Sequence record: PV764938.1
DNA: 64,000 nucleotides
Direction: 5' to 3' (one strand)
Shown: one piece after another, positions 1-64,000 of the stretch
Position numbering within the stretch: the first letter of the stretch is position 1
How the letters are laid out: each line of letters opens with the position of its first letter
The notes under the pieces: generated by a model
The model's database searches: none
The model's input: only the letters and a program-made list of their open reading frames with translations
Told to the model about the DNA's origin: nothing
Made by a program: the position numbers and the translations under genes

Positions 1-30
1 GGTTCCGGCGACCAAACCAAAGGCTAACTG

Positions 31-894
31 ATGACCCATTACGACACACTGGGCGTATCGAAGACCGCAGATGCGGATGAAATCAAGAAAGCTTTCCGTG
101 CGAAGGCCAAACAGTTTCACCCGGATTTGAACCCCGACGACGCCAGTGCTGCCGAAAAATTCCGTCAGGTTAACGAAGCCTACGACGTGCTAAAGGACGA
201 TGCAAAACGCGCCGAGTATGATCGAATGGGTTCTGGTCCGAAATTCCGTGATCACTTCAATCCGCGTAGCCATCACAATTGGGATGATGGGCTCCGTCGC
301 CAATACAGCAATGTCGATAGCGACCTATTTGAGGAACTGCTTCGTCGGACGGCACAACATCAAGCCCGCCAGAATCAGGTCAAGAACAAGGACACGATCC
401 TCAAGTATACGATGCAGCTCGAGGACATTTTCACGGGTAAGGAAGTTGAGCTTCGATACAGCACGAGTCGCGTCCCCAATAAGACCATAAAAGTCTCGGT
501 GCCAAAGAGTACCCGCGATGGTGCTAAAATACGATACGCCGGTATGGGCGATGACAGCAATCCAAATGCTGCACCAGGTGACCTCTACGTGGTCATCACA
601 ATTGCTCCGAATGCTCGCTTTGTCCGTAATGACGCTGACATCTCAACGAGTGTCACAATCGACTTCATCGATGCCATGCTGGGTGTGAACAAGCGCGTCC
701 CATGTATTGATGGCTCCGAGATCAACCTGCGTATTCATGCGGGTATGAACCCAGGCCAGAGCATCAAGGTTCCCGAGAAGGGTTTGTGGAACGAGTATGG
801 CCGTCGTGGCAATATGATGGTCGAAGTGGTGCTTCAACAGCCCAAGCTAAACAACGCCCAATACGAGCTGTTGGCAAAACTCAAAGACCTGTAA
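31..894 (+). CDS. dnaJ: DnaJ-family co-chaperone (J domain + C-terminal domain, no zinc finger; CbpA/type II-like)
   Basis: N-terminal THYDTLGV...FHPDLN (HPD motif)...F..VNEAYDVLKD; C-terminal GDLYVVI and LRIHAG motifs. Confidence 0.9.
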   Translation: MTHYDTLGVSKTADADEIKKAFRAKAKQFHPDLNPDDASAAEKFRQVNEAYDVLKDDAKRAEYDRMGSGPKFRDHFNPRSHHNWDDGLRRQYSNVDSDLFEELLRRTAQHQARQNQVKNKDTILKYTMQLEDIFTGKEVELRYSTSRVPNKTIKVSVPKSTRDGAKIRYAGMGDDSNPNAAPGDLYVVITIAPNARFVRNDADISTSVTIDFIDAMLGVNKRVPCIDGSEINLRIHAGMNPGQSIKVPEKGLWNEYGRRGNMMVEVVLQQPKLNNAQYELLAKLKDL

Positions 895-936
895 AAAGGC
901 TTTGCAAAGCGATTCCTTTTTCTTTATGGTCCGGTT

Positions 937-1455
937 ATGAGCTGGACAAATCCTACATCACAACTTGAATTGGTCGCCGAAAAGGACTCTGTCCTTCGCG
1001 TAAAAAGTCTTCCTTGGGACTTTAATGCGGGCGCCGATGCAACTATATTGCCCACGGCAATGAAGCGCGCCATGGTTGCCCATAACGGTATGGGCCTGGC
1101 TGCAAACCAAGTGGGTATCCCATATCGCATGTTTGTTATGGGAGACTCCAAGGAAAAGTTTTGGACCTGCTATAATCCTGAAATCGTAGAGCGGCTTGGT
1201 GTGGTCGAAAAAGCCACAGAAGGTTGCCTCAGCTTTCCAAATCTATTGCTTGACATAGAGCGGAACTCTATTATACTGGTCAGGTACTCTACTTCGGACG
1301 GGCAACTGGTCGAAGAGGAACTGGCAGGCAAATGGGCAAGATGCTTTCAACATGAACTCGATCATATTGATGGCGTTTGTTTTGATCAGCGCGTATCGAA
1401 ACTAGCTCTCGGCATTGCCCAGCGGAAACGTGCAAAGGCACAAAAAAGGAAGTAA
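937..1455 (+). CDS. def: Peptide deformylase
   Basis: All three PDF motifs: GMGLAANQVG, EGCLS, QHELDH. Confidence 0.93.
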   Translation: MSWTNPTSQLELVAEKDSVLRVKSLPWDFNAGADATILPTAMKRAMVAHNGMGLAANQVGIPYRMFVMGDSKEKFWTCYNPEIVERLGVVEKATEGCLSFPNLLLDIERNSIILVRYSTSDGQLVEEELAGKWARCFQHELDHIDGVCFDQRVSKLALGIAQRKRAKAQKRK

Positions 1456-1456
1456 A

Positions 1457-3793
1457 ATGGCTGATAATTCCGGCAACAAATTCAACACGCAACGCGCCGA
1501 CGAGCTCGTAAAAGCCGCTGCAATGCTTGCGCTGGGCCGCAATAACGAGTACGTCACTGCTGACCACCTCGTGCTGGTCTGCATGGATGATGAATATCTC
1601 CGCGAAAAACTGACCATCCTCAAGGTCGACATCGACGGCTTCGCCCGCGACTTCAGGACTTTCTTCGAGACGACCTACCCCATCGGCACGGTGCAGAAGA
1701 AGCAGCGCGTTACGGAGACCTTCAACAAGGTCATTCATCGCTGCATGAGCAACATGGTCTTTTCGGGCCGGCGTGATGTTACGGCGGCGGACTTGATCCT
1801 CGCTGTTATGCAGGAACCCGACAGCTACTCCGCATATTACCTGAACCAGAACGGGCTCGATGTCAATGAGCTGAAGCAGGCTCTCGCAGACGACGCCGAC
1901 GACGACGTAATGTCGGATGATCCGAATGCGCCGGAAGATCAGCGCGGCGGTGGCGATCTCTCCAAGATGAGCCCCGAGAAGGCCAAGAAGATCCTGGCCA
2001 AGTATTGCGTCAATCTAAACGAAGAAGCGTTCAAGGGCAAAATCGACCCGCTCATCGGCCGCGAGTCGGAAGTTTACGCGGTCGTCAAGACGGTCTCGCG
2101 TCGCACCAAAAACAACATCATCCTGACGGGTGAACCTGGCGTCGGTAAGACGGCGGTGGTCGAAGGTCTCGCAAAGCTGATCGTTGACGGTAACGTGCCG
2201 GAAGTGATCCTGGGCTCCACCATTTACTCGCTCGACGTTCCCGGCCTCGTTGCTGGTGCAAAGTTCCGCGGCGATATGGAAGAGCGCGTGAAGCAGGTTC
2301 TGGTCGCGCTGACGAAGGTCGAAAAGCCGATCCTCTTCATCGACGAAATCCACATGATCATGGGCGCCGGCGCTGCTGGTAAGGGCGAAAGCATGGACAT
2401 TTCCAACATGCTGAAGCCGGCATTGGCCCGCGGACAACTGCGTTGCATTGGTTCGACCACACTCGACGAATATCGCAAGCACTTCGAAAAGGACAAGGCA
2501 CTCCAGCGTCGCTTCCAGAAGCACGATGTTGCTGAACCGTCCATCGAAGACGCAAAGCGCATCCTCAAGGGCGCAAAGGCGGCCTACGAAGAGTTCCACG
2601 GCCTCGTCTATGATGACGCTGCAATCGATACGGCAGTCGAGCTGACCGCTCGCTACGTTACGGACCGGTTCCTGCCGGATAAAGCGTTCGACGTTATCGA
2701 CGCTGCTGGTGCAACCCAGAAGATTGCAAACCCTGACGTTCGCGTTGCTGTGATCACTTCCGGCCTCATCGAGGACGAAGTTTCGATCATCGCGAAGATC
2801 CCGGCGAAGACCGTGAAGGAAAGCGATGCCGACAAGCTTGCACATCTGGAAACGGATCTGCGCGAAGTCGTATACGGCCAGGACGATGCACTGGTGACGG
2901 TCTCGGACGCGGTTATCCTGTCCCGTGCAGGTCTGCGCGAAGCCAACAAGCCGGCCGGTGCCTACTTGTTCAAGGGTCCAACTGGTGTCGGTAAGACGGA
3001 AGTTGCGAAGCAGCTTGCAAAGACCCTGGGCGTTCCGCTCCTGCGCTACGACATGTCCGAGTACATGGAGAAGCATTCGGTCTCCAAGCTGATCGGTGCA
3101 CCTCCCGGTTACGTTGGTTACGGCGATGGCCAGGCCGGCGCGGGCAAGCTGGTGACGGATATCGAAACCAACCCGCATTGTGTGCTCCTGCTCGATGAGC
3201 TTGAAAAGGCTCACCCTGACGTGTTCAACGTTCTGCTCCAGGTCATGGACAACGGTCGCCTTTCGAGCCAGTCCGGCAAGACGGTCTCCTTCGAAAACGT
3301 CATCGTGATCATGACCAGCAACGTCGGCGCACGCTTCAACAGCAAGGCAGCAATCGGCTTCGGTTCGTCCGACCGCAACGAAACGGATACGAAGATCCTC
3401 AAGGACACGTTTGCTCCTGAGTTCCTCAACCGCCTCGATGCAATTGTTGACTTCAACAAGCTCCGCCGCGACGATATCCGCAAGGTCGTTGACAAGTTCC
3501 TGGGCGTACTCGCCGGCCTCGCTGCTGACAAAAAGGTCACCATCGACGTCACCGACGACGCGAAGGAATGGCTCGGCGAGAAGGGCTACGACAAGGAAAT
3601 GGGTGCGCGTCCGCTCGGTCGTGTGATCAACGACAACTTGAAGAAGCCGCTCTCCAAGGCCATGCTGTTCGGAGAGCTGAAGAACGGTGGCCACGTAACG
3701 GTCGGCGTTGTCGATGACAAGCTCAAGCTGGTCTACGGCCCGGTGCAGGAGATTGCTCTCCCCGAAGTAGCTGAAGAGGCTGCTGAGGCCTAA
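1457..3793 (+). CDS. clpA: ATP-dependent Clp protease ATP-binding subunit ClpA
   Basis: Clp N-domain, two AAA+ modules ([15 protein letters not shown]; [20 protein letters not shown]), GARPLGR sensor; ATG 1457 directly follows the def stop. Confidence 0.9.
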
Positions 3794-3816
3794 GGGCCTC
3801 ACACTTTCCCAAAATA

Positions 3817-3855
3817 TTGATTCTCCCCTCTCGCTCTGTTATAGAGAGGGGAGAA
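3817..3855 (+). promoter_or_regulatory. Sigma70-like promoter embedded in a 12-bp inverted repeat
   Basis: TTGATT(3817)-17 nt-TATAGA(3840); arms TTCTCCCCTCTC (3821-3832) / GAGAGGGGAGAA (3844-3855). Confidence 0.5.
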
Positions 3856-3902
3856 ATACCGCAGGCGCTCAAAGATCGAACAAAAAACGGAGCCCTGCAA
3901 AA

Positions 3903-4256
3903 ATGGATAAATCACTCGCTACAAAGCTGATCGACAAGCGCCTAATAAACGAATCAACCGAAGTGGTTGCACGTTATAAAGGCTCTAGTATCAGCGGCGA
4001 CACCAGCGTTGTAGGTACTGATATCTTCAGCGTTGATCAGGTACTTGGAGCAGATCAAGAAGGTGTAATCTTCATCCGGGTAACCTCTACACGGGACGGG
4101 TCGAAAAGAATTATCTGTCACCGAGATATCATCGAAATCGATGGTATGGAACCAAATAGGTTCGCAAGCGTTTACAACATTAAGGCCGATGGTGGTGATG
4201 CCGCAGTGGGCAAGCGTCGTGGACGCAAGCCGAAAGACCGCAGCAAAGTCGCTTGA
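3903..4256 (+). CDS. Hypothetical protein (basic C-terminal [11 protein letters not shown]-hook-like)
   Basis: ORF with upstream GGAG, fits the operon. Confidence 0.6.
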
Positions 4257-4296
4257 GCATAAATCGTACGAGAGCAACTCGTATAGGGAATATCAC

Positions 4297-5139
4297 ATGC
4301 AACAATATTTGGACCTTCTAAAACATGTGCTGGAGAACGGCACCGATCGTAGCGATCGCACCGGGACTGGTACCCGCAGCGTATTTGGATATCAGATGCG
4401 TTACGATCTTTCAGAGGGTTTTCCGGTACTGACGACCAAGAAACTGCACCTGCGCTCGATCATTCACGAACTCCTGTGGTTTCTCCAGGGCTCCGGTAAC
4501 ATTCAGTACCTGAAGGACAATGGTGTTACCATCTGGGACGAATGGGCAGACGAGTTCGGTGACCTTGGTCCCGTTTACGGTGTGCAATGGCGTAGCTGGC
4601 CAACATTCAAGGCGATTCGTGAGGAGAACGAACTCGGCTTCGGTGAATATCGGTATGAAACCGGAACTATTGATCAGATCGCAAAGCTCATCGAAGGCTT
4701 GAAGAAGAATCCGGATTCACGTCGACACATTGTTAGCGCGTGGAACCCCGCGCTGGTCGATGAAATGGCACTTCCACCGTGCCACACTATGTTCCAGTTC
4801 TACGTCGCAAATGGCAAGCTGAGCTGCCAACTGTATCAACGTTCCGCTGACATCTTCCTGGGTGTTCCCTTCAACATTGCGTCTTACGCTCTGTTCACGC
4901 ACATGGTCGCACAGGTCGTTGGGCTTGAGGTAGGTGACTTTGTTCACACGCTGGGCGATGCCCACATTTACCACAACCACTTCGAGCAGGCAAAGCTCCA
5001 GCTGACGCGTACTCCGAAGAAGCTCCCGACGATGGAAATCAACCCAGAGGTCAAGGACATTTTCGGATTCAAGTTCGAAGACTTCAAGCTGGTTGGCTAC
5101 GAAGCTGACCCATCAATCAAGGCACCGATTGCAGTATGA
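4297..5139 (+). CDS. thyA: Thymidylate synthase
   Basis: [41 protein letters not shown]; ATG 4297 begins MQQYLDLL. Confidence 0.97.
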
Positions 5140-5660
5140 GCAAGGACACCGTCAAAGTCAGCATCATCGTTGCATTCAGCAATGAAATGACCATCGGCCG
5201 CGATGGTGGAATGCCCTGGGTTCTACGTGAGGACTTGAAGCGATTCAAGTCCATCACAATGGACAAGCCGGTGATCATGGGTCGCAAGACGTTCGAGTCC
5301 CTCGGGCGTCCTTTACCGGGCCGTACAAACATCGTCGTGACCAAACAGCACGCGGCAACATTCCCCGAAGGTGTGCTTGTCTGTGATACGCTTGAGGCTG
5401 CCATTGACGCAGGTAAACAAATTGCCTACGACAAGGGTCTTGGTGAAATCTGCATCATCGGTGGTGGACAGATTTACGAACAGGCAATCGGTCTCGCCGA
5501 TTACATTTACGCGACCCACATCATCGCAAACATCGACGGCGATACCAAGTTTCCGACGATTCCCCTGGACCAGTATGAGGTATTCGTTTCCACACCTGGC
5601 CCAATGCCCGACGAGTTCAACACGCACCCGACCGTTTATGTGAGCTATCATCGGAAATAA
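5136..5660 (+). CDS. folA: Dihydrofolate reductase
   Basis: [48 protein letters not shown]; ATGA overlap with thyA. Confidence 0.93.
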
Positions 5661-5694
5661 ATACTCTGTTAATTCCCGCCAAGGAGTACAGAGT

Positions 5695-5880
5695 ATGGCA
5701 CACATTGTTACGGATCAATTGGTTGTAGAGTTCAGCAAGCTGTTCAAGAACGGAGATGCACGAGAGCATATCCTTTCGGATGACCAAGTAGAAACACTCG
5801 CAGCGGTCATTGAGGCAACGATCGGTGAGCTACTTGCAGACCCTTCCATGGTTGTTGAAATCGTCCGTTCTGAGAAGTGA
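5695..5880 (+). CDS. Small acidic hypothetical protein
   Basis: AAGGAG RBS; TAAATA motif upstream (about 5658). Confidence 0.6.
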   Translation: MAHIVTDQLVVEFSKLFKNGDAREHILSDDQVETLAAVIEATIGELLADPSMVVEIVRSEK

Positions 5881-5901
5881 TCTCCTCCAAATCCACTTCT
5901 C

Positions 5902-5940
5902 AAAATCTCCTTTCCTGGTAAATACAGGAAAGGAGATTTT
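5902..5940 (+). promoter_or_regulatory. 16-bp hairpin sequestering an RBS, with the late-promoter-like TAAATA in the loop
   Basis: AAAATCTCCTTTCCTG-GTAAATA-CAGGAAAGGAGATTTT; AGGAG (5931-5935) in the 3' arm, ATG at 5946. Confidence 0.7.
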
Positions 5941-5945
5941 TAACC

Positions 5946-6353
5946 ATGAGCACTTCCGTCATACTCCTCCCAAACACTGGCGATAAACTAAACGCTGTAG
6001 GCGATCCTGTCCATGCCGATGGTTGGTATGGATTCTCTGACGGCCTGCACACGGTTTCAATCCACACGGCCAACTTTACCGGACGAGTTAGAATTCAAGC
6101 GAGTCTCGCTCTGGAACCCCAAGAGGACGATTGGTTTGACATTTGGTTGACCGAGGGCACCCCTTACCTTCAGTTCCCAATCAACCCATCATATCCGACT
6201 GGCCACCTCGAGGGCGATACTAGCAATGTTGCGATGACATTCAAGGCGAACGTGCTTTGGATACGAGCAACAATGGACCGCAGTTATCTATTTGTGGGCG
6301 AACCCTACGATGGTTCCTACGGTGTAATCAACAAAATCGTATTGAGTATCTAA
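5946..6353 (+). CDS. Hypothetical protein, probably virion-associated (beta-rich)
   Basis: Strong RBS; first gene of the putative late structural block. Confidence 0.6.
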   Translation: MSTSVILLPNTGDKLNAVGDPVHADGWYGFSDGLHTVSIHTANFTGRVRIQASLALEPQEDDWFDIWLTEGTPYLQFPINPSYPTGHLEGDTSNVAMTFKANVLWIRATMDRSYLFVGEPYDGSYGVINKIVLSI

Positions 6354-6354
6354 G

Positions 6355-6495
6355 ATGGCCATCAAAGCAACACCGATCAGCGTAAAGCTGCCAATATTCA
6401 CTATTGATCCAGAGAACCCAGAACAGTGCCCGGCGCCACAACCCTATGTGTACCGTAACCGAGCGCGTGAGTTCTTCATGCGACGAATCAAGTAA
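6355..6495 (+). CDS. Small hypothetical protein (46 aa, MAIKATPISVKLP...)
   Basis: Exactly fills the gap between flanking genes; below the ORF-track cutoff, translated by hand. Confidence 0.45.
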   Translation: MAIKATPISVKLPIFTIDPENPEQCPAPQPYVYRNRAREFFMRRIK

Positions 6496-6506
6496 GGAGA
6501 ACCCCT

Positions 6507-6845
6507 ATGAGCGCAAAACGTTTCGGCGCAGTCTATTTCAGCGACACCACAATGGATACATTCCAGACCGTAATGACGGGTCAGACCGGAATGGATCGTA
6601 CCGCAGTAATCAGCTTCTGCAATCAGTCCAATGGTCCCGGTGTAATCTCTTTGGCCTATACAGTGGATTCTACTCTGACTATTCCGGCTCAGGCCGATTA
6701 CATCGTATTCTTCCGTCCAATTGCTCCCTACGAGACCATCGATATTCCAGCGATTGCTGTTGAAGAAGAAGGTCGAATCATTGTTCACACCAATATTGCT
6801 GGTGTTTCCGTAGTGGCTCATGGCTACCAGGACGCTTCGGTATAA
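6507..6845 (+). CDS. Hypothetical protein, probably virion-associated
   Basis: AAGGAG RBS; beta-rich composition. Confidence 0.6.
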   Translation: MSAKRFGAVYFSDTTMDTFQTVMTGQTGMDRTAVISFCNQSNGPGVISLAYTVDSTLTIPAQADYIVFFRPIAPYETIDIPAIAVEEEGRIIVHTNIAGVSVVAHGYQDASV

Positions 6846-6991
6846 TATCAGTAGTTTATAGAATTCTTTTTCCTCTATAGTCAAAACTGCTTTGTTAGAT
6901 ATTGGCTGCCTCCAAATAAATAACGGTGTGTAAGAATCAGCCCCAGTACCTCTGGGGCTGACGGCATATCTCAGTATATTGGAGGATATAG

Positions 6992-9364
6992 ATGGCTAGT
7001 AATACATCGCGTCCAGAAGGCTTGCGTAAGATCGGTTCGACTGTCGAAGACAGTGTAAACCGTGTAAGCATCGTGGACTATTTTAACATTGATCGTGGCG
7101 TTGCTACGTTCCGTGGTATCGAAGGCGGCAGCGGCATTACAGTCTCTCTCGTAGATGCTGACGGTTCCCCTAACACAAATGGTAAGGTACTCCGTATCAC
7201 TGGCTCAGGCAGTGGCGGTTCTGGCACACCTGGTGCAGTTTGGTTTGCAGAGGCTGGTGCTCCTGCTGGCGCTCTCGGCGCTGACGGTGACATGTACCTG
7301 AACACAACAAATTCCGATTATTTCCAGAAGACTGCTGGTGCTTGGGCTCCTAAGGGCAATCTTCAGGGCATTCAGGGCCCAGCTGGCGCAGCCGGCGCTC
7401 AAGGCCCACAAGGTATCCAGGGACCTGCAGGTCCTGCTGGTGCAGACGGCGCACAAGGCATTCAAGGTCCAGTAGGTCCTGCCGGTGCCGACGGTCAGGA
7501 TGGCGCACAGGGTATTCAAGGTATCCAGGGACCTGCCGGTAACGATGGTGCACCTGGTGCTGCTGGAGCTCAAGGCCCACAGGGCATTCAGGGTCCTCAG
7601 GGCGAAATCGGTCCTCAGGGACCAGTTGGGCCAACTGGTCCGAAGGGCGACACTGGCGACCAAGGCATCCAAGGTCCTGCTGGTATCCAGGGCCCTCAGG
7701 GTATCCAAGGCCCACAGGGTGATCAGGGTGTACCTGGTGCCGATGGTCAGGGCATTCAGATCAAGGGCGCATTGGCTGCTGAAGGCGATCTTCCAGGTTC
7801 CGGTAATGCTGCTGGTGACGCATACGTAATCGGCGGTGATCTCTGGGTTTGGGATGGCGCTGCATGGATTAACGCTGGTCCATTCACAGGTCCAGAAGGT
7901 CCACAGGGTATTCAGGGTATTCAAGGCCCTGCAGGCGCTGAAGGTCCACAAGGCATTGCCGGTCCTCAGGGTCCTGCTGGTGCAGATGGTGCAACAGGTC
8001 CAGTCGGTCCTGCTGGCCCACAAGGCATTCAGGGCGTTCAAGGTCCAGTCGGTCCTGCTGGTGCAGATGGCGTCGATGGCGTTGATGGAGCACAGGGTCC
8101 AAAGGGTGACCAAGGCGACCAAGGTATCCAGGGTATTCAGGGCATTCAGGGTCCTGCGGGTAACGACGGTGCTGATGGCGCAGACGGCGTTGATGGTGCA
8201 GGTGTTCCTGTTGGCGGTTCTGCTGGTCAGATCCTCGCTAAGATCGACGGCACAGACTTCAACACAGAGTGGATTGATGCTCCTTCGGGTGGCGGTGCTT
8301 CCGTTACTGTAACAGACACAGCAAGCGTTGATTTGACACTTTCGGGTGCTAACTTGACGGCTGCTGTTAAGCGTTCGGCTACAGCGGGTAACGCTCTCAC
8401 AGAAAACGCTGATGGTCTCTACGTTGCTACTCCAGCTGCTGGTTTGACTTCGGTTAACTCCACAGATTCCACAACAATCGACTTCACAGGTAACGGTACT
8501 TCTGGTAGCGCCCTGGTAGCGGCTGTTAAGGTTTCGGCAACTGCTGGCAACCAGATCACAACAAACGGCGATGGTCTGTTCGTTGCTGCATCTGCAGGTG
8601 GTACTGTTACAACTTCGGATTCCACAAGCATTGACTTCTCCGGTACAGGTGCTGCTGGTACTCCGCTCACAGGTTCGGTCATTGTTTCGCCAACAGCTGG
8701 TAACACTCTGTCGGCAACTGGTAACGGCCTGTACGTTCCAACAGTCACAACTAGCACAACTGACACCGCAACAATCGACTTCTCGGGTGCTGGTACTTCC
8801 GGTTCTCCGTTGACAGCTGATGTGAAGCGTTCTGCTAACGCAAACAACCGTATCACAGCTCAGACTGATGGTCTGCACGTTGCTCCAGTTGCAGTTCAGC
8901 AGGCTGGTTCCGCGGTTACAGCTAACCCGTCCGCAGTTAACTTCACAGGTGCTGGCGTTACAGTAACTGACGTTGCCGGTGTTGCAACTGTTAACATTCC
9001 AGGTGGTGGCGCTGGTGGTGGTTCCGGTAACACAACCCTGTATTCGATCAAGGTTGTTTACGGTGGTACTTCTGGTGCTATTTCGGCTATCACTGATCTT
9101 CCTGCTGGTTGGACAGCTTCCTTCGCAACTTCGACTGTTACGGTTACCCACAACTTGGGTAAGGTTGCAGTTCATAGCTTTGCATTGGGCTGGCAGTCGG
9201 CAACAAGCACATATCTGAACAAGCCACTTGGTGCAAGTGCTACTCTGGGTCAGATGAGCCAAGCTTCTCCGTTCAACGTTATTGTCAGCCAGTTGGCTGC
9301 TGGAACAACGGGCGGTGATACTACAGGTAACGGTCACGCACTGGTTTACTTCATGTTCGCATAA
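6992..9364 (+). CDS. Collagen-like tail/head fibre protein
   Basis: Two long Gly-X-Y tracts, [15 protein letters not shown] spacer, four ~50-aa TDSTxIDFxGxG...V..SAxAGN...DGLxV repeats; GGAGG RBS. Confidence 0.85.
7358..8205 (+). repeat. Gly-X-Y (collagen) coding repeats in two blocks (~7358-7750 and ~7888-8205)
   Basis: Recurrent GGTATTCAG/GGCATTCAG/GGTCCTGCT/GGCCCACAA units encoding GIQ, GPA, GPQ. Confidence 0.9.
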
Positions 9365-9370
9365 TCAACG

Positions 9371-9396
9371 TTTGGGGAGGATTTTTCCTCCCCAAA
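9371..9396 (+). terminator. Intergenic hairpin (terminator or processing site)
   Basis: TTTGGGGAGGA-TTTT-TCCTCCCCAAA after the fibre gene. Confidence 0.5.
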
Positions 9397-9415
9397 TTCA
9401 CTTTAGGAGTTGACG

Positions 9416-10477
9416 ATGACGCAATTTAATCCACCAAAATTCATTACCGGATATATCACGAACATCCAAGACTTCGAAGCTTGGACTGAATCGGCTCCTA
9501 AACTTTGGGAAGGAATGGCATTTCGATGGACTATCGATATGACAGTATCACCACAAGCTCATGGTTCGGATGCAACAGCAACACCATTCCAATACGATGG
9601 TTTTGATATCAAGGTTGGTGACTGGGTTCATGACACTATCGGTAACACTTTTAAAGTGTATCGAATTGAACTAGCTGGTACCTATAATGCGACTGTTATT
9701 CTTGAAGACGTAGATCAATACAACACATACCGAGATCCATATATTTCGGGTTATGGTGGTCCGCAAATTGGTTCTTGTGGTATCTTCTCGTTGAGTGCTG
9801 AAGGCACTCCGATTCTTGAAGGTTTCCCATCAAATACATTTGCCGATAACATCACATCCAACATTGTTGGCCGTTTCAACAACCGAAACACTAAGACAGA
9901 GTTTGTCCAAGTTGAACAAACCAATCATGGTTTTGAAGTTGGTGATTTTATTTGCGTTGATGTCGACAATGAAGGTCGCTTCGAACTTGTCCCTGTAACA
10001 TCCGCAAATCTCGCAATTGGTGTGGTTTCACAAGTTTTCGGTCCAACAATGGGCCACTTCAATTATCGTCCACTTGGTAAGCTAATGGATGATATTCAGC
10101 CGGCTCTTGTCGGTAATTATGGTGACGTTTTCTACTTGGATCCGCAGAATCCAGGCAAACTAACAAACGTTCGACCAACTAGAAATGCAAAACCAGTATA
10201 TATTAGACTGGACTCCGAAACTCGTGGTTTCCTCCTTAACGTGAGTGTTGACGAAGATACTATCACAGTTTCCTACGCTATTGAGGAAGTCACCCTTGAT
10301 CAGGTTACTTTCACACTTCCAGTTAATGCCGCGGTTGTTCAAACAATGAGCATCAACGGTATCGAAAATAAGAACTTCACTTTCGATAACACAACGAAAG
10401 TGGTCACGTTCGACCCCGAAGCCACAGGCTACGGGGTTGAGGAAACGGACGAAGTAATCTTTGTCTATAACACTTAA
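9416..10477 (+). CDS. Putative virion structural protein
   Basis: AGGAG RBS; C-terminal GYGVEETDEVIFVY motif shared with the next gene. Confidence 0.6.
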   Translation: MTQFNPPKFITGYITNIQDFEAWTESAPKLWEGMAFRWTIDMTVSPQAHGSDATATPFQYDGFDIKVGDWVHDTIGNTFKVYRIELAGTYNATVILEDVDQYNTYRDPYISGYGGPQIGSCGIFSLSAEGTPILEGFPSNTFADNITSNIVGRFNNRNTKTEFVQVEQTNHGFEVGDFICVDVDNEGRFELVPVTSANLAIGVVSQVFGPTMGHFNYRPLGKLMDDIQPALVGNYGDVFYLDPQNPGKLTNVRPTRNAKPVYIRLDSETRGFLLNVSVDEDTITVSYAIEEVTLDQVTFTLPVNAAVVQTMSINGIENKNFTFDNTTKVVTFDPEATGYGVEETDEVIFVYNT

Positions 10478-10503
10478 TCAGTAATTTTTGGAGTTACTAA
10501 AAT

Positions 10504-12033
10504 ATGGCAATGCTTCGCGCAAAACAAATTAAGCTGAACGCAGCCGGTGATATTCTCATCGGTGGCGTAAACGGCGCCGGTGTTGTGCTCGCACAGGGTG
10601 CGACAGGTACCGTTCTTAAAGCAACTGCTTCCGGCTTGGCCTATGAAGCACTTGCCTCTACAGAAATCTCCCATGGTGGTGGTACAGTCAGCGACGCTCT
10701 CGGCACACTGACAACAGACCTTTCCGCGCTCGATACACGTCTCGACACAGTTGAGACAGATCTCGACGCTGCTGAACTGAAGGTCGGTAACATCATCACG
10801 GCTTCGGGTCTTGCCACAGATGGCACACTCGTTGCTTTCACAGGCACAAACTACCTGAACTCTGCTGCTAACCTCAAGGCTGGTCTCACAGCTTTGGATA
10901 CAGCTTTGAAGGCTCTCTCGGATTCGTCCGCTTCTGACTCCTTCGTAGGTACAGGTATTGGCCCGCGTGACCTCACATCGACAACAAAGAACGATGCGAT
11001 CAACGAAGTCTTCGCTAAGTCGGTAGTTGCTAAGGTTGACGAAACCAACGCTCCTACTCTGAACGATGACACCACAGACGGTTATGCAGTCGGTGATATC
11101 TGGATCAACGGCGTTAACGCATACGTTGCTTTGGATGTTACAGAAGGTGCGGCTGTTTGGTCCCGTATCGACCAGAATCTGAATGCAGCTCTCTTCACAT
11201 ACAAGGGCACACTGGACGCTTCTGCAGCGGCTAACATTCCAGCTACTCCTGAGTCCGGCGACACATACAAGATCTCCGTTGCTGGCGACTTCGAAGCTGA
11301 GCCAGGAATGCCATTCGTCAACGTTGGCGACTTCATCGTCTACACAGGCGCTGGTTGGGACAAGATCGATTCCACAGATCCAACAGTAGTTGGTACTTCT
11401 GGTAAGATCACTGTTTCGGGTTCTGCTGATCTCGGCTACACACTGACAATTGCTAACGACTACGTTGGTCAGGCTTCCATCACAACACTCGGTACCATCA
11501 CAACTGGTACATGGAATGGCACAACAATCGCACAGGCAAACGGCGGTACAGGTATCACAACCGTTACAGTCGCTGGCGATGCTGGTAAGGTTCTGACAGT
11601 TGGTGCAACTGGTGCTCTCGAGTACGCATACGTTGGCGCGTTGAAGGACTCCGCTGGCGCAAATGCTGTCGCAGTTTCTGGCACAGGCGCCGCAGCTAAG
11701 CTCGTTGCTACCAATGCAACAGTTGATGCAGACGCTGCTTTGACCCTGACAACAAAGGGTTATGTCGACGATCTCGTTGCTGACCTCCAGGCTGGCGCAG
11801 CTGAAAAGGCTGACGAAGACTTTACTGTTGGTGCAGCACCTGCTGCGGATTACGAAGTAACTCTGACAGCGGCACCAATCGGTGACGTTTCGGTATTCTT
11901 CAACGGCATCAAGCTCCGTAAGACAGGCTACACGGTAACAGGTACAACTGTTGCTCTTGTAGATTCCGTCAACGGTTACGCTGCTGAAGAGAACGATGTT
12001 ATCAGCGTTTCCTACATGAAGGCTGGTGCTTAA
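10504..12033 (+). CDS. Putative virion fibre protein (short coiled coil, Gly/Thr/Ala-rich)
   Basis: LRAKQIKL N-terminus, heptad LSALDTRLDTVE, GGTG repeats, C-terminal VFFNGIKL...GYAAEENDVISVSY. Confidence 0.7.
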   Translation: MAMLRAKQIKLNAAGDILIGGVNGAGVVLAQGATGTVLKATASGLAYEALASTEISHGGGTVSDALGTLTTDLSALDTRLDTVETDLDAAELKVGNIITASGLATDGTLVAFTGTNYLNSAANLKAGLTALDTALKALSDSSASDSFVGTGIGPRDLTSTTKNDAINEVFAKSVVAKVDETNAPTLNDDTTDGYAVGDIWINGVNAYVALDVTEGAAVWSRIDQNLNAALFTYKGTLDASAAANIPATPESGDTYKISVAGDFEAEPGMPFVNVGDFIVYTGAGWDKIDSTDPTVVGTSGKITVSGSADLGYTLTIANDYVGQASITTLGTITTGTWNGTTIAQANGGTGITTVTVAGDAGKVLTVGATGALEYAYVGALKDSAGANAVAVSGTGAAAKLVATNATVDADAALTLTTKGYVDDLVADLQAGAAEKADEDFTVGAAPAADYEVTLTAAPIGDVSVFFNGIKLRKTGYTVTGTTVALVDSVNGYAAEENDVISVSYMKAGA

Positions 12034-12110
12034 TTAGCTCTTTGATGGGGCGGGTGGCAACGCTCGCCCCAAATCCATAAATATCGAAAATATAATCCCG
12101 AGGAGTTGCG

Positions 12111-14213
12111 ATGAGCCTGCTTAAACTAAAACAAATTGCTGGTCCGGTGGATAACGCCGCGGGTAGTTTTGTTTCTTTCAACGGAACGATACCAGTTTGG
12201 TCTTCTGCGTTGACCACAGGTATCGCTATTCCAAGTGGTACAACTGCTGAACGTCCGCAGACGCCAACAGATGGTATGATCCGTTTCAATACGGAAACAA
12301 ACGAGGTTGAGGCATTCGACGGCACCGAATGGGTCTCCCTACAAACAGGCAGTTTCACAGATCTCACAGACACTCCAGACTCCTTCACCGGTGAAGGCGG
12401 TAAGCTTGTTCGCGTAAATGCAACGGGTACTGGTCTTGAGTTCTTCACTCCGGAAGTTGGCTTCACTGACAAGATCCAAAGCGGCGACACAACAGCATTC
12501 GTAGAAACCGAACGTACAGGCTTTGAAAACAAGGTTGTTGCGGGTTCCGAAGGCGTGGTTGCTCTGGAAGTCATTGGTGATTCCGAAGTAACAACCGGCG
12601 ATCATCTCACAGTGACTCATCAGACTGGTGAAGTTCAGCTCGTAGCCAAGAACACCGCAGGCACTGGTGATGTTGACGTTCGTCTTATCCCACAGGCTGC
12701 TGGTCACGTTTTCTTCGGTACACAGGGCGACGGCGTTGTTGAATCCGAATTGACATTCGACCTTTACGTTAAGGGCGGTGACAACGATGCGACTACGGCT
12801 CCCGGCGACATCACAGTTTCCGGTGGTAATGCCGTTTCAGGTAATTTCTCCGGTGGTAACGTAATCATCAAGGCAGGTGAAGGCTTTGGTACTGGTCTCC
12901 CAGGTCAGGTTAGCGTTCAGGACATCTACGGCACAAAGATCGTAGAATTCAAGACTGCTGGCGATGCAAGCTCTAACTGGCTTGAAATCACAAACGGTTC
13001 CGCAAACGCTGATCCTGCAATCAACGGTGTAAAGATCTCTGCGGCTTTGGCTTCCACGGCGGCAAACGTCGACATCTACTTGGATCCAAAGAACGCTGGT
13101 CTGGTCCGCGTTAGTGATTATTCCGCATACTCGGCAGCACTCGTAGCAACTGGTGGTAACGATGCGCTCGTAACAAAGGGTTACGTTCTGTCGTTGGCCG
13201 GTCTCGGTGAAGGCGAAGAAGGAACAATTATCGCGGGTACTGGTCTCACCGACGATGCTGGTGTGTTCAACGTAAACGTTGGCGCAGCAACGATCGCCGT
13301 AGATGGTTCCAACAACTTGATCGTTGGCAGCTCTGCTACTGCGGGACAGGTTCTCCTAAGCTCTGGCGTTGCTGATGAACAGGCAGTATGGGGCGCACTA
13401 AACCTTTCTGACACTAACGCATTCACAGGCGTTCTGAGTCCAGCAAACGGCGGTCTTGGTTTCACGACATTCGCACAGGGTGACATTCTCATCGGTAATG
13501 CCGGTGGCACTCTTGATAAACTTGCGATTGGTCCTGTTGGTCAGGTTTTGGTCTCTAACGGCACCACACTCGGCTACTCGCTGATCAATGCACTCTACGA
13601 CGCAAACGGTCTTGTCGCGCTTTCCACAGTCGCAGCAACCACTCCGGTCAACAATCTCTATGTGAAGAACTCGGCTGCTGATGCTCCGGTTGAAATCGGT
13701 GCAACTGGCTCGGACACAGACATCGACGTCATGTTGTCTCCGGCTGGTGCTGGTCAGATCATTGCCAAGTCCGGATACACAGCAAGCATTGGTTCTGATC
13801 CAGAAACAATCGTCACGAAGAAATATGTGGACGATGCAATTGCTGGTCAGGTTGAACCCTACATGCGTTGGGCTGCATTCACAACGGGTTGGTCTTCCGA
13901 AATGAATATCGGTACTCCAACACCAACAGTCATCGGCAAGCAAGTCTATGTTTACCGCGCAATGGTTCGAGTTATCACTCCGATTACAGGCGGTGGTGTT
14001 ACACAGGCACGTATCATGTCTGGCACAGATGTTGTAATGGAGTTCAACGAGAACGACATTCTTTTGGCCGGTACATATGTCGCGGAAACTATTGAAGCCT
14101 TTGCAAGCTCCAATACTCAGCTCGTGCTTCAGTTCTTCCAGAGCGATGGCACTTCGCAGGCAACGCCAACAGCTGGTTCGCTGGAAGTTTCCTTCTACTA
14201 CCGATTTAGATAA
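12111..14213 (+). CDS. Putative virion fibre/structural protein
   Basis: LKLKQI N-terminus, IPSGTTAERP...GMIRFNT motif typical of phage fibres, TKGYV/TKKYVD repeats. Confidence 0.7.
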   Translation: MSLLKLKQIAGPVDNAAGSFVSFNGTIPVWSSALTTGIAIPSGTTAERPQTPTDGMIRFNTETNEVEAFDGTEWVSLQTGSFTDLTDTPDSFTGEGGKLVRVNATGTGLEFFTPEVGFTDKIQSGDTTAFVETERTGFENKVVAGSEGVVALEVIGDSEVTTGDHLTVTHQTGEVQLVAKNTAGTGDVDVRLIPQAAGHVFFGTQGDGVVESELTFDLYVKGGDNDATTAPGDITVSGGNAVSGNFSGGNVIIKAGEGFGTGLPGQVSVQDIYGTKIVEFKTAGDASSNWLEITNGSANADPAINGVKISAALASTAANVDIYLDPKNAGLVRVSDYSAYSAALVATGGNDALVTKGYVLSLAGLGEGEEGTIIAGTGLTDDAGVFNVNVGAATIAVDGSNNLIVGSSATAGQVLLSSGVADEQAVWGALNLSDTNAFTGVLSPANGGLGFTTFAQGDILIGNAGGTLDKLAIGPVGQVLVSNGTTLGYSLINALYDANGLVALSTVAATTPVNNLYVKNSAADAPVEIGATGSDTDIDVMLSPAGAGQIIAKSGYTASIGSDPETIVTKKYVDDAIAGQVEPYMRWAAFTTGWSSEMNIGTPTPTVIGKQVYVYRAMVRVITPITGGGVTQARIMSGTDVVMEFNENDILLAGTYVAETIEAFASSNTQLVLQFFQSDGTSQATPTAGSLEVSFYYRFR

Positions 14214-14279
14214 TGGGGCGAAAGCCCCATTTGTACTGACGATTTCATATCGACGGGATTATTCCCGACAGGAGTTTAA

Positions 14280-15251
14280 ATGGCAATCACATATAACATG
14301 AAGGGAACATCGTTCTCCAGCTTCACCATCGGTAAGCAGGGCGTGACAGTTCTCCAAGGAACAGTAAATCCGACAGTTGGTCAGGGCGTAAACGGTGACC
14401 TCTTCTTGCAGGCCGGTGCTACTCCGGCTTTGTGGCAGAAGGTTGCTGGTGCATGGAACAAGATCGGTAACTTCGGTTCCAAGATCTTTACCGACGACAC
14501 AAATGTTGACACTTCCCAAGTCGCCGACACAATCACATTCAACGTCGACGGTAAGCGTATCATCGATGTAACTGGTGATGTTCTTGCGGTTAGCGGTGAG
14601 AAGCTGACAATTAAGAACGGCAACACCAATGTTCAATTCGTTGTCTCGGATACTTCCACAACAAACCCAGTGGACTTGATTTTCGATCTCCAGGGCACTG
14701 GTGCAGTTAAGATTCAATCCGACGCTGATTCGGCTATCCGCACAAGCGATGGCTCCGATATCACGCTTCAACCCGGCGATAAGACTTCGGGTGCTGGTGG
14801 CGATGTTGTCATCAAGGGTGGTATCACAACCGCAGCCGGTCAAGCCGGTGGCGACATTCAGTTGGTTCCTGGTGCGGGTGGTTCTGGTGCGGCGGCTGGT
14901 CAGATTCTCGCAAGTGCTGGCTACCTTCCAACTACAGAAAACTCTGTCGTTACTCGCCTTTCCCTAACAGACTTGATTGTCAAGATCATTACAGCGGATT
15001 CCACATATAACGTTCCGCTAAATGAGCAGGCAATTCTAGTGAATCGTACCGGTGGCACAGCCGTTGTTCTCCCTGTAACTAACGTCCCAGTTGGTCATCA
15101 GATCAAGGTCAAGGATATCAGTGGTTCGGGCACAACGACAATTTCCGTATCCGGTGGTGGACAAATCGATGCAAACGGTACAAACCCAACTGTTACCGCA
15201 TATGGTAAGGCCACGTTCATCTGGTCTGGAACCGCTTGGTTCACAATCTAA
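14280..15251 (+). CDS. Putative virion structural protein
   Basis: AGGAG RBS; GGDVVIKGG/GGDIQLVPG repeats similar to the previous gene. Confidence 0.65.
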   Translation: MAITYNMKGTSFSSFTIGKQGVTVLQGTVNPTVGQGVNGDLFLQAGATPALWQKVAGAWNKIGNFGSKIFTDDTNVDTSQVADTITFNVDGKRIIDVTGDVLAVSGEKLTIKNGNTNVQFVVSDTSTTNPVDLIFDLQGTGAVKIQSDADSAIRTSDGSDITLQPGDKTSGAGGDVVIKGGITTAAGQAGGDIQLVPGAGGSGAAAGQILASAGYLPTTENSVVTRLSLTDLIVKIITADSTYNVPLNEQAILVNRTGGTAVVLPVTNVPVGHQIKVKDISGSGTTTISVSGGGQIDANGTNPTVTAYGKATFIWSGTAWFTI

Positions 15252-15322
15252 CCCTCGTTCAAAAATCCCGGAATTTACGTAAATATTGGTAGATTCCGGG
15301 ATTTCCTTATGAGGGCGATGCG

Positions 15323-15847
15323 ATGAGCACTAAAGATCGAACACCACTTGATTCTAAAAAAGAAGATGCATGGTTTGGCGTTTATTGGCGTCCAGCAGCG
15401 GCAGTGATTTACCTGCTCATTTGCGTGTTCGACTTCGTATTGGTTCCCACCTATTTGGGTCTCTGGAGTGAACCCCTAAAGGATCTGATCCTTGCGGTTA
15501 AGGATCTTCCAGCGGATGCACAGAGCATCGTCCTGACAATGAAGCTTGCGACTTGGGATCCATTGACTCTTAAGGGTGGTGGTTTGTTCCACGTTGCGTT
15601 CGGTGCAATTCTCGGTGCTACAGTTTGGACACGTGGTCAGGAGCGCATCAACGAGATTCGTTCCGGCTATTCGGACCCCAACATGTATCAACAGCCTGGT
15701 TATTCCCAGCAAATTGATCCGTACCAGATGCAGGGACAATATCCGGTGCCTCCGCAGATGCAGGGCTACCAACTAAATAACAACGTACAAAATCCACAAT
15801 ATCCTACCAATGGAGTCAAAGTTGACAACCCCGACGAAAACGGATAA
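15323..15847 (+). CDS. Holin-like membrane protein (3TM holin type)
   Basis: WRPAAAVIYLLICVFDFVLVP and GGGLFHVAFGAILG hydrophobic segments; Gln/Tyr/Pro-rich tail. Confidence 0.55.
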   Translation: MSTKDRTPLDSKKEDAWFGVYWRPAAAVIYLLICVFDFVLVPTYLGLWSEPLKDLILAVKDLPADAQSIVLTMKLATWDPLTLKGGGLFHVAFGAILGATVWTRGQERINEIRSGYSDPNMYQQPGYSQQIDPYQMQGQYPVPPQMQGYQLNNNVQNPQYPTNGVKVDNPDENG

Positions 15848-16460
15848 TCAATTCTACATTCGATTGGTGAGCCAACGCTCGCTTGAGAAACCAGAAGTAG
15901 TCGCCTTTTACAAGTTCGTAAAGGGCGTGCTTCCTTCTGGCGTTCTTTCTAGCATCCAAGTCGAACGACCCAACTATGGTCTAGACACGGTTCGACTAAT
16001 CCATAAGACTGGTGAATCGGGTGCACCAGTATATGAAATTCCTCTATCGAGAAACCTTACTGAAAATGAATTCGATTTGGTAAAATATGCGTTCCAAGGA
16101 ATGGCGAAAGAGGGTCAGGAATTGGAGTCGAGCACAGTTGTAATACCGAATGCCCGCCACTTGCCGACTGGCGAATCTCATTTTGAACCCGATAATTACG
16201 ATATCTTTTGTGACACGTTGGCAAAGTACCAACACTCTAATTGGTGCTCTGAACGTACTGAAGCGGGATGGCGTTATGGTGCGGACCACAATCCGCAAGC
16301 CAAGACTTCTCCCTTGCTTCGACCATGGCATGACCTGCCATCGCATTATCAGCGTAAAGACAAAAACCTCCCCAATAAAATTTTCGAGATTCTCGAAGAC
16401 ATGGGATACGTGATCATCCCACGCACAGAACTAGACAAGCTTACGAAGAAAAAACGATGA
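15810..16460 (+). CDS. RyR-domain protein
   Basis: LAKYQHSNWCSER...GWRYG...KTSPLLRPWHDLP matches the RyR repeat consensus. Confidence 0.65.
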   Translation: MESKLTTPTKTDNQFYIRLVSQRSLEKPEVVAFYKFVKGVLPSGVLSSIQVERPNYGLDTVRLIHKTGESGAPVYEIPLSRNLTENEFDLVKYAFQGMAKEGQELESSTVVIPNARHLPTGESHFEPDNYDIFCDTLAKYQHSNWCSERTEAGWRYGADHNPQAKTSPLLRPWHDLPSHYQRKDKNLPNKIFEILEDMGYVIIPRTELDKLTKKKR

Positions 16461-16873
16461 AAATCTCCCAGCTAATCAAGCGACTAAAGATGACCAAAAA
16501 GCCAGAGCTTCAAAGGGAGTTGGTTCTTGAAGCCTGGCAGTCCTGCGATAACTTCTTTGTTGGTCTCCAGCTGAGCTGCGACGCCAATACGAAAATCCCC
16601 GTAAGTAAGATTCCTGAAATTGATGTTGATGATGGTTTCGAGTCTACATTTGCATTTGCGGATTTTATGACGCTTTATGATTCCGTGACCCAAGTCGATA
16701 TAACGCCGGAAGCTGCTCGTGAGCTAATCATCGAGGCTGCTTCTATTGCCGACTTTACTGAATGGAATACTTTCTACCGACGTATCCTCTTGAAAAAGCT
16801 GCAAGAAGACCTACCAATGGATGTCATTGCGCAGGTGCTTTCCGAGTTGACAGGTATCCAATTCGTGCTATAA
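16457..16873 (+). CDS. Stand-alone homologue of the N-terminal domain of phage ATP-dependent DNA ligases
   Basis: FFVGLQL...ITPEAARELI...EWNTFYRRILLKKL resembles the recalled LTGHAARDAI...WNxWYRRILxKDL segment; no KxDG. Confidence 0.5.
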   Translation: MKISQLIKRLKMTKKPELQRELVLEAWQSCDNFFVGLQLSCDANTKIPVSKIPEIDVDDGFESTFAFADFMTLYDSVTQVDITPEAARELIIEAASIADFTEWNTFYRRILLKKLQEDLPMDVIAQVLSELTGIQFVL

Positions 16874-16902
16874 CAGGATAGCATTGAACAGGAGATCGTC
16901 TT

Positions 16903-18930
16903 ATGAATGCAGAACACATTCGCGAAGTGACCGTCGCGATTCTTGATGGCGACGTTTCGCCGACCGCGGCAGCAATTGTCGCAATCCTCAGCGTGGCAAG
17001 CGATGCCTATTACAATGTGGGCGAGGACGCTGAATCTTTCCAATTCCCCCAAATCGACCTGCAGACGGGCGAACTGCTCGAAACTGTCGCCGGCGCGGTT
17101 CCCCTGGATGCACTGATCTCCGATGACCAGTACGATTCGCTCGAACGTCAGCTCAAGGCAATCGATCCCAAGAACGCATTCTTCCTCGAAGTCGGCTCGG
17201 ACGTGCGCGGCGGCAAGGTTCCGCTGCCCTTCAAGATGGGTTCGCTGGACCAGGTCTACGAGGGCGACACTGAAAAGTGGGTTGCCCAGTACAAGCTGGA
17301 ACTCAGCCACTTCGTTATTTCCGACAAGCTCGACGGAACGTCCGTTGCACTGATCTATGATCGCAAGGGCAACTTCCTGAGCGCATTCTCTCGCGGCAAC
17401 GGCACGATGGGCGCCGACATTACGCGCCACATCAAAAAGCTCAAGTGCGTGCCGAAAAAGATCGAGAAGGGTCCGCTTCAGCTGCGCGCGGAAGCGATCA
17501 TCCCGATCGCAGAATGGCCCAAAGTCAAGGCTGAAACGCTTAGCCGCAGCGGTCGCGAATACAAAAACGCCCGCAACTATGTGGCCGGTAAGATGAACGC
17601 TTCGGAGTCCGATCCGGTATTCATCGACAACCTGCACGTGGTTATCACCAGCGTTGAATCCGACGAGCTCGGCAAGGTCCAGCAGCTGGAACTCGTACGC
17701 AACAGCGGCTTCCTCACCAACTATTACGAAGTTGCTGCCGGCGCATATCTGAACGACGATATGCTGACCAAGCACCTCACGGGTCGTCGCGCATACGATG
17801 GCGGCGGATCCAAGTACGAACTCGACGGCATTGTCCTGGATGTTGATGATGCTGCTGAACGCAAGGCGCTGCCGAAGACCACTTCGAGCCTGAACCCCAC
17901 GTTCGCTCGCAAGTTCAAGGTTGCCGATGCTGCAAACTACGCGGAGACCGAAGTCACTGACGTGTTGTGGCGTCTCTCAAAGGCCGGCTATGCAAAGCCC
18001 CGTGTCGAGATCAAGCCCGTTGATCTTGCTGGTGTGACCATCACCTACGCAACTGGCTTCAACGCTGCATTCATCCGCGACAACGACATTGGCCCTGGCG
18101 CTGTTATCAAGATCACACGCGCTGGCGACGTTATTCCGTATATCACGGGCGTCGTGAAGGGCTCCAAGGCGAAGATGCCGGATCAGTCGGTTCTCGGCAA
18201 AATGTCCTACACTCCGGGCGATGTTGATCTGGTGCTCGATGATCTCGACAGTCACCCTGACGTGCGCTATTATCGGATTCTCGATGCGTTCAAGACGCTC
18301 GATGTTCCGCACTTGCGCCAGTCCGCAGTTGAAAAGCTGATCGCCGACGGCTTTGATTCCGAAGCAAAGATCATCAAGGCCACTGAAGCCGAACTGAAGG
18401 CATCGGCTGGTGAAAGCGCCGGCAAAAAGATCTACGCGGGTCTTCGTGCAAAGCTGAACCCGGTCGATCTCGCACTGCTCGCTGGTGCTTCCCAGACGCT
18501 GGGACGCGGCATCGGTACGCGCAAGGCAACGCGCATTATCAAGGCGTTCGGAACCCTGGATGTTACGCTTGCTGAGCTTCTCACGGTCGACGGCTTCGAA
18601 AAGAAGACCGCTGAAACGTTCATGCGCAACTTGCCCAAGTTCAATGCGTTCCTTGCGGAAATCGCCGGCTACTATACAATTGCCGAAGCGGTAAAGCCGC
18701 CGGAAGATGGCGAACTGAAGGGCGTGGTCGCAGTGTTCACCGGCGTGCGCGATAAGGATCTTGAAGCCAAGATCGTTGCGAAGGCTGGTATCATCGGTTC
18801 GTCCGTCAACAAGGACACGACACACTTGGTCTGCAAGGATCCGTCCTCGGGTTCGAGCAAGATGAAGAAGGCCGCTGATCTCGGCGTTAAGATCATCGAC
18901 TTGTCCACTGCACAGGAGCTTTGGGGATGA
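16903..18930 (+). CDS. ligA: NAD-dependent DNA ligase
   Basis: Domain Ia YY...ISDDQYD, SDKLDG, SRGNG, ELDGIV, OB fold ITRAGDVIPYI, HhH, C-terminal BRCT (VFTG...VNKDTTHLV). Confidence 0.93.
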   Translation: MNAEHIREVTVAILDGDVSPTAAAIVAILSVASDAYYNVGEDAESFQFPQIDLQTGELLETVAGAVPLDALISDDQYDSLERQLKAIDPKNAFFLEVGSDVRGGKVPLPFKMGSLDQVYEGDTEKWVAQYKLELSHFVISDKLDGTSVALIYDRKGNFLSAFSRGNGTMGADITRHIKKLKCVPKKIEKGPLQLRAEAIIPIAEWPKVKAETLSRSGREYKNARNYVAGKMNASESDPVFIDNLHVVITSVESDELGKVQQLELVRNSGFLTNYYEVAAGAYLNDDMLTKHLTGRRAYDGGGSKYELDGIVLDVDDAAERKALPKTTSSLNPTFARKFKVADAANYAETEVTDVLWRLSKAGYAKPRVEIKPVDLAGVTITYATGFNAAFIRDNDIGPGAVIKITRAGDVIPYITGVVKGSKAKMPDQSVLGKMSYTPGDVDLVLDDLDSHPDVRYYRILDAFKTLDVPHLRQSAVEKLIADGFDSEAKIIKATEAELKASAGESAGKKIYAGLRAKLNPVDLALLAGASQTLGRGIGTRKATRIIKAFGTLDVTLAELLTVDGFEKKTAETFMRNLPKFNAFLAEIAGYYTIAEAVKPPEDGELKGVVAVFTGVRDKDLEAKIVAKAGIIGSSVNKDTTHLVCKDPSSGSSKMKKAADLGVKIIDLSTAQELWG

Positions 18931-19301
18931 CCGAAGAGCGCAAAAAGCATACGAGTGAGGAATGCCTAGCGTTTGCTTTTGATGAGCTTCGCCAGGATCC
19001 CAACAAGGTCAAGTTCCACGTTAGCTTGATCACCTCGCACGATATCGACAGCTTCAACAAAACGTTGTGGCCCGGCGTGTTCGTGGAAAGCAACTGGTTC
19101 CGTGAATCAACCCGCCGGCCGCCGAAGGAGAAGGATGACAACTCCATGGGCGGATTCGGTCTCGGCTTTCTCGGTGGTGGCACGGACAAGGTCGTCCGCA
19201 CCTACAATAACGAGCTATGGGAGGATCACTCCCGTATGCTCAAGCTGATCGTCACCGAGGAATACGGTGAACTCACAGTCGAGTGGCAAGTCGGCTGGTA
19301 A
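18927..19301 (+). CDS. Hypothetical protein
   Basis: ATGA overlap with ligA; AGGAG RBS. Confidence 0.6.
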   Translation: MTEERKKHTSEECLAFAFDELRQDPNKVKFHVSLITSHDIDSFNKTLWPGVFVESNWFRESTRRPPKEKDDNSMGGFGLGFLGGGTDKVVRTYNNELWEDHSRMLKLIVTEEYGELTVEWQVGW

Positions 19302-19318
19302 CTCAGGAATAAAGTCGG

Positions 19319-19367
19319 TTGACACCCTTCCTGTTTGTGTTAGATTACTGATACAAACAGGAAGGGT
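19319..19367 (+). promoter_or_regulatory. Sigma70-like promoter inside a 15-bp inverted repeat (also terminator-like)
   Basis: TTGACA(19319)-16 nt-TAGATT(19341); arms ACCCTTCCTGTTTGT (19324-19338) / ACAAACAGGAAGGGT (19353-19367), followed by TTT. Confidence 0.6.
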
Positions 19368-19373
19368 TTTCCA

Positions 19374-19541
19374 ATGCGTGATCTTATTGCTGAGTATGAT
19401 GCGATTGTTGCAAAGGGCGGTAACCGCTTTGCAATTCAGGGCCGCCTCAACAAGTTCCGAGACAGCATGACGCAGAAGGAGCGCGATGATTATCGCCGTA
19501 TGCTCGCTCGTCGCATTGTTGCAAAGTCGGAGGCCAAGTAA
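19374..19541 (+). CDS. Small hypothetical protein (55 aa, MRDLIAEYD...)
   Basis: GGAAGG RBS; TAATG overlap with the next gene; translated by hand. Confidence 0.55.
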   Translation: MRDLIAEYDAIVAKGGNRFAIQGRLNKFRDSMTQKERDDYRRMLARRIVAKSEAK

Positions 19542-19927
19542 TGATCACGCTTGCAGAACTCACCAAAGAAGCAGTTGAAGCCAAGGATTTTCGCCGCGAG
19601 AAGCAGGCGATGGCCGCGGTCGCATACATGGAAGAAAACGGTCTAACCGAGGCCAAAGCTGTCGGCCACTATGGGATTCAATCGATTGCCCGTGGTACGA
19701 AGGTTCGGCTTAGGGCTGGCGCGGCTGTTCGCAGCACTCATCCGAAATATCGTGGCGTCGGCTACAACAACCCCAAGACTCGCACACTGAGTGTCTTCGA
19801 CGTCTATACGGGTTATGTGGATTATCACAAAATCGACCGCACGCAGATTCGCAACCCGGAAGTCGTCTGGGTCGGCACTGGTGGTTACTGGTTCTACACG
19901 GACATCAACAACGTGGAGTTTTTGTAA
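19541..19927 (+). CDS. Hypothetical protein
   Basis: Coupled ORF with GGAGG RBS. Confidence 0.6.
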   Translation: MITLAELTKEAVEAKDFRREKQAMAAVAYMEENGLTEAKAVGHYGIQSIARGTKVRLRAGAAVRSTHPKYRGVGYNNPKTRTLSVFDVYTGYVDYHKIDRTQIRNPEVVWVGTGGYWFYTDINNVEFL

Positions 19928-20094
19928 TGCGGAAGTTCTTCAAGAAATATTGGGTTGACCTCTCATTCATCGCGGTAATATGGACCGGTTATGGATACAT
20001 GGTGTATTCTGACCCCAACGCGATCTTCGGTTTCATCTTTCCTCTCGGACTCACAGCCATGGGCGCCGATGTTATGAGAGACCGTGCCGATTGA
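19927..20094 (+). CDS. Small membrane protein (55 aa, two hydrophobic segments)
   Basis: TAATG coupling, GGAG RBS; MRKFFKKYWVDLSFIAVIWTGYG...; translated by hand. Confidence 0.5.
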   Translation: MRKFFKKYWVDLSFIAVIWTGYGYMVYSDPNAIFGFIFPLGLTAMGADVMRDRAD

Positions 20095-20134
20095 TTGGTA
20101 AATAGGAGAAAGCCATCCCCTATGGAGTCTCCTA

Positions 20135-20848
20135 ATGAAAACCACGAAAGATATCATTTTCGAAACCCTGCTGTTGGAAGCAGAAGCAAAGGTCAAGAAG
20201 CTCGTCAAGAAGGGCAAGCCTCGTAAGGAAGCCGCCGAGAAGGTGGCCGAGGATATGGGCCTGGACGGTGCTGAGACCGATGAACTCGTCGCTCGTGTCG
20301 ATGCTGCCCCAGTCGCAGCAATGCCAGCCCCAGCGGATCTTGCGCCGGACGCAAACGTTATCAATTTCAAGAGCCCTGAGGAAGTCGAACAAGCCTCGGG
20401 TATGCTCATGTATAAGAACATTCCTTGGCGCATGAAGAGCATCAATCCGGGCTTCCTGAGCTTTGATTCCGAACAGGCTCTTATGGAAGCCAAGGATGCA
20501 CTGAAGCGTCGTTGGGATTTCCTAGAAGATCAGAACCGCACAGTTGCAACCATCGAGTTCGATAACCTCGATGAATACAACAAGGTCCTGGACTTCATTC
20601 GTCGCAGCAATTTCACCGTAGTTCCGACAAGCACGGATAATCTCTCTGAGGATATCATGGACGAGCTTGCGGAGGCCGCTGGCAAGACTAAAGGCGGTCG
20701 CGCTAAAAAGATCAGCGAATCCGATATCGTCGCTAAGGGACACGCTTATAAGGCTGTGACTAAGGGTTACTCCCAGCTGAACGAGGACAACTTCTCTGCC
20801 AACAACCGAGACAATCGTGCGGTTAAGGTTAGAAAGAAGTGGAAATAA
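20135..20848 (+). CDS. Hypothetical protein
   Basis: GGAG RBS, TAAATA upstream (about 20099). Confidence 0.65.
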   Translation: MKTTKDIIFETLLLEAEAKVKKLVKKGKPRKEAAEKVAEDMGLDGAETDELVARVDAAPVAAMPAPADLAPDANVINFKSPEEVEQASGMLMYKNIPWRMKSINPGFLSFDSEQALMEAKDALKRRWDFLEDQNRTVATIEFDNLDEYNKVLDFIRRSNFTVVPTSTDNLSEDIMDELAEAAGKTKGGRAKKISESDIVAKGHAYKAVTKGYSQLNEDNFSANNRDNRAVKVRKKWK

Positions 20849-20915
20849 ATTTTGACTGTTCTGAGTTCCTGAGTGTATAAAAGTTTAATAAGCTTTTACA
20901 CAAAGGAACAAAGAA

Positions 20916-21173
20916 ATGAACATCACCGGACTCACAAGCGAAGACAAGGCAAAGCTCAAGCACGTCGTCAACGAAGGCCTGAAGGTAACTCAGGAAGTTG
21001 AAGACCTCAAGGGCGCTCTTGGCGACACCGTGAAGGCTGTTGCGGAAGAACTCGGTATCAAGCCGAGCGCCATCAATAAGGCAATCCGTGCAGCTTTCAA
21101 GGCTAACATCGCGGACACCCGCGAAGAGCTGGACAACGTTGAAGAAATCCTCAACGTCGTAGGCAAGCTCTAA
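20916..21173 (+). CDS. Small coiled-coil dsDNA-binding protein (T4 DsbA/GapR-like)
   Basis: EDLKGALGDTVKAVAEELGIKPSAINKAIRAAFK pattern; AAGGA RBS; near the polymerase. Confidence 0.5.
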   Translation: MNITGLTSEDKAKLKHVVNEGLKVTQEVEDLKGALGDTVKAVAEELGIKPSAINKAIRAAFKANIADTREELDNVEEILNVVGKL

Positions 21174-21215
21174 TAGGCAAATTATAGCGGGAGTCAAATC
21201 CCGCTATAATTTTGA

Positions 21216-21512
21216 GTGGCGCCCATGCCATACACAAAAGAACTCCTCGATAATGCTTACGGTAGAATTGTCTCGCTGAATGAGGATCTTCCTCATCGCA
21301 TCAAGCTTTCCGGATGCAAGAACATCAACGAGTTAGATGAACTCATCTACCGAGAGCGCATGGTTGCGGCTCGGTACCACGTCACAATCTATGATGGCCT
21401 GGCACGTCCAGCTTTGATCTCAAAACCCTATGCGGATAGATACTACGAGATCCGTTTTGCTAATCATGTTGATGCGGTTCGGATAAAGCTAATGATGAGA
21501 TATGAATATTGA
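21216..21512 (+). CDS. Hypothetical protein (member of the AxxFKL-terminal paralogue family)
   Basis: C-terminal FANHVDAVRIKLM. Confidence 0.5.
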   Translation: MAPMPYTKELLDNAYGRIVSLNEDLPHRIKLSGCKNINELDELIYRERMVAARYHVTIYDGLARPALISKPYADRYYEIRFANHVDAVRIKLMMRYEY

Positions 21513-21565
21513 ACGCAGGGTATTCCTGGTTTTATATTGGTAAAATAATAATAAAAGGATAGAAA

Positions 21566-24500
21566 ATGTCATACGTAGACGCGATTCACTCTAAACAAAC
21601 TGATGAAATCCACATTGTGGAGCGCATCAATGGCCAGCGCGTCTACAACGTTCTCCCAGCAAAGCACGTCTTTTACTATGAGGACCCAAGGGGTAGGCAT
21701 AAAACGATGTGGGGCGAACCTTGCACGAAGTATGAGACGAACGATAGCAAGAAATTCCAGAAGGAATTGAGAGCTTTCCAGGGTCTCGGCAAGAAGATTC
21801 ATGAGCATGATATCAACCCGATATTCAGGTGCTTGAGCGAGAACTATTTGGACGCTCCAGCCCCGGAACTCAACATCGGCTTTTTCGATATTGAGGTGGA
21901 CTTCGATCCACTCCGCGGCTACGCACCTACTAATGATCCCTTTGCGCCAATTACGGCAATTTCGCTTCACCTGTCTAGCACGTCCAGACTTGTAACATTT
22001 GTGTTGAAGCCTGAACTGCCACAGACGGACAAGGACTACCTAACTTGGGAAGCCGCTGAGGACATCGTAAACCAGTTCGACGACACGTACCTGTGTAACG
22101 ACGAGGAAGAACTGCTAAAGATGTTCCTGGATTCCATCGAGGACGCCGACGTCCTCAGCGGCTGGAACTCCACCGGTTTCGATATTCCCTACGTGGTGAA
22201 CCGCATTGAGCGAGTTCTCGGTAAGGATTATGCGAAGCGTATGTGCTTGTGGGGAATGCGACCAAAGAAGCGTAAGTACATCAAGTTCAAAAAGGAACAC
22301 GAGACATACGACTTGGTCGGTCGAGTGCATCTGGACTATCTGGAACTCTTCCAGAAGCATTCTAGTGCGGAACTTCACTCGTATAAACTGGATCACGTTG
22401 GTGAGGTTATTGTTGGCGAAAACAAAACCCCATATGAGGGCACATTGGACGCGCTCTACAAGCGGGACTTCAAGACGTTTATCGAGTATAACCGCCAGGA
22501 CACCTTGCTGCTCGTGAAGATCGACGCAAAGTGCCGATACATCGAACTGGCTAATCAGCTCGCCCACACCAACAGCGTTCTGCTTCCGACCACAATGGGT
22601 TCGGTTGCGCTTATCGAACAGGCTATCGTAAACGAAACATGGTCCCTGGGTATGCAGGTCATGTCTCGTCCGGAACGTGATTTCGGTTCCTCGTATGATT
22701 CAGGAAGCTTTGTCCACGACGACGAAGATGATGAAGAAGAGGACGATGACGACGGCGATAACAACGCTGTTGGTGCTTACGTGGCAGACCCCAAGAAGGG
22801 TATGCACAAGATGATTGGTTGCGTTGACATCAACTCACTGTATCCGTCCGCATTGCGTGCGCTGAACATGGGTCCTGAAACTCTGGTAGGTCAGATTCGA
22901 TCTGACCGAACTGACCAGCTTATTGCTTCGCGCATGGCTGCATCGGTTGCCGGTAAGAAGAAGGCAAAGGGTTCGAAAACGGATGCCTGGCACGGATTGT
23001 TTGCGAGTATTGAATACTCGTTGATGAACGAGAAAGCGCCGGATCGGTTGACGGTGGATTTCGAAGGTGGTGAAACGGCAACAGTTTCGGGTAAGGACCT
23101 GCACACCTACATTTTCGAATCAGATAAGGCCTACGCGATCTCCGCAAACGGTACGATCTTCCGAACAGATGTGAAGGCGATTATTCCGGGTCTGCTTGAG
23201 CGTTGGTATGCTGAGCGTAAACAGATGCAGGCAAAGCAGCTTCACTTCGAAGCCCTGTATAAGGGTGTGGAAATCCCCGGAGATATGATTCCTGAAATCG
23301 GAGTCATCGAGGAACGTCCCACAAACGACTTCCAGTCAGAGTATGCTCACGCTACGCTGGTAGAGCTGGTTGAAGCTAACGATGCTTCTGGAGTTCGGGA
23401 ATTCCTAGTTGAGAATAACCTGGTCATCGTGAAGGGTTGGGCAAAAGCAACCAAACCCGTAAATGAGTGGCACGATTCTCAGCGTGCATTCTGGGGCCAG
23501 CGCCAGCTCGCGCGTAAGATTCTGTTGAACTCCCTATATGGTGCGTTGCTCAACGAGGGTTGCCGATTCTACGATAAGCGTATTGGTCAGTCAGTAACGT
23601 TGACGGGCCGAAGCATTGCCAAGCACATGAATTCGAAGGTTAACGAGTGTATTACTGGTGAATACAAGTATGATGGCGAAGGTATTGTTTACGCTGATAC
23701 TGACTCCAGCTATTTCTCCGCTTATTCGACTTTGATTGCTGATCCGGAAACTGCGGCTCTCGCGGATGATAAGGACTCGATGCTTGCACTATACTTGAGC
23801 ATCGGCGATACAGTGAACGAATCGTTCCCGTATTTCATGAACGAAGCCTTCAATACGGGAATGGAGCGCGGCAAAATTATTGCTGCGGGTCTCGAGCTTG
23901 TTTCGCAGACTGGTATGTTCATCAAGAAGAAGCGTTACGCGGTTCTCAAATTCTGGGATGAATCCTCCGGTCGTTTGGACATTGAAAAGCCCGGTAAGAT
24001 CAAGGCAATGGGTCTCGATCTGAAACGCGCTGATACACCGAAGTTCATGCAGGACTTCCTCAGCAAGATCCTTTTGGAGATTCTGACTGGCGTTTCTGAG
24101 GAACACATTCTGAACGAAATCAAGGAGTTCCGTAACGAGTTCCGTAAGATGGAACCTTGGGATCAGGGAACACCGAAGAAGGTGAATGGTCTCACCGTCC
24201 ATCAGGAAAAGATGGATGCCTTCGACATGCGAATGGAACGCAATGTGTTTGGGAACCGCAGTGTTGAGAAGGAAAAGAAGGATCCTGTTCCGGGTCACGT
24301 CCGAGCAAGTATCAACTGGAACCGAATGAAAAAGGCAAACGGAGACAATTACTCAAGTGATATCACCGACGGCGGTAAAGTAATCGTCTGCAAGTTGCTT
24401 CCGAATCCAATGCGGATCAACAGCATTGCTTACCCTTACGACCAGCGCCACTTGCCGGAATGGTTCAAGGCATTGCCCTTTGACACTGAACTAATGGAAG

Positions 24501-24604
24501 AGACTATCATCGACAAAAAGGTTAACAACCTGATTGGCGTTTTGAAGTGGGACCTGAAGGCAACCCGTGAGGACACAACTTTCAATGACCTATTCACATT
24601 CTGA
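21566..24604 (+). CDS. Family B DNA polymerase (T4 gp43-like) with 3'-5' exonuclease
   Basis: Exo DIEVD, WNSTGFDIPY, YNRQD; pol DINSLYPS, KILLNSLYG, YADTDS, KKKRYA. Confidence 0.96.
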   Translation: MSYVDAIHSKQTDEIHIVERINGQRVYNVLPAKHVFYYEDPRGRHKTMWGEPCTKYETNDSKKFQKELRAFQGLGKKIHEHDINPIFRCLSENYLDAPAPELNIGFFDIEVDFDPLRGYAPTNDPFAPITAISLHLSSTSRLVTFVLKPELPQTDKDYLTWEAAEDIVNQFDDTYLCNDEEELLKMFLDSIEDADVLSGWNSTGFDIPYVVNRIERVLGKDYAKRMCLWGMRPKKRKYIKFKKEHETYDLVGRVHLDYLELFQKHSSAELHSYKLDHVGEVIVGENKTPYEGTLDALYKRDFKTFIEYNRQDTLLLVKIDAKCRYIELANQLAHTNSVLLPTTMGSVALIEQAIVNETWSLGMQVMSRPERDFGSSYDSGSFVHDDEDDEEEDDDDGDNNAVGAYVADPKKGMHKMIGCVDINSLYPSALRALNMGPETLVGQIRSDRTDQLIASRMAASVAGKKKAKGSKTDAWHGLFASIEYSLMNEKAPDRLTVDFEGGETATVSGKDLHTYIFESDKAYAISANGTIFRTDVKAIIPGLLERWYAERKQMQAKQLHFEALYKGVEIPGDMIPEIGVIEERPTNDFQSEYAHATLVELVEANDASGVREFLVENNLVIVKGWAKATKPVNEWHDSQRAFWGQRQLARKILLNSLYGALLNEGCRFYDKRIGQSVTLTGRSIAKHMNSKVNECITGEYKYDGEGIVYADTDSSYFSAYSTLIADPETAALADDKDSMLALYLSIGDTVNESFPYFMNEAFNTGMERGKIIAAGLELVSQTGMFIKKKRYAVLKFWDESSGRLDIEKPGKIKAMGLDLKRADTPKFMQDFLSKILLEILTGVSEEHILNEIKEFRNEFRKMEPWDQGTPKKVNGLTVHQEKMDAFDMRMERNVFGNRSVEKEKKDPVPGHVRASINWNRMKKANGDNYSSDITDGGKVIVCKLLPNPMRINSIAYPYDQRHLPEWFKALPFDTELMEETIIDKKVNNLIGVLKWDLKATREDTTFNDLFTF

Positions 24605-24614
24605 GGAAATTAAA

Positions 24615-24896
24615 ATGCTCCGCGTCGTACTGACCAAAACTGATTCCTTCCCAACTCGTGAAGAGCTCTGTACGAGCGAACGCGCTGTTGGTGAGAAATT
24701 CTTTGAGGATATTGAGCTGGATTGGGCCGGCTACATTGTTCTCGATGATATGTTCAATCTGTCCGCACAGTGGCTCGCACGTATTGAGGATCAGGAAGCG
24801 ATCCTCAATCGTGTCGACCATCTGGAACTTGTCGATCACAAGATCAACGTCTTTGTGGTCGATGAGGAAGAGACAGAAGAGTTAATGTTGATTTAA
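24615..24896 (+). CDS. Hypothetical acidic protein
   Basis: GAGG RBS. Confidence 0.55.
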   Translation: MLRVVLTKTDSFPTREELCTSERAVGEKFFEDIELDWAGYIVLDDMFNLSAQWLARIEDQEAILNRVDHLELVDHKINVFVVDEEETEELMLI

Positions 24897-24901
24897 AAAT
24901 A

Positions 24902-24930
24902 TTGACGTCCGTTAACTCAGAGTTTAGATT
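24902..24930 (+). promoter_or_regulatory. Sigma70-like promoter with an AACTCAGAGTT palindrome in the spacer
   Basis: TTGACG-17 nt-TAGATT; palindrome 24914-24924. Confidence 0.6.
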
Positions 24931-24967
24931 ACAGATATAACAATAAGAACAAGAGGATAACTCCTAC

Positions 24968-25708
24968 ATGCGTGAAAAACTACTCGACGTTATCAAGCAC
25001 ACAAGCGGCCTGGGATTTGTTGAATCCGTCCGCGTAACTGGTACCGACACCAGCACCGTGTTTGAAGCAATGGATGACGAGCGCACCATCATCATCCGCG
25101 CAGAACTGAAGCAGCCTGAGCCTTCGCTCAAGGGCGAGTTCGGTATGCGTAACCTGGGCCTGCTCCAGGGTCTGCTGAACCACTCCACGTTCAAGACGGA
25201 CGAAGCAAAGCTTGAAATCAAGCGCAAGGAACGCAACGGTGTTGACGCTCCGGAACAGCTTGAGTTTTCCGTCAAGGGCGCAAAGGACAAGGCAGATTTC
25301 CGTTTCATGAGTGCATCGCTTCTGCCGGCTCAGGCACAGCTCAAGCACAACACCTGGGACGTTACGGTTGATCCGACCGACTCCAAGATCCAGGAATTCG
25401 CTTCGCTCGCAGGCATGTACTCGAGCATTGAGCAGTTCTTCTCCGTTGCTACGGAAGATGGCGCTCTGCAGTTCCAGATTGGTGACCCGAACGGTTCTAA
25501 CCACTCCGCAAGCATGACTTTTGCTGACGCGGTAACTGGCGAAATCAAGACCAGCATGTTCTGGCCGATCAACCAGGTTCTCACTGTACTCAAGGTCGGC
25601 AAGGGTGAAAACCCACAGTTGCAGATCATGAATCTCGGCGCCCTGCGTATTAACCTGGAAACCGAACACGCGAAGTACAGCATGATTCTTCCTGCTCGTA
25701 AGAAGTAA
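24968..25708 (+). CDS. Putative DNA polymerase sliding clamp (gp45-like)
   Basis: 246 aa, clamp-like alternating beta/alpha pattern, GEFGMRNLGLLQGLL, position after the polymerase. Confidence 0.6.
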   Translation: MREKLLDVIKHTSGLGFVESVRVTGTDTSTVFEAMDDERTIIIRAELKQPEPSLKGEFGMRNLGLLQGLLNHSTFKTDEAKLEIKRKERNGVDAPEQLEFSVKGAKDKADFRFMSASLLPAQAQLKHNTWDVTVDPTDSKIQEFASLAGMYSSIEQFFSVATEDGALQFQIGDPNGSNHSASMTFADAVTGEIKTSMFWPINQVLTVLKVGKGENPQLQIMNLGALRINLETEHAKYSMILPARKK

Positions 25709-25814
25709 GGAAGTAACTCGGCCCGCAACCCATGTAAAGGCGGTGATTCTCATCTCAAATTGGGCCGATAGATGGCTACCCTTGTGGTAGCCATCTCCAT
25801 ATCCGGAGGCGCGT

Positions 25815-26348
25815 ATGAATATTCGCACTGCAAATATACCAATCAAACAATTTCGGCTTTCCGAGCTAGAGGAACTCTGGCTCATGATCTGCTTTGAAAT
25901 CAATAGGTATTCCGGAAACCACGACTTTGAATTTCGCCGTGATTTCCTCGATAAGCTGAACTTCCCAGACGAAACACCGTTCCAACGTATTCGTGCAAAT
26001 GGCGTGACCTCAAACATCGTCACGGATGCTCTGTATTCGTCCAATATTGGATTCTATCGAAGGCTCCACGACACGATTATCGATACGATTTTTTACTTGG
26101 ACAATCGTATGCACGAAGTCTCCATTAAGGAACTCGAAGACATATATGGAGTCGGATCCCTGCACGCGCGAATGTATCACCACCGCGTGCGACCCTACGA
26201 GGACCCAATTGTCCAGCAGACCGCGATCCTCAATAAGGCGAATCGCAACTGGCTCCGTGAGCAAGGATTCTACGTACCGAATCGTATGGATTGGCGTGAG
26301 TATCGGCAATACGAACAAACGTTTCTGATTGCTCGTGGTTTCATTTAG
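25815..26348 (+). CDS. Hypothetical protein
   Basis: GGAGG RBS; ends in TAG. Confidence 0.55.
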   Translation: MNIRTANIPIKQFRLSELEELWLMICFEINRYSGNHDFEFRRDFLDKLNFPDETPFQRIRANGVTSNIVTDALYSSNIGFYRRLHDTIIDTIFYLDNRMHEVSIKELEDIYGVGSLHARMYHHRVRPYEDPIVQQTAILNKANRNWLREQGFYVPNRMDWREYRQYEQTFLIARGFI

Positions 26349-26359
26349 GAACAAACAAA

Positions 26360-26388
26360 TTGAGTTTCCAACTCAGAGTTAGTAGAAT
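26360..26388 (+). promoter_or_regulatory. Sigma70-like promoter with an AACTCAGAGTT palindrome
   Basis: TTGAGT-17 nt-TAGAAT; palindrome 26370-26380; upstream of queD. Confidence 0.6.
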
Positions 26389-26418
26389 GCTAACATATTC
26401 AAATAACAGGAGTTTTTA

Positions 26419-26802
26419 ATGCTTCAAGAATCAACGATCTGGGTCACATTCAGTAAGGAAGGTCTGCACAAGTATCCGGCCGCTCTTGATGATCCAAATC
26501 TCGCAACTGGTGATGAGTACGACGTTAGCTTTTTGGGTTACATCCATCGTCACATCTTTGGCTTCAAGGTAGAAATTCAGGTATTCCACGACGATCGTGA
26601 TATCGAGTTTATCCAGTTCAAGCGTTGGCTGCAAAGCCTCTATGAGGGCGAACTCAAGCTGGACTTCAAGTCCTGTGAGATGATTGCAACGGATCTCTAC
26701 AAGCAGATTCAGGCTCGTTATCCGGGTCGTGTAACGACAATCACAGTCGACGAAGACGGCGAGAACGGCGCAACGCTGAAGTTCTCGGGAGCGGCGCTTT
26801 GA
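26419..26802 (+). CDS. queD: QueD-like 6-carboxytetrahydropterin synthase (T-fold)
   Basis: GLHKYP, HRHIF, DDRDIEFIQFK, SCEMIA; clustered with folE and queE. Confidence 0.75.
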   Translation: MLQESTIWVTFSKEGLHKYPAALDDPNLATGDEYDVSFLGYIHRHIFGFKVEIQVFHDDRDIEFIQFKRWLQSLYEGELKLDFKSCEMIATDLYKQIQARYPGRVTTITVDEDGENGATLKFSGAAL

Positions 26803-27890
26803 ACATTTTCATTATGGCATTGGAGCCACTGGAAACCCGTTACACCGGGCAGTGGTTCAACGGAATTCCAAAGCTTCTCAAGGATGCTGCGGAATCCTCA
26901 AACAAGAAGGCTACAATCCATAATGTGGCCGGCGAACAGACTGCGACGAAGGTCACCGAAGGCGCATTCCTGAATTTCACGGCCACTAATATCTGGAAGA
27001 ACACCCAGATCAACAAGCTGGCTAATTGGTTTTCCGATGGCACGGTAAAGCCTGGGGATAAGATCCTCTTCACGGATGCCTGGCACACCGGTGTTATCCA
27101 AGCCAAGTACATGAGCGAACTCACGGACATTCCCGTAGAGATTCACAGCATGTGGCACGCTGGTTCTTATGATCCCCAAGACTTCTTGGGTCGTAAGATC
27201 GTCGACAAGCGTTGGACTTACTCGGTAGAACGTTCCTATTTCTTTGCGTCGGATTTCAATTACTTCGCAACGGAATTCCACAAGGAACTCTTCTTGGAGA
27301 AACTCTTCCGCGCACAGGTTCCCACTGATGGTCTGTTCTTGCAGCCTGAGGATTCCAAGTTCGTTATTTCGGGTCAGCCCCACAACGAACTCGTTGAAAA
27401 GCTCCAGCCTTTCCGCAATCTCGAGAAGCGCAATCTCGTATTGTTCCCGCACCGTGTTGCACCGGAAAAGCAACCCGAGATCTTTAGGGATCTGGCCCAG
27501 CATATGCCGGACGTTGAGTTCGTAATCTGCCAGGAACAGAATCTCACAAAGGACGAATATCATCGTCTGCTTGGTGAGGCGAAGATCGTGTTCAGCGCGA
27601 ACCTGCAGGAAACCCTGGGAATCTCCGCGATGGAAGGTGTACTCGTTGACACACTTCCGATGGTTCCAGATCGCCTCAGCTACTCGGAAATGTACTACGA
27701 CGCGTTCCTGTATCCGAGCGCGTGGACGGAGTCCTGGGACTCTTACGTTGCGAATCGCGCACAAGTTATCAATTGGATCCGCGATCTGCTGGAGAACCCA
27801 CTTCGTGGAGCAATCCTTCCAATGCAGCGTGCAAAGCTACTCGAAGAGTTCCTGAGTGCCGGTCCAATGATTGATAAGTTGCTAGGATAA
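26799..27890 (+). CDS. GT-B (GT4-like) glycosyltransferase, GTDC1/QTMAN-like
   Basis: FPHRVAPEKQPE and ETLGISAMEG (E-x7-E) motifs; overlaps the queD stop. Confidence 0.8.
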   Translation: MNIFIMALEPLETRYTGQWFNGIPKLLKDAAESSNKKATIHNVAGEQTATKVTEGAFLNFTATNIWKNTQINKLANWFSDGTVKPGDKILFTDAWHTGVIQAKYMSELTDIPVEIHSMWHAGSYDPQDFLGRKIVDKRWTYSVERSYFFASDFNYFATEFHKELFLEKLFRAQVPTDGLFLQPEDSKFVISGQPHNELVEKLQPFRNLEKRNLVLFPHRVAPEKQPEIFRDLAQHMPDVEFVICQEQNLTKDEYHRLLGEAKIVFSANLQETLGISAMEGVLVDTLPMVPDRLSYSEMYYDAFLYPSAWTESWDSYVANRAQVINWIRDLLENPLRGAILPMQRAKLLEEFLSAGPMIDKLLG

Positions 27891-27947
27891 TCTGGTTAAT
27901 ACCCCACGGCAATAAGTAGTTGTGGGGTATTCAACCAAGAGGTCATT

Positions 27948-28316
27948 ATGGCAACGTCATTGAAAATAAACGATGCTTTCCGGAACAAGCATATTCCGGA
28001 AAGATTTTTGAATTCACTATCGCAGTCATCGCTGGATATGTTCGAGAATCAAGTCTGCGTTTGCCTCTTGGCTACGCATGATGGATATTCGGCAAAGTAC
28101 GAAGTCGAAGATGAGATTCGTGCCGTTTTTATGGCACGGCTCGACACATGGATTAGAGAGTTTGCAACAGTTGGAACATGGTCCGTTGTGAGTCATGGAA
28201 CCAATGTCGATGCAAACGGAAACCATCAATGCATCTTGGGATTCATCTTTGCCAATTTTGCAGATTCGGAAAACTTTCTGAAGCATTTCCTGATAGTTGA
28301 GAAACTCAAGAGTTAA
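27948..28316 (+). CDS. Hypothetical protein
   Basis: GAGGT RBS; preceded by an inverted repeat at about 27893-27935. Confidence 0.55.
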   Translation: MATSLKINDAFRNKHIPERFLNSLSQSSLDMFENQVCVCLLATHDGYSAKYEVEDEIRAVFMARLDTWIREFATVGTWSVVSHGTNVDANGNHQCILGFIFANFADSENFLKHFLIVEKLKS

Positions 28317-28325
28317 CACCAGATA

Positions 28326-28355
28326 TTGACAACTCAGAGTGTTTCTAAATATACT
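28326..28355 (+). promoter_or_regulatory. Sigma70-like promoter with an ACTCAGAGT palindrome (also contains TAAATA)
   Basis: TTGACA-18 nt-TATACT; palindrome 28332-28340; upstream of folE. Confidence 0.6.
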
Positions 28356-28413
28356 GTGGACATAAAACGCTCCCACAAATAACAACAAAAACAATAACTT
28401 AGGAGTTATATTA

Positions 28414-29142
28414 ATGGAAAATGAAGTCAAACTTACCAGCGGTGCTGGGCAAGAGACGAAGCCGGTTAGCGAAGTCATCAAGGGTCGTATCAAGGCCGCG
28501 AATGCAAGCTTTTTCAGCAACGACAACATCAGCGCATTCATCCAGCCGGGTGAAAAGGAAAAGCTCATCGACGAGCTGACCACAAAGTTCGAAGGTGTTC
28601 TGGAATCTCTCGTCATCGATATCGAGAATGATCCAAACAGCGCGGACACAGGTCGTCGTCTCGCAAAGATGTATGTAAGGGAACTCTTCGAGGGCCGTTA
28701 CGCAAATGCTCCATCCGCTACGGCATTTCCAAATGAGGGCGATGCGAAATACGAGGGAATGCTCGTGGTTCGCTCCGAACTCAAGTCGGTTTGCTCTCAC
28801 CATCACCAACCAGTGACTGGTACCGCTTACATTGGTATCATCCCCGGAAAGAAAGTGATTGGTCTCTCCAAGTACACCCGTATCGCACAGTGGCACGCTC
28901 GTCGTGGAACTCTCCAAGAAGAACTCTGCCAGCGTATCCAGAAGGATATTGCAGCGATTACGGAAACTCCAAACGTTGCCGTATACATTGTGGCTTCGCA
29001 CGGTTGCTGCGAAAACCGCGGTATCATGGCAAAGAACTCCAAGACCCAAACAACGGTTCTCGGTGGTGACTTCAAGCGTTCTGACTTGAAGCAGGAATTC
29101 TTCGACAACATCAAGCTACAGAGCAACTTCAGCTGTGAGTAA
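28414..29142 (+). CDS. folE: GTP cyclohydrolase I
   Basis: DTGRRLAKMY, SVCSHHHQP, GLSKYTRI, LQEEL, HGCCENRG. Confidence 0.93.
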   Translation: MENEVKLTSGAGQETKPVSEVIKGRIKAANASFFSNDNISAFIQPGEKEKLIDELTTKFEGVLESLVIDIENDPNSADTGRRLAKMYVRELFEGRYANAPSATAFPNEGDAKYEGMLVVRSELKSVCSHHHQPVTGTAYIGIIPGKKVIGLSKYTRIAQWHARRGTLQEELCQRIQKDIAAITETPNVAVYIVASHGCCENRGIMAKNSKTQTTVLGGDFKRSDLKQEFFDNIKLQSNFSCE

Positions 29143-29500
29143 TTTGATCCTTCTCAGGGACCGTGTCGACTATACGGTGCAAAATCTGCTCATATCCAAA
29201 TACGAGCATATGTTGCAGCACATCCTAAAATATCATACCCTGTGTATGAGGGATGATGTTTTCGCGGTCCTTGCGTTGGTCTATGATTCCGTTTGTGAGG
29301 AACATTACTTGGCGAACATTAAAAAGTTCGTCGCCTATGCAAAGCTGGTAGCTCCCCAGGTTTTGGAAATCTACGAGATTCAAAACTACATTGATACAAT
29401 GCGTGGTTTGTTCGGCTCCGAATATTACCTGCATTTCTCACTCAGGGATCTACACGAACGCAAATATGCGCTGGAAAAAGAATGCGATGAGTACGCCTGA
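29135..29500 (+). CDS. Hypothetical helical protein
   Basis: ORF overlapping both neighbours. Confidence 0.5.
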   Translation: MSNLILLRDRVDYTVQNLLISKYEHMLQHILKYHTLCMRDDVFAVLALVYDSVCEEHYLANIKKFVAYAKLVAPQVLEIYEIQNYIDTMRGLFGSEYYLHFSLRDLHERKYALEKECDEYA

Positions 29501-29894
29501 CATATCCTTCTACTATTCGGATCCGTCCGAAGCTCATCACAATGCGTATCGTGAATTCAAAGATGCTGATGCGCCCGACTTCGTTGATTCCCAACTGTTC
29601 AAGGATCTCTCCACTACGGAGTTTGTCCAATTGAATGAGGAATGGGACGAAGTTCTTGGAACCAAAACGTGCAATCTCGACGTTCGTGGTCAGGTCTTCC
29701 AACTACTTGAGGCCGACTACAACTATTTGCTTCGTTGGTTCCACAATGAGCATCGCAAGGCAAACACACGGCATGGTACCTACATCATGCTGTATTTGAC
29801 CGAATCCGGTTATGCCTGGAAGCTCAGTGATTGGTTTTTCACGCGCCTTCTCACAATTCCCGACAACCTCAACGATCTCTTTGATTTTGGTTAA
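29487..29894 (+). CDS. Hypothetical protein
   Basis: ATG 29487 overlapping the previous gene end. Confidence 0.55.
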   Translation: MSTPDISFYYSDPSEAHHNAYREFKDADAPDFVDSQLFKDLSTTEFVQLNEEWDEVLGTKTCNLDVRGQVFQLLEADYNYLLRWFHNEHRKANTRHGTYIMLYLTESGYAWKLSDWFFTRLLTIPDNLNDLFDFG

Positions 29895-29950
29895 GAATAT
29901 TGAATTTTTAGGAAAGGATGTCATACCATCGGAGAAAATAGAGGTATGAC

Positions 29951-30901
29951 ATGGATATTATGCTCGACGCTTTTGATGCCCCATCGCCTGAAGAAATCAA
30001 AGAAAAGAAAAAGCTCCGAAAGAAAGAGCTAGTCAAAGGTAAAAAGCCTATCTATGTTGATAGGGAATCTATCGGCGAGCAATCCGGCGACGTTGCCAAC
30101 CGACCTAACAAACGTATCTCTCCCAAGTTCAACATCAATAGTGGGATTGATCAGTTTGTGTCGAAAGGCTATCGCTTCGGTTCATTCTTCATTAAGAGTG
30201 TGGACACTCCAAGCTTGTGTTTTCGACTTTCGAAGCAAGAGTATGGCTCTCACGGCAAGCTTTCTAAGAAATTCAATACTGATAACAATGATCCTGGTAA
30301 TGGGGCCGATTTCCCCATCAAGGATGACACAATCTCTGATTTCGGTTTCAGAGACAAAGATAAGTTTCACATGTTCTTGCATTCTCCAGTAGAAGTGGAT
30401 GATTCCCTCGAATCACTAATTTTTGAACTGGAATTTGACTCCGATACGATGTTGTCCAAAAGCGACATTCGTATGACTATGAGTAGCCCAAGTGCCGAAG
30501 ACTTGCTTAAGGTAAGAGCTGAACGTCTCGCATCGAGAACTACTCGCCCGGACTTCGAAGCTTATCGGATTGAAGTAGAACGCTTGACGAAGCTTACTCT
30601 CCAAGCTGTGCCGCATAAAATTAAGAATCATGAACTGTCGACGCAACCTGGCATGACAGTGGATCATATCTTTTCGGTATACCACGGTTACCGTTATGGT
30701 GTCCCAGCGCACGTAATCGCACACCAATGCAATTTGCAATGGTTGGTTGGTACCGGACCAGACGGTAATTTTTCGAAGAACAAAGCAAGCTGGCAGACGC
30801 CATTTGAGCTAGTTAAGGCTTATTGCGAAGCTACAGGTGAGGACAAGACTGTCGTAGCAAGCTCCATTAACAAAGAGCTGTATTTCGACGACCAGCTTTA
30901 A
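29951..30901 (+). CDS. Putative HNH-type (homing) endonuclease
   Basis: C-terminal VDHIFSVYHGY...AHQCNLQWL...NFSK; AT-richer than neighbours; inserted between folE and queE. Confidence 0.6.
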   Translation: MDIMLDAFDAPSPEEIKEKKKLRKKELVKGKKPIYVDRESIGEQSGDVANRPNKRISPKFNINSGIDQFVSKGYRFGSFFIKSVDTPSLCFRLSKQEYGSHGKLSKKFNTDNNDPGNGADFPIKDDTISDFGFRDKDKFHMFLHSPVEVDDSLESLIFELEFDSDTMLSKSDIRMTMSSPSAEDLLKVRAERLASRTTRPDFEAYRIEVERLTKLTLQAVPHKIKNHELSTQPGMTVDHIFSVYHGYRYGVPAHVIAHQCNLQWLVGTGPDGNFSKNKASWQTPFELVKAYCEATGEDKTVVASSINKELYFDDQL

Positions 30902-30954
30902 ATTGAATTTTATCTACCTGTTCTGTTAGGATGGGTAGAAATTAGGAGTTCCAA

Positions 30955-32073
30955 ATGTTTGGTAAAAACGAAATCGTTGGCAAGAAGTATTTCAAAGATG
31001 CCGACAAGCAACAGATGTTCGTGACCTCGATGTTCATGACTCTGCAGGGCGAAGGCCCTTATCGCGGTATGCCCGCGTTTTTCATTCGTCTCGCAAAGTG
31101 CAACCTGGCTTGCAGCTTCTGCGATACATTCTTCGATGACGGTGACTGGTTGACCTTCGATCAAATCGAAGAGCGCATCGAAACAACCATCGATGATTTC
31201 TACAAGAGCATCGATATGGATCGCCCGGACTGGACTAAAACAATTTATGAAGATACCGTTATGGTATCTACTGTAATAAACCAATCAATGTTTGCTGATA
31301 CTAAGGTGAAATTTGATTCGAACAGAATCAAAGCTGACACTACTTATGCCGATATTCTTAATATGAATATTGAAGATGGTATCATTTCAAAAGAAGAAGC
31401 AATGGTTCTGAAATTATCTGCATCAGATAGTTTACATGACGCTGTTATGCAGAAGGTTTATTCTCCTAGAAAAGTAAAAACCAAAAAGCGCATGGTTCTC
31501 GTAATGACCGGCGGTGAACCCATGTTGCAGGACAACATTGGTCCCTTCCTCGAGCGTATGGCTGGCATTTTCGAGAACACGCAGATTGAGTCCAACGGCA
31601 CGCAGAACACTGCGATTCCTGAATCCACAACTTTGGTGATCTCGCCGAAGTGTGCGGAGAAGAAGGATTCCGTAACGGGCGAAATGATTGCCACCAAGTA
31701 CCTGACTCCTCGTAAGGAAGTGCTTGAACGCGCAAGCTGCTTGAAGTTCGTCATGGAAGCCAACTCGGATTCCCCATATAGCGTGGTTCCGGATTGGGCG
31801 CACGAATGGGCCAAGGTCTTCAACAGACCGATCTTTGTAAGCCCAATGAACGAGTACAACGCGATCCCGCAGAAGTCCAAGCAAAAGCGTGCAACGAGCA
31901 ATCAGATCACGCTGGACGAGCGTTCTACGGTCGATGAAGTCATCAGCTTCTGGGAACCTGGTCTCCTCAATATGGCGGAGAACCAAAAGAACCACGAATA
32001 TGCGGCTCGCTATTGTGTCACGCACGGCTTCATTCTGAATCTCCAGATTCACCTGTATGCGAGCCTGGCATGA
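30955..32073 (+). CDS. queE: 7-carboxy-7-deazaguanine synthase (radical SAM) with an internal AT-rich insertion
   Basis: TLQGEGP, FIRLAKCNLACSFCDT, VMTGGEP, IESNGT, LNLQIH. Confidence 0.9.
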   Translation: MFGKNEIVGKKYFKDADKQQMFVTSMFMTLQGEGPYRGMPAFFIRLAKCNLACSFCDTFFDDGDWLTFDQIEERIETTIDDFYKSIDMDRPDWTKTIYEDTVMVSTVINQSMFADTKVKFDSNRIKADTTYADILNMNIEDGIISKEEAMVLKLSASDSLHDAVMQKVYSPRKVKTKKRMVLVMTGGEPMLQDNIGPFLERMAGIFENTQIESNGTQNTAIPESTTLVISPKCAEKKDSVTGEMIATKYLTPRKEVLERASCLKFVMEANSDSPYSVVPDWAHEWAKVFNRPIFVSPMNEYNAIPQKSKQKRATSNQITLDERSTVDEVISFWEPGLLNMAENQKNHEYAARYCVTHGFILNLQIHLYASLA

Positions 32074-32279
32074 CCGTAAAGTTCAACACGCTGATTTCAA
32101 TACCAACGGATTGGGGCCATAACTCGGCCCTGATCCTTAAATCGGAAATCGCCGGAATTGCGGTAGAGGACGGCAATGTGTTGAAAGTTATAATGAAGGG
32201 TGGAAACTCCTATACCGCATATGTGAATGATGCGGCCGACCTTCAGGCACAAATCGTTTTAGAAATGGGATGGGATTAA
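32070..32279 (+). CDS. Small hypothetical protein (paralogue of the next gene)
   Basis: LKSEIAGI...EMGW. Confidence 0.55.
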   Translation: MTVKFNTLISIPTDWGHNSALILKSEIAGIAVEDGNVLKVIMKGGNSYTAYVNDAADLQAQIVLEMGWD

Positions 32280-32512
32280 TGTCGGAACCTACTAAGTTCT
32301 CGCAAGCAATTGTTATTCGTCAATATGGTTCGGTTTCCGGAATCGTTTTGAAGTCCGAGATCATCGGCGTGTCCATAGCAACGGATAACGAATACATCGT
32401 TTACATCCACTTGCGTAACGGCCACAAAGTTGAGCATTTCGTAGACAGTGACGATTCCGATGCAATCTCCGACGAGGTTGTTCGCATCGCTTCGGAAATG
32501 GGCTGGTATTAA
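32279..32512 (+). CDS. Small hypothetical protein (paralogue of the previous gene)
   Basis: LKSEIIGV...EMGW. Confidence 0.55.
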   Translation: MSEPTKFSQAIVIRQYGSVSGIVLKSEIIGVSIATDNEYIVYIHLRNGHKVEHFVDSDDSDAISDEVVRIASEMGWY

Positions 32513-32556
32513 AATATTGGCCCCTTAGTCGAACCAGTGCTAGGGTGAGAATACAG

Positions 32557-32793
32557 ATGAGCATTTATAAGCTGGATCCGTTGGTCGCTTACGACCACGA
32601 TCAAGGCGCATTCATGTTTTACGGTGAGGATCTCCGAATGATCCCATCCCACTATGTAAGTCGTTTTGAAGCAGGAGATGACCATATTGCCGTGGTCTGC
32701 GAAACCAAGTACCTCAAGGAAACAATTCGTTTTGAATGTGATAATCCGGTTTCCCTTTGTGAGAAGCTTACTTCAATTCTTGAGGATTTCTGA
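32557..32793 (+). CDS. Small hypothetical protein
   Basis: ORF in operon. Confidence 0.5.
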   Translation: MSIYKLDPLVAYDHDQGAFMFYGEDLRMIPSHYVSRFEAGDDHIAVVCETKYLKETIRFECDNPVSLCEKLTSILEDF

Positions 32794-32962
32794 CGTAGGT
32801 CGCGAAAGGCTGTTCCGGTTGGAAATCAACCGGACGCTAACTATGGAAGAGATGACTGCACTGTGGCAAGCATTCTCCCATAACAAGGTCATGAGCGAAC
32901 AAATGTATGAGAGCCTGCCTGCTTCGTTGAAGGCAATGGCGACTCAAGAAAGAATTCGATGA
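32666..32962 (+). CDS. Hypothetical protein (start uncertain, possibly GTG 32738 or later)
   Basis: Fills the gap and overlaps the next start (ATGA). Confidence 0.4.
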   Translation: MKQEMTILPWSAKPSTSRKQFVLNVIIRFPFVRSLLQFLRISDVGRERLFRLEINRTLTMEEMTALWQAFSHNKVMSEQMYESLPASLKAMATQERIR

Positions 32963-33711
32963 AGAAGAATCCACTTATCCCATTCGGACTTAACCCAGCG
33001 AATTGGGGATTGCGCGGCAAGAATCGCGAAATCGCAGAAGCCCAATACACGCTTACGGGCGAAGACCTTGATCGTCGTCTCCTCGAGATTGACTACCAGG
33101 GTATCCTGACGCCAATCGACGAGAAGGATTTCAAGCTGAAGAAGCTCGGCTTGGATCTCAAGTACGCGAAGATTCAAAAGGTCGACTACGATAAAGCCGT
33201 AGCTGCACTCGAATATCCGAATAAGAAATCACCCGAATATAAGAAGGCAATTCTGGAAGTTCGTTTCGAGCACGGTGAAGTCGAACAAATCGACTACGAC
33301 AAGGCGCTGGTTGAGCTCCAGTACAAGGACAAGAACTCCGTCGAGTACCAAATTGCGATCGCCAATATTGATCGTGCTCACGGCAAACTGTCCGAGCGGG
33401 AATATTCTAAGGCAATTGCCACGATCAAGAATGAACCCTGGGTCAGCATTATCGAGGCCAAAATCGATTACAACGCCGACACCGGCAATGGTTTCGAGTT
33501 CGAACTCGACTGGAATCAGGCATTCGTTGAGGACCTCGTCCGTAATGGATGGCACGGTCCATCCCAGGCTGACATTGTGGACCAGTGGTTCACGCAGACA
33601 TGCCAAGACGTCTTCAACAGCGATCCGGAATTCTTCGATCCCGAAGGCGTAACTCAACAGACAAGCACAACACGTCGCAAAACTGATGGCGACAAAACGG
33701 AGTTTTCCTAA
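32959..33711 (+). CDS. Conserved phage hypothetical protein with internal helical repeats
   Basis: Repeats VDYDKAVAALEY / IDYDKALVELQY; C-terminal FELDWN...IVDQWF. Confidence 0.7.
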   Translation: MKKNPLIPFGLNPANWGLRGKNREIAEAQYTLTGEDLDRRLLEIDYQGILTPIDEKDFKLKKLGLDLKYAKIQKVDYDKAVAALEYPNKKSPEYKKAILEVRFEHGEVEQIDYDKALVELQYKDKNSVEYQIAIANIDRAHGKLSEREYSKAIATIKNEPWVSIIEAKIDYNADTGNGFEFELDWNQAFVEDLVRNGWHGPSQADIVDQWFTQTCQDVFNSDPEFFDPEGVTQQTSTTRRKTDGDKTEFS

Positions 33712-34226
33712 TGAAGGTCATTAATATCTTTGGCGGACCCGGCGCGGGCAAATCTACAACCGCTGCCGGTATCTTCTACAAGATGAAGCAAAAAGGCATC
33801 AACGTAGAACTGGTAACCGAATATGCCAAGGATATGACCTGGGAAGGTCGCATGAATATTCTTGGCGATCAGCTCTACGTACTTGCAAAGCAACAGCGTC
33901 GTGTAAGCCGTCTCGAAGGCAAGGTCGATTATGTGGTCACCGATGCTCCGTTCTTCTTGGGTCTCGTCTATATGGAACCCGATTACTTGAAGACATTCGA
34001 ACCACTCGTCCTCGAGGCATGGGAACGCTACGACAACCACTGTTTCATGCTAAACCGACAGAACATTGCGTTCCAAGAAGTCGGCCGTAATCAGGACGCT
34101 GATGGCGCCAAGGCCATCGATGACAAACTCCATCGTCTCCTGAACTCCCGTCGAATTCCTTTCACGGAAATCATCACGTCGGACTCCGCTGTCGACGAGA
34201 TCCTGAATCACTTGAAAATTGACTAA
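33711..34226 (+). CDS. P-loop NTPase/kinase (NadR/AAA_28-like)
   Basis: INIFGGPGAGKST, ELVTEYAK, VVTDAP. Confidence 0.75.
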   Translation: MKVINIFGGPGAGKSTTAAGIFYKMKQKGINVELVTEYAKDMTWEGRMNILGDQLYVLAKQQRRVSRLEGKVDYVVTDAPFFLGLVYMEPDYLKTFEPLVLEAWERYDNHCFMLNRQNIAFQEVGRNQDADGAKAIDDKLHRLLNSRRIPFTEIITSDSAVDEILNHLKID

Positions 34227-34271
34227 ACTGTCCTGTTTTCGCTAAAATAGGTAAAAGTTTAGGAATTTCAT

Positions 34272-35330
34272 ATGAGCACATATCTTATTGTAGACCTCTC
34301 TAATATGGCGCACCGTATGCTTCACGGCACTCAGGGCACCATCGACATCAAAGCGGGCATGGCCCTGCACATCACTTTGAATGCTCTGCGTGCAAGCTGG
34401 AAGAAATTCAAAGCTGACCATATCGTGTTTTGTCTCGAGGGTCGCTCCTGGCGCAAAGACGTCTATAAGGAGTACAAGGCTCAGCGTATCGTGCAACAGG
34501 CAACGCTGAGCAAAAAGGAACGCGAGGACAACGAGCTGTTCTTCTCCACGTTCGACACTTTCATGGACTTTATCCGTGAGAAGACCAACGCAACAGTTCT
34601 TCAATGCCCAACTGCTGAAGCCGACGATATGATTGCGCGTTGGATCCAAGTGCATCCGGACGATTCGCACATCATTATTAGTTCGGACCGTGACTTCTTC
34701 CAGCTGCTCACGGATAAGGTCAAGATGTACGATGGTGTCAGGGGTTGGACAATCTCAACCGATGGTTACTTCGACGACAAGGATCAACCCGTAGTTGTTA
34801 AGAAGAACATCAACGTAACGGACAAGACCGGCAAAAAGACGAAGAAGGCTGTTTCCGTCGCAATGGATAAGCCAGACCCCGAATATGCTTTGTTCACAAA
34901 AATTATTCGTGGTGACGCCAGCGACAACATTATGAGCGCGTTTCCGGGCGTTCGCGAGAATGGTTCGGCTAAAAAGCCGGGGATCAAAGAAGCCTATGAG
35001 GACCGTCATGCCAGGGGTTTCAACTGGAACAACTTTATGTTGCAGGAATGGAACAAGCTTATCGGCGCCGATGAAGACGGAAACCCGTTAACAAAGCGCG
35101 TTCGCGTGCTGGATGAGTTTAACTTCAATAAGCAGTTGGTCGACCTGACTCAGCAACCGCAGGAAGTAAAACTGGCAATGGACGAAACCATCTACACGGC
35201 TGTATCAAAGGATAAAGTTTCGATGGTAGGTATTTGGTTTCTTAGATTTACTGAAGAAATGAGCTTGTTCAACATCGGCAAGAATCCAACCGACTATGCG
35301 GCGATGCTGTCGGCACCATACGCAAAATAA
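34272..35330 (+). CDS. rnh: T4-type RNase H / 5'-3' exonuclease
   Basis: LIVDLSN, EADDMIA, SSDRDFFQL, IRGDASDNI. Confidence 0.88.
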   Translation: MSTYLIVDLSNMAHRMLHGTQGTIDIKAGMALHITLNALRASWKKFKADHIVFCLEGRSWRKDVYKEYKAQRIVQQATLSKKEREDNELFFSTFDTFMDFIREKTNATVLQCPTAEADDMIARWIQVHPDDSHIIISSDRDFFQLLTDKVKMYDGVRGWTISTDGYFDDKDQPVVVKKNINVTDKTGKKTKKAVSVAMDKPDPEYALFTKIIRGDASDNIMSAFPGVRENGSAKKPGIKEAYEDRHARGFNWNNFMLQEWNKLIGADEDGNPLTKRVRVLDEFNFNKQLVDLTQQPQEVKLAMDETIYTAVSKDKVSMVGIWFLRFTEEMSLFNIGKNPTDYAAMLSAPYAK

Positions 35331-35521
35331 ATCTTGTATATTGGTGTTGACTACTGAGTGGAATCCGTTTACTTCTTGCTCTGTTAACAAATCACCGAGG
35401 CTTTTGATAGGGCATAAGCCTTGGTCGGTTTTGGCGGGATTCTAACGGGGGTAGCGGTCATGCGTGTATAAGCAAAGTTGCATATTCGTCGAGGGTTACA
35501 ATAAAGCAGTGGATCGCAAAA

Positions 35522-35983
35522 ATGGAATACAGCAAGCCAAAGTTCTTCAGGTATCATTACGAGATTGGGTTCCCCAAGTATGTCGGGGAAATGTGCCTGG
35601 ACTTCTTTCAGAACTTTGAAGAAGTGAAGACTACCTTTCACAGTGCCAACCAGCTTATGGATGAACGCAACGGGACTATCCCACTGCCGTCCCGTGCAGA
35701 CTTGCTGCATCCGTCGAATACGCTTGTCGAGATCTACGAAGTAGTCGATAAGTACGACATGCCCTCGAAAGTTATGCAAAAGGCGCTCGTGCGCGTCCAT
35801 CACTTGGACTCCGAAAAGGACTTTGCTTATGTGGTCGCCCGTGACGGCTTTTTGATCTCGGCGTGGGCCAACGACAAAAACGACATCCACCGGCTCGAAC
35901 AGCGCGATGTCTACTTCTCAAACTTCCTTCAGGAAAACATCGAGGTTCCTGACATACTAAAAGACATTGAATCTGAGGAATAA
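35522..35983 (+). CDS. Hypothetical protein
   Basis: ORF; C-terminal YVVARDGFLISAWANDKNDIH. Confidence 0.55.
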   Translation: MEYSKPKFFRYHYEIGFPKYVGEMCLDFFQNFEEVKTTFHSANQLMDERNGTIPLPSRADLLHPSNTLVEIYEVVDKYDMPSKVMQKALVRVHHLDSEKDFAYVVARDGFLISAWANDKNDIHRLEQRDVYFSNFLQENIEVPDILKDIESEE

Positions 35984-36445
35984 GTGGCAAAAATTTTACA
36001 GTTGACGGAGAATTCCTGGATTTTCCGTGCAGGCGATTCCAACAGCGGCATTCTCTTCAAGACAGACGAAGGTTTCATGTTCATGGGTCCTAAGACCCGG
36101 ACGACCTACGCGAGTCTCGAAGAGGTCAAAAAGAAGTACGGCAACATCAAAGTTGTCGAGCGTGAGGAAGTCGTCGACAACAGCACCCTCAACGGCTATC
36201 CCGTAAAACATGCGGTGATCACAAAGGTCACCGACATGCCTCCGGTCTATACGAAGGATAACGGCAAAACCGAATACGTGGCCGGCTATTGGGGCTTGCT
36301 GTTCCAGCAGGGATGGACCCAAGCGTTCTGTCCGAAAAAGGCAACGATCGACGCTTATGAGAGCGTCGGTCCATTCAAAAATCGTCTTGAGATGCTGAAC
36401 CATCTCAGCACATTGAACACAAATGCGAATCTGAAAAAGCTATGA
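35984..36445 (+). CDS. Conserved phage hypothetical protein
   Basis: GTG start after GAGG; VAGYWGL...WTQAFCPK...Y..VGPFK. Confidence 0.65.
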   Translation: MAKILQLTENSWIFRAGDSNSGILFKTDEGFMFMGPKTRTTYASLEEVKKKYGNIKVVEREEVVDNSTLNGYPVKHAVITKVTDMPPVYTKDNGKTEYVAGYWGLLFQQGWTQAFCPKKATIDAYESVGPFKNRLEMLNHLSTLNTNANLKKL

Positions 36446-36687
36446 GTAAGCCCGTAGACGTTCCAAGCAGTGTAGCTCGCTACATTGCTAAAGTCCAGTC
36501 CGCCAATAATCGCGGATCAAAGGACGTTACGCTCAGCATTCAAGAAGCGATCGATCTGTCTGCGGCCCTTACGCTTATGCTGTCCAAGCAAAGTTCTCTC
36601 CTCGAGGATATTGTTGACCTCCAAAAGCGTGTTGCGGCTGGGCCAACTGAAATTATCCTCGACGGGGGAACCCTTGCTAAAAATTGA
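36442..36687 (+). CDS. Hypothetical protein
   Basis: ATGA coupling; C-terminal IILDGG. Confidence 0.6.
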   Translation: MSKPVDVPSSVARYIAKVQSANNRGSKDVTLSIQEAIDLSAALTLMLSKQSSLLEDIVDLQKRVAAGPTEIILDGGTLAKN

Positions 36688-37573
36688 CATTTGCAGCGAT
36701 CTCCATGTTGATCGCCACCACAGCGCAACCAAGCCTCTGATCCTACCCGGTGATGGTCCCTCACATTGGCCCGTCGGCCATGTAGGTGATCGTGACAAGT
36801 ATTTCCACTTTGACTTCGAGTGGTATCGTACAGCTGGCTCCAACGTCCTTATCATCGCTGGTGATATTAGCGATCACCTAAGTGATGTGCAGGATGTGGT
36901 AACTCACGCGGCCAAGTTCTACGAACACGTTGTAATCGTTGACGGAAACCATGAGCATCATGGCCACGCCGAAACCGCTTGCATCGATGATACCATCGAC
37001 CTGATTTCCGATATGAAGATCAGCATTCCTAACCTGATCTATTTGGATGGGTATCACGACGCTCGGCAGGATATCGGTCGCACCGCGTTTATCGGTGGTA
37101 ACTGCTGGTACGATTGGCGCTGCTATGAACCCAAGGGAATCATGTTCCCAGAAGTATTTGCAAGCTGGGATGACCACAGCAACGATACCAAGTTGGATTT
37201 TGGTGTTCATGGCTGGCCCAGCGAGTACGGTGCGGTTCAGGTCCAAGCTCTCTTGGATAATTTCGAGGAAGCAAACAGGAACCCAAATATTGACTCCATC
37301 GTCCTAGTCACGCATAGTGCTCCATTAGCGGAATGTCTGAGATGGTACGAGGACAATCATGCTTGGAACGTCGGATCTCCATCCTACGTGAACAGCGAGC
37401 TATCCAAACTCTTTGAGGCAAACACAAATGGTAAACTCAAACTTTGGGCATACGGTCACACTCACACTCGACGGACCTGGTCCCATAAGGGTGTGACACT
37501 GGTAAATAACTGCTACGGCTACCCCAGAGAAAATCTGGGCGGCTGGTCAATGGTAAATGTTGAGGTGATTTAA
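36674..37573 (+). CDS. Calcineurin-like metallophosphoesterase
   Basis: SDLHVD, AGDISD, DGNHEHH, VTHSAP, YGHTH; probable TTG start at 36674. Confidence 0.85.
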   Translation: MLKIDICSDLHVDRHHSATKPLILPGDGPSHWPVGHVGDRDKYFHFDFEWYRTAGSNVLIIAGDISDHLSDVQDVVTHAAKFYEHVVIVDGNHEHHGHAETACIDDTIDLISDMKISIPNLIYLDGYHDARQDIGRTAFIGGNCWYDWRCYEPKGIMFPEVFASWDDHSNDTKLDFGVHGWPSEYGAVQVQALLDNFEEANRNPNIDSIVLVTHSAPLAECLRWYEDNHAWNVGSPSYVNSELSKLFEANTNGKLKLWAYGHTHTRRTWSHKGVTLVNNCYGYPRENLGGWSMVNVEVI

Positions 37574-37670
37574 TGGGCGTTGATACTATTACTGGAGTTG
37601 ACGAGACTGTGCTGGCACCCAAGATGTAAAGTCCGGGAGTGGTTCCCGGCCTTACATTGTGGAGGTCAAC

Positions 37671-37985
37671 ATGCACAGAGATAGAGCTTGGCGTAGGAGC
37701 CAGCGTGAAAAGAAGATCCAGCGCGTTTATACATGGATGCGCGATCGCAATTGGTATATGTGGCGGGCAGCTACGGATTCAGTTTATCGCCATGAAGAAC
37801 TGATGAAAACAGCACGGGCACGCCATAGTGCACCAAAATCCTGCAGCGGTTGGTGCTGCGGAAATCCTCGCAAACATTTCGGAACCGATGATCTCAACGA
37901 GATCCGTTTCTCTTTTAGCTGCGAGGAACAATATTCGGAAAACTCACTCAGAAAAGACTTCGGCAAACGAAGCAAAAGGTGGTGA
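37671..37985 (+). CDS. Basic hypothetical protein with CSxxCCGNPR motif
   Basis: GGAGGT RBS; SCSGWCCGNPRKH. Confidence 0.65.
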   Translation: MHRDRAWRRSQREKKIQRVYTWMRDRNWYMWRAATDSVYRHEELMKTARARHSAPKSCSGWCCGNPRKHFGTDDLNEIRFSFSCEEQYSENSLRKDFGKRSKRW

Positions 37986-37988
37986 CAC

Positions 37989-38246
37989 ATGGCTAAAGAG
38001 GTCAAAATCTACGTAACTCTGGGTTGCCCATTCTGCCGTAAAGCGATGGAATGGCTGTCCAAGTATGAAGTCGAACATACTCGCATTGTGTTCGAGGATT
38101 CTGCCAGCAAGATGGCTTTCTATGCGGCAAACGAAGGCGTTCATACGGTTCCACAGATTTTCGTGGACGGCGTGCGTATTGGTGGTTGGTCGGATCTCCA
38201 AACACACGATTTCAAGCGCGAAATCGAAGAAAACTTCGGCAAGTGA
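37989..38246 (+). CDS. grx: Glutaredoxin
   Basis: GCPFC active site, TVPQIF, IGGW. Confidence 0.9.
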   Translation: MAKEVKIYVTLGCPFCRKAMEWLSKYEVEHTRIVFEDSASKMAFYAANEGVHTVPQIFVDGVRIGGWSDLQTHDFKREIEENFGK

Positions 38247-38348
38247 TTTGAACATGGCTCGGAAAACGCTCCGAGCCATTTCCATGTCAGAAACGTTTTT
38301 CCTAATAAATACTAACATAACACATACCCGAATTTGAGAGCGAAAAAC

Positions 38349-38642
38349 ATGAGCCGTCCAAAGCCTACAGTCATCCTCGACTACACCGACCCAAAGACAT
38401 ACAAGAGTGAGCAGGTTTTGGCTGCTGATGCAGTCTATGCGGTCTTCTATGATGGAAAGCCTATCAATTTGCGTAGCCTGAACAGCCTGATCAACTATCC
38501 GGGTCCCAAGTATAAGAAGTGCTCTTTCGGGAACAAAGGTCATGCTTTCAACTTGGCGGAGAAGCTGAACAAGCTTTTCAAGACGGATAAGTTCAAGGTT
38601 TTCAAGCTCACGCAGGGTCAAGAGATTTCTGAGAAGGAATAA
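38349..38642 (+). CDS. Conserved jumbo-phage hypothetical protein
   Basis: MSRPKPTVIL...GPKYKK..F.NKGHAFNLAEKLN; TAAATA upstream. Confidence 0.7.
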   Translation: MSRPKPTVILDYTDPKTYKSEQVLAADAVYAVFYDGKPINLRSLNSLINYPGPKYKKCSFGNKGHAFNLAEKLNKLFKTDKFKVFKLTQGQEISEKE

Positions 38643-39035
38643 ATGGGTACGCACGTTCAAGTCCTAAACATTCTGAAACGTATGCAGGGAGAGAATCAAA
38701 ACCCTCTTTGTCTCGAGTTAGAATTGGACACGAACGAAGTGCTTCTGCGTAAGTATTTCCTAAATTACCGTGGCGGTGACCCTGATAACGCTCGTGGTCT
38801 CAGACTCACCGACACGGGACTTCTTACTATGAGATGCTTTTTCAAGTCCTATGATATCGAGCTTCCAGGCGATTATAAACCACGTAACCGTCACGTGGTT
38901 TACCTGGATCGTCACTGCAAAATGCCGTGGCATTTAAAAGCCAATCACCTTATCCTCTTCGAAGCCGAAATGGCCTTCAAAGCCAAACTCGTTGGAGACC
39001 TTGATCTCCTGGTGTCATCCTTCCAATCAAACTGA
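38643..39035 (+). CDS. Hypothetical protein
   Basis: Coupled ORF; GLRLTDTG, LDRHCKMPW. Confidence 0.65.
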   Translation: MGTHVQVLNILKRMQGENQNPLCLELELDTNEVLLRKYFLNYRGGDPDNARGLRLTDTGLLTMRCFFKSYDIELPGDYKPRNRHVVYLDRHCKMPWHLKANHLILFEAEMAFKAKLVGDLDLLVSSFQSN

Positions 39036-39277
39036 CACTGGCTGCATAAAAATCATATTTTGATACAATTTCCTATTGACTATTCCTAGTGCCTGCAACA
39101 TACATGGTACAGCTTTACGCGGGCACATGGGGTTCGGGAACAGCAAAATGGAAAAAGCAAAAGTTTTTCGACCAAATAGGTTGACACTGTAGGAACTGGT
39201 GCTAATTTCCAAAATACGGTGACGCAAACAAAACAGCGTTACTTAGACGTTAGGCAATCAAAGGAGATGTCATTACA

Positions 39278-40495
39278 ATGACGAAGAAGGGTAATTCCAG
39301 CACTGCAAAGATGGATACGATGAAGCTCAAGCCGAGCGACGCGACCATCGCGATCAAGCACATGATCGAGACCAACATCGAGAACGCAAAGCTCGGCAAG
39401 GATCGTCGTGGCCTGTTCCTCTGGGGTCCTCCGGGCATTGCAAAGTCGTCCATCGTTCGCCAGATCTGCAAGGCGATCAACTTCAAGCTCATCGACGTGC
39501 GTCTCACCCAGATGGAACCGACCGACCTTCGCGGTATTCCGGTTCCGGTCAAGCAGGACGACGGTTCGGTTCTCGTCAACTGGGCAATCCCGGCAATGCT
39601 TCCGCGTCGTGACGCCGGCAAGCGCACCGGTACGATCCTGAAGGACGAAGTCGACCGCATCGACGAAAACGACACGCACTACGACGGCGCGATCATTCTT
39701 CTCGACGAACTTCCGAACGCTGCTCCTTCGGTCCAGGCCGGCTCCTACCAGCTCGTCCTCGACGGCGCCCTCGGCGAATACATTGCTCCGAGCAACGTAA
39801 TCATCATGGCAGCTGGTAACCGCGACACGGACAAGGGCTCGACCTTCAAGATGCCGACGCCGCTTATGAACCGGTTCGTTCACATCGAAGTTGAAGCCAA
39901 CTTCGACGACTGGCAGACCTACGCACTGACGGCGAACTTCAACAAGGACGTCATCGGCTACCTGACGGCATTCAAGCACGAACTCTTCCAGTTCGATCCG
40001 TCCAGCGCATCGCGTGGTTTCCCGACGCCGCGTTCCTGGGAAGCTGTTTCGGACGTTGTCCGTAACGGTAATGCACTCCCGGAAATCGTCAAGACGGCCC
40101 TGATCGGCGGCGCCATCGGCGACGGCATTGCGGTGAAGTTCCTGGCTTACCAGAAGCTTGCATCCCAGCTTCCGAACCCGAGCGACATTCTCGACGGCAA
40201 GGTCACGGACCTCAAGTCCAAGGACATTTCGCTGATGTACGCGCTGACCACGGCAATGTGCTACGAACTGCGCGACCGCGCTGGCGAAGCCCAGGCCGAC
40301 AAGTCCAAGAAGAAGATGTTCGACAACAGCTTCGACAACTTCCTGGGCTTTATGATGACACAGTTCCAGCCGGAAATTGTGATCATGGGCGCCCGTACGG
40401 CACTGTCGGTATTCCGACTGAAGCTCGATCCGACTGCTATGAAGAACTTCGAGCAGTTCGCTGACGAATACCAGGATCTCATCCTCCAAGCCTAA
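39278..40495 (+). CDS. MoxR-like AAA+ ATPase
   Basis: WGPPGIAKS, LLDELPNA, AGNR, PLMNRF; AAGGAG RBS. Confidence 0.85.
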   Translation: MTKKGNSSTAKMDTMKLKPSDATIAIKHMIETNIENAKLGKDRRGLFLWGPPGIAKSSIVRQICKAINFKLIDVRLTQMEPTDLRGIPVPVKQDDGSVLVNWAIPAMLPRRDAGKRTGTILKDEVDRIDENDTHYDGAIILLDELPNAAPSVQAGSYQLVLDGALGEYIAPSNVIIMAAGNRDTDKGSTFKMPTPLMNRFVHIEVEANFDDWQTYALTANFNKDVIGYLTAFKHELFQFDPSSASRGFPTPRSWEAVSDVVRNGNALPEIVKTALIGGAIGDGIAVKFLAYQKLASQLPNPSDILDGKVTDLKSKDISLMYALTTAMCYELRDRAGEAQADKSKKKMFDNSFDNFLGFMMTQFQPEIVIMGARTALSVFRLKLDPTAMKNFEQFADEYQDLILQA

Positions 40496-40513
40496 CGTCG
40501 GCATGAGGTACGG

Positions 40514-40548
40514 ATTGGGCGGCTCGAAAGGGTCGCCCAATTTGTTTG
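40514..40548 (+). terminator. Rho-independent terminator
   Basis: ATTGGGCGGCT-CGAAA-GGGTCGCCCAAT followed by TTGTTT. Confidence 0.6.
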
Positions 40549-40645
40549 AAGCTTGTCCTGGTTGCCTTTTTATTTGACATCGGACAGGTTTCTGTTAAAG
40601 TAGATGCGTTGGCACTGCATTCCAAGTGGTGCAAAAGGAGACGTT

Positions 40646-41914
40646 ATGGTAAGTATCAATGATCCAGTAGTGAAGATGATCACGACCGCGCGTGTTGGTC
40701 TGCTCTTCAACTCGCCGTTTTTCGGCAACCTCGCAACCCGTATGCACCTCATCGACGCCAGCAAGTGGTGCAAGACGGCGGCAACGGACGGCAAAAACTT
40801 CTACTACAATCGCGAGTTCATCAAGTCGCTGACGCCGAACGAGCTGACCTTCCTTCTGGGTCACGAAGTCCTGCACTGCGTCTACGATCACCTCGGCCGC
40901 AAGGGCTCCCGTAATCACAAGCTGTGGAACATGGCGAACGACTACATCGTCAATTACACGCTGGTGAAGGAAAAGCTCGGCGACATGCCCAAGGCTGGCC
41001 TGTACGATGAAAAGTACAACGACAGCATGACGTCGGAAGAGGTCTACCGACTGCTGGAGAAAAACTCCACGCAGATCAAGATGACCCTCGATGAACACCT
41101 CGACCTGGCCGGCGGCAACGGCGACGATGACGACGACAGCAACGGCAACAGCAAGACCGTTACCGTAACTGTTATGGGCGACGAAAACGGCCCGCCGCAG
41201 CTTACGGAAGAGGACAAGCAACAGATCCGCAACGAACTGAAGGCCGCCGTTATTTCGGCTGCACAGGCATCCCCGGCGGGCAAGGTCCCGGCAGGTGTTC
41301 GTCGCATGATCGACGAGTTCACCAGCCCTGTTATGGACTGGCGTGCGCTGCTCGAGGCACACATTCAGTCCTCGATTAAGGATGACTTCACGTTCAACCG
41401 TCCGTCGCGTCGCTCCTGGAACACGGAAGGCGAGACCATCGCAAGCGTGATCATGCCGGGCCAGAACTTCAAGGACACCGTTTCGGTCGCGATCGCCATC
41501 GATACGTCGGGGTCGATGACGGACGAAATGCTGCGCGACTTCCTCTCGGAAGTTAAGGGCATCATGGAAACATTTGACGAGTTCGAGCTGTGGCTGTGGA
41601 CGTTCGACACGCGGGTTTATAACCCCAAGAAGTTCACCCCGCAGAACCTGGACGAACTCTACAACTACGTGCCGCAGGGCGGTGGTGGTACGCTGTTTGA
41701 ATCCTGCTGGGACTTCATGCGCGAACCGATGAGCGTCGATCCGGAAATCGAAGTTGACGAGCTGCTGCCCAACAAGTTCGTTATGTTCACGGACGGCTAT
41801 CCGGGCGGCTCCTGGGGTGAAGAGGAATGGTGCGATACGCTGTTCGTTATTCACGGCAACACCGAGATCGTTGCTCCTTTCGGTCTCACCGCATACTACC
41901 AGAAGATGAGCTAA
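40646..41914 (+). CDS. Metallopeptidase-vWA protein (DUF2201-like), partner of the MoxR ATPase
   Basis: TAATDG, HEVLH zincin motif, MIDAS AIDTSGSM, FTDGY; AAGGAG RBS. Confidence 0.85.
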   Translation: MVSINDPVVKMITTARVGLLFNSPFFGNLATRMHLIDASKWCKTAATDGKNFYYNREFIKSLTPNELTFLLGHEVLHCVYDHLGRKGSRNHKLWNMANDYIVNYTLVKEKLGDMPKAGLYDEKYNDSMTSEEVYRLLEKNSTQIKMTLDEHLDLAGGNGDDDDDSNGNSKTVTVTVMGDENGPPQLTEEDKQQIRNELKAAVISAAQASPAGKVPAGVRRMIDEFTSPVMDWRALLEAHIQSSIKDDFTFNRPSRRSWNTEGETIASVIMPGQNFKDTVSVAIAIDTSGSMTDEMLRDFLSEVKGIMETFDEFELWLWTFDTRVYNPKKFTPQNLDELYNYVPQGGGGTLFESCWDFMREPMSVDPEIEVDELLPNKFVMFTDGYPGGSWGEEEWCDTLFVIHGNTEIVAPFGLTAYYQKMS

Positions 41915-41947
41915 TTGTAACGTCTCCTACACTGTTACAATACTAGG

Positions 41948-41974
41948 GAACCGCCCTCGTTAAGGGGGCGGTTC
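41948..41974. terminator. GC-rich hairpin after the vWA gene
   Basis: GAACCGCCC-TCGTTAAGG-GGGCGGTTC. Confidence 0.5.
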
Positions 41975-41994
41975 TGCTACCACAGAGCACTCAA

Positions 41995-42070
41995 GGAAGC
42001 GCGTGGCTGCCATTTATGCAACGTAGTGCATACTTAGGAGCCGCGTGCGGAAGAGCTTCCACGGGTCCGC
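41995..42070 (+). ncRNA. Candidate structured RNA (nested stems, possible pseudoknot)
   Basis: GGAAGC/GCTTCC, GCGTGGCT/AGCCGCGT, TATGCA/TGCATA; GCGGA (42047) complementary to TCCGC (42066). Confidence 0.3.
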
Positions 42071-42150
42071 TAGAAGCTACATTTTGTTTTAAAATTTATT
42101 GACTCCTGAGCACCTGGTTCCGTAAGCTGGCACAAAGCTTAGAGGACCAA

Positions 42151-42468
42151 ATGCGCAAACCACCCCAAGTAAAATTCACAGGGCTTACCCTATCCCAGAC
42201 CGACCTCAAAGAAGCCAGCAACGCTGGTATCACTGACGTAATCGACAATAACTGGAAGCGGGTGCATTTCACCGTACCCACAGCACGTGATGCAATCCAG
42301 CACGTCTACGATTGGCTCAAGGCCAACTGCAAAGGACAATACTCGGCCTATAAGTTCCACGACTCCGCAAGCTATACCGAATACAAGATGGTGGTACGGT
42401 TCGAGGACAAGAATGATGCTATCATCTTCAAGCTCCAGGACGGCCACAAAGCGTGGGAAAACAAATAA
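42151..42468 (+). CDS. Hypothetical protein (AxxFKL-terminal family)
   Basis: GAGG RBS; FEDKNDAIIFKL. Confidence 0.6.
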   Translation: MRKPPQVKFTGLTLSQTDLKEASNAGITDVIDNNWKRVHFTVPTARDAIQHVYDWLKANCKGQYSAYKFHDSASYTEYKMVVRFEDKNDAIIFKLQDGHKAWENK

Positions 42469-42482
42469 GCGAGTACTGACGC

Positions 42483-42953
42483 ATGATCTCTTACCGCACG
42501 TCCAAGAGCATCTTTGATTGCTATCGCGCACACGAGCTAACCTCGGGCATTGACGTCTATTATCCGGAATTCAACGACTGGTTCTGGAACAAGGTGGTCC
42601 CAAGCACCATCACCGGCGACAGTGAAATCATCCTAGCAGAAGAGCATGATCAGCTCGTTGGTATCGCAATGGTCAAACGCGGCGATGATCCAAAGATCCG
42701 CTGCCTTAGAGTCCGCACCGACTATGCGAATCGTGGCATTGGCATTCATCTGATTGATAAGTCCCTGAGACTGCTCGATCATGATAAGCCGATGGTCACC
42801 GTCCCTGAGGAGAAAATTCACGAACTCTCCCGTATTATGGTGAATCGCTTCGATTTCGACCTACGCCATGTAGACCGTGGCTTGTATAGGCCCGGCAAGC
42901 TTGAATACCAGTTCAACGGCAAAGACGACCAGAGAGTGAAGTCGCCCTACTAA
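42483..42953 (+). CDS. GNAT-family acetyltransferase
   Basis: KIRCLRVRTDYANRGIGIHL acetyl-CoA-binding motif A. Confidence 0.75.
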   Translation: MISYRTSKSIFDCYRAHELTSGIDVYYPEFNDWFWNKVVPSTITGDSEIILAEEHDQLVGIAMVKRGDDPKIRCLRVRTDYANRGIGIHLIDKSLRLLDHDKPMVTVPEEKIHELSRIMVNRFDFDLRHVDRGLYRPGKLEYQFNGKDDQRVKSPY

Positions 42954-43045
42954 CGCCTTGATAAATAGTTGACATTGTAGCGTAATTGCATAATCCTCGC
43001 GGATAGCAAAGGCAATTCGTTCATTCCCTCTTTTGGAGGTCAACT

Positions 43046-43351
43046 ATGGATGCCACAGTCGATTGCGACGGTCCTGCCCTACAAGGGCCAGATGGTTGCA
43101 AATTTAGCATTCTCGTCGATACAGGATCCGAAAATAACTTGCGGATCATATTGTTCGAGAGTTGGCTAACCCTGTGGTGTCAGCGGAATTGCCTAGGTCG
43201 CTGGGAAATTCAACAAAATCCAGATAGAACCAAAGATTACCAACTGGTTCTTAAATTTTCCGATCCGAAAGAAGCAGTACACTTTAGACTCGCTAGCGGA
43301 GCTCTGCACGTTAGGGAGCGGTCGGAAAGCAGTGCATTCATGATTCACTAA
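43046..43351 (+). CDS. Hypothetical protein (AxxFKL-terminal family)
   Basis: GGAGGT RBS; FSDPKEAVHFRL. Confidence 0.6.
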   Translation: MDATVDCDGPALQGPDGCKFSILVDTGSENNLRIILFESWLTLWCQRNCLGRWEIQQNPDRTKDYQLVLKFSDPKEAVHFRLASGALHVRERSESSAFMIH

Positions 43352-43467
43352 AAGGTGCTCTTCTAGGGGCGTAGAAGGGCCGGAGCGGTGTCGCTTTTAT
43401 AGTGACACCGCTTTTCCATGTCTGTTAGATTACCAGAAATAACAACAATAAGTCTGGTAAAACTGAC

Positions 43468-44694
43468 ATGTCTACATTCCCTCTCCTCACCACTGTCGCT
43501 CCTCTTCTGGCTGCTGTGAAGGATATGCCCGAAATCGCTGTCCATCAGGATATCGAGAACGGCTATGGCTTTGTGATGTATCAGGTCGCTTTCGAGGAAA
43601 CCTTCGCGGATCCCGAACTCGCTGATACTCCTGAGGAGAGGGAACGTCGCCTTCTGGTGCGCGAAGCCCGTGGAGTCAAGTATGACTTGGCTACGCTTCG
43701 TGTCGTATCCCGCCCATACCATAAATTCTTCAACATCGGTGAGAAGCCTGAGACTCAGCCACACCTCGTGGATTGGTCTCGTCCTCATGTGATTCTGGAG
43801 AAGCTCGATGGCTCCATGTTGACTCCGCTTTGCACGGTAGATCGCCGTGTGCTTTGGATGACAAAGCGTGGTGTGACTGCGGTAGCTGGCACTGCTCAGC
43901 TATTCCTCAAGGATAATCCGCAGTATGAGAAGTTTTGCTTAGCGATGCACGACGCGGGTTGGACCCCGATTTTCGAATGGTGTACTCGTAAGCAGCGCAT
44001 TATCATCGACTACGGTGTTGATGACCGCATGATCCTCACGGGCATCCGAAACAACATTTCCGGTGAATACACTGGTTATGATGAAATGGTTGCGGTTGCT
44101 CACGATTGGAATCTGGATGTCGTACGGAAGCTTCCGTATACGGTAATGGACGTCAACAAGTTCATCGAGGATGTTCGTGGTCTCGAGGGCGAAGAAGGCT
44201 ACATCGTACGTTTCGACAACGGCGAAATGTATAAGATCAAGGGCGAATGGTACTGCCGTATCCACCGCACCTTCGACAACCTTCGCTTCGAGAAGGACGT
44301 GATTCGTCTAATCCTCTCGGGTGATCTTGACGATGCAAAGCCATTCTTGGTTCCGACGCTGATCAATGCGGTCGATCGTTTCCACAAGGATATGATCGCC
44401 GTGTTCCGCAAGTCGGCTTCCGAGTTGTATTGGTACGTGGTTGCTTCGAAGGATAATCTCAATGGATCCAAGAAGAAGTTTGCTGAACAAACAATTTCTG
44501 GTCCTTGGGAGCCCTACAAGGGTATCGCGTTCCATGCTTGGGATCGTGATATGACTGAAGAGGACATCTATGAGCGTTTGATCTCGGATATGATTTCTGC
44601 TACTGGTAGCCAGGGAACCGTTAACAAGGCGCGTTTCCTCATTGGCGGCCTTGAGTGGAAAGACTATTTGAATGACGACGGAGCAACGGATTAA
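43468..44694 (+). CDS. rnlA: RNA ligase, T4 Rnl1 family
   Basis: REARG, SRPYHKFFN, EKLDGS, FEW, EGYIVRF...YKIKG.WY. Confidence 0.88.
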   Translation: MSTFPLLTTVAPLLAAVKDMPEIAVHQDIENGYGFVMYQVAFEETFADPELADTPEERERRLLVREARGVKYDLATLRVVSRPYHKFFNIGEKPETQPHLVDWSRPHVILEKLDGSMLTPLCTVDRRVLWMTKRGVTAVAGTAQLFLKDNPQYEKFCLAMHDAGWTPIFEWCTRKQRIIIDYGVDDRMILTGIRNNISGEYTGYDEMVAVAHDWNLDVVRKLPYTVMDVNKFIEDVRGLEGEEGYIVRFDNGEMYKIKGEWYCRIHRTFDNLRFEKDVIRLILSGDLDDAKPFLVPTLINAVDRFHKDMIAVFRKSASELYWYVVASKDNLNGSKKKFAEQTISGPWEPYKGIAFHAWDRDMTEEDIYERLISDMISATGSQGTVNKARFLIGGLEWKDYLNDDGATD

Positions 44695-45529
44695 GCCAGC
44701 GATCCTACTGGAAACCCCTGAGGAAAAATCTTCAGAGGTTTTCGTAGCCAGCATCCGTCGGGTTCAAGAAGCTGCTGAACAGCTTGAAGTGCCCGTATTC
44801 TTCTCCAATCGTGATCCCATCGAGCGCGATGTTTGGGTTGATCCCGAACTAAGAGGCCGGCCTGTAATCGCTTACGGGTCGGTCCAATTCATCAGAGACA
44901 TTAAGGATCCAATATTCCCGGGAGCCTATGGCTATGCGGGCACGGATTGGCTCACTATGACCGCGCATGTTCCCAGGAAATGGTTGCTCAATTCGGATTT
45001 CATGATGACCTCATGGGGTGATCTCAAAAGGAATTTCGAATGGTGGAGCGATAAAGTCGACCCGAAAGGACTGTTCGTGCGCCCAAGTAGCGACAAGAAA
45101 GTTTTCGCGGCTCAGGTTATCCCACGAAGCGATTGGCAATTCGAGTTGAATCAGCTTGACGCGCTATCATCGGTTATGCCGGAAACCCTTTGCGTGGTCT
45201 CACCGGTTCATGCGTTTGGCGAGGAATATCGGTTTTGGATCGTTGATCGCAAGGTCGTTGGGTCCTCATATTACCCGACCTATGGTGTCACTTGGACCGA
45301 ACACAAACCCTTCCCTGACCAAAAGCTCCGTGAGTTGGCCGACAAGGTTGCCCAGCTTGAGTGGCAGCCTGATGCCTGCTATACCGTCGACCTAACATGC
45401 GACAGTAATGGAAATCCCAAGATCGTTGAAATGAATTCATTCTGCTGCTCGGGAGTCTACGACAGTGATTTCGTTACCATACTTGAAGCAGTGGTGGATC
45501 AGTCGAGTAGGGACTTTTACCCGGAGTAA
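44672..45529 (+). CDS. ATP-grasp protein (R2K clade / DUF4343-like)
   Basis: FVRPSSDKK.F, EYRFWIVDRKVV, YTVDL, IVEMNSF.CSGVY. Confidence 0.7.
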   Translation: MTTEQRIKPAILLETPEEKSSEVFVASIRRVQEAAEQLEVPVFFSNRDPIERDVWVDPELRGRPVIAYGSVQFIRDIKDPIFPGAYGYAGTDWLTMTAHVPRKWLLNSDFMMTSWGDLKRNFEWWSDKVDPKGLFVRPSSDKKVFAAQVIPRSDWQFELNQLDALSSVMPETLCVVSPVHAFGEEYRFWIVDRKVVGSSYYPTYGVTWTEHKPFPDQKLRELADKVAQLEWQPDACYTVDLTCDSNGNPKIVEMNSFCCSGVYDSDFVTILEAVVDQSSRDFYPE

Positions 45530-45908
45530 AGGTCGCTGGTTCTGGTATCAGGAACGATACAATCATATCAAGACTAGCTCTGGCATCGAAGTAACCTATT
45601 CATTCCACAAGATTGTTTCGGCTCGATGGCTCTTTCAGCTTTACCGGCGCAATGATAAGTGGGATTTCCTCACGCTACCTGATGATACCAAGTTTCTTAT
45701 CGGTCGGAGCGAGAGCAACATCTACAGGCCCGGTTTGGACTTTCTAGAGTATCTTGAGACCATGAAGGGTCCGGCGATCCTTGTGATTTCCACACCGTGG
45801 GAAGGTGACCCACTGTACGAATACTTTATGCAACACGATTGTGACAAGGCGTTCGTTGCTTTCGACAACAAACGTGAGCAAATGTTGTTTAAATTGGCCC
45901 ATACTTAG
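45465..45908 (+). CDS. Hypothetical protein (AxxFKL-terminal family; start uncertain)
   Basis: FDNKREQMLFKL; ends in TAG. Confidence 0.5.
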   Translation: MISLPYLKQWWISRVGTFTRSKGRWFWYQERYNHIKTSSGIEVTYSFHKIVSARWLFQLYRRNDKWDFLTLPDDTKFLIGRSESNIYRPGLDFLEYLETMKGPAILVISTPWEGDPLYEYFMQHDCDKAFVAFDNKREQMLFKLAHT

Positions 45909-45970
45909 GAAAGTCGCGTTTGACAAACTACGGTTCCTAGCGTAGGAAGAGATAACACTAGGAGCCGCAG

Positions 45971-47341
45971 ATGAAACTCTATAACAGCATGAGCAAACAA
46001 CTCGAGAAGTTTGTCCCAGCGGACGAACGTCGGGTGACCATGTATGTTTGCGGCCCCACAGTATACCAGGCCCCACATATCGGCAATCTTCGGCCGGCTG
46101 TGGTCTTCGATACGCTTTATCGATACCTGCGCGACAAATACGGGGCTGACCACGTCGTTTATGCGAGCAATTTCACGGACATCGACGATAAAATCATCAA
46201 AAAGGCCAACGACAATCGGACGTCCATCGACAATATCACGGAAGAAGCCATCGGCCATTACCAGCGTGATCTGCTCAGCCTGAACGTGTTGGGTCCGAGT
46301 GATCGTCCATATGCGACCAAGTATGTGGATGATATGATCCGGATGATCGATCGTCTCCAGGAAAACCATTACGCTTATGAGGTGAATGGGAACGTTTGGT
46401 TCTCCGTCGCCGATAGCAAGCACGTGAGTTTCCAACCGGATCGCGATAACGCAGGACTCGACGAAACATTTACGGCGGACAAAAAGGATCCCAGAGATTT
46501 TGCGCTGTGGAAAGCAGCAAAGCCAGGCGAACCCTTCTGGGAAAGCCCTTGGGGTCCAGGTCGTCCAGGCTGGCACATTGAATGCTCAGCTATGATTCGG
46601 GCAACTCTCGGTGACACCATCGACATTCACGGTGGTGGGTCCGATTTGATGTTCCCACATCATGAGGCCGAAAACGCTCAAAGCTTTGCCGTTACTGGAA
46701 AGCCCTTGGCCAACTATTGGCTTCACAATGGCATGATGAACATTGGGATGGCCAAAATCTCCAAAAGCCTCGGCAATTCCATCTCCATGCACGATCTCAA
46801 TCAGAGATTCCCAGGAGAATCCATTCGGTTGTTCCTGATGATGACACATTATCGGAGCACGATGAATTTTGATCATGGCTTGATCAGTGACGCTCATGCG
46901 CTGATGAATAAGTTGTATCGTGTGCTCTACAAGTACCGGGATGAACTGCTCGACCCCGCCGAAGTCGAACATGATGTGTTTGTGGTGAAGGCGTTCGAGC
47001 AGGACATGAATACTGCGGAAGTCATAACACGGCTTCAGCAGTTGGCCACAAAGGCCCTAAAGGAGTCCCATCCGTCGATTCGCCAGAAGCTGTTGACACA
47101 GTTGATCAAGGGCGGACAACTCCTGGGTGTACTCAACTACACACCAGAGGATTGGTTTCATATTGGTGTTAACCATGTTGAAATTGAGGAGTTGATTTCG
47201 GCACGGAACTTTGCTAGGGCGGCAAAGGATTGGCAACTTGCGGATATCTATCGCAAGTCGCTAAACGACAAAGGTGTCCATCTGGACGATCTCGATGGTG
47301 AGACGTTCTGGCGGACAATCAAAGGCGACGTTAGGCAATAG
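45971..47341 (+). CDS. cysS: Cysteinyl-tRNA synthetase
   Basis: MYVCGPTVY, HIGN, FTDIDDKII, DFALWK, GRPGWHIECSAM, HGGGSDLMFPHHE, KISKSLGN; AGGAG RBS. Confidence 0.95.
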   Translation: MKLYNSMSKQLEKFVPADERRVTMYVCGPTVYQAPHIGNLRPAVVFDTLYRYLRDKYGADHVVYASNFTDIDDKIIKKANDNRTSIDNITEEAIGHYQRDLLSLNVLGPSDRPYATKYVDDMIRMIDRLQENHYAYEVNGNVWFSVADSKHVSFQPDRDNAGLDETFTADKKDPRDFALWKAAKPGEPFWESPWGPGRPGWHIECSAMIRATLGDTIDIHGGGSDLMFPHHEAENAQSFAVTGKPLANYWLHNGMMNIGMAKISKSLGNSISMHDLNQRFPGESIRLFLMMTHYRSTMNFDHGLISDAHALMNKLYRVLYKYRDELLDPAEVEHDVFVVKAFEQDMNTAEVITRLQQLATKALKESHPSIRQKLLTQLIKGGQLLGVLNYTPEDWFHIGVNHVEIEELISARNFARAAKDWQLADIYRKSLNDKGVHLDDLDGETFWRTIKGDVRQ

Positions 47342-47355
47342 GAAGGAAAAACGTT

Positions 47356-47952
47356 ATGGAATTTATCGCAGGCTTGTCCTTTTTCTGGGTAGGCATCGTG
47401 TTCACGATTGCTGCTCTCGCAACTCTCATCTCCATCGGCACCAACAGCTACTGGTGGGCTTTCGGCATCGTCATCGGCACGATCGCATTCTCCCAGGGCA
47501 CCACTGACTACGGCATTCTCGATTTCGTCGCACGGAACTGGTACGGCACGCTGATCAGCACGGCCGTTTACGTTGCACTGGGTCTCGGCTGGGCTACGTT
47601 CGCATGGTTCCTGCACTTGACCAAGATCAAGGCCAAGTACCAAGAAGTACGTGAAAACTTGCTGCCGCAGTTCCTCGCATCCAAGAACGTCCAGGAACTC
47701 ACCGCCGATCTTCACGACGAGTTCCGCAAGTTCATCTACTCGAACGCCGGCACGGTTCTTCCGAAGGAACAGCTCGCAGTCAACAAGAGCGTCATGGTCG
47801 GTCAGGTTATCCTGTGGCCGTTCAAGCTCGGCGCGTTCGTCCTCGGTGACGCACTCAAGTACATCGTCGACGCATTCCTCGGACTGTTCGGCGGCTTCTT
47901 CAAGCGCATCCAGAAGTTCGTATTCCGTAACTTCCCGGAACTGCAGGCTTAA
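47356..47952 (+). CDS. Membrane protein (3-4 TM segments)
   Basis: Long hydrophobic N-terminal segments; ILWPF motif. Confidence 0.7.
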   Translation: MEFIAGLSFFWVGIVFTIAALATLISIGTNSYWWAFGIVIGTIAFSQGTTDYGILDFVARNWYGTLISTAVYVALGLGWATFAWFLHLTKIKAKYQEVRENLLPQFLASKNVQELTADLHDEFRKFIYSNAGTVLPKEQLAVNKSVMVGQVILWPFKLGAFVLGDALKYIVDAFLGLFGGFFKRIQKFVFRNFPELQA

Positions 47953-47982
47953 TCGGTCGGGGGCTTTGGCCCCCACCACTCT

Positions 47983-48058
47983 CGCGGTTTAGCTCAGTTG
48001 GTAGAGCAGCGATCTCTAAAATCGTTTGTCACGGGTTCGAGCCCCGTAACCGCGGCCA
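47983..48058 (+). tRNA. Amber-suppressor tRNA, anticodon CUA (tRNA-Trp-like scaffold)
   Basis: 76-nt cloverleaf: acceptor CGCGGTT/AACCGCG, D arm GCTC/GAGC, anticodon stem GCGAT/ATCGT with loop CT-CTA-AA (CTA at 48016-48018), T arm ACGGG-TTCGAGC-CCCGT, G73, encoded CCA. Confidence 0.93.
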
Positions 48059-48068
48059 AAGGTGAAGC

Positions 48069-48386
48069 ATGATCAGATGGACTGAAATGCCGCCGTTCGT
48101 TGCTGACCAGTTAAATCCACACTTTCGCGTTGGGGTTGAACTGAATGCAAAAGAAGTTATTCGGCGCTGGCCAGCTGATTTTGGTTTTGCAGTTTTTGAC
48201 AACGTCAAAACAAGCAACGACGGTTTCCAAAGCGTTTACACGCTTTCGAAAAATTTAGTTGGGTTCAGTGGGCGATTGGTAATAGCACCAATTGAAACTG
48301 GTGATGGGGCTAGATGCTTTTTGTTTGCCCTTGAAACTGATGAGGGCCGCAAATGGCTCACGATGATGAAATTAACATACGGGTGA
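48069..48386 (+). CDS. Hypothetical protein (distant AxxFKL-terminal family)
   Basis: AAGGTG RBS; KWLTMMKLTYG. Confidence 0.5.
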   Translation: MIRWTEMPPFVADQLNPHFRVGVELNAKEVIRRWPADFGFAVFDNVKTSNDGFQSVYTLSKNLVGFSGRLVIAPIETGDGARCFLFALETDEGRKWLTMMKLTYG

Positions 48387-48389
48387 TCT

Positions 48390-49142
48390 ATGGAACCGCT
48401 ATTCGACATTAACGGCTTGATGTTTTGGAGCCAGAAGGAAATTGCTCTGCGTGAGCGTTTCAAGGCCCAGATCGCCGAAGGAGTAGCAGAATTCCTCCAC
48501 GGTCAGAATCCCATGTTCCTGCAGAACTTCCTGCAGGTGGAAGCTCCGCTGCTTACACCACGTTCCGCATTGAATCCCAACTATACGGACGAGGATATTT
48601 GGGCACAGGAAACGCTGGAAGTCAGCGGCTCCCATGAGCTTGCGCTGCGGCCGGAAACTACTCCAGGTTCCTACACGTATGCGGTGCACCTGTTGAACTC
48701 CCACAGCGCCCACAAGCCTCCGATGGTCGTATGGCAGGCCGGTAAGAGCTTCCGGCGTGAAAACGAACAACCGTCCAAGCACATGCGGTTGAAGGAATTC
48801 TACCAACAGGAGTTCCAGTGCGTTTATGCGGCTGATACCATGAACGATTACCAGGAAGCCTCGCTGGAACCCATGCGCAAACTGCTTGGTGATATCATCG
48901 GCTTGCCCACGCGCATCGTAGAGTCCGATCGTTTGCCCTCCTATAGCAAGCGCACCATGGACATTGAAGTCGACAACGGCGACAAGTGGATGGAAGTCTG
49001 CTCGATTAGCCTGCGCACGGACTTCCCTGAAAAGTTTAAGTTCGTCCACAAGGGCGTTCAGAAGGAGAAGGATCTCCTCGTGCTTGAGATCGCCGTTGGT
49101 CTCGATCGCGTCGTATACAATTACCTGCAGAGGACGAAATAA
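48390..49142 (+). CDS. Class II aminoacyl-tRNA synthetase catalytic core, GlyRS(alpha2)-like, lacking an anticodon-binding domain
   Basis: Motif 1 VEAPLLTP, LRPETT, motif 2 QAGKSFRRE...RLKEFYQQE, MEVCSIS.R.DF, motif 3 EIAVGLDR; ends 10 aa after motif 3. Confidence 0.8.
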   Translation: MEPLFDINGLMFWSQKEIALRERFKAQIAEGVAEFLHGQNPMFLQNFLQVEAPLLTPRSALNPNYTDEDIWAQETLEVSGSHELALRPETTPGSYTYAVHLLNSHSAHKPPMVVWQAGKSFRRENEQPSKHMRLKEFYQQEFQCVYAADTMNDYQEASLEPMRKLLGDIIGLPTRIVESDRLPSYSKRTMDIEVDNGDKWMEVCSISLRTDFPEKFKFVHKGVQKEKDLLVLEIAVGLDRVVYNYLQRTK

Positions 49143-49567
49143 TGGGTCTCCAGAGTACACTCGGTACCATATTCGGTAAGGGTCTCGTGGCAAAGGGCAA
49201 TGATGCCGATTTCAACGAAGCCATTTACGATGGCTTCCAGAATACTGGCTGGGAATTTGGCGATGCTGATTCCGATCTCCAGACCAGTGGCGGACGGTTT
49301 GTGCCATTCGTGGCTGCCCTTCATTCGTTTCGGTTCGACGTTATGGGTTATGAATCGTCAAGCCCTGAGGAATGGGGTGCATTCTTCTACGGTGCGTTCA
49401 ATCTGTCGATGGCACAGGTCATTGCGGATAACATCACCGACGGTGTGCTTATTCTTTCGCATGAAGTCGAAGGCAACGGCACATCATACTTTTTCATCAC
49501 TCCCGGCAAGGCCGAAGAAGTCGATGTGGTCGACGCAATTCTCGGCATGAAAGGTCTCACCCGATGA
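49142..49567 (+). CDS. Hypothetical acidic protein
   Basis: TAATG coupling. Confidence 0.6.
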   Translation: MGLQSTLGTIFGKGLVAKGNDADFNEAIYDGFQNTGWEFGDADSDLQTSGGRFVPFVAALHSFRFDVMGYESSSPEEWGAFFYGAFNLSMAQVIADNITDGVLILSHEVEGNGTSYFFITPGKAEEVDVVDAILGMKGLTR

Positions 49568-49968
49568 GCAGCTCTGAAGTCATGGTGACTATCACTGCGC
49601 ATGAGGTGGAGTTCAAGGATCAGGAGCAAATGAACCTTGAACTGTTCATGCACTTCTCCGGTAAGGGTTGGTCATTCTCACACGATGAGAAAACTCCGAA
49701 CGGCACACCACTTGTCGTGTACTTCGACAAGGTCCTGAAATTCGCAGGTGGCGAATCCGGCAAGCCCACGGATTATGCTCAGACCTACGCGGACTGGTCC
49801 GAACAGACGAGCTCGATCATCTCCAAGTATATGACTGGCGGCATTCTTGTTCTTCAGTTCGTCTGGGAACAAGAGCGGGTCACGTATCACATCCTCAAGC
49901 CGAATTTTGTGGAGTCCCTCCAGCCCGAGGAAATCTTCAACTATTACTTGGCCGCAAAGGGCTACTAA
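49564..49968 (+). CDS. Hypothetical protein (weakly similar to the previous gene)
   Basis: ATGA coupling; GGILVLQF vs DGVLILSH. Confidence 0.6.
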   Translation: MSSSEVMVTITAHEVEFKDQEQMNLELFMHFSGKGWSFSHDEKTPNGTPLVVYFDKVLKFAGGESGKPTDYAQTYADWSEQTSSIISKYMTGGILVLQFVWEQERVTYHILKPNFVESLQPEEIFNYYLAAKGY

Positions 49969-50007
49969 CCACAGCGGATGACACGTCAGTGCTTCTGCAA
50001 ATGTGAG

Positions 50008-50039
50008 AAGGAACAGGGTTTGCGCTCTGTTCCTTTTTT
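50008..50039 (+). terminator. Rho-independent terminator
   Basis: AAGGAACAGGG-TTTGCG-CTCTGTTCCTT followed by a T-run. Confidence 0.75.
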
Positions 50040-50040
50040 A

Positions 50041-50070
50041 TTGACTCTGAGTATCCCAAACAAGTAGATT
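50041..50070 (+). promoter_or_regulatory. Sigma70-like promoter overlapping an ACTCTGAGT palindrome
   Basis: TTGACT-18 nt-TAGATT; palindrome 50044-50052. Confidence 0.55.
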
Positions 50071-50100
50071 GGAACAAATTTACTTAATTTGAGGATACCT

Positions 50101-50556
50101 ATGCCCGCCGTATTCATCCCCGAAGTCGGTATGTCTTACCGAGTCGTTGAAGAGTGGAAACCTATGCTGGATTGGTCTGATCGCAATCTCGTATTGTTCC
50201 GCAATCTCAAGCTCACCGGCACGAAGAAAATCAGCACCGGCACTTACTTCAAGTATGATCCAAAAACTCACACTCCAATTAGAGATGAGAATGGCGCATA
50301 CATTCGCGAGGAAGCTTTCGTGAATCGCACGGTTGCCAATCCATTGTTCCGGGATGATGATGGCAATTATGCTCCTGTTATGATCACGTTTCCCGTCGAT
50401 ACCGTATTGGAATTGACAAAGTACAAGACAGGTTATAACAATGACATCTATGCGGTTTGGTGGAAAATCACCAACTGTCCGGATGCCCGCTATATCAAGC
50501 GTGTCATCTCCGTTGAGCCGGATCAAATGACCGGTGCAGTTTTGGAACGAGTGTAA
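50101..50556 (+). CDS. Hypothetical protein
   Basis: GAGG RBS. Confidence 0.6.
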   Translation: MPAVFIPEVGMSYRVVEEWKPMLDWSDRNLVLFRNLKLTGTKKISTGTYFKYDPKTHTPIRDENGAYIREEAFVNRTVANPLFRDDDGNYAPVMITFPVDTVLELTKYKTGYNNDIYAVWWKITNCPDARYIKRVISVEPDQMTGAVLERV

Positions 50557-50975
50557 TGAAATTTCAAGTAGAAGATCGCGGCACTATCCTGAGCATCAAT
50601 CCAACGGTGCCTCACTGCATTATCAGTATCAGCGACACTCGTGGGGATCGCGCCGATCCCGCAGTCAATGATCTGACCCGCGATGTATTGTTCTTGAACT
50701 TTCACGACACAAATGAGCCGAAGCCCGGAATGGATCTGTTCACGGTTCGGCATGCGATCGACGTCCTCAATTTTTACGAGCGTTACAAGGGCGAAGTCGG
50801 CTTGTTCGTGGCCCACTGTAACGCTGGTATGTGCAGGAGTCCCGCAGTAATCGCGGCCCTGCAGAAGATTCATACGGGCAACGATGACAACTGGTTCCGA
50901 ACCAAGACACCAAACTCCCTTGTCTACCGCACAATCTTGGGAGAAGCATACGAGCGCGGACTCCTTACCGTATGA
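50556..50975 (+). CDS. Protein-tyrosine/dual-specificity phosphatase-like protein
   Basis: IISIS, LNFHD, HCNAGMCRS (CX5R). Confidence 0.8.
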   Translation: MKFQVEDRGTILSINPTVPHCIISISDTRGDRADPAVNDLTRDVLFLNFHDTNEPKPGMDLFTVRHAIDVLNFYERYKGEVGLFVAHCNAGMCRSPAVIAALQKIHTGNDDNWFRTKTPNSLVYRTILGEAYERGLLTV

Positions 50976-50979
50976 GCTT

Positions 50980-51276
50980 ATGATTTCGGATTCCGAATGG
51001 GATCCATTTTTGGATAAGTTCTTCCCGCATCGCGTGGATTTGTACTTGAAGCATCTCGAAGGCTACAACGTGGTCAGCGCGATCTTCGAAGCACATGAAG
51101 CATTTGGTCCTGCACGTTTCCGTACCCGTTTCTTAACGACTCTTCACGTCTACGTATTGGATACGCTTGAGGAGAAATCCTATTACAGCCGGACTGGGAC
51201 TTGGTTCATGGTCCACAACGAATTTTATTTTGCGAACCACAACGATGCGGTTCTTTTCAAGTTGAGACACGGATGA
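50980..51276 (+). CDS. Hypothetical protein (AxxFKL-terminal family)
   Basis: FYFANHNDAVLFKLRHG. Confidence 0.6.
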   Translation: MISDSEWDPFLDKFFPHRVDLYLKHLEGYNVVSAIFEAHEAFGPARFRTRFLTTLHVYVLDTLEEKSYYSRTGTWFMVHNEFYFANHNDAVLFKLRHG

Positions 51277-51584
51277 ACGAAAAAGTCAAATACATGGTCA
51301 AGCGGCTTCCCATTAAGCTCCGCCTCAACAATACGTTGATGAAAAACAAGGGCCATCCCCAGGAGTTCCTCACATTTGAAAACCTGCTGTGGAACATCTA
51401 CGGACCACCGATGATCAAGCTGGAAGTCTCTCGGTTCTCGCCCTCCGGCATGTACTGGAAAAAGAATCCCGATGGTATTTGGGCACGAGTCCGGAACGAG
51501 TTCTACTTCAAAGATGCTCGGACTGCTGCGCTTGCACGGCTTCACATGCCGGCGGATTTTGAAATTACCAAAAGATTAATTTGA
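51273..51584 (+). CDS. Hypothetical protein (AxxFKL-terminal family)
   Basis: FYFKDARTAALARL; ATGA coupling. Confidence 0.6.
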   Translation: MNEKVKYMVKRLPIKLRLNNTLMKNKGHPQEFLTFENLLWNIYGPPMIKLEVSRFSPSGMYWKKNPDGIWARVRNEFYFKDARTAALARLHMPADFEITKRLI

Positions 51585-51615
51585 CAAGATAGGTACAATT
51601 GTATTAAATAGTGGC

Positions 51616-51714
51616 ATGAATAAGAAATACACCCACTTGTAGCTTCATCGGTCTCGTTCTCCGCCATTTGTGCTTGAGTTAATCGCACGAATTTCAAATG
51701 GAGAACGACAATGA
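51616..51714 (+). promoter_or_regulatory. Putative leader ORF (MNKKYTHL-amber-...ERQ-opal) overlapping an RBS-occluding hairpin
   Basis: TTGACA 51581, TTAAAT/TAAATA 51604-51610, ATG 51616, TAG 51640-51642, TGA 51712-51714 overlapping ATG 51711; stem TCGTTCTC(CGC)CATTTG / CAAATGGAGAACGA. Confidence 0.4.
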
Positions 51715-52025
51715 CCAATATCAATTCAAACATAGACCTAGACGACGATCTCGATGACGACGAGGATGACTACCTATTCGACGATGATGAATGGGAAGAC
51801 TCTGCATTTCCAGCGAGAATCGCAACCGAATATCCAGGTTGGCACCAAATGAAGATCACCCGTTTCACCGGCGGAACGCTGGCGGAGATCAAAGAATGGT
51901 GCGACGAGAATATTACTCGTGGACTCTGGAAACAAGTAGGTTGGAATTCTGGTTGCTCTTATAGCGTAGGTATAGTAGTAGAACACGCTAGAGACGCCAT
52001 GCTATTCAAACTGCGCTGGAGCTAA
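51711..52025 (+). CDS. Hypothetical protein with an acidic N-terminus (AxxFKL-terminal family)
   Basis: GGAG RBS; EIKEWCDEN..RG.W, DAMLFKLRWS. Confidence 0.7.
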   Translation: MTNINSNIDLDDDLDDDEDDYLFDDDEWEDSAFPARIATEYPGWHQMKITRFTGGTLAEIKEWCDENITRGLWKQVGWNSGCSYSVGIVVEHARDAMLFKLRWS

Positions 52026-52027
52026 AT

Positions 52028-52423
52028 GTGACTGACGAGTATTTGGCAAAACCAATCGTGCCACAGGCCAAAGAAAAGGAACTCAACTTGAAGTTCCGAA
52101 AGGGTGTCCTGTATACGGCGGGTGAGGTCATTACTTGCATTCACAACTATTTGCCGTATCGGGTTCCCCTCAAGGAACTGGGGATCAGCGAAGAACGGAC
52201 ACAGCATGATGATCCGAATGGTCCTCCCGGCAATGCTCGGTTCGAACGGACTGAACGCCTGAGGGAGTTCCTCACCAACATTACGCCGGATCTGATGACT
52301 GACGTCGGAAAGGGTCACAAGCGTTACGAACACAACAAAGCCGGCTCTTGGGCAATCATCGTCGGCTGGGTCTATCTGAGGGATCCGAAACTGATTGCAA
52401 TTTTAAAGCTGGCTTTCGGTTGA
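52028..52423 (+). CDS. Hypothetical protein (AxxFKL-terminal family)
   Basis: GTG start; YLRDPKLIAILKLAFG. Confidence 0.6.
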   Translation: MTDEYLAKPIVPQAKEKELNLKFRKGVLYTAGEVITCIHNYLPYRVPLKELGISEERTQHDDPNGPPGNARFERTERLREFLTNITPDLMTDVGKGHKRYEHNKAGSWAIIVGWVYLRDPKLIAILKLAFG

Positions 52424-52490
52424 CAAATAAACCAGCATAGCTTAAATAGAGAACACTGGTCATGGTGATCAGCTTTTAGGAGAAAACGAA

Positions 52491-52985
52491 ATGAAGTATT
52501 AGGTTGAAGAAAAGCTGCGTGTTCGGGCCTACAACGGTCTGAACGAGACTTCCCTCCCTGCGGCTACGCCCGCATATTTCGGCGACGACGAGTCGTTTGA
52601 AGAAGCCAGCAATAAGCTTCGCATTTACAGCATCATTCGGGGCGATCTCGAAATGACCGCTGGTAAGCTTGCCTCCCAGGCATGCCACGCTGCGAAGAAC
52701 TGCGCTATCATCGCCCAGCAGTACGAGCCTCAGTTGCTCGAGACTTATCAGGGCCCTGATTTCATCGGTACTCAAATCATCCTCAAGGCGAAGAATGAAG
52801 CCGCAATCCTGAAGGCCTACGAAGCCGCTAAGGAAGCAAACCTCATCACCTCGCTCATTGTTGATGAAAAGCATGTCATGCTCCCGCACTTCGACGGCAA
52901 CCCCATCATTACCGCTCTCGGTATTGGTCCTTGCACTCGTGAACAGGCGCATCACATCACCAAGCGGTTTGAGGCTGTACGATGA
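52491..52985 (+). CDS. pth2: Peptidyl-tRNA hydrolase type 2 with an in-frame amber codon at position 4 (readthrough gene or pseudogene)
   Basis: AGGAG-N8-ATG AAG TAT TAG GTT..., in frame with IYSIIRGDLEMTAGKLASQACHA, IILKA, LIVDE, TALGIGP; the track ORF at 52653 starts inside the conserved first motif. Confidence 0.8.
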
Positions 52986-53305
52986 ACCCGCGCTGGAAGA
53001 AAGCAATGGACGCCTATAAAGCGGTCATTTGCGCACCAAAAGAACAAGGCGAAGATGGTTGGTCTCCGCCTCCGACGTCGGAACAATGGCGCGACAAAAA
53101 GTGGAGCAGAGAGCTCCGCAAGATGTGGCCCGAATATACGAGCATCCGACTCGAAGATATCCGATTCTATTCGGAGAAGCAAAAGTGGTGCAAAGAAAAC
53201 GCCCAGTTCTTCTGGGTAGCTGGTAATCAGCAGATGTGGTATTTTTCCGATCGGAACTCCGCGCTGCTTTTCAAATTGTCCTTTGGAGGGAATGTAGAAC
53301 TATGA
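52982..53305 (+). CDS. Hypothetical protein (AxxFKL-terminal family)
   Basis: QKWCKEN, WYFSDRNSALLFKLSFGG. Confidence 0.65.
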   Translation: MNPRWKKAMDAYKAVICAPKEQGEDGWSPPPTSEQWRDKKWSRELRKMWPEYTSIRLEDIRFYSEKQKWCKENAQFFWVAGNQQMWYFSDRNSALLFKLSFGGNVEL

Positions 53306-53832
53306 GTGCTTTTGGTATGAAACCCACTTTCAAGACCCGCGACGAATACAAGGCATGGCGCAAGACGTGGGCCGCACTTTACGCGGAAGTCAGCGAGCGT
53401 ATTCGTAAGCTCAAGCTGGCAACCAAGTCCACCCAGCGTACTGGCGAGTCCGCAGCAATGCAGAACAAACTCCGTCAGGAACGCGCAATGGGCGCAAAGG
53501 CGATGACTCTGTTGAGCGAGGCGAAGATTCGTTGGCAGAACATCCAGGAAATGAAGCGTGGCATTGCTGAGCAGCACGCAACGTTTCCGTTGGAGATCGA
53601 GAACGTCCGTAACATGGACTTCCACTTCAACAAGAAGCACTTGGAGTTCCCTGAGGTTGTCCCCATGTGGGTCCTCAAGGCGAAGGGCGCTACCTACTAC
53701 TTGAATCACATCGATTGTCAGACTCCTTGGACTACCCGAGAAACCCCTGACAACCCGAGCACCAAGGGTTCGATCCGAATCAAGCGCGGTAACATTAGCA
53801 TCAGTGCAGATGCTACGGCGACGATTTCCTGA
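53302..53832 (+). CDS. Hypothetical protein
   Basis: GGAGG RBS, ATGA coupling; FHFNKKH...PMWVLKAKG..YY. Confidence 0.65.
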   Translation: MSAFGMKPTFKTRDEYKAWRKTWAALYAEVSERIRKLKLATKSTQRTGESAAMQNKLRQERAMGAKAMTLLSEAKIRWQNIQEMKRGIAEQHATFPLEIENVRNMDFHFNKKHLEFPEVVPMWVLKAKGATYYLNHIDCQTPWTTRETPDNPSTKGSIRIKRGNISISADATATIS

Positions 53833-53891
53833 ATTTCTCCGTGGGGGCCAAACTGGTTGACTCCCACGGAATCCTATTGTAATGTGGTTGC

Positions 53892-55178
53892 ATGATGAAA
53901 AAGAAAATACCACTCCACAGTCTCGTGCTTATGGTTGGCCCCTCGGGAGCCGGCAAAAGCACTGTGACCTCCGCACATTTTGCGGACTACGAAATCGTAA
54001 GCAGTGACAGTCTACGTCATGAGCTCGTAGGTGATTTCCAGCGTCAGGACATTAACCCGCTGGTTTTCAATGAGCTGCATGATCGTGTTCGCACAAAGCT
54101 TGCGATCGGTGAGCGCGTGGTCGTTGATGCAACCCATCTGCGCAAGGCAGATCGTATGGGCGTCGTAAACATCGGTGTTCAGCTTGGGGTTCCGGTCTAC
54201 TACATCGTGGTAAACCGTCCGCTGGAAGAGAAGCTTGCTACGGCAGGCTGGCGTGCCGGCGTTCCTGGCCTCATCGAGCGTCACGACGAAACGTTCCGAA
54301 ACAACGAGCGTGAGATCCTTCTGGGCGATAACGTGGCTACGGTCATCGATACTCGCAAGGAAGAGTTCGAAGCGGTCGTGAAGGCTCCAGGTGGCGATGT
54401 TGCCGACCATATCTTGGGACTTGGTTTCAAGGGCGTTATGGTTCTCGGAGACATTCACGGAATGCGTGAACGCCTCAAGAGTGCCATCGATTGGGCCATC
54501 ACGCGCAACCTTTACATGATCTTCCTGGGCGATGTGATCGACTACGGTCCGCATAGCCTGGAATGCGTAGACATTGTCTACGATATCATGACTCGCGGTC
54601 GCGGATCGATGACGATCGGCAATCACGAAAAGAAGATTGAACGTTGGATCACGCAGGATCGGGCCTTCCAGGAGAAGGGTACTCCGATCAAGCTGCACTT
54701 GAGCGATGGAAATCGCGCAACGACCAACCTTGTGCAGGCTTTGAGCCAGGGTGACCGCACCAAGTTTGAATGCAAGTTCACAACGATGGTGAATCTGGCT
54801 CGAAACCACATCCTGCTTGGTGAGAACTTCTTGCTCACGCATGGTGGTGCAGAACCCGAAATGTTCCGTATCACCGACCATCGCTTGGGTAAGCGTTTGG
54901 AAGGTATCGCCCTTTACGGCGAAACCGACAACACGGTTCAGCGCACCGACGGATATCCGAACCGAGTTTATAACTGGGTCAACAGGATTCCCGAGGGCAA
55001 GCAGGTCATCGTAGGCCACGACATCCGCAGCACGCTCAAGCCGCTGGTAGAAACCGGTACGCGAGGCGGAACTGCTACTTTCATGGACACTGGTTCCGGT
55101 AAGGGAGGACACCTCACTACGGCCCACGTTATCCATGAGAATGGCAACTGGGAAATCAAGGCGTTCACTGCCCACTAA
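53892..55178 (+). CDS. pnkP: Polynucleotide kinase-phosphatase (bacterial Pnkp kinase + metallophosphoesterase, no ligase domain)
   Basis: LVLMVGPSGAGKST, SSDSLR, VVDATHL; GDIHG, GDVIDYGP, GNHE, HGG, VGHD, DTG. Confidence 0.85.
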   Translation: MMKKKIPLHSLVLMVGPSGAGKSTVTSAHFADYEIVSSDSLRHELVGDFQRQDINPLVFNELHDRVRTKLAIGERVVVDATHLRKADRMGVVNIGVQLGVPVYYIVVNRPLEEKLATAGWRAGVPGLIERHDETFRNNEREILLGDNVATVIDTRKEEFEAVVKAPGGDVADHILGLGFKGVMVLGDIHGMRERLKSAIDWAITRNLYMIFLGDVIDYGPHSLECVDIVYDIMTRGRGSMTIGNHEKKIERWITQDRAFQEKGTPIKLHLSDGNRATTNLVQALSQGDRTKFECKFTTMVNLARNHILLGENFLLTHGGAEPEMFRITDHRLGKRLEGIALYGETDNTVQRTDGYPNRVYNWVNRIPEGKQVIVGHDIRSTLKPLVETGTRGGTATFMDTGSGKGGHLTTAHVIHENGNWEIKAFTAH

Positions 55179-55274
55179 GGGCAGTGAATAACCGCTTGAC
55201 AATCGTAGGGTTTTAGCTAAAGGATGTTCGTGCTCTATAAATATAGAGCAGTTGTAATATAACGGGTGAAGAAA

Positions 55275-55835
55275 ATGGCCCACACTTTGATATTGAATGC
55301 AGACGCACAGCCGATGGGTTACGTACCTCTGAGCACACTGAAGTGGCAAGACGCCATCAAGTTGATGTATCAGGAGCGCGTCGACGTCATTGCCGAGTAC
55401 GAGGATTGGGAAGTCAATAGCCCGTCCGTGTCCCTGCGCGTGCCTGCGATTATGCTCATGCACGAGTATAAGAATGTCACACGTGGGCTAAAGTTCTCCG
55501 GCAAGAACGTCAAGCTGCGCGACTCCTACAAGTGTCAGTATTGCGGCCTTGACGCTCAGCACGATCACGCGCTGTTGACTCAGGACCACGTTATCCCGCG
55601 TGCAAACGGTGGTAAGTCCAACTGGACGAACATCGTTGCCGCGTGCATGCCGTGCAACTTGAAGAAGGCACACTACGACAAGATGAAGCCGAAGATTGCG
55701 CCGGTAAAGCCCAGCTACTACCAGCTCGTCGACAAGGCTCGTCAGTACCCAATTGTGGTTCCCCACGCAAGCTGGATGGACTACATTGGTTGGGATCCGT
55801 CGTTGGTGACGGTTGCGCCACAGAAGCACAAGTAA
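55275..55835 (+). CDS. HNH endonuclease
   Basis: LNADAQP N-terminus, RDSYKCQYCG, TQDHVIPRANGG..NWTNIVAACMPCN.KK; TATAAATA upstream (about 55235). Confidence 0.9.
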   Translation: MAHTLILNADAQPMGYVPLSTLKWQDAIKLMYQERVDVIAEYEDWEVNSPSVSLRVPAIMLMHEYKNVTRGLKFSGKNVKLRDSYKCQYCGLDAQHDHALLTQDHVIPRANGGKSNWTNIVAACMPCNLKKAHYDKMKPKIAPVKPSYYQLVDKARQYPIVVPHASWMDYIGWDPSLVTVAPQKHK

Positions 55836-55862
55836 AAGAGCCCGGGTTCGTCCCGGGCTTTT
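55836..55862. terminator. Bidirectional terminator between convergent genes
   Basis: AAAGAGCCCGGG-TTCGT-CCCGGGCTTTT. Confidence 0.75.
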
Positions 55863-55869
55863 CCATGAC

Positions 55870-56883
55870 TTAGCTTTCGTGAAACACTTTAAGCCAGCAT
55901 TCGCTCATTGTGCGGTACTCTGGCTGCAAATAGTTCTGAGGGATCGGACCCAAGCTGCACTTGTTGAAGTGTTGGCAGCTTAGACAGCCATAGTCGGAAA
56001 GCCAGCGTTCTTCCATCGCTTGGAATGTGATACCCGGATCATCGAAGATCTTACCCTCTAGTGTGGTATCGCAGAATCCGGAAATCTTATGACCGGCATT
56101 CTCGGTATGCTGATATAGGCTATCGTTTACAGGCTGTCGCAGGAGGCCAGAGATAGGATTGGAGCGTGGGTACTTGCGGGCTAGTAGCTGGAACATCGCA
56201 AGCAAGTCCTGGTCCGTAGGAGCGTTTACGGCTTTGTTCCGTTCGAGCTGATAGAAATCAAACGCACAGAAATACTTCTCGTAAAGGGAATCGAAATATG
56301 CGGTATCGCCGGATAGGAACTTTCGAATGTTCGGACGAGTCATCGTGATGTTGATGGCGCGAATATCACTGCCGTAGATTTCAACGTTGCGGGCAAATAT
56401 CTCGTGATTCTCACGGCTGAAGCGGCTGACCGGATCGTAGGAGACCATGAGGTTGGCCTCACAAACATCGGTCTCCAAACGCGCAAATAGATCCTTAACT
56501 CGATCGGTTTTCGAATGAACTAGATTGGATCCCCAGGCAATGTCAACGCGGATGCCTACGCAATTGGCGAAATCCTCGACAATGCGGGCAAAGTCGTAAT
56601 AGTCCTCGAACACGCTATCCGGAACAGCATCCGAAAAGAGTTCTCCGCCCTGCACATTGAGAGTGATTTGAGTTTTTCCGGCGTCGTTGAATCGGTTGAT
56701 GGATTCTCGCACATCGGCGAGTCTATCCATAATCGTATCCATGCCGGACTTGTCATCGTGATCCTGTGGACAAAAGCTACAAGCCAAGTTACAGTGTTCA
56801 AACAGGACGACAGCTATTTCCCCATGTGTGCTTCGTTTGTGCCGCATGAGGTGGTCAATTAATTGCGATGCCATATTGGTCAT
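55870..56883 (-). CDS. Radical SAM protein with C-terminal Cys cluster (SPASM/twitch-like)
   Basis: CNLACSFC, QGGELF, CLSCQHFNKC...EC; GTAAATA on the minus strand at 56909-56915. Confidence 0.85.
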   Translation of the reverse strand: MTNMASQLIDHLMRHKRSTHGEIAVVLFEHCNLACSFCPQDHDDKSGMDTIMDRLADVRESINRFNDAGKTQITLNVQGGELFSDAVPDSVFEDYYDFARIVEDFANCVGIRVDIAWGSNLVHSKTDRVKDLFARLETDVCEANLMVSYDPVSRFSRENHEIFARNVEIYGSDIRAINITMTRPNIRKFLSGDTAYFDSLYEKYFCAFDFYQLERNKAVNAPTDQDLLAMFQLLARKYPRSNPISGLLRQPVNDSLYQHTENAGHKISGFCDTTLEGKIFDDPGITFQAMEERWLSDYGCLSCQHFNKCSLGPIPQNYLQPEYRTMSECWLKVFHES

Positions 56884-57019
56884 TTTCTGGCTAAATAAAC
56901 AGCGTACATATTTACGCGAGCGAGGAATGGATTGTCAACCAGTTCTACTAAAATATTGACGTTTCAGTTCCTGATTTACTAAAATGCAACATAACGAAAA
57001 TCCTAATAGGAGAAACTCT

Positions 57020-57262
57020 ATGACTGCAGAAGCAGCACCTCAGATCACGATCAACGACCTACAGAATGTTGTCAAGGTTATTGATGCAGCGGCTGAACGT
57101 GGCGCCTTTAAGGGCAACGAACTGACGGCTGTTGGAGCCGTTCGCGATAAGGTAGCAAACTTCCTCGCGGCAATCCCAACGGATGAAAACGCAGAAACCC
57201 CTGCTGAAGAAGCTGAAGCCGCTTCCGAAGCAAAGCCTACTCGTCGCAAGTCGAAGGCATAA
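57020..57262 (+). CDS. Conserved phage hypothetical protein
   Basis: AGGAG RBS; INDLQNVVKVIDAAAERGAFKGNEL. Confidence 0.75.
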   Translation: MTAEAAPQITINDLQNVVKVIDAAAERGAFKGNELTAVGAVRDKVANFLAAIPTDENAETPAEEAEAASEAKPTRRKSKA

Positions 57263-57271
57263 GGAGAAACA

Positions 57272-57907
57272 ATGGCTGAAATTACCAAACACGTAGGTAA
57301 GACTTCGAATACGGATCGTCGTATTGTTGTCGTCTACATGCAGATTCCAGGTCGTGAAGATCACGCACTGGTTGTTGACACGGATGCTCTACCGTCCCGT
57401 TTCCACGATGACCTTATGGCTGTGGTTCAGGGCGAAGGCCAGCACGTTACGGTTCTTGCAGACCTTCTGGGTCGTCGCATCATGCCGTATTCGGGTGCTG
57501 ACATGCTGAGCACGCTTCATTCGGCTAATGCTTTGCAGGCAGTTCCTGTTGCCAACATCATCATGCTGCCGCAGCCGAACCAGGGTATTCCACTGGCCAC
57601 AATTCTTCAGCACATGGGCAAGACCGCTCCTGTTGAAGAGGTCAAGGAAACTGTGTATCGCGATAACCGAATCGTTGAGAACCAGGAAATCGACCGCAAC
57701 AATCAGCAGTATCAGATTGCCGCAAACATTCTCGCAGAAGCTGAACTTCTTGCTGAGGAATCCACTCGCAAGCGCGAACAGGCTTACCAGATGTATCCGG
57801 CCCTGCGTCCTGTAGCTAAGGCTCCAATCGATACAAAGATTGAAGAGACTTCGGCACCAGTGCAAGCTGTTAAGGCGAAGCGCACAACAAAGAAGAACAC
57901 AGCCTAA
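57272..57907 (+). CDS. Conserved phage hypothetical protein
   Basis: AAGGAG RBS; KHVGK...VVVY...ALVVDTDALP. Confidence 0.75.
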   Translation: MAEITKHVGKTSNTDRRIVVVYMQIPGREDHALVVDTDALPSRFHDDLMAVVQGEGQHVTVLADLLGRRIMPYSGADMLSTLHSANALQAVPVANIIMLPQPNQGIPLATILQHMGKTAPVEEVKETVYRDNRIVENQEIDRNNQQYQIAANILAEAELLAEESTRKREQAYQMYPALRPVAKAPIDTKIEETSAPVQAVKAKRTTKKNTA

Positions 57908-58173
57908 TGAGTCAACATCTCGAGGAAATCATTGAGAAAATCCGCCTGGAGCGTCAGCGTCAATTTGACCTCCCAGGTTCCGAGTGGGACTCTCAAAATA
58001 GTCCTGGAGATTGGATTGCACTAGTCAACCACTACGTGAGCAAAGAAGTACGAGCCAAGGGCATCGCTCCAATGGGTGATGAATTTGAAGATTCTTTGAT
58101 CAAAGCGGCTGCGGTGATCATCGCTGCGCTTGAGCATATCCCGGATATGTCTGAAAGAGAACAGCTGATTTAA
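57907..58173 (+). CDS. MazG-like all-helical protein (putative nucleotide pyrophosphatase)
   Basis: ERQRQ...W...DW...EDSLIKAAAVIIAALE. Confidence 0.45.
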   Translation: MSQHLEEIIEKIRLERQRQFDLPGSEWDSQNSPGDWIALVNHYVSKEVRAKGIAPMGDEFEDSLIKAAAVIIAALEHIPDMSEREQLI

Positions 58174-58234
58174 ATTGACGCTCATTAACCCTGTGTGTTC
58201 TAATACCTGGAGTAGTAATATTCCAGGTATTTTT

Positions 58235-58855
58235 ATGACTATTAGCCGTGGAAAAGGGCGTGGTACCCACATCACAAAACTTCCCAGTGTAAAGCGAGTG
58301 ATGCCGCAAATCATGGCCCACAATATAGTAGGTGTTTCGCCTATGGCCGCACCGAAGGGAAACATCTTTCAAATGAGAAAAAGATATATAGGCGCAAAAG
58401 GCCCAGTAGGTATTAAAGGCCCAAAAGGAACTTCAGGAATGGCATATTCCAGCTACAATCGACGCGATCGTCTCCGCGGTCGTGGAAATATTCCGTATCA
58501 CAATCCGCTCCTTACGCAGGACCGTGTGTATCAGGTCTTCCGCTACGATATCGAAAACCAATCCGGTTATGGTATCTCTGAGGATTGTGACGAGTCCGAC
58601 TACAAGTGGGAACCAGACGAAGAAGATTTCGTCAAGGATGAAGGTTACCAATACGAGCTTGAACTCACAAACGTCGATACGCTCGAGGGTGAGCATCGCA
58701 AGATGATTCGTGCGTACCAGGATGCAATCGAGCATATGGGCGCAATGGCTCTGCTATGGCACGACCTCATGATGGATCTTGAAGCAAATCCACACCTGAA
58801 GGATCAGTTCGACAAATTCCAGATGCTGCGCAAGCTTTCCGGAGGTACGATGTGA
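58235..58855 (+). CDS. Hypothetical protein with a T4 gp23-like N-terminal motif
   Basis: VKRVMPQIMAHNIVGVSPMAAPKGNIFQMRKRY. Confidence 0.55.
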   Translation: MTISRGKGRGTHITKLPSVKRVMPQIMAHNIVGVSPMAAPKGNIFQMRKRYIGAKGPVGIKGPKGTSGMAYSSYNRRDRLRGRGNIPYHNPLLTQDRVYQVFRYDIENQSGYGISEDCDESDYKWEPDEEDFVKDEGYQYELELTNVDTLEGEHRKMIRAYQDAIEHMGAMALLWHDLMMDLEANPHLKDQFDKFQMLRKLSGGTM

Positions 58856-59127
58856 AGGATCACGAGTATTTGAGTTCAAACAGCGATCGCCGTTACCTGT
58901 GTGAGGAATACGCTAGGGATCAATGGGGTCCTGTTGTGGCCAAAGCCAATGCAAGCGCCGAGTTCTTCAAGAATGAAGCAAAACGGCTTGAGGCCGAAAA
59001 CGCAAAGTTGGCTCTCGAAGCCTCTCATGGTCGCGCTTTCCTCAAGATGATGGCGGCGATCAAAGAGAACCCAGCAGCACAGACATTCTGGGACAAAACA
59101 ATGGCTATGATGAGGCTCGTCGAGTAA
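58852..59127 (+). CDS. Hypothetical coiled-coil protein
   Basis: GGAGGT RBS; AIKENPAAQTFWDKTMAMMRL. Confidence 0.6.
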   Translation: MKDHEYLSSNSDRRYLCEEYARDQWGPVVAKANASAEFFKNEAKRLEAENAKLALEASHGRAFLKMMAAIKENPAAQTFWDKTMAMMRLVE

Positions 59128-59462
59128 TGGAAGACTACGTTAGAACACCCGAAGAGCAGATTGAGATTCTCGAAGCAAAACTCGAATACGCAGAGCGCAC
59201 CATTACTCGGCTGCAAGAGCGTGATGCGATGTATCAGGATCTTATCAAGCAATCCAATTTGGCCGATCTGCAATCGGATATGTCCGAAGAAGGTCGAGCT
59301 AAACTCATAGCAAAAGTAAGGGATACCTATGTCAAAGGACAACACATGGCAGTCCTCGAAGGAGCCATCAAAGACAACGAACTCGTCGCCGACGCCTGGA
59401 AAAAATTCATGGTTGCTCTCCGACTATGTGGATTCGACGACCCAAATCGAAGCAATGAGTGA
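59127..59462 (+). CDS. Hypothetical coiled-coil protein
   Basis: TAATG coupling; AIKDNELVADAWKKFMVALRL. Confidence 0.6.
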   Translation: MEDYVRTPEEQIEILEAKLEYAERTITRLQERDAMYQDLIKQSNLADLQSDMSEEGRAKLIAKVRDTYVKGQHMAVLEGAIKDNELVADAWKKFMVALRLCGFDDPNRSNE

Positions 59463-59844
59463 GTCGCAAATCTTGAAATACACGGCTAATATCCCTCCTA
59501 CGAATACGTTTCCCGGTGACGTTTGGGTAGACACGAGTTCCGGAAACGTATTGATGTCCACGGGCACTGGGATAACCAACGTCGGTACGTCCGTAGTAAC
59601 CGGCGGTATTGGCGCACATTCCCACACGATTGTGAATAACAATAGCATTTCGTGGGCAAGCATCAGCAATCTGGAACCCACCTATAGCTTCAAAGCGGGT
59701 GACCGTCGCGTCAGTATGACGGAGAAGGAAATCAGTAAGATCCTCACGGACAAAGAAGAACTGGACAAACTTTGTATTGAGCAGCCATCGGTACAAGAAG
59801 CGTTTACGCGCTTGCAGACCCTGATCAAGCTTTATCGTGAATAG
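59455..59844 (+). CDS. Hypothetical protein
   Basis: Overlaps the previous gene; GDVWVD motif; ends TAG TAA. Confidence 0.55.
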   Translation: MSESQILKYTANIPPTNTFPGDVWVDTSSGNVLMSTGTGITNVGTSVVTGGIGAHSHTIVNNNSISWASISNLEPTYSFKAGDRRVSMTEKEISKILTDKEELDKLCIEQPSVQEAFTRLQTLIKLYRE

Positions 59845-59902
59845 TAAACGGTAAATACTTGGTTAGGGAAAGCCTAACGTTCCTTTTTGTTAGGAGAATG
59901 CC

Positions 59903-60172
59903 ATGGCAAAGAAAAAGTATGACTACATCGATCGTTTCCTTGAGGAAGCCGATACTTACATTGTTCCGGAAGAATTCATCTCCGCAGCATGTATCACATA
60001 CTTGAATGGCGACGAGCAATATATCAGCTTCGAAGAAGCTTCCGACATCATTGCCAACGGTTCCCTGAAGGCTCAGGGCATCAAGCAGATCCGCGCGATC
60101 ATCGATATGGAAGTTGTAAAGGAAACTGTTATCGAGCTTTCTGAACACATTTTGAGCCACGCAGACTTCTAA
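59903..60172 (+). CDS. Hypothetical acidic protein
   Basis: AGGAG RBS; TAAATA upstream (about 59851). Confidence 0.65.
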   Translation: MAKKKYDYIDRFLEEADTYIVPEEFISAACITYLNGDEQYISFEEASDIIANGSLKAQGIKQIRAIIDMEVVKETVIELSEHILSHADF

Positions 60173-60206
60173 TCCGGGGCTCCACAAGTTTATTCTGTTT
60201 GGCACA

Positions 60207-60887
60207 ATGGTAGCAATACACGAACTCACTATTGGTATGGATGACCTGATTGCCGAGTTTCAAATTGACTCGGACGGGCTAATTGAAAAAGGTTTTGCGG
60301 TCGGAGATCGCCGTGACCCTCGAGTTCGCAAGCTTATCAACTATTTGGCAATTTACGCGCCAGACTCCCATGCACACCAACATTATCCTTTTGAAACCAT
60401 CAGCTTTCATCCAGCTGATGGTCTCACCTATCCTAATCCAACTATGGTCGTCGTCTATAAGATGGCACCACCTCCGGAGATCAAAGCACAATATGGAATC
60501 CCTGAGGGAAATTTCCTTCCAGGATTCGCCGTAAAGTATGATCTGGTTACCGGCACGAGCAAAGTCAAAATGGCTGACTTAGACTTCTCCAAATACAAGA
60601 TGCCGAAGCTTCCGTGGTTCACACGAGTCGGTTGGGATTTCGGTGTCGGAGTTCACTTCAGCAGCAATCCGAACGAGCAGGCGTTGGATCTCGCAGACTT
60701 CTACGTGGCTAACCCATATCGCTGGTTCATGCGTCGGGCCTTCGGGGATCGTTATCCCGAATACGCCGAGGATTTCAAGCCGGTGATTCGCGCATATGGA
60801 ATCACGACCCGAAACGGTGAAGTGGTCAAGCTAAAGCGTTATATCTACTGGAAAGACAAAGAGCTCAAGCATCTTGATCGAGCATGA
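60207..60887 (+). CDS. Hypothetical protein
   Basis: Long ORF converging on the minus-strand cluster. Confidence 0.6.
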   Translation: MVAIHELTIGMDDLIAEFQIDSDGLIEKGFAVGDRRDPRVRKLINYLAIYAPDSHAHQHYPFETISFHPADGLTYPNPTMVVVYKMAPPPEIKAQYGIPEGNFLPGFAVKYDLVTGTSKVKMADLDFSKYKMPKLPWFTRVGWDFGVGVHFSSNPNEQALDLADFYVANPYRWFMRRAFGDRYPEYAEDFKPVIRAYGITTRNGEVVKLKRYIYWKDKELKHLDRA

Positions 60888-61290
60888 ACTCCGATACAAA
60901 GTAGGATTCCACATCGGGAATCTCACCCAACGTTAGATCAAAATCCCAACCAAATACCTCTAGAATTGCATCGTATACGTGGGATGCTTCCGAGTAGCGT
61001 GTGAAGTATGGATCGTTTCCATGAAGCAGATCCGGATCGTCAAGTACCTCGAGTGGATTCTCCCCGAAGTGGTCACGAAGCAGACGTGAATAGACAATCG
61101 CAACAAAGTAGGATTTCGCCGGATAAACGACCTTCTCGGGAACCCATCCACTCATGTAGCGGCAAACAGTTTCGATGATTGGTGTTGCCCAAGTTTGTTC
61201 CATCATCTCGATATCATCGGGACCATACTCATCAGGATGAGAACGATTCAAACGATGATAGAGTTCCTGCCTAATCTTCCATTCTTTCAT
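60865..61290 (-). CDS. Radical-SAM-cluster partner protein of unknown function
   Basis: MKEWKIRQELYH start overlaps the rSAM stop; YPAKSYFVAIVY, LDDPDLL.GNDPYF. Confidence 0.65.
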   Translation of the reverse strand: MKEWKIRQELYHRLNRSHPDEYGPDDIEMMEQTWATPIIETVCRYMSGWVPEKVVYPAKSYFVAIVYSRLLRDHFGENPLEVLDDPDLLHGNDPYFTRYSEASHVYDAILEVFGWDFDLTLGEIPDVESYFVSEFMLDQDA

Positions 61291-62191
61291 CGCGGTACCA
61301 ATCCAAAAGACCTTTGAAACCATTGCAGGAATTGTCCATGTTGCGGACTTCCCGAAGGTGTTCACTCAAACATTTACCAAAATATTCACAGCTTGAACAG
61401 GTGCCATTCGCAGAGACTCGTGCTTTCTCACGCTTGGTCCAATCCCTGTATTGCCAAAGATCATCAAGCTCCAAGAAGAACTCGTTATCGTCTGCGTCAA
61501 ACTCCAAGACACCAAACTTACCCGAAGGCGTGATATAGATGTGGTCGTCCGAGAAACTATTCGAGAGGCCCAAAAGAGCATCCTCGACGAGGAATTCGTT
61601 AACAAATTCAAAGCGTTTCTTCGGATACTCGATCCACTTCTTGACGAACTCTTCAAAGTCCTTGAAGGTTACATCATCGGCGTTGGCCTGATTCGTGCTG
61701 TAGGGCTTGATCTCCACGGACTTCACATTCGTGAAAAGATTCAACTCGGATATCATCAAGCCGATATCCTTTTGCAGAATTCCCTTGCTTGCGAGGATCA
61801 GCACGGAGAAATGCTTTTCGAGTGCCAGCATATTGTTTCGGACACTCGTCGATGCCTGCCGCACGTCGAAGTCGTAGGAAACCGAAAGCTCAATATCGTC
61901 GTCTAGGAAGCCCTTGTGAATCCGAGACAGATTAGTGATGACATTGATGGGACCCGAATAATGCTTGCGGATCACAGCTTTCAGTTCGTACCACTTTTGC
62001 TCGGACATGAGTCCGACTTCACCACCATATAGATCAAGTGCGGTGATCAGTTGAAACTCGTTGAGTTCCTTTAGTCGAGTATCCAAGATATCCAAGCGAA
62101 TACTCTTGGGATCACCAAGCTGCTCGTTGGTCAGATAGCAGAAGCTGCAACGGAAGTTACAGAAGTACGTGGGGTTCAAGCTTACTTTCAT
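61271..62191 (-). CDS. Radical SAM protein with C-terminal Cys cluster
   Basis: CNFRCSFC, LYGGEV, CSSCEYFGKC...SCNG; ATGA coupling. Confidence 0.88.
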   Translation of the reverse strand: MKVSLNPTYFCNFRCSFCYLTNEQLGDPKSIRLDILDTRLKELNEFQLITALDLYGGEVGLMSEQKWYELKAVIRKHYSGPINVITNLSRIHKGFLDDDIELSVSYDFDVRQASTSVRNNMLALEKHFSVLILASKGILQKDIGLMISELNLFTNVKSVEIKPYSTNQANADDVTFKDFEEFVKKWIEYPKKRFEFVNEFLVEDALLGLSNSFSDDHIYITPSGKFGVLEFDADDNEFFLELDDLWQYRDWTKREKARVSANGTCSSCEYFGKCLSEHLREVRNMDNSCNGFKGLLDWYRDERMED

Positions 62192-63273
62192 GCGAGTCCA
62201 TTGACCTCCAGGATGTCCGTAGCAAGCGTTTTCATCGTCCGGCAGTGCTGGTCTACCAGATTCGCTTCCTTCAAGTCCTTGACTGTTTTACGGCATCCAT
62301 TGCAAATTGCAAACATTGGACAGCTATAGCACTCGTGCTTCATGGAATCCAAATTAATATCGTCCTGCAGCGGTGTGAAAAACTCACCCTCGAGGACTTC
62401 CTTTTGGAAATCGATTGGCTTGTCACGGTCATCACCGAAAGCACCGCAACTGTAATAGTCGCCACCGGGCTGAAGCGTACGAATACCTTCGTCGCACTTG
62501 CGGTTTTGTGGGCAGATTGTCGGATGATCCTTGAGACGTTTGGTCATCTGCTTCGTGTTGAATTCCCAGGGCGTCAATCCGGCTTTGTGAATGTCCACGT
62601 AAATCTTGTAGATCTTCGACAAGATATATGGATTGCCGGATTGTCCCATTTTATGTCCGGTGCGTGGATCCACAATGATGTCACCGGAAGCCATCGCATA
62701 ATTGAGTTTACACTCGACGCCATGCTTCTGTCCGTCTTCGTCAATATAGGCGGGTTTGCCGTCGGACATTTCGCGAGCCAGCTCAACGTTCTTGATCGCA
62801 AGGTGTTCGTTCTCGTCGGTCACCACGCTGATAAAGTCGGGACGATATCCAACATGCTCAAGCATTGCGTTGGAGACTTCCCATAGATCTTGCTCCGTGA
62901 ACAGTGACAAGTCGCCCTTGACACGTCCGGGACCGTAATTGAAGCTAGTTGCGACACCCATACGTGGATGTTGAAACAGCTTGGTCCACTTCTTCGGGTT
63001 TTTCAAGAACGGCCACAAATTGCTTGTGAAGCTGATGCTTGCACGATACTCGTGTTTGTCTAGGTGATCGATGAGTTGCCAGTAATACTGGGGCGGAACC
63101 ATCAGAGGATCACCGCCGTTTACGATGATCGTACTCGTATGAGGGAACCGTTTGAGGAACTGATAAATGCGCTCAAGATCCAACGTCTGCGCGGAATGAG
63201 CAGCGATTTTTGTGCTAGAGCAGAACGTGCATTTGAAATTGCAGAGCTCAGTGGGTTTAATAATCAGGTCCAT
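62188..63273 (-). CDS. Radical SAM/SPASM-domain protein
   Basis: GAGG RBS; MDLIIKPTELCNFKCTFC, NGGDPL, CPQNRKC, YYSCG, CYSCPMFAICNGC...HC. Confidence 0.9.
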   Translation of the reverse strand: MDLIIKPTELCNFKCTFCSSTKIAAHSAQTLDLERIYQFLKRFPHTSTIIVNGGDPLMVPPQYYWQLIDHLDKHEYRASISFTSNLWPFLKNPKKWTKLFQHPRMGVATSFNYGPGRVKGDLSLFTEQDLWEVSNAMLEHVGYRPDFISVVTDENEHLAIKNVELAREMSDGKPAYIDEDGQKHGVECKLNYAMASGDIIVDPRTGHKMGQSGNPYILSKIYKIYVDIHKAGLTPWEFNTKQMTKRLKDHPTICPQNRKCDEGIRTLQPGGDYYSCGAFGDDRDKPIDFQKEVLEGEFFTPLQDDINLDSMKHECYSCPMFAICNGCRKTVKDLKEANLVDQHCRTMKTLATDILEVNGLA

Positions 63274-63280
63274 TTTCGCC

Positions 63281-64000
63281 TCAGTAGGACTCGTACGTTT
63301 CCAACTTAAACATGCTCTCGATACGCAGGAGGTCATCGTAGCCGGGATAACCGGCTTCACCAATCTTCGTCTTGAGCTTTGCCACTGGGATACGGCCGCA
63401 ACAGGATAACGCATATACGGGATCAAAATCCGGATCAAGGTATTTTAGCGGGCCGATATGATCGTAGAAGTATTGAATAAGCTCGGCTTCAACTCCACCG
63501 AGATCCTGCCCGAAGGGGATCATGAATCCGCTGCCCAGCATAGTCGGAGGACCGAAACGCTTGAGCTTGACAGGCTCATAGGCGTTCTCGACTGCACCGA
63601 ATCGCAAGATATTGTGCCACGGCATATCCGCGTAAGTGAGTTCCGCATACACAGTTCCCGGTACGATATCCATCGTCGTAAACTGTAGCCACGACTCATC
63701 AAACTTGCGAGCAAAGTGCGGATCCGGCACATGGATGATTTGCCCGAAAGATGAGCCCTCGTTGCCGTTGTTGAACTCATTGTCCTGCACGTTATCCAAG
63801 AAGAACATTACGCGCTTGAGTGAGTCCATGATCGCCTTGACTTTATAGGCGCGATCGAGTGTTCCGAGTTTTCCCTCGCTCAGCAGCTTGTTGAGGTCAC
63901 GAAGCAATTTTGTTCCATGAGCCGGTTTCAGTTTACCGAAGGGCAGCTTTTGGAACTCGTGATTGATCTCTGCGAGTTGATTTCGGATCGTAGACCACAG
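63281..64000 (-). CDS. Hypothetical protein in the radical SAM operon (5' end beyond the window)
   Basis: The frame stays open to position 64000 (LWSTIRNQ...LLRDLNKLL...). Confidence 0.6.
   Translation of the reverse strand: MWSTIRNQLAEINHEFQKLPFGKLKPAHGTKLLRDLNKLLSEGKLGTLDRAYKVKAIMDSLKRVMFFLDNVQDNEFNNGNEGSSFGQIIHVPDPHFARKFDESWLQFTTMDIVPGTVYAELTYADMPWHNILRFGAVENAYEPVKLKRFGPPTMLGSGFMIPFGQDLGGVEAELIQYFYDHIGPLKYLDPDFDPVYALSCCGRIPVAKLKTKIGEAGYPGYDDLLRIESMFKLETYESY

Follow-up and report, generated by a model that had tools for sequence, protein, structure and literature searches.

The closest described system is the DpdL-type pathway of Cellulophaga phage phiST (Cui, Hutinet et al., Nucleic Acids Res 2023, PMC10516641), in which 2'-deoxy-7-deazaguanosine (dDG) in DNA goes with FolE, QueD, QueE, DpdL and a DpdA-family protein, without QueC. 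DpdL, recognized by the signature LxxxHRHxF, derives from the PTPS/QueD family and is the proposed 7-carboxy-7-deazaguanine decarboxylase (PMC10516641). Measurements of dDG come only from phages without the glycosyltransferase (GT) considered here, and dpdL and dpdA of phage ACP17, placed in E. coli without the GT, gave no dDG, for which the authors suggested that other enzymes may be needed (PMC10516641). DNA of the GT-bearing phage PA5oct withstands restriction enzymes whose sites contain G, pointing to modified G.

A related gene set is present in the giant (jumbo) Sinorhizobium phage Phosso (PV764938.1, 469 kb), of which record bases 124001–188000 (64,000 nucleotides, hereafter the window) were analysed. 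Coordinates are window positions unless the record is named, and all window features described lie on the plus strand. As in phiST, the pathway genes adjoin the DNA polymerase; in Phosso, a family-B polymerase (21566–24604) and a sliding clamp (24968–25708), together spanning 21566–25708 in the GenBank annotation, are followed by dpdL (26419–26802, 127 aa), the GT gene (26799–27890, 363 aa), folE (28414–29142, 242 aa) and queE (30955–32073, 372 aa). These four open reading frames agree with the GenBank annotation. Of 80 related loci on GT-bearing metagenomic viral contigs from IMG/VR, 59 have PolB and 57 the clamp, in every case upstream of the module and in the same orientation. We propose that the region forms the core of a 7-deazaguanine DNA-modification module of the DpdL type, in which the GT most likely glycosylates a deazaguanine-derived base, a reading that we hold with moderate confidence.

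The preliminary description had recognized a 7-deazaguanine pathway here, with folE and queE downstream of the GT and a queD-like gene overlapping it, and this is borne out in part. FolE, which catalyses the first step from GTP, matches Pfam PF01227 (GTP_cyclohydroI, 1.2e-37), NCBIfam FolE (1.6e-45) and phrog_2197 (4e-45), and QueE, a radical-SAM 7-carboxy-7-deazaguanine synthase, matches the QueE-like phrog_2076 (4.6e-47) and, under their cut-offs, the NCBIfam QueE models (2.5e-18). The CxxxCxxC cluster motif is present in QueE, which also carries an insertion of ~82 aa, such that the ACP17 QueE aligns as two blocks with residues ~80–161 unmatched. The overlap with the GT is likewise real and amounts to 4 nt (dpdL stop TGA at 26800–26802, GT start TTG at 26799, from which an N-terminus kept in the GT homologues is encoded), but the overlapping gene encodes DpdL and not QueD. 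Its sequence LGYIHRHIF fits the DpdL signature, and it shows 36% identity to phiST CGPG_00067 (blastp 2.5e-17), 53% identity to ACP17 gp125 and a match to phrog_17812 (9e-34); among 76 homologues the DpdL motif is kept in 75, and CxxxHGH occurs in none.

Unlike in phiST, the remaining pathway genes are scattered over the Phosso genome. The absence of QueC, QueF and DpdA from the window, as reported previously, agrees with the annotation of its first 49 kb and with the open reading frames of the module, but QueD and a DpdA-family protein are encoded elsewhere. A canonical QueD (record 372298–372741, Pfam PTPS 3.9e-20) lies ~216 kb away, and a divergent DpdA/TGT-family transglycosylase of 549 aa (record 323216–324865) adjoins primase and helicase genes. 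The predicted model of the latter (pLDDT 89) has only two fold matches in the PDB at E<1e-3, an archaeosine TGT and a bacterial TGT, and hhalign relates it to ACP17 gp123 (E 1.9e-5) and to phiST DpdA3 (E 1e-4); ACP17 gp123 itself has 34% identity (2e-38) to the VH7D DpdA region. The DpdA-like proteins of Phosso and PA5oct are long (540–549 aa) and very divergent, compared with 416–424 aa in ACP17 and BUCT-ZZ01 and the short DpdA3 of phiST (259 aa). QueC and QueF are not annotated anywhere in the Phosso genome, and the gene set thus matches the published dDG-type set of DpdL phages (PMC10516641).

Four further open reading frames between the pathway genes encode hypothetical proteins. The 122-aa protein at 27948–28316, a lineage-specific filler present in 1 of the 80 related loci, and the 121-aa protein at 29135–29500, found by tblastn in none of them, gave no match to Pfam, NCBIfam, PHROG or PADLOC, and the non-conserved 135-aa protein at 29487–29894 (1 of 80 loci) gave no family match. 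The 316-aa protein at 29951–30901, likewise not conserved, is not a DpdA; Pfam (even at E<=10), PHROG and PADLOC searches were all empty, and the protein is absent from the 80 loci.

What distinguishes Phosso and six other lineages from phiST, which has no GT, is the addition of a GT4-like enzyme. The 363-aa protein is confidently predicted to be a GT-B, GT4-like glycosyltransferase, based on an AlphaFold2 model (pLDDT 91.4, pTM 0.89) for which Foldseek returns BshA, GlgM, PglA, MshA and glycogen synthase from the PDB (E 1e-9 to 1e-7), and the ACP17 GT among viral models (E 1.7e-28, TM 0.84–0.89). The bacterial retaining GT4 enzymes BshA, MshA, GlgM and PglA have the same GT-B fold (Foldseek probability 1.0, TM ~0.6), as well as two glutamates at E-x7-E spacing, but they are only 10–15% identical to the Phosso GT which, unlike them, sits in a DNA-modification module. 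Neither sequence nor profile searches found a glycosyltransferase in the PDB, and the score against Pfam Glycos_transf_1 is 12.8 bits, under the 26.4-bit cut-off; this generic family, matched by 7 of 42 members of the GT family, is the only named Pfam family that comes up repeatedly. Glu271 and Glu279 (the E-x7-E pair), His218, Arg219 and Lys224 are invariant in 42 homologues, and a separate set of invariant, aromatic-rich positions lies in the N-terminal acceptor domain. With the confident GT-B model and these conserved residues, the protein looks like an intact enzyme.

A likeness to human GTDC1 (QTMAN) had been suggested from parallel sequence segments. The quoted segments are present in the GT translation, but they belong to the generic GT4 core, and none of the tools used reproduced the suggested parallels. 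The Pfam, PDB sequence and profile, and Foldseek matches included neither a Pfam family named after GTDC1 nor a GTDC1 structure; the nearest solved structures are those of the ordinary bacterial GT4 enzymes BshA, MshA and GlgM. GTDC1, which we take to belong to the broad GT4 class and to act on a 7-deazaguanine derivative, is unlike the Phosso enzyme in that it acts on tRNA and that its substrate queuosine cannot be made by the Phosso gene set. The related possibility, that phage or host tRNA is decorated with a glycosylated queuosine-like base, could draw on the dozens of tRNAs encoded by Phosso, including those for Asp, Asn and His with GUN anticodons, as well as on the broad GT4 class that the enzyme would have in common with GTDC1. 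Against this, later queuosine genes are, like QueC and QueF, missing from the genome annotation, the transglycosylase groups with DpdA proteins of phage DNA, the module sits between DNA polymerase and clamp on one side and other DNA-metabolism genes on the other, and in PA5oct it is the DNA that is modified at G. A tRNA target, as raised in the preliminary description, is therefore very improbable.

The linkage of the GT with que-type genes, on which the original proposal depended, holds in other phages. Among 50,697 phage records DpdL was found in 28 and the GT in 23, and 18 records contain both, where ~0.013 would be expected under independence; in all 18 the two genes are within ~3 kb or less. 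These records represent seven lineages (Phosso, PA5oct-like phages, ACP17, cyanophage BUCT-ZZ01, Xanthomonas X1 and BUDD, and Burkholderia BCSR5), among which the surrounding gene order differs (T4-like, PA5oct-like, 470-kb jumbo, cyanophage). The DpdA-type gene, outside the window in Phosso, lies inside the cluster in most relatives and adjoins the DpdL–GT pair in 5 of the 7 lineages (ACP17, PA5oct-like, X1, BUDD and BUCT-ZZ01), so that DpdL, GT and DpdA form a conserved triad. In ACP17 and PA5oct, whose GT orthologues are 38% and 43% and DpdL proteins 53% and 59% identical to those of Phosso, GT and DpdL are adjacent to each other and to the DpdA-type gene, which, unlike in Phosso, is directly upstream of the GT. 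The 80 IMG/VR contigs contain DpdL in 71 cases and a DpdA-like gene in 63. The 4-nt overlap seen in Phosso is not a conserved feature: a median of 253 nt separates dpdL from the GT gene, and only 3 of 71 loci have a gap of <=20 nt.

Within each lineage this synteny may be mere inherited gene order, and the DNA could contain plain dDG, as in phiST, with the GT positioned beside dpdL through inherited order in the replication region and serving another target, such as a different DNA base, a protein of the virion or the host, or a component of the host envelope. This would agree with the dDG-type composition of the gene set and with about half of the DpdL lineages (the phiST group, RHph_I1_18, Bakedbeans, D479, Ahp1_CNU-2021 and MA9V-3), which manage without the GT, so that the enzyme is dispensable for the basic pathway. 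Furthermore, 7-deazaguanine lacks a hydroxyl at C7 and so offers an O-glycosyltransferase no obvious acceptor site. The enzymes with the closest solved structures (BshA, MshA, GlgM) have small molecules and not DNA as substrates, and the members of the GT family are acidic, with a median pI of 5.55, which gives no hint of DNA binding. The occurrence of the GT beside DpdL or DpdA in seven lineages of differing gene order argues in the opposite direction, as does its distribution at E<1e-3, where it extends beyond DpdL phages in one lineage only, and a DpdA-like gene is present there too. A different base as acceptor is also disfavoured by the lack of an evident synthase for hydroxylated pyrimidines in Phosso; its ThyA homologue is of the canonical kind (Pfam score 419 bits) and keeps Asp where 5-hydroxy-dCMP synthases have Asn. 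Taken together, we regard plain dDG with an unrelated GT as a possible but rather unlikely explanation.

Alternatively, the GT might act on a soluble intermediate, giving a pterin glycoside from the FolE product and the PTPS-like DpdL, or a sugar conjugate of free 7-carboxy-7-deazaguanine (CDG) or deazaguanine. The descent of DpdL from a pterin-handling family, the position of folE shortly after the GT gene in most related loci (56 of 80) and the small-molecule GT4 enzymes among the structural neighbours are in keeping with such a role. In Xanthomonas phage PhiXhv-12, a more weakly matching GT homologue is encoded beside GlmS and a BshB-like deacetylase, a setting that resembles a small-molecule conjugate pathway. 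However, DpdL is always accompanied by QueE and a DpdA-type DNA transglycosylase, dDG in phiST requires a decarboxylase for which DpdL is the only candidate proposed (PMC10516641), and a pterin glycoside would be of no evident use to a lytic phage. Such an activity is accordingly improbable, and a conjugate that is later inserted into DNA would merge with glycosylation of the modified base.

For the favoured reading, glycosylation of a deazaguanine-derived base, the data show which genes are present, that the triad is conserved and that it is located beside replication genes, and from these we infer the action of the GT in the pathway, its acceptor and sugar and the order of steps as follows. 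FolE and QueE, with the distant canonical QueD, would convert GTP to CDG, which DpdL, by its proposed activity, would decarboxylate to 7-deazaguanine. The divergent transglycosylase would then exchange the product for guanine in phage DNA, and the GT would most likely use a nucleotide-sugar to glycosylate the base derived from deazaguanine, whether this is already part of the DNA or still to be inserted. The modification in GT-bearing phages would then be more complex than the plain dDG of the phiST group, which has no GT. A post-replicative sugar on a modified base to counter restriction would be the same strategy as that of the T4 alpha- and beta-glucosyltransferases and the arabinosyl- and hexosyl-5-hydroxycytosine systems (PMC13326640). 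Unlike those systems, the partner genes in Phosso make a purine analogue, and none of the 5-hydroxymethyl- or 5-hydroxy-pyrimidine glycosyltransferases is among the top 50 structural matches to the Phosso GT or shares a Pfam family with it. The repeated association of a GT with the deazaguanine genes in several phages that are not related to one another suggests a modified guanine that bears a sugar, of a kind not yet described for DNA; we regard glycosylated deazaguanine in DNA as plausible, new and unproven.

Two minor observations relate to the surroundings of the GT. In BUCT-ZZ01, a second GT is found within the same operon. In Phosso, a 177-aa Ogg-type helix-hairpin-helix glycosylase-like protein (25815–26348) is encoded next to the module, of which it is an uncertain member. 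It had no tblastn match in the 80 IMG/VR loci; it matches phrog_11575 (1.4e-10) and shares 30% identity (E 1e-10) with a PF22175 Ogg-HhH protein whose gene precedes that of the GT by 2 kb in a related contig.

Over the 7 kb surrounding the finding, the sequence matches Sinorhizobium phage Phosso (PV764938.1) at 100% identity; this is a circular record of 469,473 bp with S. meliloti as isolation host, and the window corresponds to its bases 124001–188000. The open reading frames (ORFs) named in the preliminary description were confirmed, no gene in the region is broken, and the genes under discussion all lie on the plus strand, immediately 3′ of those for a family-B DNA polymerase (window 21566–24604, +) and a sliding clamp (window 24968–25708, +). 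They encode a 127-aa protein (window 26419–26802, +) and a 363-aa GT4-like glycosyltransferase (GT; window 26799–27890, +), followed by FolE (window 28414–29142, +; Pfam GTP_cyclohydroI, 1.2e-37; NCBIfam FolE, 1.6e-45) and a 372-aa QueE (window 30955–32073, +). The latter carries a CxxxCxxC motif and matches PHROG 2076 ‘QueE-like’ at 4.6e-47; its best value against several NCBIfam QueE models, 2.5e-18, falls under the model cut-offs. Relative to QueE of phage ACP17 it has an insertion of about 82 residues (window 31192–31437) shortly past the iron-sulfur cluster motif, and long versions (about 340 aa) also occur among the QueE proteins of relatives. Because promoter-like sites in a promoter/terminator scan were no more frequent than in shuffled sequences, operon boundaries are left unclaimed.

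The 127-aa protein had been described as QueD-like, with a gene overlapping that of the GT. The overlap stands: the TTG start of the GT at 26799 shares 4 nt with the end of the upstream frame (stop codon TGA, 26800–26802), and the residues encoded from this TTG are kept among GT homologues. The identity is corrected, by signature and homology, from QueD to DpdL. According to Cui, Hutinet and colleagues, DpdL is derived from QueD, with the CxxxHGH motif turned into LxxxHRHxF (PMC10516641), and the window protein reads LGYIHRHIF. This signature is kept in 75 of 76 collected DpdL homologues, and the QueD motif CxxxHGH is found in none of the 76. Phosso DpdL is 36% identical to phiST CGPG_00067 over 124 columns (blastp E 2.5e-17; tblastn 6e-12) and 53% identical to ACP17 gp125, and belongs to PHROG 17812 (9e-34). 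It has no Pfam match, and none to PTPS even at E ≤ 10; hhalign of 75 DpdL sequences against four phage QueD sequences gave a match too weak to demonstrate a T-fold origin (E 0.0024, probability 12%). The T-fold (QueD/PTPS) ancestry of DpdL is taken here as reported, on the basis of an HHpred value of 99.9% for the phiST protein (PMC10516641). In the same study, DpdL was proposed to be a decarboxylase that converts 7-carboxy-7-deazaguanine (CDG) to 7-deazaguanine, and DpdL phages were found to carry FolE, QueD, QueE and a DpdA transglycosylase, without QueC (PMC10516641).

Phosso matches this pattern of co-occurrence. In the whole genome, covered at annotation level and complemented by searches, FolE, QueD, QueE and a DpdA-like protein are present, and no QueC, QueF or TGT is annotated. 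The canonical QueD is encoded at record positions 372298–372741 (49298–49741 of L012, a stretch of the Phosso record; Pfam PTPS, 3.9e-20). In this protein, as in the canonical QueD of ACP17 (L015, 7395–7871) and of phiST (L016, 4481–4975), the segment corresponding to the CxxxHGH signature reads HCxxxHGY, with Tyr for the second His. A 316-aa ORF upstream of queE was considered as the missing DpdA and rejected, having neither a family match nor a counterpart in any of the 80 relatives. The DpdA-like candidate is instead a 549-aa protein encoded outside the window (record 323216–324865), adjoining primase and helicase genes. It is a homologue (2e-57) of PA5oct gp168, whose gene immediately precedes that of the GT in PA5oct, and was reached only via gp168 and then by comparing folds and profiles; with ACP17 gp123 and phiST DpdA3 as tblastn queries, the Phosso genome gave no matches. 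The family of gp168 and the 549-aa protein comprises 627 matches and has no Pfam assignment, and the Phosso protein itself has no Pfam match at E ≤ 1 (TGT included) and no PDB sequence or profile match. For its model (pLDDT 89), the only PDB folds at E < 1e-3 are 1iq8_A, an archaeosine TGT, and 4q8q, a bacterial TGT (both 8.5e-5, probability 1.0), with low TM-scores of 0.34–0.48. By hhalign, alignment A2, which represents the family of the 549-aa protein, matches ACP17 gp123 (E 1.9e-5 over 194 columns) and phiST DpdA3 (E 1e-4) with moderate probabilities of 57–77%. ACP17 gp123 shares 33–37% identity (about 1e-38) with the DpdA region of KVP40-like Vibrio phages, VH7D included, and is similarly related to ORFs annotated queuine tRNA-ribosyltransferase in the Xanthomonas phages X1 and BUDD. 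The 549-aa protein resembles published DpdA3 in being invisible to sequence-family searches, the latter having been detected by HHpred alone (PMC10516641). Since a QueD and a DpdA-like protein are encoded elsewhere in the genome, Phosso has the complete published gene set of the type that produces 2′-deoxy-7-deazaguanosine (dDG), two of its genes lying away from the cluster. The region is very probably a deazaguanine DNA-modification module of DpdL type.

As for the GT, the peptide segments quoted in the preliminary description are present in the translation, where they lie within the nucleotide-sugar domain that is generic to GT4 enzymes. The AlphaFold2 model built from 42 homologues (pLDDT 91.4, pTM 0.89) has the GT-B fold with two Rossmann domains (Foldseek probability 1.0 to BshA, MshA, GlgM, PglA and glycogen synthase). 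Against the PDB it matches BshA, GlgM, PglA, MshA and glycogen/starch synthases at E 1e-9 to 1e-7, and the best 50 fold matches are bacterial, archaeal and plant enzymes of GT4/GT5 type; against viral models (BFVD), an ACP17 protein is by far the best match (E 1.7e-28, TM 0.84–0.89). Residues Glu271 and Glu279 (E-x7-E), His218, Arg219, and Lys224 are invariant in the 42 sequences. GT4 enzymes typically have this E-x7-E spacing and these H/R/K positions; because the residues are retained, the GT looks catalytically intact. Pfam Glycos_transf_1 scores 12.8 bits against the Phosso GT, below the gathering cut-off of 26.4 bits; at E ≤ 0.01 this family matches 7 of the 42 relatives. The BUCT-ZZ01 orthologue of the GT scores 26.5 bits. 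Searches of NCBIfam, PHROGs, PADLOC and PDB sequences gave nothing relevant for the GT. Judged from sequence and predicted fold, the GT family is a divergent offshoot of the GT4-like retaining GT-B enzymes. A T4-type DNA glucosyltransferase was considered and rejected, T4 alpha-GT and beta-GT being absent from the Pfam matches and from the best 50 PDB fold matches. A second annotated glycosyltransferase of 290 aa lies outside the window (record 223052–223924; 52–924 of the Phosso stretch L010) and has a faint match (E 0.026) to Pfam TAGT, the TET-associated DNA glycosyltransferase; no TET/JBP-type dioxygenase is annotated in Phosso.

GTDC1 is a GT4 enzyme with an N-terminal Pfam family of its own. 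The likeness to GTDC1/QTMAN, which had formed part of the original case for a possible glycosylated deazaguanine, found no support: nothing specific emerged from Pfam at E ≤ 10, NCBIfam, PDB sequence and profile searches, or Foldseek against the PDB and BFVD. The GTDC1-named Pfam family is absent at E ≤ 10 for the Phosso GT, which has faint generic matches only, Glycos_transf_1 is the only relevant Pfam family matched at E ≤ 0.01 by the 42 relatives, and no glycosyltransferase was returned by the PDB sequence and profile searches. A GTDC1 likeness therefore has no support in these searches of protein families, the PDB and BFVD. The substrate also sets the systems apart. GTDC1/QTMAN acts on queuosine in tRNA; no QueC, QueF or later genes that would supply a queuosine route are annotated among the 735 Phosso features, and the Phosso transglycosylase groups with DNA DpdA proteins. 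Modification of tRNA by the module is unlikely.

The linkage of the GT to deazaguanine genes in other phages is strong, both in phage records and in IMG/VR contigs. By tblastn of 50,697 phage records, DpdL was found in 28, the GT in 23 and both in 18, and in all 18 the two genes are at most about 3 kb apart. The 18 records represent seven lineages: Phosso, PA5oct-like phages (eleven records), ACP17, the T4-like cyanophage BUCT-ZZ01, Xanthomonas X1, Xanthomonas BUDD, and Burkholderia BCSR5. The gene order is QueD-x-FolE-x-DpdA-GT-DpdL-QueE in ACP17 (x, one unidentified gene), and DpdA-like, GT, DpdL, three ORFs and QueE in PA5oct, where gp166–168 are the orthologues of the GT, DpdL and DpdA; in X1 and BUDD, the GT, DpdA and DpdL are contiguous. 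The BUCT-ZZ01 operon (1596–8530 of its stretch L101) encodes QueE, a phosphoribosyltransferase of purine type (PF00156, 3e-13), one unidentified protein, QueD, FolE, a second GT (Glyco_trans_1_4, 3.4e-5), DpdA, DpdL and the GT. Homologues of the second GT are present in X1 and BUDD. A phosphoribosyltransferase also lies within the module of contig L004, and such an enzyme could salvage the released guanine or activate the free base. Among 80 IMG/VR contigs with a GT homologue (49–68% identity), phmmer identified DpdL in 71, a DpdA-like protein in 63, FolE in 56 and QueE in 51. Of the nine contigs in which DpdL is missing, seven break off within less than 410 bp on the upstream side of the GT. 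The genes are usually arranged as PolB, clamp, DpdA-like, DpdL, GT, FolE and QueE, with a median gap of 253 nt between dpdL and the GT gene, so that the 4-nt overlap in Phosso is not general. The combination of DpdA, DpdL and GT is common, and the GT family is large. A protein search of a metagenome collection with the GT gave at least 8000 candidates, generic relatives included; the best 120 of these matches have at least 50% identity, many of them on contigs of 200–480 kb, and 580 viral contig stretches encode a confirmed GT relative.

Because the GT is repeatedly associated with DpdL and DpdA in lineages that differ in surrounding gene order, it probably works in the deazaguanine pathway. 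A competing explanation is that the phage DNA contains plain dDG and that the GT acts on an unrelated target. DpdL does occur without the GT, in the phiST group, RHph_I1_18, Bakedbeans, D479, Ahp1_CNU-2021 and MA9V-3, and it is solely in phiST and relatives that dDG, as a full replacement of dG, has been measured (PMC10516641); these phages lack the GT. Outside DpdL phages, GT-like matches are only weak (25% identity) and confined to Xanthomonas and Erwinia jumbo phages of PhiXhv-12 type, in which the GT neighbours GlmS and a BshB-like deacetylase and a DpdA-like gene is located elsewhere. Expression of ACP17 dpdL and dpdA in E. coli did not produce dDG (PMC10516641), a result that the presence of a GT in the module may explain. 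In PhiXhv-12 (L098, L099), the weak GT homologue is found beside GlmS and a BshB-like deacetylase, with a 568-aa DpdA-like gene about 94 kb away; DpdL was not found in this phage, and the genes may represent a different sugar or amino-sugar modification built on a DpdA-type enzyme.

Known 7-deazaguanine modifications carry small groups, and, from what we know and the literature searched, sugar decoration of phage DNA has been reported on pyrimidines only. A pyrimidine acceptor for the Phosso GT is disfavoured, because Phosso has a single thymidylate synthase homologue, a canonical one (419 bits to Pfam) that keeps Asp at the position where an exchange to Asn marks 5-hydroxy-dCMP synthases (PMC13326640). 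Well-studied phages, PA5oct among them, have the DpdA–DpdL–GT combination. PA5oct bears a chemically undefined modified G: its DNA is resistant to several restriction enzymes, with a pattern that points to modified G (PMC12191111, a 2025 preprint), and END nucleases sensing modified G restrict the phage (PMC12191111). A glycosylated deazaguanine in DNA as the end product of the Phosso module has somewhere near, and perhaps a little short of, an even chance; the wider proposal, that phages with this combination replace guanine with a sugar-bearing 7-deazaguanine derivative, is put forward tentatively. The literature searched did not describe any deazaguanine with an attached sugar in DNA.

In one chemically conceivable version of such a pathway, DpdL would strip the carboxyl group from CDG and expose the electron-rich C7 carbon, and the GT would then add a sugar at C7 or another position of the base; in phages with two GTs, such as BUCT-ZZ01, extension to a disaccharide can be imagined. 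The main chemical difficulty is that C7 of 7-deazaguanine bears no hydroxyl group. Attachment of the sugar might occur at another atom, at the exposed C7 carbon itself, or on a precursor; alternatively, DpdL in GT-bearing phages may differ in action from the phiST proposal. A rival account has the GT making a soluble conjugate, for example a pterin glycoside. A sugar on deazaguanine in DNA, if correct, would possibly be a new DNA modification that combines two strategies, sugar decoration and deazaguanine, and would be expected to alter which defences, among restriction, CRISPR, glycosylase and END-type systems, can see the DNA. It would also be, we believe, the first glycosylated purine reported in DNA. 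The pathway (2023) and the presence of its genes in ACP17 and PA5oct were already known; new, to our knowledge and in the literature searched, are the GT4-like enzyme as a conserved module member and the sugar-bearing guanine analogue that it implies.

Other features of the genome were noted in passing. Two adjoining ORFs annotated DNA ligase (window 16457–16873 and 16903–18930, +) may constitute a split or two-part ligase. A minus-strand block (window 55870–64000; record 179870–193014) encodes four annotated radical-SAM proteins, an oxidoreductase and several hypothetical proteins. Translation genes at window 45971–49000 and record 420000–469000 include several aminoacyl-tRNA synthetases (those for Cys and Ser within the window), translation factors and ribosomal protein S21, and the tRNA genes number more than 60, among them a gene called tRNA-Pyl(cta) and another, at window 47983–48058, with an undetermined anticodon. 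A 177-aa protein annotated ‘glycosylase’ (window 25815–26348, +) shares 30% identity (E 1e-10) with an Ogg-HhH (PF22175) protein whose gene, in a related contig, lies 2 kb upstream of that of the GT. Beyond the GVG hairpin common to both, Leu and Asn stand in place of the Lys and Asp of this relative, and, if these sites correspond to the catalytic positions, as we infer, the Phosso protein may bind bases but not cut. Phosso encodes another Ogg-HhH protein at record 242538–243122.

Follow-up and report, generated by a model that had tools for sequence, protein, structure and literature searches.

Results

A conserved tRNA with a CUA anticodon lies upstream of pth2 in phage Phosso

We examined a window of 64,000 nucleotides from sequence record PV764938.1, which derives from the 469-kb Sinorhizobium jumbo phage Phosso. 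The portion of this window that concerns us carries a tRNA gene flanked by two small ORFs of unknown function, two genes related to aminoacyl-tRNA synthetases, and a downstream gene for a peptidyl-tRNA hydrolase (pth2). The relevant features, numbered by window position, are as follows.

45971-47341 (+), cysS (full-length CysRS), which ends in TAG and serves as a syntenic anchor upstream of the tRNA
47356-47952 (+), 198-aa ORF of unknown function directly upstream of the tRNA
47959-47974 (+), 6-bp G+C hairpin (GGGGGC-UUUG-GCCCCC) with no U tract, between the stop codon of the upstream ORF and the tRNA
47983-48058 (+), 76-nt tRNA with anticodon CUA, G73, encoded CCA, and anticodon loop CUCUAAA
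48069-48386 (+), 105-aa ORF of unknown function between the tRNA and the GlyRS-like core, whose ATG lies 10 nt after the 3' end of the tRNA
48390-49142 (+), 250-aa class II aaRS catalytic core of GlyRS type without an anticodon-binding domain (GenBank: 'serine-tRNA synthetase')
52478-52482 (+), Shine-Dalgarno AGGAG, 8 nt upstream of the pth2 start codon
52491-52502 (+), pth2 start ATG, then AAG TAT, then an in-frame amber codon TAG (52500-52502, codon 4)
52503-52985 (+), pth2 coding sequence after the TAG (160 codons plus TGA stop), of which GenBank annotates only 52653-52985 (110 aa)

To validate the tRNA, which had first been noticed in a sequence-only reading of the window, we searched the window with ARAGORN and recovered exactly one tRNA, at 47983-48058 (+), with anticodon CTA. 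The Rfam model RF00005 matches 47983-48055 with 67.1 bits (E = 2e-12, against a gathering score of 29) and no non-canonical pair. The sequence shows an acceptor stem CGCGGUU/AACCGCG (C1-G72), G73, an encoded CCA, the anticodon loop CUCUAAA, a 5-nt variable loop, GG in the D loop, and a GUUCGAG T loop. Across nine syntenic orthologs, 15 of 21 cloverleaf pairs show compensatory double changes and none is broken, which is far beyond chance. The CUA anticodon is present in 14 of 14 syntenic orthologs. Thus, the possibility that relatives carry CCA at this position, which would have pointed to a point mutation or sequencing error, is not borne out. G73 is likewise invariant (Phosso and all 13 other syntenic orthologs), whereas the C1-G72 pair is not conserved and is mostly G1-C72 in the orthologs.

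Some details of the sequence-only reading required correction. The tRNA was placed simply between cysS and a GlyRS-like gene, but the 198-aa and 105-aa ORFs sit between these three genes. It is indeed the only tRNA in the window. However, it is one of 62 in the genome, which lacks a tRNA-Tyr and includes a second CUA tRNA at record positions 446731-446806 that has two U.U mismatches in its acceptor stem.

The cysS assignment is supported by a TIGR00435 match of 450 bits, and the order cysS, ~1.1 kb, tRNA(CUA) is kept in six relatives. Neither small ORF has a Pfam, NCBIfam, or PHROG hit. A search for relatives of the 198-aa ORF found none, although a 197-aa ORF sits at the same position in one relative, here designated L124 (UViG_3300020156_000001). 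A promoter and terminator scan around the tRNA gave nothing above shuffled controls, and the hairpin upstream of the tRNA was not called as a terminator, but it is possibly a processing or stability element.

Phosso shows no global recoding of TAG

We next asked whether the tRNA reflects use of an alternative genetic code. TAG ends 37 of 569 called genes (6.5%), including the five that the sequence-only reading had listed (window 26348, 45908, 47341, 59844, and 61271 minus), and structural genes are open in code 11. Read-through extensions of TAG-terminated genes are not enriched for coding potential, being coding-like in 1 of 37 cases compared with 7.1% for TAA and 5.0% for TGA. Similarly, internal TAGs flanked by coding sequence on both sides (10 of 7300) show no excess over TAA (19 of 8849) or TGA (12 of 17880), and most such hits are antisense shadows. 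A TAG junction at record position 380509 between two same-frame ORFs is not a fusion because the upstream ORF is a complete standalone PHROG family. The 1.3-kb unannotated gap after the second CUA tRNA has no coding potential in any frame even when TAG is read as sense, and yielded no Rfam hit. No release factor is present among the 735 annotated features, as judged from the annotation rather than from an HMM search. Note that these statistics use our own heuristic gene calls, which number 569 compared with about 660 annotated CDS. Nevertheless, the data agree with the earlier proposal that there is no global recoding.

An early in-frame amber codon interrupts pth2

The sequence-only reading proposed that the tRNA is a dedicated read-through factor for a few amber-gated genes such as pth2. 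Therefore, we searched the genome for genes with this organization. Only 2 of 569 genes have a coding-like, start-less leader of 20 codons or more, and both lie behind a TAG (2 of 9 TAG leaders versus 0 of 49 TAA/TGA leaders). One is pth2. The other (record 232168-233031, minus strand) was rejected because its leader overlaps an opposite-strand gene and looks non-protein-like. A scan for the architecture SD, ATG, at most 12 codons, stop, and at least 20 start-less codons returned pth2 as the only protein-like hit in 469 kb, and 16 of 18 TAG hits in 883 kb of related loci are pth2. These findings support the proposal, but for one gene rather than for a few.

In Phosso pth2, the Shine-Dalgarno and ATG AAG TAT TAG are followed by 50 in-frame codons that contain no ATG, GTG, or TTG and that run into the Pth2 fold. 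The portion after the TAG matches Pfam PF01981 with 72.9 bits over profile positions 3-113 of 115, compared with 60.6 bits over positions 13-113 for the annotated ORF, such that coverage extends 10 profile positions upstream of the annotated Met. The leader scores as coding (15.2). Against a relative at dS of about 0.7-1.1, dN/dS is 0.19 for the leader and 0.086 for the domain, and the only indel between ATG and TAG is 3 nt. The CTG and ATT codons of Phosso are not conserved, so no alternative start exists. The stop codon therefore separates two segments of one ORF in the same frame, both of which are under coding selection. An AlphaFold model of the post-gate piece from a 10-sequence alignment was too poor to use (mean pLDDT 44.6).

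We also considered whether pth2 is a decaying pseudogene and the CUA tRNA a mutated or non-functional copy of a sense tRNA, which would make their association coincidental. The annotation of only a 110-aa piece, the untyped tRNA in GenBank, and the mismatches in the second CUA tRNA could be read in this way. However, the selection and tRNA covariation data, together with retention of the TAG in orthologs, effectively refute this reading, and we regard it as highly improbable.

Gate codon and suppressor anticodon covary between lineages

An in-frame TAG at codon 4-9 is present in all ~21 distinct orthologs found in huge phages, even though the N-terminal peptides are unrelated (MKY, MTYN, MSY, MLTNSFL, MKTEFL, MNVHLPFR, MDFT, MSEFT, and MTM). 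An SD-like AAAGGA or AGGAG lies upstream of the ATG in the orthologs. No ortholog with a sense codon in place of the gate was found in viral or metagenome collections. In 14 of 16 loci with at least 2.5 kb of flank, a CUA tRNA, always with G73, lies 1.9-4.9 kb upstream of the gate. Two gated phages (L124 and a second, designated L217) show no CUA tRNA within the 6-10 kb in view. Note that the IMG/VR and metagenome loci partly overlap and include near-identical strains.

Agrobacterium phage Atu_ph07 is an exception. Its pth2 (gp256, 72% identical) has an ATG, five codons, and then TGA, and the only non-canonical tRNA of that phage is, as published, a UCA suppressor (PMC6102473), which we located and confirmed at 60 bits. 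This tRNA has a different body (A73), so two unrelated suppressors each match the gate of their own phage. The covariation, however, rests on a single TGA/UCA lineage.

These observations bear on an alternative in which the early stop is a prfB-like sensor of host release-factor activity or of peptidyl-tRNA drop-off, read through at a basal level by host near-cognate tRNAs, whereas the phage tRNA has another main job such as corrupting termination of host UAG-ending genes. This is suggested by the position of the stop at codon 4-9, where short nascent chains may terminate poorly and drop off, by the two gated phages with no CUA tRNA nearby, and by phages XacN1 and RsoM2USA, which carry CUA suppressors although their Pth2 genes have ordinary starts and are ungated paralogs. 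In contrast, the covariation of stop and anticodon and the tight physical linkage argue against it, as does the absence of a conserved read-through context or stimulatory RNA structure (0 of 22 pairs covary, z = -0.64). UAG is also probably the least leaky stop in bacteria. We consider this alternative unlikely.

A second alternative is that Phosso is in transition toward genome-wide TAG recoding, along the path of stop-codon depletion, suppressor acquisition, and spread of in-frame stops described by Borges et al. (bioRxiv 10.1101/2021.08.26.457843), in which case pth2 is merely the first gene to acquire a TAG and the gate has no regulatory meaning. TAG is the rarest stop in Phosso, and those authors describe standard-code phages that have acquired suppressors. 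However, the single gate is stable across a deep clade (CysRS only 46-50% identical, Pth2 56-86%) without spreading to any other gene in our scans, always sits at the extreme N-terminus in a non-conserved peptide context, and is matched in Atu_ph07 by the same one-gene pattern with a different stop codon. We find this explanation very unlikely.

Identity of the tRNA and of the neighboring synthetase-like gene

ARAGORN labels the tRNA as tRNA-Pyl, and a CUA tRNA in Sinorhizobium phage AP-J-162 was interpreted in this way (PMC11242549). However, the Phosso tRNA has a canonical 5-bp anticodon stem, a 5-nt variable loop, G18G19 in the D loop AGUUGGUA, and T loop UUCGAGC, none of which are Pyl-like. 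No pylBCD genes are annotated anywhere in the genome. The neighboring aaRS core gives only a weak PylS_Cterm hit (E = 3e-4, 20 bits, against a cut-off of 178 bits), and GlyRS is its best match. Therefore, we view tRNA-Pyl, or another carrier of a non-canonical amino acid, as a remote possibility.

A CUCCAAA loop and G73 had been taken in the sequence-only reading as tRNA-Trp features, with the E. coli su7 suppressor, charged largely with Gln, as a precedent. The D arm and anticodon arm in Phosso are identical to those of 46 bona fide phage tRNA-Trp genes, but this appearance is not diagnostic because the same D arm and anticodon stem occur in bacterial Phe (66), Lys (34), Trp (9), Thr (9), and Asn (2) tRNAs. 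The nearest paralogs are only 70-72% identical across several isotypes, BLAST hits are annotated Trp, Ile, Met, Thr, Asn, or Lys, and the A1-U72 pair is replaced by C-G or G-C. The analogy with su7 also depends on a GlnRS, which S. meliloti probably lacks. The inserted residue is unresolved, with Trp the leading candidate at less than even odds. Another amino acid, or charging via the neighboring GlyRS-like core, comes next, followed by Gln and then Lys.

The GlyRS-like core matches NCBIfam NF003211 (E = 8.5e-17) over profile positions 161-340 of 454, but at 61 bits against a cut-off of 312, and aligns to the GlyRS structure PDB 8sld (E = 3e-10). The class II catalytic motifs 2 and 3 with the Gly-pocket glutamates are present, and RPET, KSFRxE, KEFxQxEF, and LEIAVGLDR are conserved in 26 orthologs. 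In eight relatives, the CUA tRNA lies 53-1875 nt upstream. The protein is a possible but unproven charging enzyme. It could be speculated that the cysS-tRNA(CUA)-GlyRS-like-pth2 neighborhood is a self-contained, natural 'orthogonal' expression module, in which this anticodon-blind core is the dedicated synthetase that recognizes G73 and the tRNA body rather than the anticodon. The phage would then make its own aaRS/suppressor pair to switch on a stop-gated gene independently of host synthetases, as a natural counterpart of the engineered pairs used for genetic code expansion. The data do not exclude this idea, but we consider it doubtful.

Discussion

Our preferred explanation, which we consider likely although suppression is inferred in the absence of expression, charging, or proteomic data, is that the tRNA is a functional, phage-encoded amber suppressor whose conserved target is the phage's own pth2 gene, about 4.5 kb downstream. 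In this model, ribosomes start at the SD-preceded ATG (52491), translate Lys-Tyr, and meet UAG at codon 4. Without the suppressor, host RF1 releases a tripeptide and no enzyme is made. When charged tRNA(CUA) is present, it outcompetes RF1, inserts an amino acid, and lets the ribosome continue through the 50-codon leader into the Pth2 domain, giving a 164-residue peptidyl-tRNA hydrolase. The stop codon would therefore act as a translational gate that ties Pth2 synthesis to the presence of the suppressor, rather than as a recoded sense codon specifying a particular residue. The reason for gating Pth2 is likewise a matter of inference. Our preferred guess is that Pth2 output is matched to suppressor activity, because read-through and very short ORFs both generate peptidyl-tRNA drop-off that Pth must clear.

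If this model is correct, the arrangement is a minimal, stable, one-gene form of phage stop-codon recoding that links suppression to peptidyl-tRNA recycling. Several annotations also merit correction. The pth2 gene in Phosso and gp256 in Atu_ph07 are truncated at an internal Met, the 'serine-tRNA synthetase' is a GlyRS-type core, and the 'tRNA-Pyl' or 'tRNA-Undet' is an amber suppressor by its anticodon.

Comparison with known systems

Suppressor tRNAs were already known from standard-code jumbo phages, including Atu_ph07 (UCA; PMC6102473), XacN1 (two CUA; PMC5852040), RsoM2USA (CUA; PMC8504454), and AP-J-162 (CUA; PMC11242549), which likewise combine large tRNA sets with one or two stop-anticodon tRNAs in genomes that otherwise use code 11. 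Atu_ph07 is a true relative, and AP-J-162 shares the host genus, about 66 tRNAs, and the lack of tRNA-Tyr. None of these papers identified a target. The Atu_ph07 and RsoM2USA reports refer to 'several potential genes', and the AP-J-162 tRNA was interpreted in terms of pyrrolysine. The XacN1 authors read through all 18 annotated amber stops and found nothing, because a 3-8 codon mini-ORF is never annotated as a gene. What is new here is a specific, conserved target, although the ungated Pth2 genes of XacN1 and RsoM2USA mean that it does not explain every jumbo-phage suppressor.

In crAss-like, Lak, and other gut phages that use code 15 or code 4 (Borges et al., bioRxiv 10.1101/2021.08.26.457843; Peters et al., PMC9523058), a phage-encoded suppressor tRNA also lets genes with in-frame stops be translated in a standard-code host, and this has been proposed as a post-transcriptional regulatory device. 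In those phages, tens to hundreds of late, structural, and lysis genes carry many in-frame stops at conserved Gln or Trp positions, whereas here there is one gene and one stop at the extreme N-terminus in a non-conserved context, and structural genes are untouched.

The E. coli su7 (supU) suppressor, apparently derived from tRNA-Trp, is comparable in that the loop CUCUAAA differs from the tRNA-Trp loop CUCCAAA by C35U and in that G73 is present. However, A1-U72 is replaced by C1-G72 or G1-C72 in the phage tRNAs, most orthologs instead have an A31-U39 stem that is one base from tRNA-Lys(CUU), and the phage gene is naturally selected rather than a laboratory mutant. The early in-frame UGA of prfB (RF2) offers another parallel, in which a conserved, deliberately placed stop appears to make synthesis of a translation factor depend on how the stop is handled. 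prfB seems to rely on a +1 frameshift at codon 26 and to sense its own product, whereas in pth2 the downstream ORF is in the same frame and the matching factor is a tRNA encoded nearby. Finally, synthetic suppressor-tRNA gene switches, such as a feedforward 'leak dampener' (PMC7969014), combine an amber codon early in a target gene with a separately expressed suppressor tRNA to give AND-type control of expression. Those circuits were engineered in E. coli, whereas the arrangement in Phosso appears to be a natural, evolutionarily conserved version.

Identification of the CUA tRNA

The candidate amber suppressor was first re-examined with ARAGORN, which finds one tRNA in the window, with anticodon CTA, and with the Rfam tRNA model, which matches positions 47983-48055 at 67.1 bits (E = 2e-12) with every stem pair canonical. 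The sequence reads CGCGGUU-UA-GCUC-AGUUGGUA-GAGC-A-GCGAU-CUCUAAA-AUCGU-UUGUC-ACGGG-UUCGAGC-CCCGU-AACCGCG-G-CCA, and therefore carries C1-G72, G73, an encoded CCA, and the anticodon loop CUCUAAA, exactly as described in the initial sequence-only reading. The five genes that this reading had listed as terminating in TAG were also found to be correct. The features of the window that are relevant to this work are as follows.

47983-48058, + strand: tRNA with anticodon CUA
28414-32073: FolE-like GTP cyclohydrolase I and a QueE-like gene
43468-45529: T4 Rnl1-type RNA ligase (PF09511, E = 6e-33) and an R2K-clade ATP-grasp protein, just upstream of cysS
45971-47341: full-length cysS, immediately upstream of the suppressor
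48390-49142: 250-aa GlyRS-type class II catalytic core
52653-52985: pth2 as annotated (110 aa)
55870-64000, minus strand: block of genes with three radical SAM proteins

The window belongs to Sinorhizobium phage Phosso (PV764938.1), whose circular genome is 469,473 bp and whose host is S. meliloti NRRL L-50. Window position 1 corresponds to record position 124001. In GenBank, the tRNA is labeled 'tRNA-OTHER / tRNA-Undet(nnn)' and the 250-aa downstream gene 'serine-tRNA synthetase'. The complete genome has 62 ARAGORN tRNAs covering 19 amino acids, including two tRNA-Trp(CCA) genes, but no tRNA-Tyr. The same gap is reported for the Sinorhizobium jumbo phage AP-J-162 (PMC11242549), although several related huge phages do carry tRNA-Tyr arrays. 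An unusually long (93 nt) tRNA-Ile(TAT) call at record 383344-383436, with its anticodon at position 32, may contain an insertion or intron or may be a mis-call. The genome also encodes IF-1, IF-3, RRF, S21, peptide deformylase, CysRS, ThrRS, a HisRS fragment, and three Pth2 paralogs.

A second CUA tRNA resides outside the window, at record 446731-446806. This copy scores 65 bits, and its D and anticodon arms are nearly identical to those of the window tRNA, but it has A73 and two adjacent U.U mismatches (3-70 and 4-69) in the acceptor stem. Its 5′ acceptor strand is identical to that of the tRNA of one relative (L026). Several other phages also carry tandem CUA tRNAs with different discriminators (G, A, or U). 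The 1.3-kb stretch right after the second Phosso CUA tRNA (record 446807-448102) has no annotated gene, no coding potential in any frame, even when TAG is read as sense, and no Rfam match.

The neighborhood of the window tRNA looks like a tRNA repair and maintenance island, given the RNA ligase and ATP-grasp protein just upstream of cysS, and Atu_ph07 (an Agrobacterium phage discussed below) likewise has an RnlA-type ligase about 2 kb upstream of its own gated pth2 gene. The FolE-like and QueE-like genes, together with a 6-pyruvoyl-tetrahydropterin synthase elsewhere in the genome, suggest a 7-deazaguanine pathway for DNA or tRNA modification. The minus-strand radical SAM block continues beyond the window with an oxidoreductase and a fourth radical SAM protein (record 179870-192395).

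TAG is not globally recoded in Phosso

The genes for capsid, portal, sheath, terminase, and a 13.7-kb virion protein are all open in code 11. Among 569 genes that we called on the basis of codon usage, the stop codons are TAA (353), TGA (179), and TAG (37). Although these gene-level statistics rest on heuristic gene calls, in-frame extensions beyond TAG stops are no more coding-like than those beyond the other two stops (1 of 37, against 7.1% for TAA and 5.0% for TGA). Likewise, TAG codons with coding-like sequence on both sides are not in excess (10 of 7300, against 19 of 8849 for TAA and 12 of 17880 for TGA). The cysS gene itself ends in TAG, where read-through would add 16 codons before the next stop, which is also TAG.

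An early amber codon interrupts pth2

Upstream of the annotated pth2 gene, the sequence reads AGGAG-N8-ATG AAG TAT TAG, followed by 50 in-frame codons with no ATG, GTG, or TTG before the annotated Met. The Pfam PTH2 profile matches the post-TAG piece at 72.9 bits over profile positions 3-113, whereas the annotated piece gives only 60.6 bits over positions 13-113, so the annotated start cuts into the domain. An AlphaFold model of the post-gate piece was unusable (pLDDT 44.6). Across all 569 genes, only two have a start-less leader of at least 20 codons with a coding score above 4, and both follow a TAG (2 of 9 TAG leaders, against 0 of 49 TAA or TGA leaders). The second of these overlaps an opposite-strand gene and was rejected. 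We also scanned the genome for the architecture proposed in the sequence-only reading (SD, ATG, at most 12 codons, stop, and at least 20 start-less codons in an ORF of at least 90), and pth2 was returned as the only protein-like hit.

To determine whether this stop codon is conserved, we searched for orthologs by using only the piece after the stop. A 480-kb IMG/VR contig has an 86% identical ortholog with the sequence AGGAG-N8-ATG ACT TAC AAC TAG GTT, wherein the only indel between the ATG and the TAG is 3 nt. At a dS of about 0.7-1.1, the leader has a dN/dS of 0.19 and the domain 0.086. The CTG and ATT codons in the Phosso leader are not conserved, so no alternative start exists. Eight more huge-phage contigs have orthologs (69-77% identical) that begin M-[L/I]-[T/I/S]-N-S-F-L-TAG-E-A, in which the short peptide is kept through synonymous changes and 33 start-less codons follow the TAG. 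Further viral and metagenome orthologs, down to 56% identity, all have the early TAG but with yet other peptides (MSY, MTM, MNVHLPFR, MDFT, MSEFT, MKTEFL). In all, about 21 distinct TAG-gated orthologs were found, and none has a sense codon at that position, although some of the metagenome and IMG/VR loci are the same or near-identical phages. Only distant Pth2 paralogs (28-36% identity) start normally, including those of XacN1 and RsoM2USA. No conserved RNA structure flanks the gate.

The CUA tRNA is conserved and linked to the pth2 gate

The GlyRS-like neighbor of the tRNA has 34 orthologous loci in IMG/VR huge phages. In 8 of these loci, the only tRNA within about 6 kb on either side is a CUA tRNA located 53-1875 nt upstream of the core, and six loci also keep cysS about 1.1 kb upstream of the tRNA. 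The nine syntenic tRNAs share an invariant D stem, the loop CUCUAAA, and G73, and 15 of 21 pairs covary whereas none is broken. When the metagenome loci are included, 14 of 16 gated loci with at least 2.5 kb of upstream sequence have a CUA tRNA 1.9-4.9 kb upstream of the gate, always with G73. Thus, the possibility raised by the sequence-only reading as a refutation, that relatives would carry CCA at this position, is not borne out. However, two gated contigs (L124 and L217) show no CUA tRNA within the stretch of sequence examined.

The stop codon and the suppressor anticodon covary

Agrobacterium phage Atu_ph07 (490 kb, cultured) has a 72% identical pth2 ortholog, gp256, which is annotated from an internal Met as a 110-aa 'hypothetical protein' (NC_042013 198552-198884, or positions 7067-7399 of the sequence stretch denoted L210). 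Upstream it reads AAAGG-N8-ATG ATT GGC GAA CAC TTT TGA ATT, wherein codon 7 is opal rather than amber. The real ORF starts at L210 6950 and contains the in-frame TGA at L210 6968-6970. The published tRNA inventory of Atu_ph07 comprises 32 canonical tRNAs plus one suppressor with anticodon UCA, whose targets are described only as 'several potential genes' (PMC6102473 and its supplement). We located this tRNA at positions 18713-18787 of a second sequence stretch, L214. It scores 60 bits, has the loop CUUCAAA and A73, and its body is unrelated to the CUA family. Two non-orthologous suppressors therefore each match the stop codon in their own phage's pth2, although this covariation rests on one TGA lineage. 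Taken together with the variable peptide context, this finding indicates that what matters is suppression itself, not which residue is inserted.

Candidates for charging the suppressor

We next considered which enzyme might charge the tRNA, but the evidence leaves this unresolved. The D arm and anticodon arm of the Phosso tRNA are identical to those of 46 ordinary phage tRNA-Trp(CCA) genes in IMG/VR, and G73 is probably the bacterial Trp discriminator as well. However, when the anticodon loop was left free, the same D arm and stem were found to occur in bacterial Phe (66), Lys (34), Trp (9), Thr (9), and Asn (2) tRNAs. Moreover, most orthologs have an A31-U39 stem and a GGGUC variable loop, one base away from tRNA-Lys(CUU). 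Pairs 1-72, 2-71, and 3-70 all vary, which argues against enzymes that read the acceptor stem. The precedent of su7, which points to Gln, needs a GlnRS that S. meliloti may well lack.

The neighboring 250-aa protein is a GlyRS-type class II core, rather than the annotated 'serine-tRNA synthetase', with catalytic motifs conserved in 26 orthologs and with no anticodon-binding domain, which makes it an attractive candidate. Against that, the core also occurs in 25 loci without the tRNA, where it often sits inside tRNA arrays next to tRNA-Gly genes, and it is absent from the syntenic site in L124. Furthermore, the main text of the Atu_ph07 paper never mentions a synthetase (PMC6102473). One of the contigs with such an array (L035; IMGVR_UViG_3300029955_000013) also has an ARAGORN-called tmRNA gene at 1854-2268 (tag peptide ending ...APCAIAA), about 4 kb upstream of its GlyRS-like core and the tRNA array, and AP-J-162 is likewise reported to encode a tmRNA. 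A second case of a truncated class II aaRS piece beside a tRNA is present in Phosso at record 3746-4686, where a 196-aa HisRS fragment that matches only the N-terminal third of the hisS/HisZ profiles lies about 275 nt downstream of tRNA-His(GTG).

A model for suppressor-gated pth2 expression and its relation to known systems

The conserved CUA tRNA, the conserved early in-frame stop in pth2, the translated and start-less leader, the linkage between the two genes, and the covariation of codon and anticodon lead us to favor, with fair confidence, the pairing of this tRNA with the pth2 gate. In the absence of expression or proteomic data, it is nevertheless only inferred that this tRNA suppresses the gate in vivo, and that the purpose is to couple Pth2 synthesis to suppressor availability. 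A possible reason for such coupling is that read-through and mini-ORF drop-off both create peptidyl-tRNA that Pth2 must recycle.

CUA or UCA suppressors have already been published for jumbo phages that use the standard code. These include two CUA tRNAs in XacN1 and the suppressors of RsoM2USA (PMC8504454) and Atu_ph07 (PMC6102473). In AP-J-162, a Sinorhizobium jumbo phage with 66 tRNA genes, the CUA tRNA was read as tRNA-Pyl (PMC11242549). Wholesale TAG or TGA recoding of late genes with phage suppressors is also known from crAss-like, Lak, and other gut phages. We found no paper linking a suppressor to pth2. What is new in the present case is therefore a stable, single-gene, N-terminal stop-codon gate with a co-evolving, physically linked suppressor tRNA.

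What the first reader, a model, noticed from the sequence alone, without database searches (positions are those of the whole stretch)
48390..49142. Minimal GlyRS-like class II synthetase with no anticodon-binding domain, next to the suppressor tRNA
Seen: 250 aa with motifs 1, 2 and 3 and the GlyRS(alpha2)-type LRPET and GKSFRxE signatures; the protein ends 10 residues after motif 3. It starts 331 nt downstream of the CUA tRNA. Established: alpha2-type GlyRS reads the C35-C36 anticodon through a C-terminal domain absent here, and stand-alone class II cores can act on non-tRNA substrates. Inference: it may be an anticodon-blind synthetase that charges the CUA tRNA (a natural orthogonal pair), recharges damaged tRNAs, or is an amino-acid ligase. 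The tRNA lacks the Gly acceptor identity (G1-C72), so cognate pairing is not assured.
Basis: partly seen in the sequence, partly recalled or inferred. Interest (0 to 1): 0.72.

Follow-up and report, generated by a model that had tools for sequence, protein, structure and literature searches.

The report
Minimal glycine-activating synthetase core of huge phages
This phage gene encodes a stripped-down 250-residue relative of glycyl-tRNA synthetase with an intact glycine/ATP site but no anticodon reader; it belongs to a large uncharacterised family in huge phages and rhizobia, and the amber-suppressor tRNA next to it is a one-lineage neighbour, not a shown partner.

Summary
ORF 48390-49142 (+) encodes 250 aa, a class IIa synthetase core that ends 10 residues after motif 3. 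It starts 331 nt after a CUA tRNA (47983-48058).

The window is Sinorhizobium phage Phosso (469 kb), where the gene is mislabelled 'serine-tRNA synthetase'. The predicted structure matches the catalytic domain of alpha2 GlyRS, without its insertion domain, linker and anticodon domain. Thirteen of the 15 residue positions lining the glycyl-adenylate site carry the Mycobacterium tuberculosis GlyRS residue. Twelve are invariant and three vary in one to ten of 171 relatives.

The family is large: over 1400 proteins, nearly all 210-260 aa. It occurs in huge phages and on alphaproteobacterial chromosomes. Across phage lineages the recurrent neighbour is tRNA-Gly, not a CUA tRNA. CUA adjacency occurs in the Phosso-like syntenic lineage and in one distant locus, inside a tRNA repair and maintenance module. 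Phosso also has a 196-aa mini-HisRS beside tRNA-His.

Best reading: a minimal, anticodon-blind GlyRS that acts on tRNA-Gly acceptor ends (confidence about 0.5). The orthogonal-pair idea with the CUA tRNA is not excluded (about 0.1). No biochemistry exists for this family.

The parts
48390..49142 (+). Mini-GlyRS: a 250-aa stand-alone class IIa catalytic core (GenBank XYS97415.1, mislabelled 'serine-tRNA synthetase')
   Evidence: ORF; Pfam PF00587; AlphaFold2 model with pLDDT 91.7; VIA Z 23.6 to M. tuberculosis GlyRS residues 18-339 with 239 residues aligned; GenBank annotation
48648..48662 (+). R87-P-E-T-T91; E89 is the first of the three glutamates that hold the glycine amino group (Mtb Glu165)
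   Evidence: Alignments; residue roles from PMC12208437; E in 171/171 relatives
48741..48818 (+). Motif 2 and its loop (G118..Q143). Equivalents: R122=Arg197, E124=Glu199, F137=Phe212, Q139=Gln214, E141=Glu216, Q143=Glu218
   Evidence: The loop variant differs between lineages
48924..48947 (+). Lid segment S179-D-R-L-P-S-Y-S186; Y185 = Mtb Tyr264 of the [AS]HY[AS] lid motif
49083..49118 (+). Motif 3 region L232-E-I-A-V-G-L-D-R240...; E233=Glu324, A235=Ala326 (blocks side chains), R240=Arg331
   Evidence: Alignment to N. equitans GlyRS; residue roles; conservation
47983..48058 (+). tRNA with anticodon CUA (amber suppressor type): C1-G72, G73, 5-nt variable loop, CCA encoded
   Evidence: ARAGORN; Rfam tRNA 67 bits; sequence
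45971..47341 (+). Full-length CysRS (456 aa, ends in TAG). A conserved neighbour in the Phosso-like lineage, and in the opposite order in loci L004-L008
   Evidence: NCBIfam cysS 450 bits against a cut-off of 340; synteny; stop codon
47356..47952 (+). 198-aa protein of unknown function between CysRS and the tRNA, weakly conserved in the lineage
48069..48386 (+). 105-aa ORF between the tRNA and the mini-GlyRS. It is a variable cassette, not conserved, and is replaced by 347 other bases in soil relatives
43468..44694 (+). T4 Rnl1-type RNA ligase (part of the tRNA repair module)
   Evidence: Pfam RNA_lig_T4_1, E 5.7e-33; synteny
44672..45529 (+). R2K-clade ATP-grasp protein; also found near the gene in XbC2 (L036) and L188
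52653..52985 (+). PTH2-type peptidyl-tRNA hydrolase, about 70% conserved in the lineage; also lies next to the gene in the distant locus L121
53892..55178 (+). Kinase (AAA_33) fused to a calcineurin-type phosphoesterase; a Pnkp-like RNA end-healing enzyme

Best explanation
The gene encodes a minimal glycyl-tRNA synthetase: the alpha2-GlyRS catalytic domain without its insertion domain, linker hairpin and anticodon-binding domain.

Proposed mechanism:
1. It binds ATP and glycine in a pocket essentially identical to that of bacterial alpha2 GlyRS and forms glycyl-AMP. This step is strongly inferred from conservation.
2. It then most likely transfers glycine to the 3' end of tRNA-Gly, phage-encoded or host. 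With no anticodon domain, it can use only the acceptor end: CCA, the discriminator and the top base pairs. This step is inferred from genomic linkage to tRNA-Gly genes, and from the established fact that acceptor microhelices suffice for specific glycylation and histidylation.

In Phosso-like phages the gene sits in a tRNA repair and maintenance module (Rnl1-type ligase, Pnkp-like end healer, PTH2, CysRS). Its likely role is therefore to keep Gly-tRNA available during infection regardless of the state of the anticodon loop or of the host GlyRS.
For: Fold:
- The model is confident (pLDDT 91.7).
- It aligns over its whole length to Mtb GlyRS residues 18-339 (Z 23.6, rmsd 2.9 A).
- GlyRS ranks first by Foldseek and by HMM.

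Active site:
- Thirteen of the 15 positions that line glycyl-AMS/AMP in Mtb GlyRS (roles from PMC12208437) carry the Mtb residue here. At the other two, Thr209 is Leu and Thr330 is Asp.
- Twelve of the 15 are invariant in 171/171 unique relatives. Two vary in one relative each, and the Thr209 position in ten.
- All 15 are invariant in the 77 bacterial copies.
- The buried, protonated Glu218 of Mtb GlyRS is an invariant Gln here.

Family:
- 1432 homologues.
- 117 clusters at 50% identity with E<1e-30, nearly all 210-260 aa.
- About 60% identity between distant phages, which points to strong constraint.

tRNA linkage:
- In phage loci with tRNAs, tRNA-Gly lies within 2 kb in 12 of 19. The next most frequent isotype, Ile, is found in 5.
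- 24 of 71 tRNAs within 2 kb are Gly, against 6 of 126 further away.
- The Gly-linked loci are scattered over at least five places in the tree.
- In L181 a tRNA-Gly ends 1 nt before the start codon.

Parallel case:
- Phosso's 196-aa mini-HisRS lies 275 nt from tRNA-His.
- Its family has tRNA-His within 2 kb in 14 of 20 loci.

No other GlyRS:
- No other GlyRS-like gene is found in the whole Phosso genome.

Context:
- The conserved neighbours are tRNA repair and maintenance genes.

Precedent:
- Minimal class II cores can acylate tRNA-Gly (PMC11602164).
Against: - There is no biochemical evidence for any member of the family.
- The protein lacks every GlyRS element outside the core that grips tRNA, so its affinity and specificity for tRNA are unknown.
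- The family is acidic (median pI 5.5).
- The tRNA immediately upstream varies widely between loci (Ala, Glu, Tyr, Arg, Ser, Ile, CUA), so adjacency alone is weak evidence.
- The Gly enrichment is not corrected for shared ancestry.
- Bacterial homologues and the Caulobacter and Brevundimonas phage homologues have no tRNA gene nearby.
- The N-terminal 80 residues have no sequence match to GlyRS.
Confidence: 0.5

Rival explanations
1. Natural orthogonal pair. The anticodon-blind mini-GlyRS charges the adjacent G73 CUA tRNA, so the module inserts glycine at UAG.
For: - The CUA tRNA lies 53-1875 nt upstream on the same strand in every member of the Phosso-like lineage.
- A CUA tRNA also lies 1.7 kb away, beside PTH2, in the distant locus L121.
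- By analogy, the mini-HisRS and other mini-GlyRS genes sit next to their cognate tRNAs.
- Phosso and the L022 genome each hold two CUA tRNAs of different discriminator class: G73 next to the gene and A73 in the arrays. This suggests two different charging routes.
- The Phosso-like lineage has its own motif-2 loop variant.
Against: - The association amounts to essentially one evolutionary event plus L121.
- Only 2 of 120 viral loci with this kind of CUA tRNA have the gene.
- Most family members have no CUA tRNA nearby.
- The acceptor stems of the linked tRNAs vary (G1-C72 or C1-G72; C2-G71, U2-A71 or G2-C71). Phosso's own tRNA is the inverse of the Gly set.
- Phosso's motif-2 loop does not share the lineage variant.
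- TAG is an ordinary stop in this genome: it ends the CysRS gene, and coding density is 92% under the standard code.
- The tRNA is linked equally tightly to CysRS.
Confidence: 0.1
2. tRNA-independent glycine ligase. Gly-AMP is passed to a non-tRNA acceptor (carrier protein thiol, small molecule or protein side chain). Known ABD-less class II homologues of this kind are aa:[carrier protein] ligases, AsnA and EpmA.
For: - The protein has no tRNA-binding appendages.
- Bacterial copies are lone genes in unrelated metabolic contexts with no tRNA nearby.
- The Bradyrhizobium glycine:[carrier protein] ligase is a comparable ABD-less glycine activator and a strong structural match (Z 20.4).
- An R2K ATP-grasp ligase recurs nearby in three lineages.
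Against: - No carrier protein, phosphopantetheinyl transferase or any other protein partner is conserved next to the gene in phages or bacteria.
- Sequence affinity is to GlyRS, not to the SerRS-like ligases (E 0.2 for Bll0957).
- This reading does not explain the linkage to tRNA-Gly genes, or the parallel mini-HisRS/tRNA-His linkage.
Confidence: 0.2
3. Not a glycyl transferase in vivo. It is either a dinucleotide polyphosphate (Ap4A-type) synthase, as reported for human GlyRS, or a regulatory or decoy protein that binds glycine, ATP or tRNA ends.
For: - The human GlyRS-Ap4A complex is among the top structural matches (2zt5, Z 22.3).
- The ATP site is fully conserved.
Against: - The glycine-specific residues (three Glu plus Ala235) are as invariant as the ATP site. 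This is unexpected if glycine were irrelevant.
- No signalling or effector gene is linked to it.
Confidence: 0.05

Closest known systems
Bacterial alpha2 (class IIa) glycyl-tRNA synthetase, e.g. M. tuberculosis / M. thermoresistibile GlyRS (8u2p, 8slg) and T. thermophilus GlyRS (1ati, 1b76)
   Same: - Same catalytic fold over the whole 250 residues (Z about 23; 22-23% identity to the mycobacterial enzymes, 20% to T. thermophilus).
- Motifs 1-3 are present.
- Thirteen of the 15 glycyl-adenylate and ATP site positions carry the same residue, including the Glu triad, the Ala that excludes side chains, the lid Tyr and both class II arginines.
   Different: - Lacks the insertion domain (Mtb residues 88-143), the beta-hairpin linker (341-369) and the HGTP anticodon-binding domain (370-463).
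- Glu218 is Gln, Thr209 is Leu and Thr330 is Asp.
- The N-terminal 80 residues are unrecognisable by sequence.
- Scores far below the GlyRS equivalog cut-offs.
Amino acid:[carrier protein] ligases of Rhizobiales (Bradyrhizobium Bll0957, glycine:[carrier protein] ligase)
   Same: - A stand-alone class II core of about 300 aa without a tRNA-binding domain.
- It activates glycine.
- It occurs in rhizobia.
- It is a good structural match (Z 20.4).
   Different: - That family descends from methanogen-type SerRS and is encoded next to its carrier protein.
- Here the sequence affinity is to GlyRS, no carrier-protein gene is linked, and tRNA-Gly genes are linked instead.
Class II urzymes and natural minimal GlyRS-B alpha fragments (Patra et al. 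2024, PMC11602164); HisRS and AlaRS catalytic fragments that charge microhelices
   Same: Minimal class II cores that activate glycine and acylate tRNA or acceptor helices without reading the anticodon.
   Different: - Those are engineered fragments or fragments of uncertain provenance, from the unrelated alpha2beta2 GlyRS type.
- This is a widespread natural family of the alpha2 type, under purifying selection.
PylRS catalytic domain (PylSc / delta-N PylRS) with tRNA-Pyl(CUA)
   Same: A class II core of about 270 aa that ignores the anticodon and serves a CUA tRNA. This is the model behind the 'orthogonal pair' idea.
   Different: - Only marginal sequence similarity (20 bits against a cut-off of 178).
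- The pocket here is glycine-type.
- The neighbouring tRNA is a canonical cloverleaf, not tRNA-Pyl-like; ARAGORN's 'Pyl' label reflects the anticodon only.
NCBI 'aminoacyl--tRNA ligase-related protein' of Rhizobium, Phenylobacterium and Devosia (e.g. WP_027684495.1)
   Same: The same family: 52-57% identity, the same length and the same invariant site residues.
   Different: These copies are chromosomal, with no tRNA, repair-gene or phage context. They are uncharacterised.

Membership tests
alpha2-type (class IIa) glycyl-tRNA synthetase | Class II catalytic fold with motifs 1, 2 and 3 | tested here: met
   Pfam PF00587 above its cut-off; invariant motifs; model pLDDT 91.7; GlyRS is the top fold match
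alpha2-type (class IIa) glycyl-tRNA synthetase | Glycine pocket: three glutamates, a small residue blocking the side-chain position, and the lid Tyr | tested here: met
   E89, E141, E233, A235 and Y185 align to Mtb Glu165, Glu216, Glu324, Ala326 and Tyr264. All are invariant in 171/171 relatives
alpha2-type (class IIa) glycyl-tRNA synthetase | Insertion domain after the first core strand (acceptor-arm clamp) | tested here: not met
   239 of 250 residues align to Mtb residues 18-339, a span of 322 residues. The Mtb insertion domain (88-143) has no counterpart. Only a short variable loop at residues 58-84 takes its place
alpha2-type (class IIa) glycyl-tRNA synthetase | C-terminal HGTP anticodon-binding domain that reads C35/C36 | tested here: not met
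   The protein ends 10 residues after motif 3. There is no PF03129 hit. The structural alignment stops at Mtb residue 339
alpha2-type (class IIa) glycyl-tRNA synthetase | Score above the curated equivalog cut-off | tested here: not met
   PRK04173 61 bits vs 312; TIGR00389 36 vs 243
alpha2-type (class IIa) glycyl-tRNA synthetase | Glycylates tRNA-Gly | not testable with these tools
   The only evidence is indirect: enrichment of tRNA-Gly genes next to family members
amino acid:[carrier protein] ligase (Bll0957 type) | Descent from SerRS-like (methanogen-type) sequences | tested here: not met
   Sequence match to Bll0957 is E 0.2-0.24, against 3e-10 for GlyRS. Structural Z 20.4 is below the GlyRS value of 23.6
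amino acid:[carrier protein] ligase (Bll0957 type) | Adjacent carrier-protein gene | tested here: not met
   No protein neighbour is conserved across phage lineages or across bacterial genera
PylRS catalytic domain | Match to PylS_Cterm above its cut-off | tested here: not met
   20 bits vs 178
HisZ / EpmA(PoxA) / AsnA class II paralogues | Sequence membership | tested here: not met
   No Pfam, NCBIfam or PDB hit to these families at E<=1. A weak HisRS hit has E 2e-8, below GlyRS
uncharacterised 'aminoacyl--tRNA ligase-related protein' family (phage plus alphaproteobacterial minimal cores) | Full-length similarity, a length of 210-260 aa and the shared invariant residues | tested here: met

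The most novel reading that the evidence does not exclude
Huge phages carry a set of anticodon-blind mini-synthetases (at least Gly and His) that recognise tRNAs by the acceptor end alone. In the Phosso-like lineage the mini-GlyRS has been coupled to a dedicated G73 CUA tRNA. Together they would form a self-contained, naturally orthogonal UAG-to-glycine suppression module, working alongside PTH2 and the tRNA repair enzymes.
Probability: 0.1. Interest if true: 0.9.

Novelty: new variant of a known kind. Interest (0 to 1): 0.64.

Why it matters
If these 250-aa proteins glycylate tRNA, they would be the smallest natural class IIa synthetases known to me. That would be a living counterpart of the engineered 'urzymes', and of Schimmel's acceptor-stem 'operational code'. 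They would be maintained under strong selection in hundreds of huge phages and fixed in rhizobial chromosomes.

This would bear on three questions:
- How much of a synthetase is needed for specific charging.
- How phages keep translation running when hosts attack tRNAs or synthetases.
- Whether compact anticodon-independent enzymes can be used for genetic-code engineering.

If the acceptor turns out not to be tRNA, the family is a new glycine ligase with an unknown, ubiquitous substrate.

There is also a practical point. The GenBank label 'serine-tRNA synthetase' is wrong. The automatic label 'glycyl-tRNA synthetase' overstates what is known.

Tried and rejected
- **Partner subunits.** The ORFs flanking the gene (105 aa upstream; 141 and 134 aa downstream) are not conserved even within the lineage, have no Pfam or PHROG match, and the upstream one is swapped out in soil relatives. 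Rejected as partners.
- **Isotype of the CUA tRNA.** Similarity to about 200 phage tRNAs and to Phosso's own 62 tRNAs gives no consistent nearest isotype (Gly-GCC, Lys, Met, Val, all 70-79%). Inconclusive.
- **Motif-2 loop against tRNA context.** The CUA-linked lineage has its own loop variant, but Phosso itself does not. This cannot be separated from phylogeny.
- **Profile of the N-terminal 80 residues against PDB.** No match. Equivalence to the GlyRS N-terminal tRNA loop rests only on the structural alignment starting at Mtb residue 18.
- **'tRNA-Ala' calls next to Phenylobacterium homologues.** These are 94-nt predictions inside GC-rich coding sequence and are taken as false positives.
- **Search for in-frame TAG read-through genes in Phosso.** Dominated by antisense and adjacent-gene artefacts, so no conclusion beyond the finding that TAG is a real stop.
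- **Longer family members (300-350 aa).** The extra residues carry no recognisable domain, so there is no informative fusion.
- **RNA evidence.** No RNA-seq of this phage exists. One soil metatranscriptome contig matches only a 32-nt stretch of tRNA that it shares with the array-type CUA tRNA.
- **Promoter and terminator scan.** At chance level.
- **Literature.** Six searches on this family found no paper describing it.
Full report
**Identity of the window.** The window is 100% identical to Sinorhizobium phage Phosso (PV764938.1, 469,473 bp, circular, host S. meliloti). Window position 1 corresponds to record position 124,001. The target ORF is XYS97415.1, annotated 'serine-tRNA synthetase'. 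The neighbouring tRNA is annotated 'tRNA-OTHER'.

**Check of the observation.**
- ORF 48390-49142 (+) encodes 250 aa.
- A canonical tRNA with anticodon CUA lies at 47983-48058 (+), 331 nt upstream.
- Its acceptor stem is C1-G72, G2-C71, C3-G70. The discriminator is G73 and CCA is encoded.
- The protein has LRPET, GKSFRRE (motif 2) and GLDR (motif 3), and stops 10 residues after the motif 3 arginine.
- Pfam finds only the class II core domain (PF00587, 1.9e-12) and no anticodon-binding domain.
- The best NCBIfam models are GlyRS, but at 61 bits against a cut-off of 312.
- The best solved-structure sequences are mycobacterial GlyRS.

**Structure.** An AlphaFold2 model built on 37 relatives is confident (pLDDT 91.7, pTM 0.89).
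- Foldseek ranks alpha2 GlyRS first (E about 1e-15), followed by ProRS and SerRS.
- VIA-align superposes 239 of the 250 residues on M. tuberculosis GlyRS residues 18-339 (Z 23.6, rmsd 2.9 A, 23% identity).
- In that enzyme the catalytic domain is residues 1-87 and 144-340. The insertion domain is 88-143, the linker hairpin 341-369 and the anticodon domain 370-463 (PMC12208437).
- The phage protein is therefore the bare catalytic domain, with the insertion domain reduced to a short variable loop and everything after the core removed.
- Other class II cores score nearly as well: ProRS Z 21, and the Bradyrhizobium glycine:[carrier protein] ligase Z 20.4. Fold alone does not decide the subfamily. 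The sequence and the active site do.

**Active site.** The Mtb GlyRS paper lists the residues that contact glycyl-AMS and AMP. Through the HMM alignments they map as follows:

| Mtb GlyRS | Phosso protein |
|---|---|
| Glu165 | E89 |
| Arg197 | R122 |
| Glu199 | E124 |
| Thr209 | L134 |
| Phe212 | F137 |
| Gln214 | Q139 |
| Glu216 | E141 |
| Glu218 | Q143 |
| Tyr264 | Y185 |
| Glu284 | E202 |
| Arg291 | R209 |
| Glu324 | E233 |
| Ala326 | A235 |
| Thr330 | D239 |
| Arg331 | R240 |

- Thirteen of the 15 positions carry the Mtb residue. Thr209 is Leu and Thr330 is Asp.
- In an alignment of 171 unique family members, twelve of the positions are identical in all 171. E124 and R240 each differ in one sequence, and L134 in ten.
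- All 15 are invariant in the 77 bacterial members.
- The buried Glu218, described as pKa-shifted (protonated), is an invariant Gln, an isosteric replacement.
- Together with the alanine that blocks any side chain, this is strong evidence that the family binds ATP and glycine and forms glycyl-AMP. It remains an inference, since no assay exists.

**Extent of the family.**
- The word-indexed search finds 1432 homologues. The best 120 are 240-330 aa and 57-99% identical (all but the top hit at most 72%), and many sit on contigs of 300-860 kb.
- The exhaustive profile search finds 117 clusters at 50% identity with E<1e-30 and 261 with E<1e-10. Nearly all are 210-260 aa.
- Cultured phages with a copy include Xanthomonas XbC2, Brevundimonas phages and Caulobacter CcrBL9-like phages. 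Two phage genomes of about 635 kb also have one.
- Longer members carry an unrecognisable insert at the site of the GlyRS insertion domain.
- PHROGs has no family for it.
- Six literature searches on the family found no description of it. Sources name it variously 'glycyl-tRNA synthetase', 'RNA synthetase class II', 'aminoacyl-tRNA synthetase' or 'hypothetical'.

**Bacterial copies.**
- A scan of one genome per species found 111 chromosomal homologues at 52-57% identity and the same length. They occur in Rhizobium (many species), Phenylobacterium, Devosia, Mesorhizobium, Shinella, Labrys and others.
- NCBI calls them 'aminoacyl--tRNA ligase-related protein'. The R. leguminosarum cluster has 381 members on contigs of 4.5-5.4 Mb.
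- Their contexts are ordinary and unrelated to each other: DD-carboxypeptidase and isochorismatase in R. leguminosarum, DUF459 and an oxidoreductase in another Rhizobium group, acyl-CoA dehydrogenase and thiolase in Phenylobacterium.
- No neighbour is shared across genera and there is no tRNA gene nearby.
- In the family tree the bacterial copies form one well-supported group (SH-aLRT 98), together with a few phage sequences, nested among the much more diverse phage sequences.
- The root is a midpoint only, so the direction of transfer is not established.

**What sits next to the gene in phages.** I examined 185 non-identical loci.
- No protein-coding neighbour is conserved across lineages. 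The recurrent neighbours are tRNA genes.
- A CUA tRNA upstream on the same strand occurs only in the Phosso-like lineage: the window and its near-identical relative L125, L002, L009, L012, L014, L015, L016 (and the near-identical L139), L020, L022, L127/L129 and L143.
- In that lineage the whole region is syntenic: AAA ATPase, Rnl1-type RNA ligase, R2K ATP-grasp, CysRS, a small protein, tRNA(CUA), variable ORFs, mini-GlyRS, a phosphatase-like protein, PTH2, and a kinase-phosphoesterase.
- In the tree these form one clade (support 99). Phosso itself is unresolved.
- The only other case is L121, a distant relative (45% identity). There an A73 CUA tRNA lies 1.7 kb downstream on the opposite strand, just upstream of a PTH2 gene.
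- Conversely, of 120 viral loci holding a CUA tRNA with the same D-arm and anticodon loop, only two hold the gene, and both belong to the known lineage.

**The tRNA-Gly signal.**
- Among phage loci with at least one non-CUA tRNA within 2 kb, tRNA-Gly is present in 12 of 19. The next isotype, Ile, is present in 5.
- Of the tRNAs within 2 kb, 24 of 71 are Gly, against 6 of 126 further away (Fisher 1e-7).
- A per-locus simulation that used the overall Gly frequency, itself inflated by the sampling, gives p 0.02.
- The Gly-linked loci fall in at least five separate places in the tree and have different gene orders. In L181 a tRNA-Gly(GCC) ends one base before the start codon.
- These tRNA-Gly genes carry the standard bacterial identity set (G1-C72, C2-G71, mostly U73).
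- The statistics are not corrected for shared ancestry. The tRNA immediately upstream is often another isotype. The signal is therefore real but moderate.

**A parallel case in the same genome.**
- Phosso record 4096-4686 encodes a 196-aa 'histidyl-tRNA synthetase', 275 nt downstream of tRNA-His(GTG).
- It matches HisRS (PF13393, 2e-21). It aligns to T. thermophilus HisRS residues 38-156 and 243-319, so it lacks the HisRS insertion domain and the anticodon domain.
- It is not a close paralogue of the mini-GlyRS.
- Its family occurs in 29 viral loci, several on the same contigs as mini-GlyRS genes.
- tRNA-His lies within 2 kb in 14 of the 20 loci that have any tRNA there.
- The ESM Atlas also lists viral clusters of 190-220-aa class II cores of other subtypes.
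- Minimal class II cores placed beside their cognate tRNA genes thus look like a general feature of huge phages.
- From established knowledge: Gly and His are two of the classic systems in which acceptor-stem microhelices are charged specifically. This makes enzymes without an anticodon domain mechanistically plausible for exactly these amino acids.

**Phosso's translation inventory.** I reassembled the whole record from fetched pieces.
- It holds 62 tRNAs, mostly in arrays at 420-469 kb and 1-26 kb. These include three tRNA-Gly genes and a second CUA tRNA with A73.
- The L022 genome shows the same pair of CUA tRNAs: G73 beside the gene and A73 elsewhere.
- The annotated synthetases are the mini-HisRS, CysRS, the mini-GlyRS and a full-length ThrRS.
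- The family profile finds no other GlyRS-like ORF in the genome.
- TAG is not reassigned. It terminates the well-delimited CysRS gene and about 15% of long ORFs in the window, and coding density under the standard code is 92%.
- The hosts are alphaproteobacteria, whose own GlyRS is (from general knowledge) the unrelated alpha2beta2 type. The mini enzyme therefore cannot simply borrow a host subunit.

**Interpretation.**
- Shown: the fold, the missing domains, the conservation of the glycyl-adenylate site, the size and distribution of the family, and the pattern of neighbours.
- Inferred: that the enzyme makes Gly-AMP (high confidence).
- Inferred: that the acceptor is the 3' end of tRNA-Gly, recognised through the acceptor end (moderate confidence, from the tRNA-Gly and mini-HisRS/tRNA-His linkages and from precedent; PMC11602164).
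- Inferred: that in Phosso-like phages it works with the repair ligase, the end-healing enzyme and PTH2 to keep tRNAs usable during infection (lower confidence).
- One attractive speculation needs no anticodon reading. PTH2 would strip blocked or acetylated aminoacyl groups, and the mini-GlyRS would then recharge the freed tRNA-Gly. It is speculation only.
- Huge phages are already known to carry many synthetases. In one reported case a phage CRISPR spacer targets the host GlyRS (PMC7162821).

It is not excluded.
- For: the linkage is conserved throughout one lineage. The linked tRNA always has G73 while the array copy has A73. Other mini-synthetases sit by their cognate tRNAs.
- Against: it is essentially one evolutionary event. 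The acceptor stems of the linked tRNAs are not conserved, and Phosso's is the inverse of the Gly set. The tRNA is as tightly linked to CysRS. The family as a whole does not travel with CUA tRNAs.
- I put it at about 0.1.

**Verdict.** This is a real and well-conserved but uncharacterised family: a minimal, anticodon-blind, glycine-activating class IIa enzyme. It is a new variant of a known kind. It is interesting for synthetase evolution and for phage-host conflict over tRNAs, and it is directly testable with standard biochemistry.

Noticed in passing
outside the window: Phosso record 4096-4686 (locus L325:4096-4686, +), with tRNA-His at L325:3746-3820: A 196-aa 'mini-HisRS': a HisRS catalytic core lacking the insertion and anticodon domains, 275 nt downstream of tRNA-His(GTG). 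Its family (29 viral loci) has tRNA-His within 2 kb in 14 of the 20 loci that have any tRNA there.
   Followed up: partly
outside the window: Phosso record 446731-446806 (L327:27258-27333); also L279:382-457 in the L022 genome: A second CUA tRNA per genome, sitting in the tRNA arrays, with discriminator A73. The copy beside the mini-GlyRS has G73. The D and anticodon arms are nearly identical; the acceptor and T arms differ. This suggests two identity classes of amber suppressor.
   Followed up: partly
whole Phosso genome (reassembled): ARAGORN finds 62 tRNAs covering 19 amino acids plus two CUA tRNAs, but no tRNA-Tyr. The GenBank annotation in the pieces read lists none either.
   Followed up: no
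window 43468-55178: A conserved tRNA repair and maintenance module surrounds the finding: T4 Rnl1-type RNA ligase (43468-44694), R2K ATP-grasp (44672-45529), CysRS, PTH2 (52653-52985), and a kinase plus calcineurin-type phosphoesterase (53892-55178). Phosso has three annotated peptidyl-tRNA hydrolase genes in all.
   Followed up: partly
window 48063-48390: The 105-aa ORF between the tRNA and the mini-GlyRS is a swappable cassette. Related phages in soil metagenomes keep both flanks but have 347 unrelated bases here.
   Followed up: partly
loci L004-L008 (10001-12027): In another phage lineage the mini-GlyRS is followed 5 nt later by a CysRS gene, with no tRNA. The mini-GlyRS/CysRS pairing therefore recurs in the opposite order.
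   Followed up: no
window 47957-47979: A G+C-rich hairpin (GGGGGC-TTTG-GCCCCC) lies between the stop of the 198-aa ORF and the first base of the tRNA, with no T-run. It may be a processing signal rather than a terminator.
   Followed up: no
loci L039-L118 (e.g. L083:7992-8741): Chromosomal homologues (52-57% identity) are fixed in Rhizobium, Phenylobacterium, Devosia and relatives, and are named 'aminoacyl--tRNA ligase-related protein'. They are single-gene insertions in unrelated housekeeping contexts.
   Followed up: partly
window 48390-49142: The GenBank product name 'serine-tRNA synthetase' does not fit. The closest synthetase by sequence, structure and active site is GlyRS.
   Followed up: yes
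Phosso record 380146-380946 (L357:10673-11473): Two adjacent annotated genes are in the same frame, separated only by a TAG and one codon. This is a possible read-through pair in a genome with two amber suppressors. It was not examined further, and many such pairs are chance.
   Followed up: no
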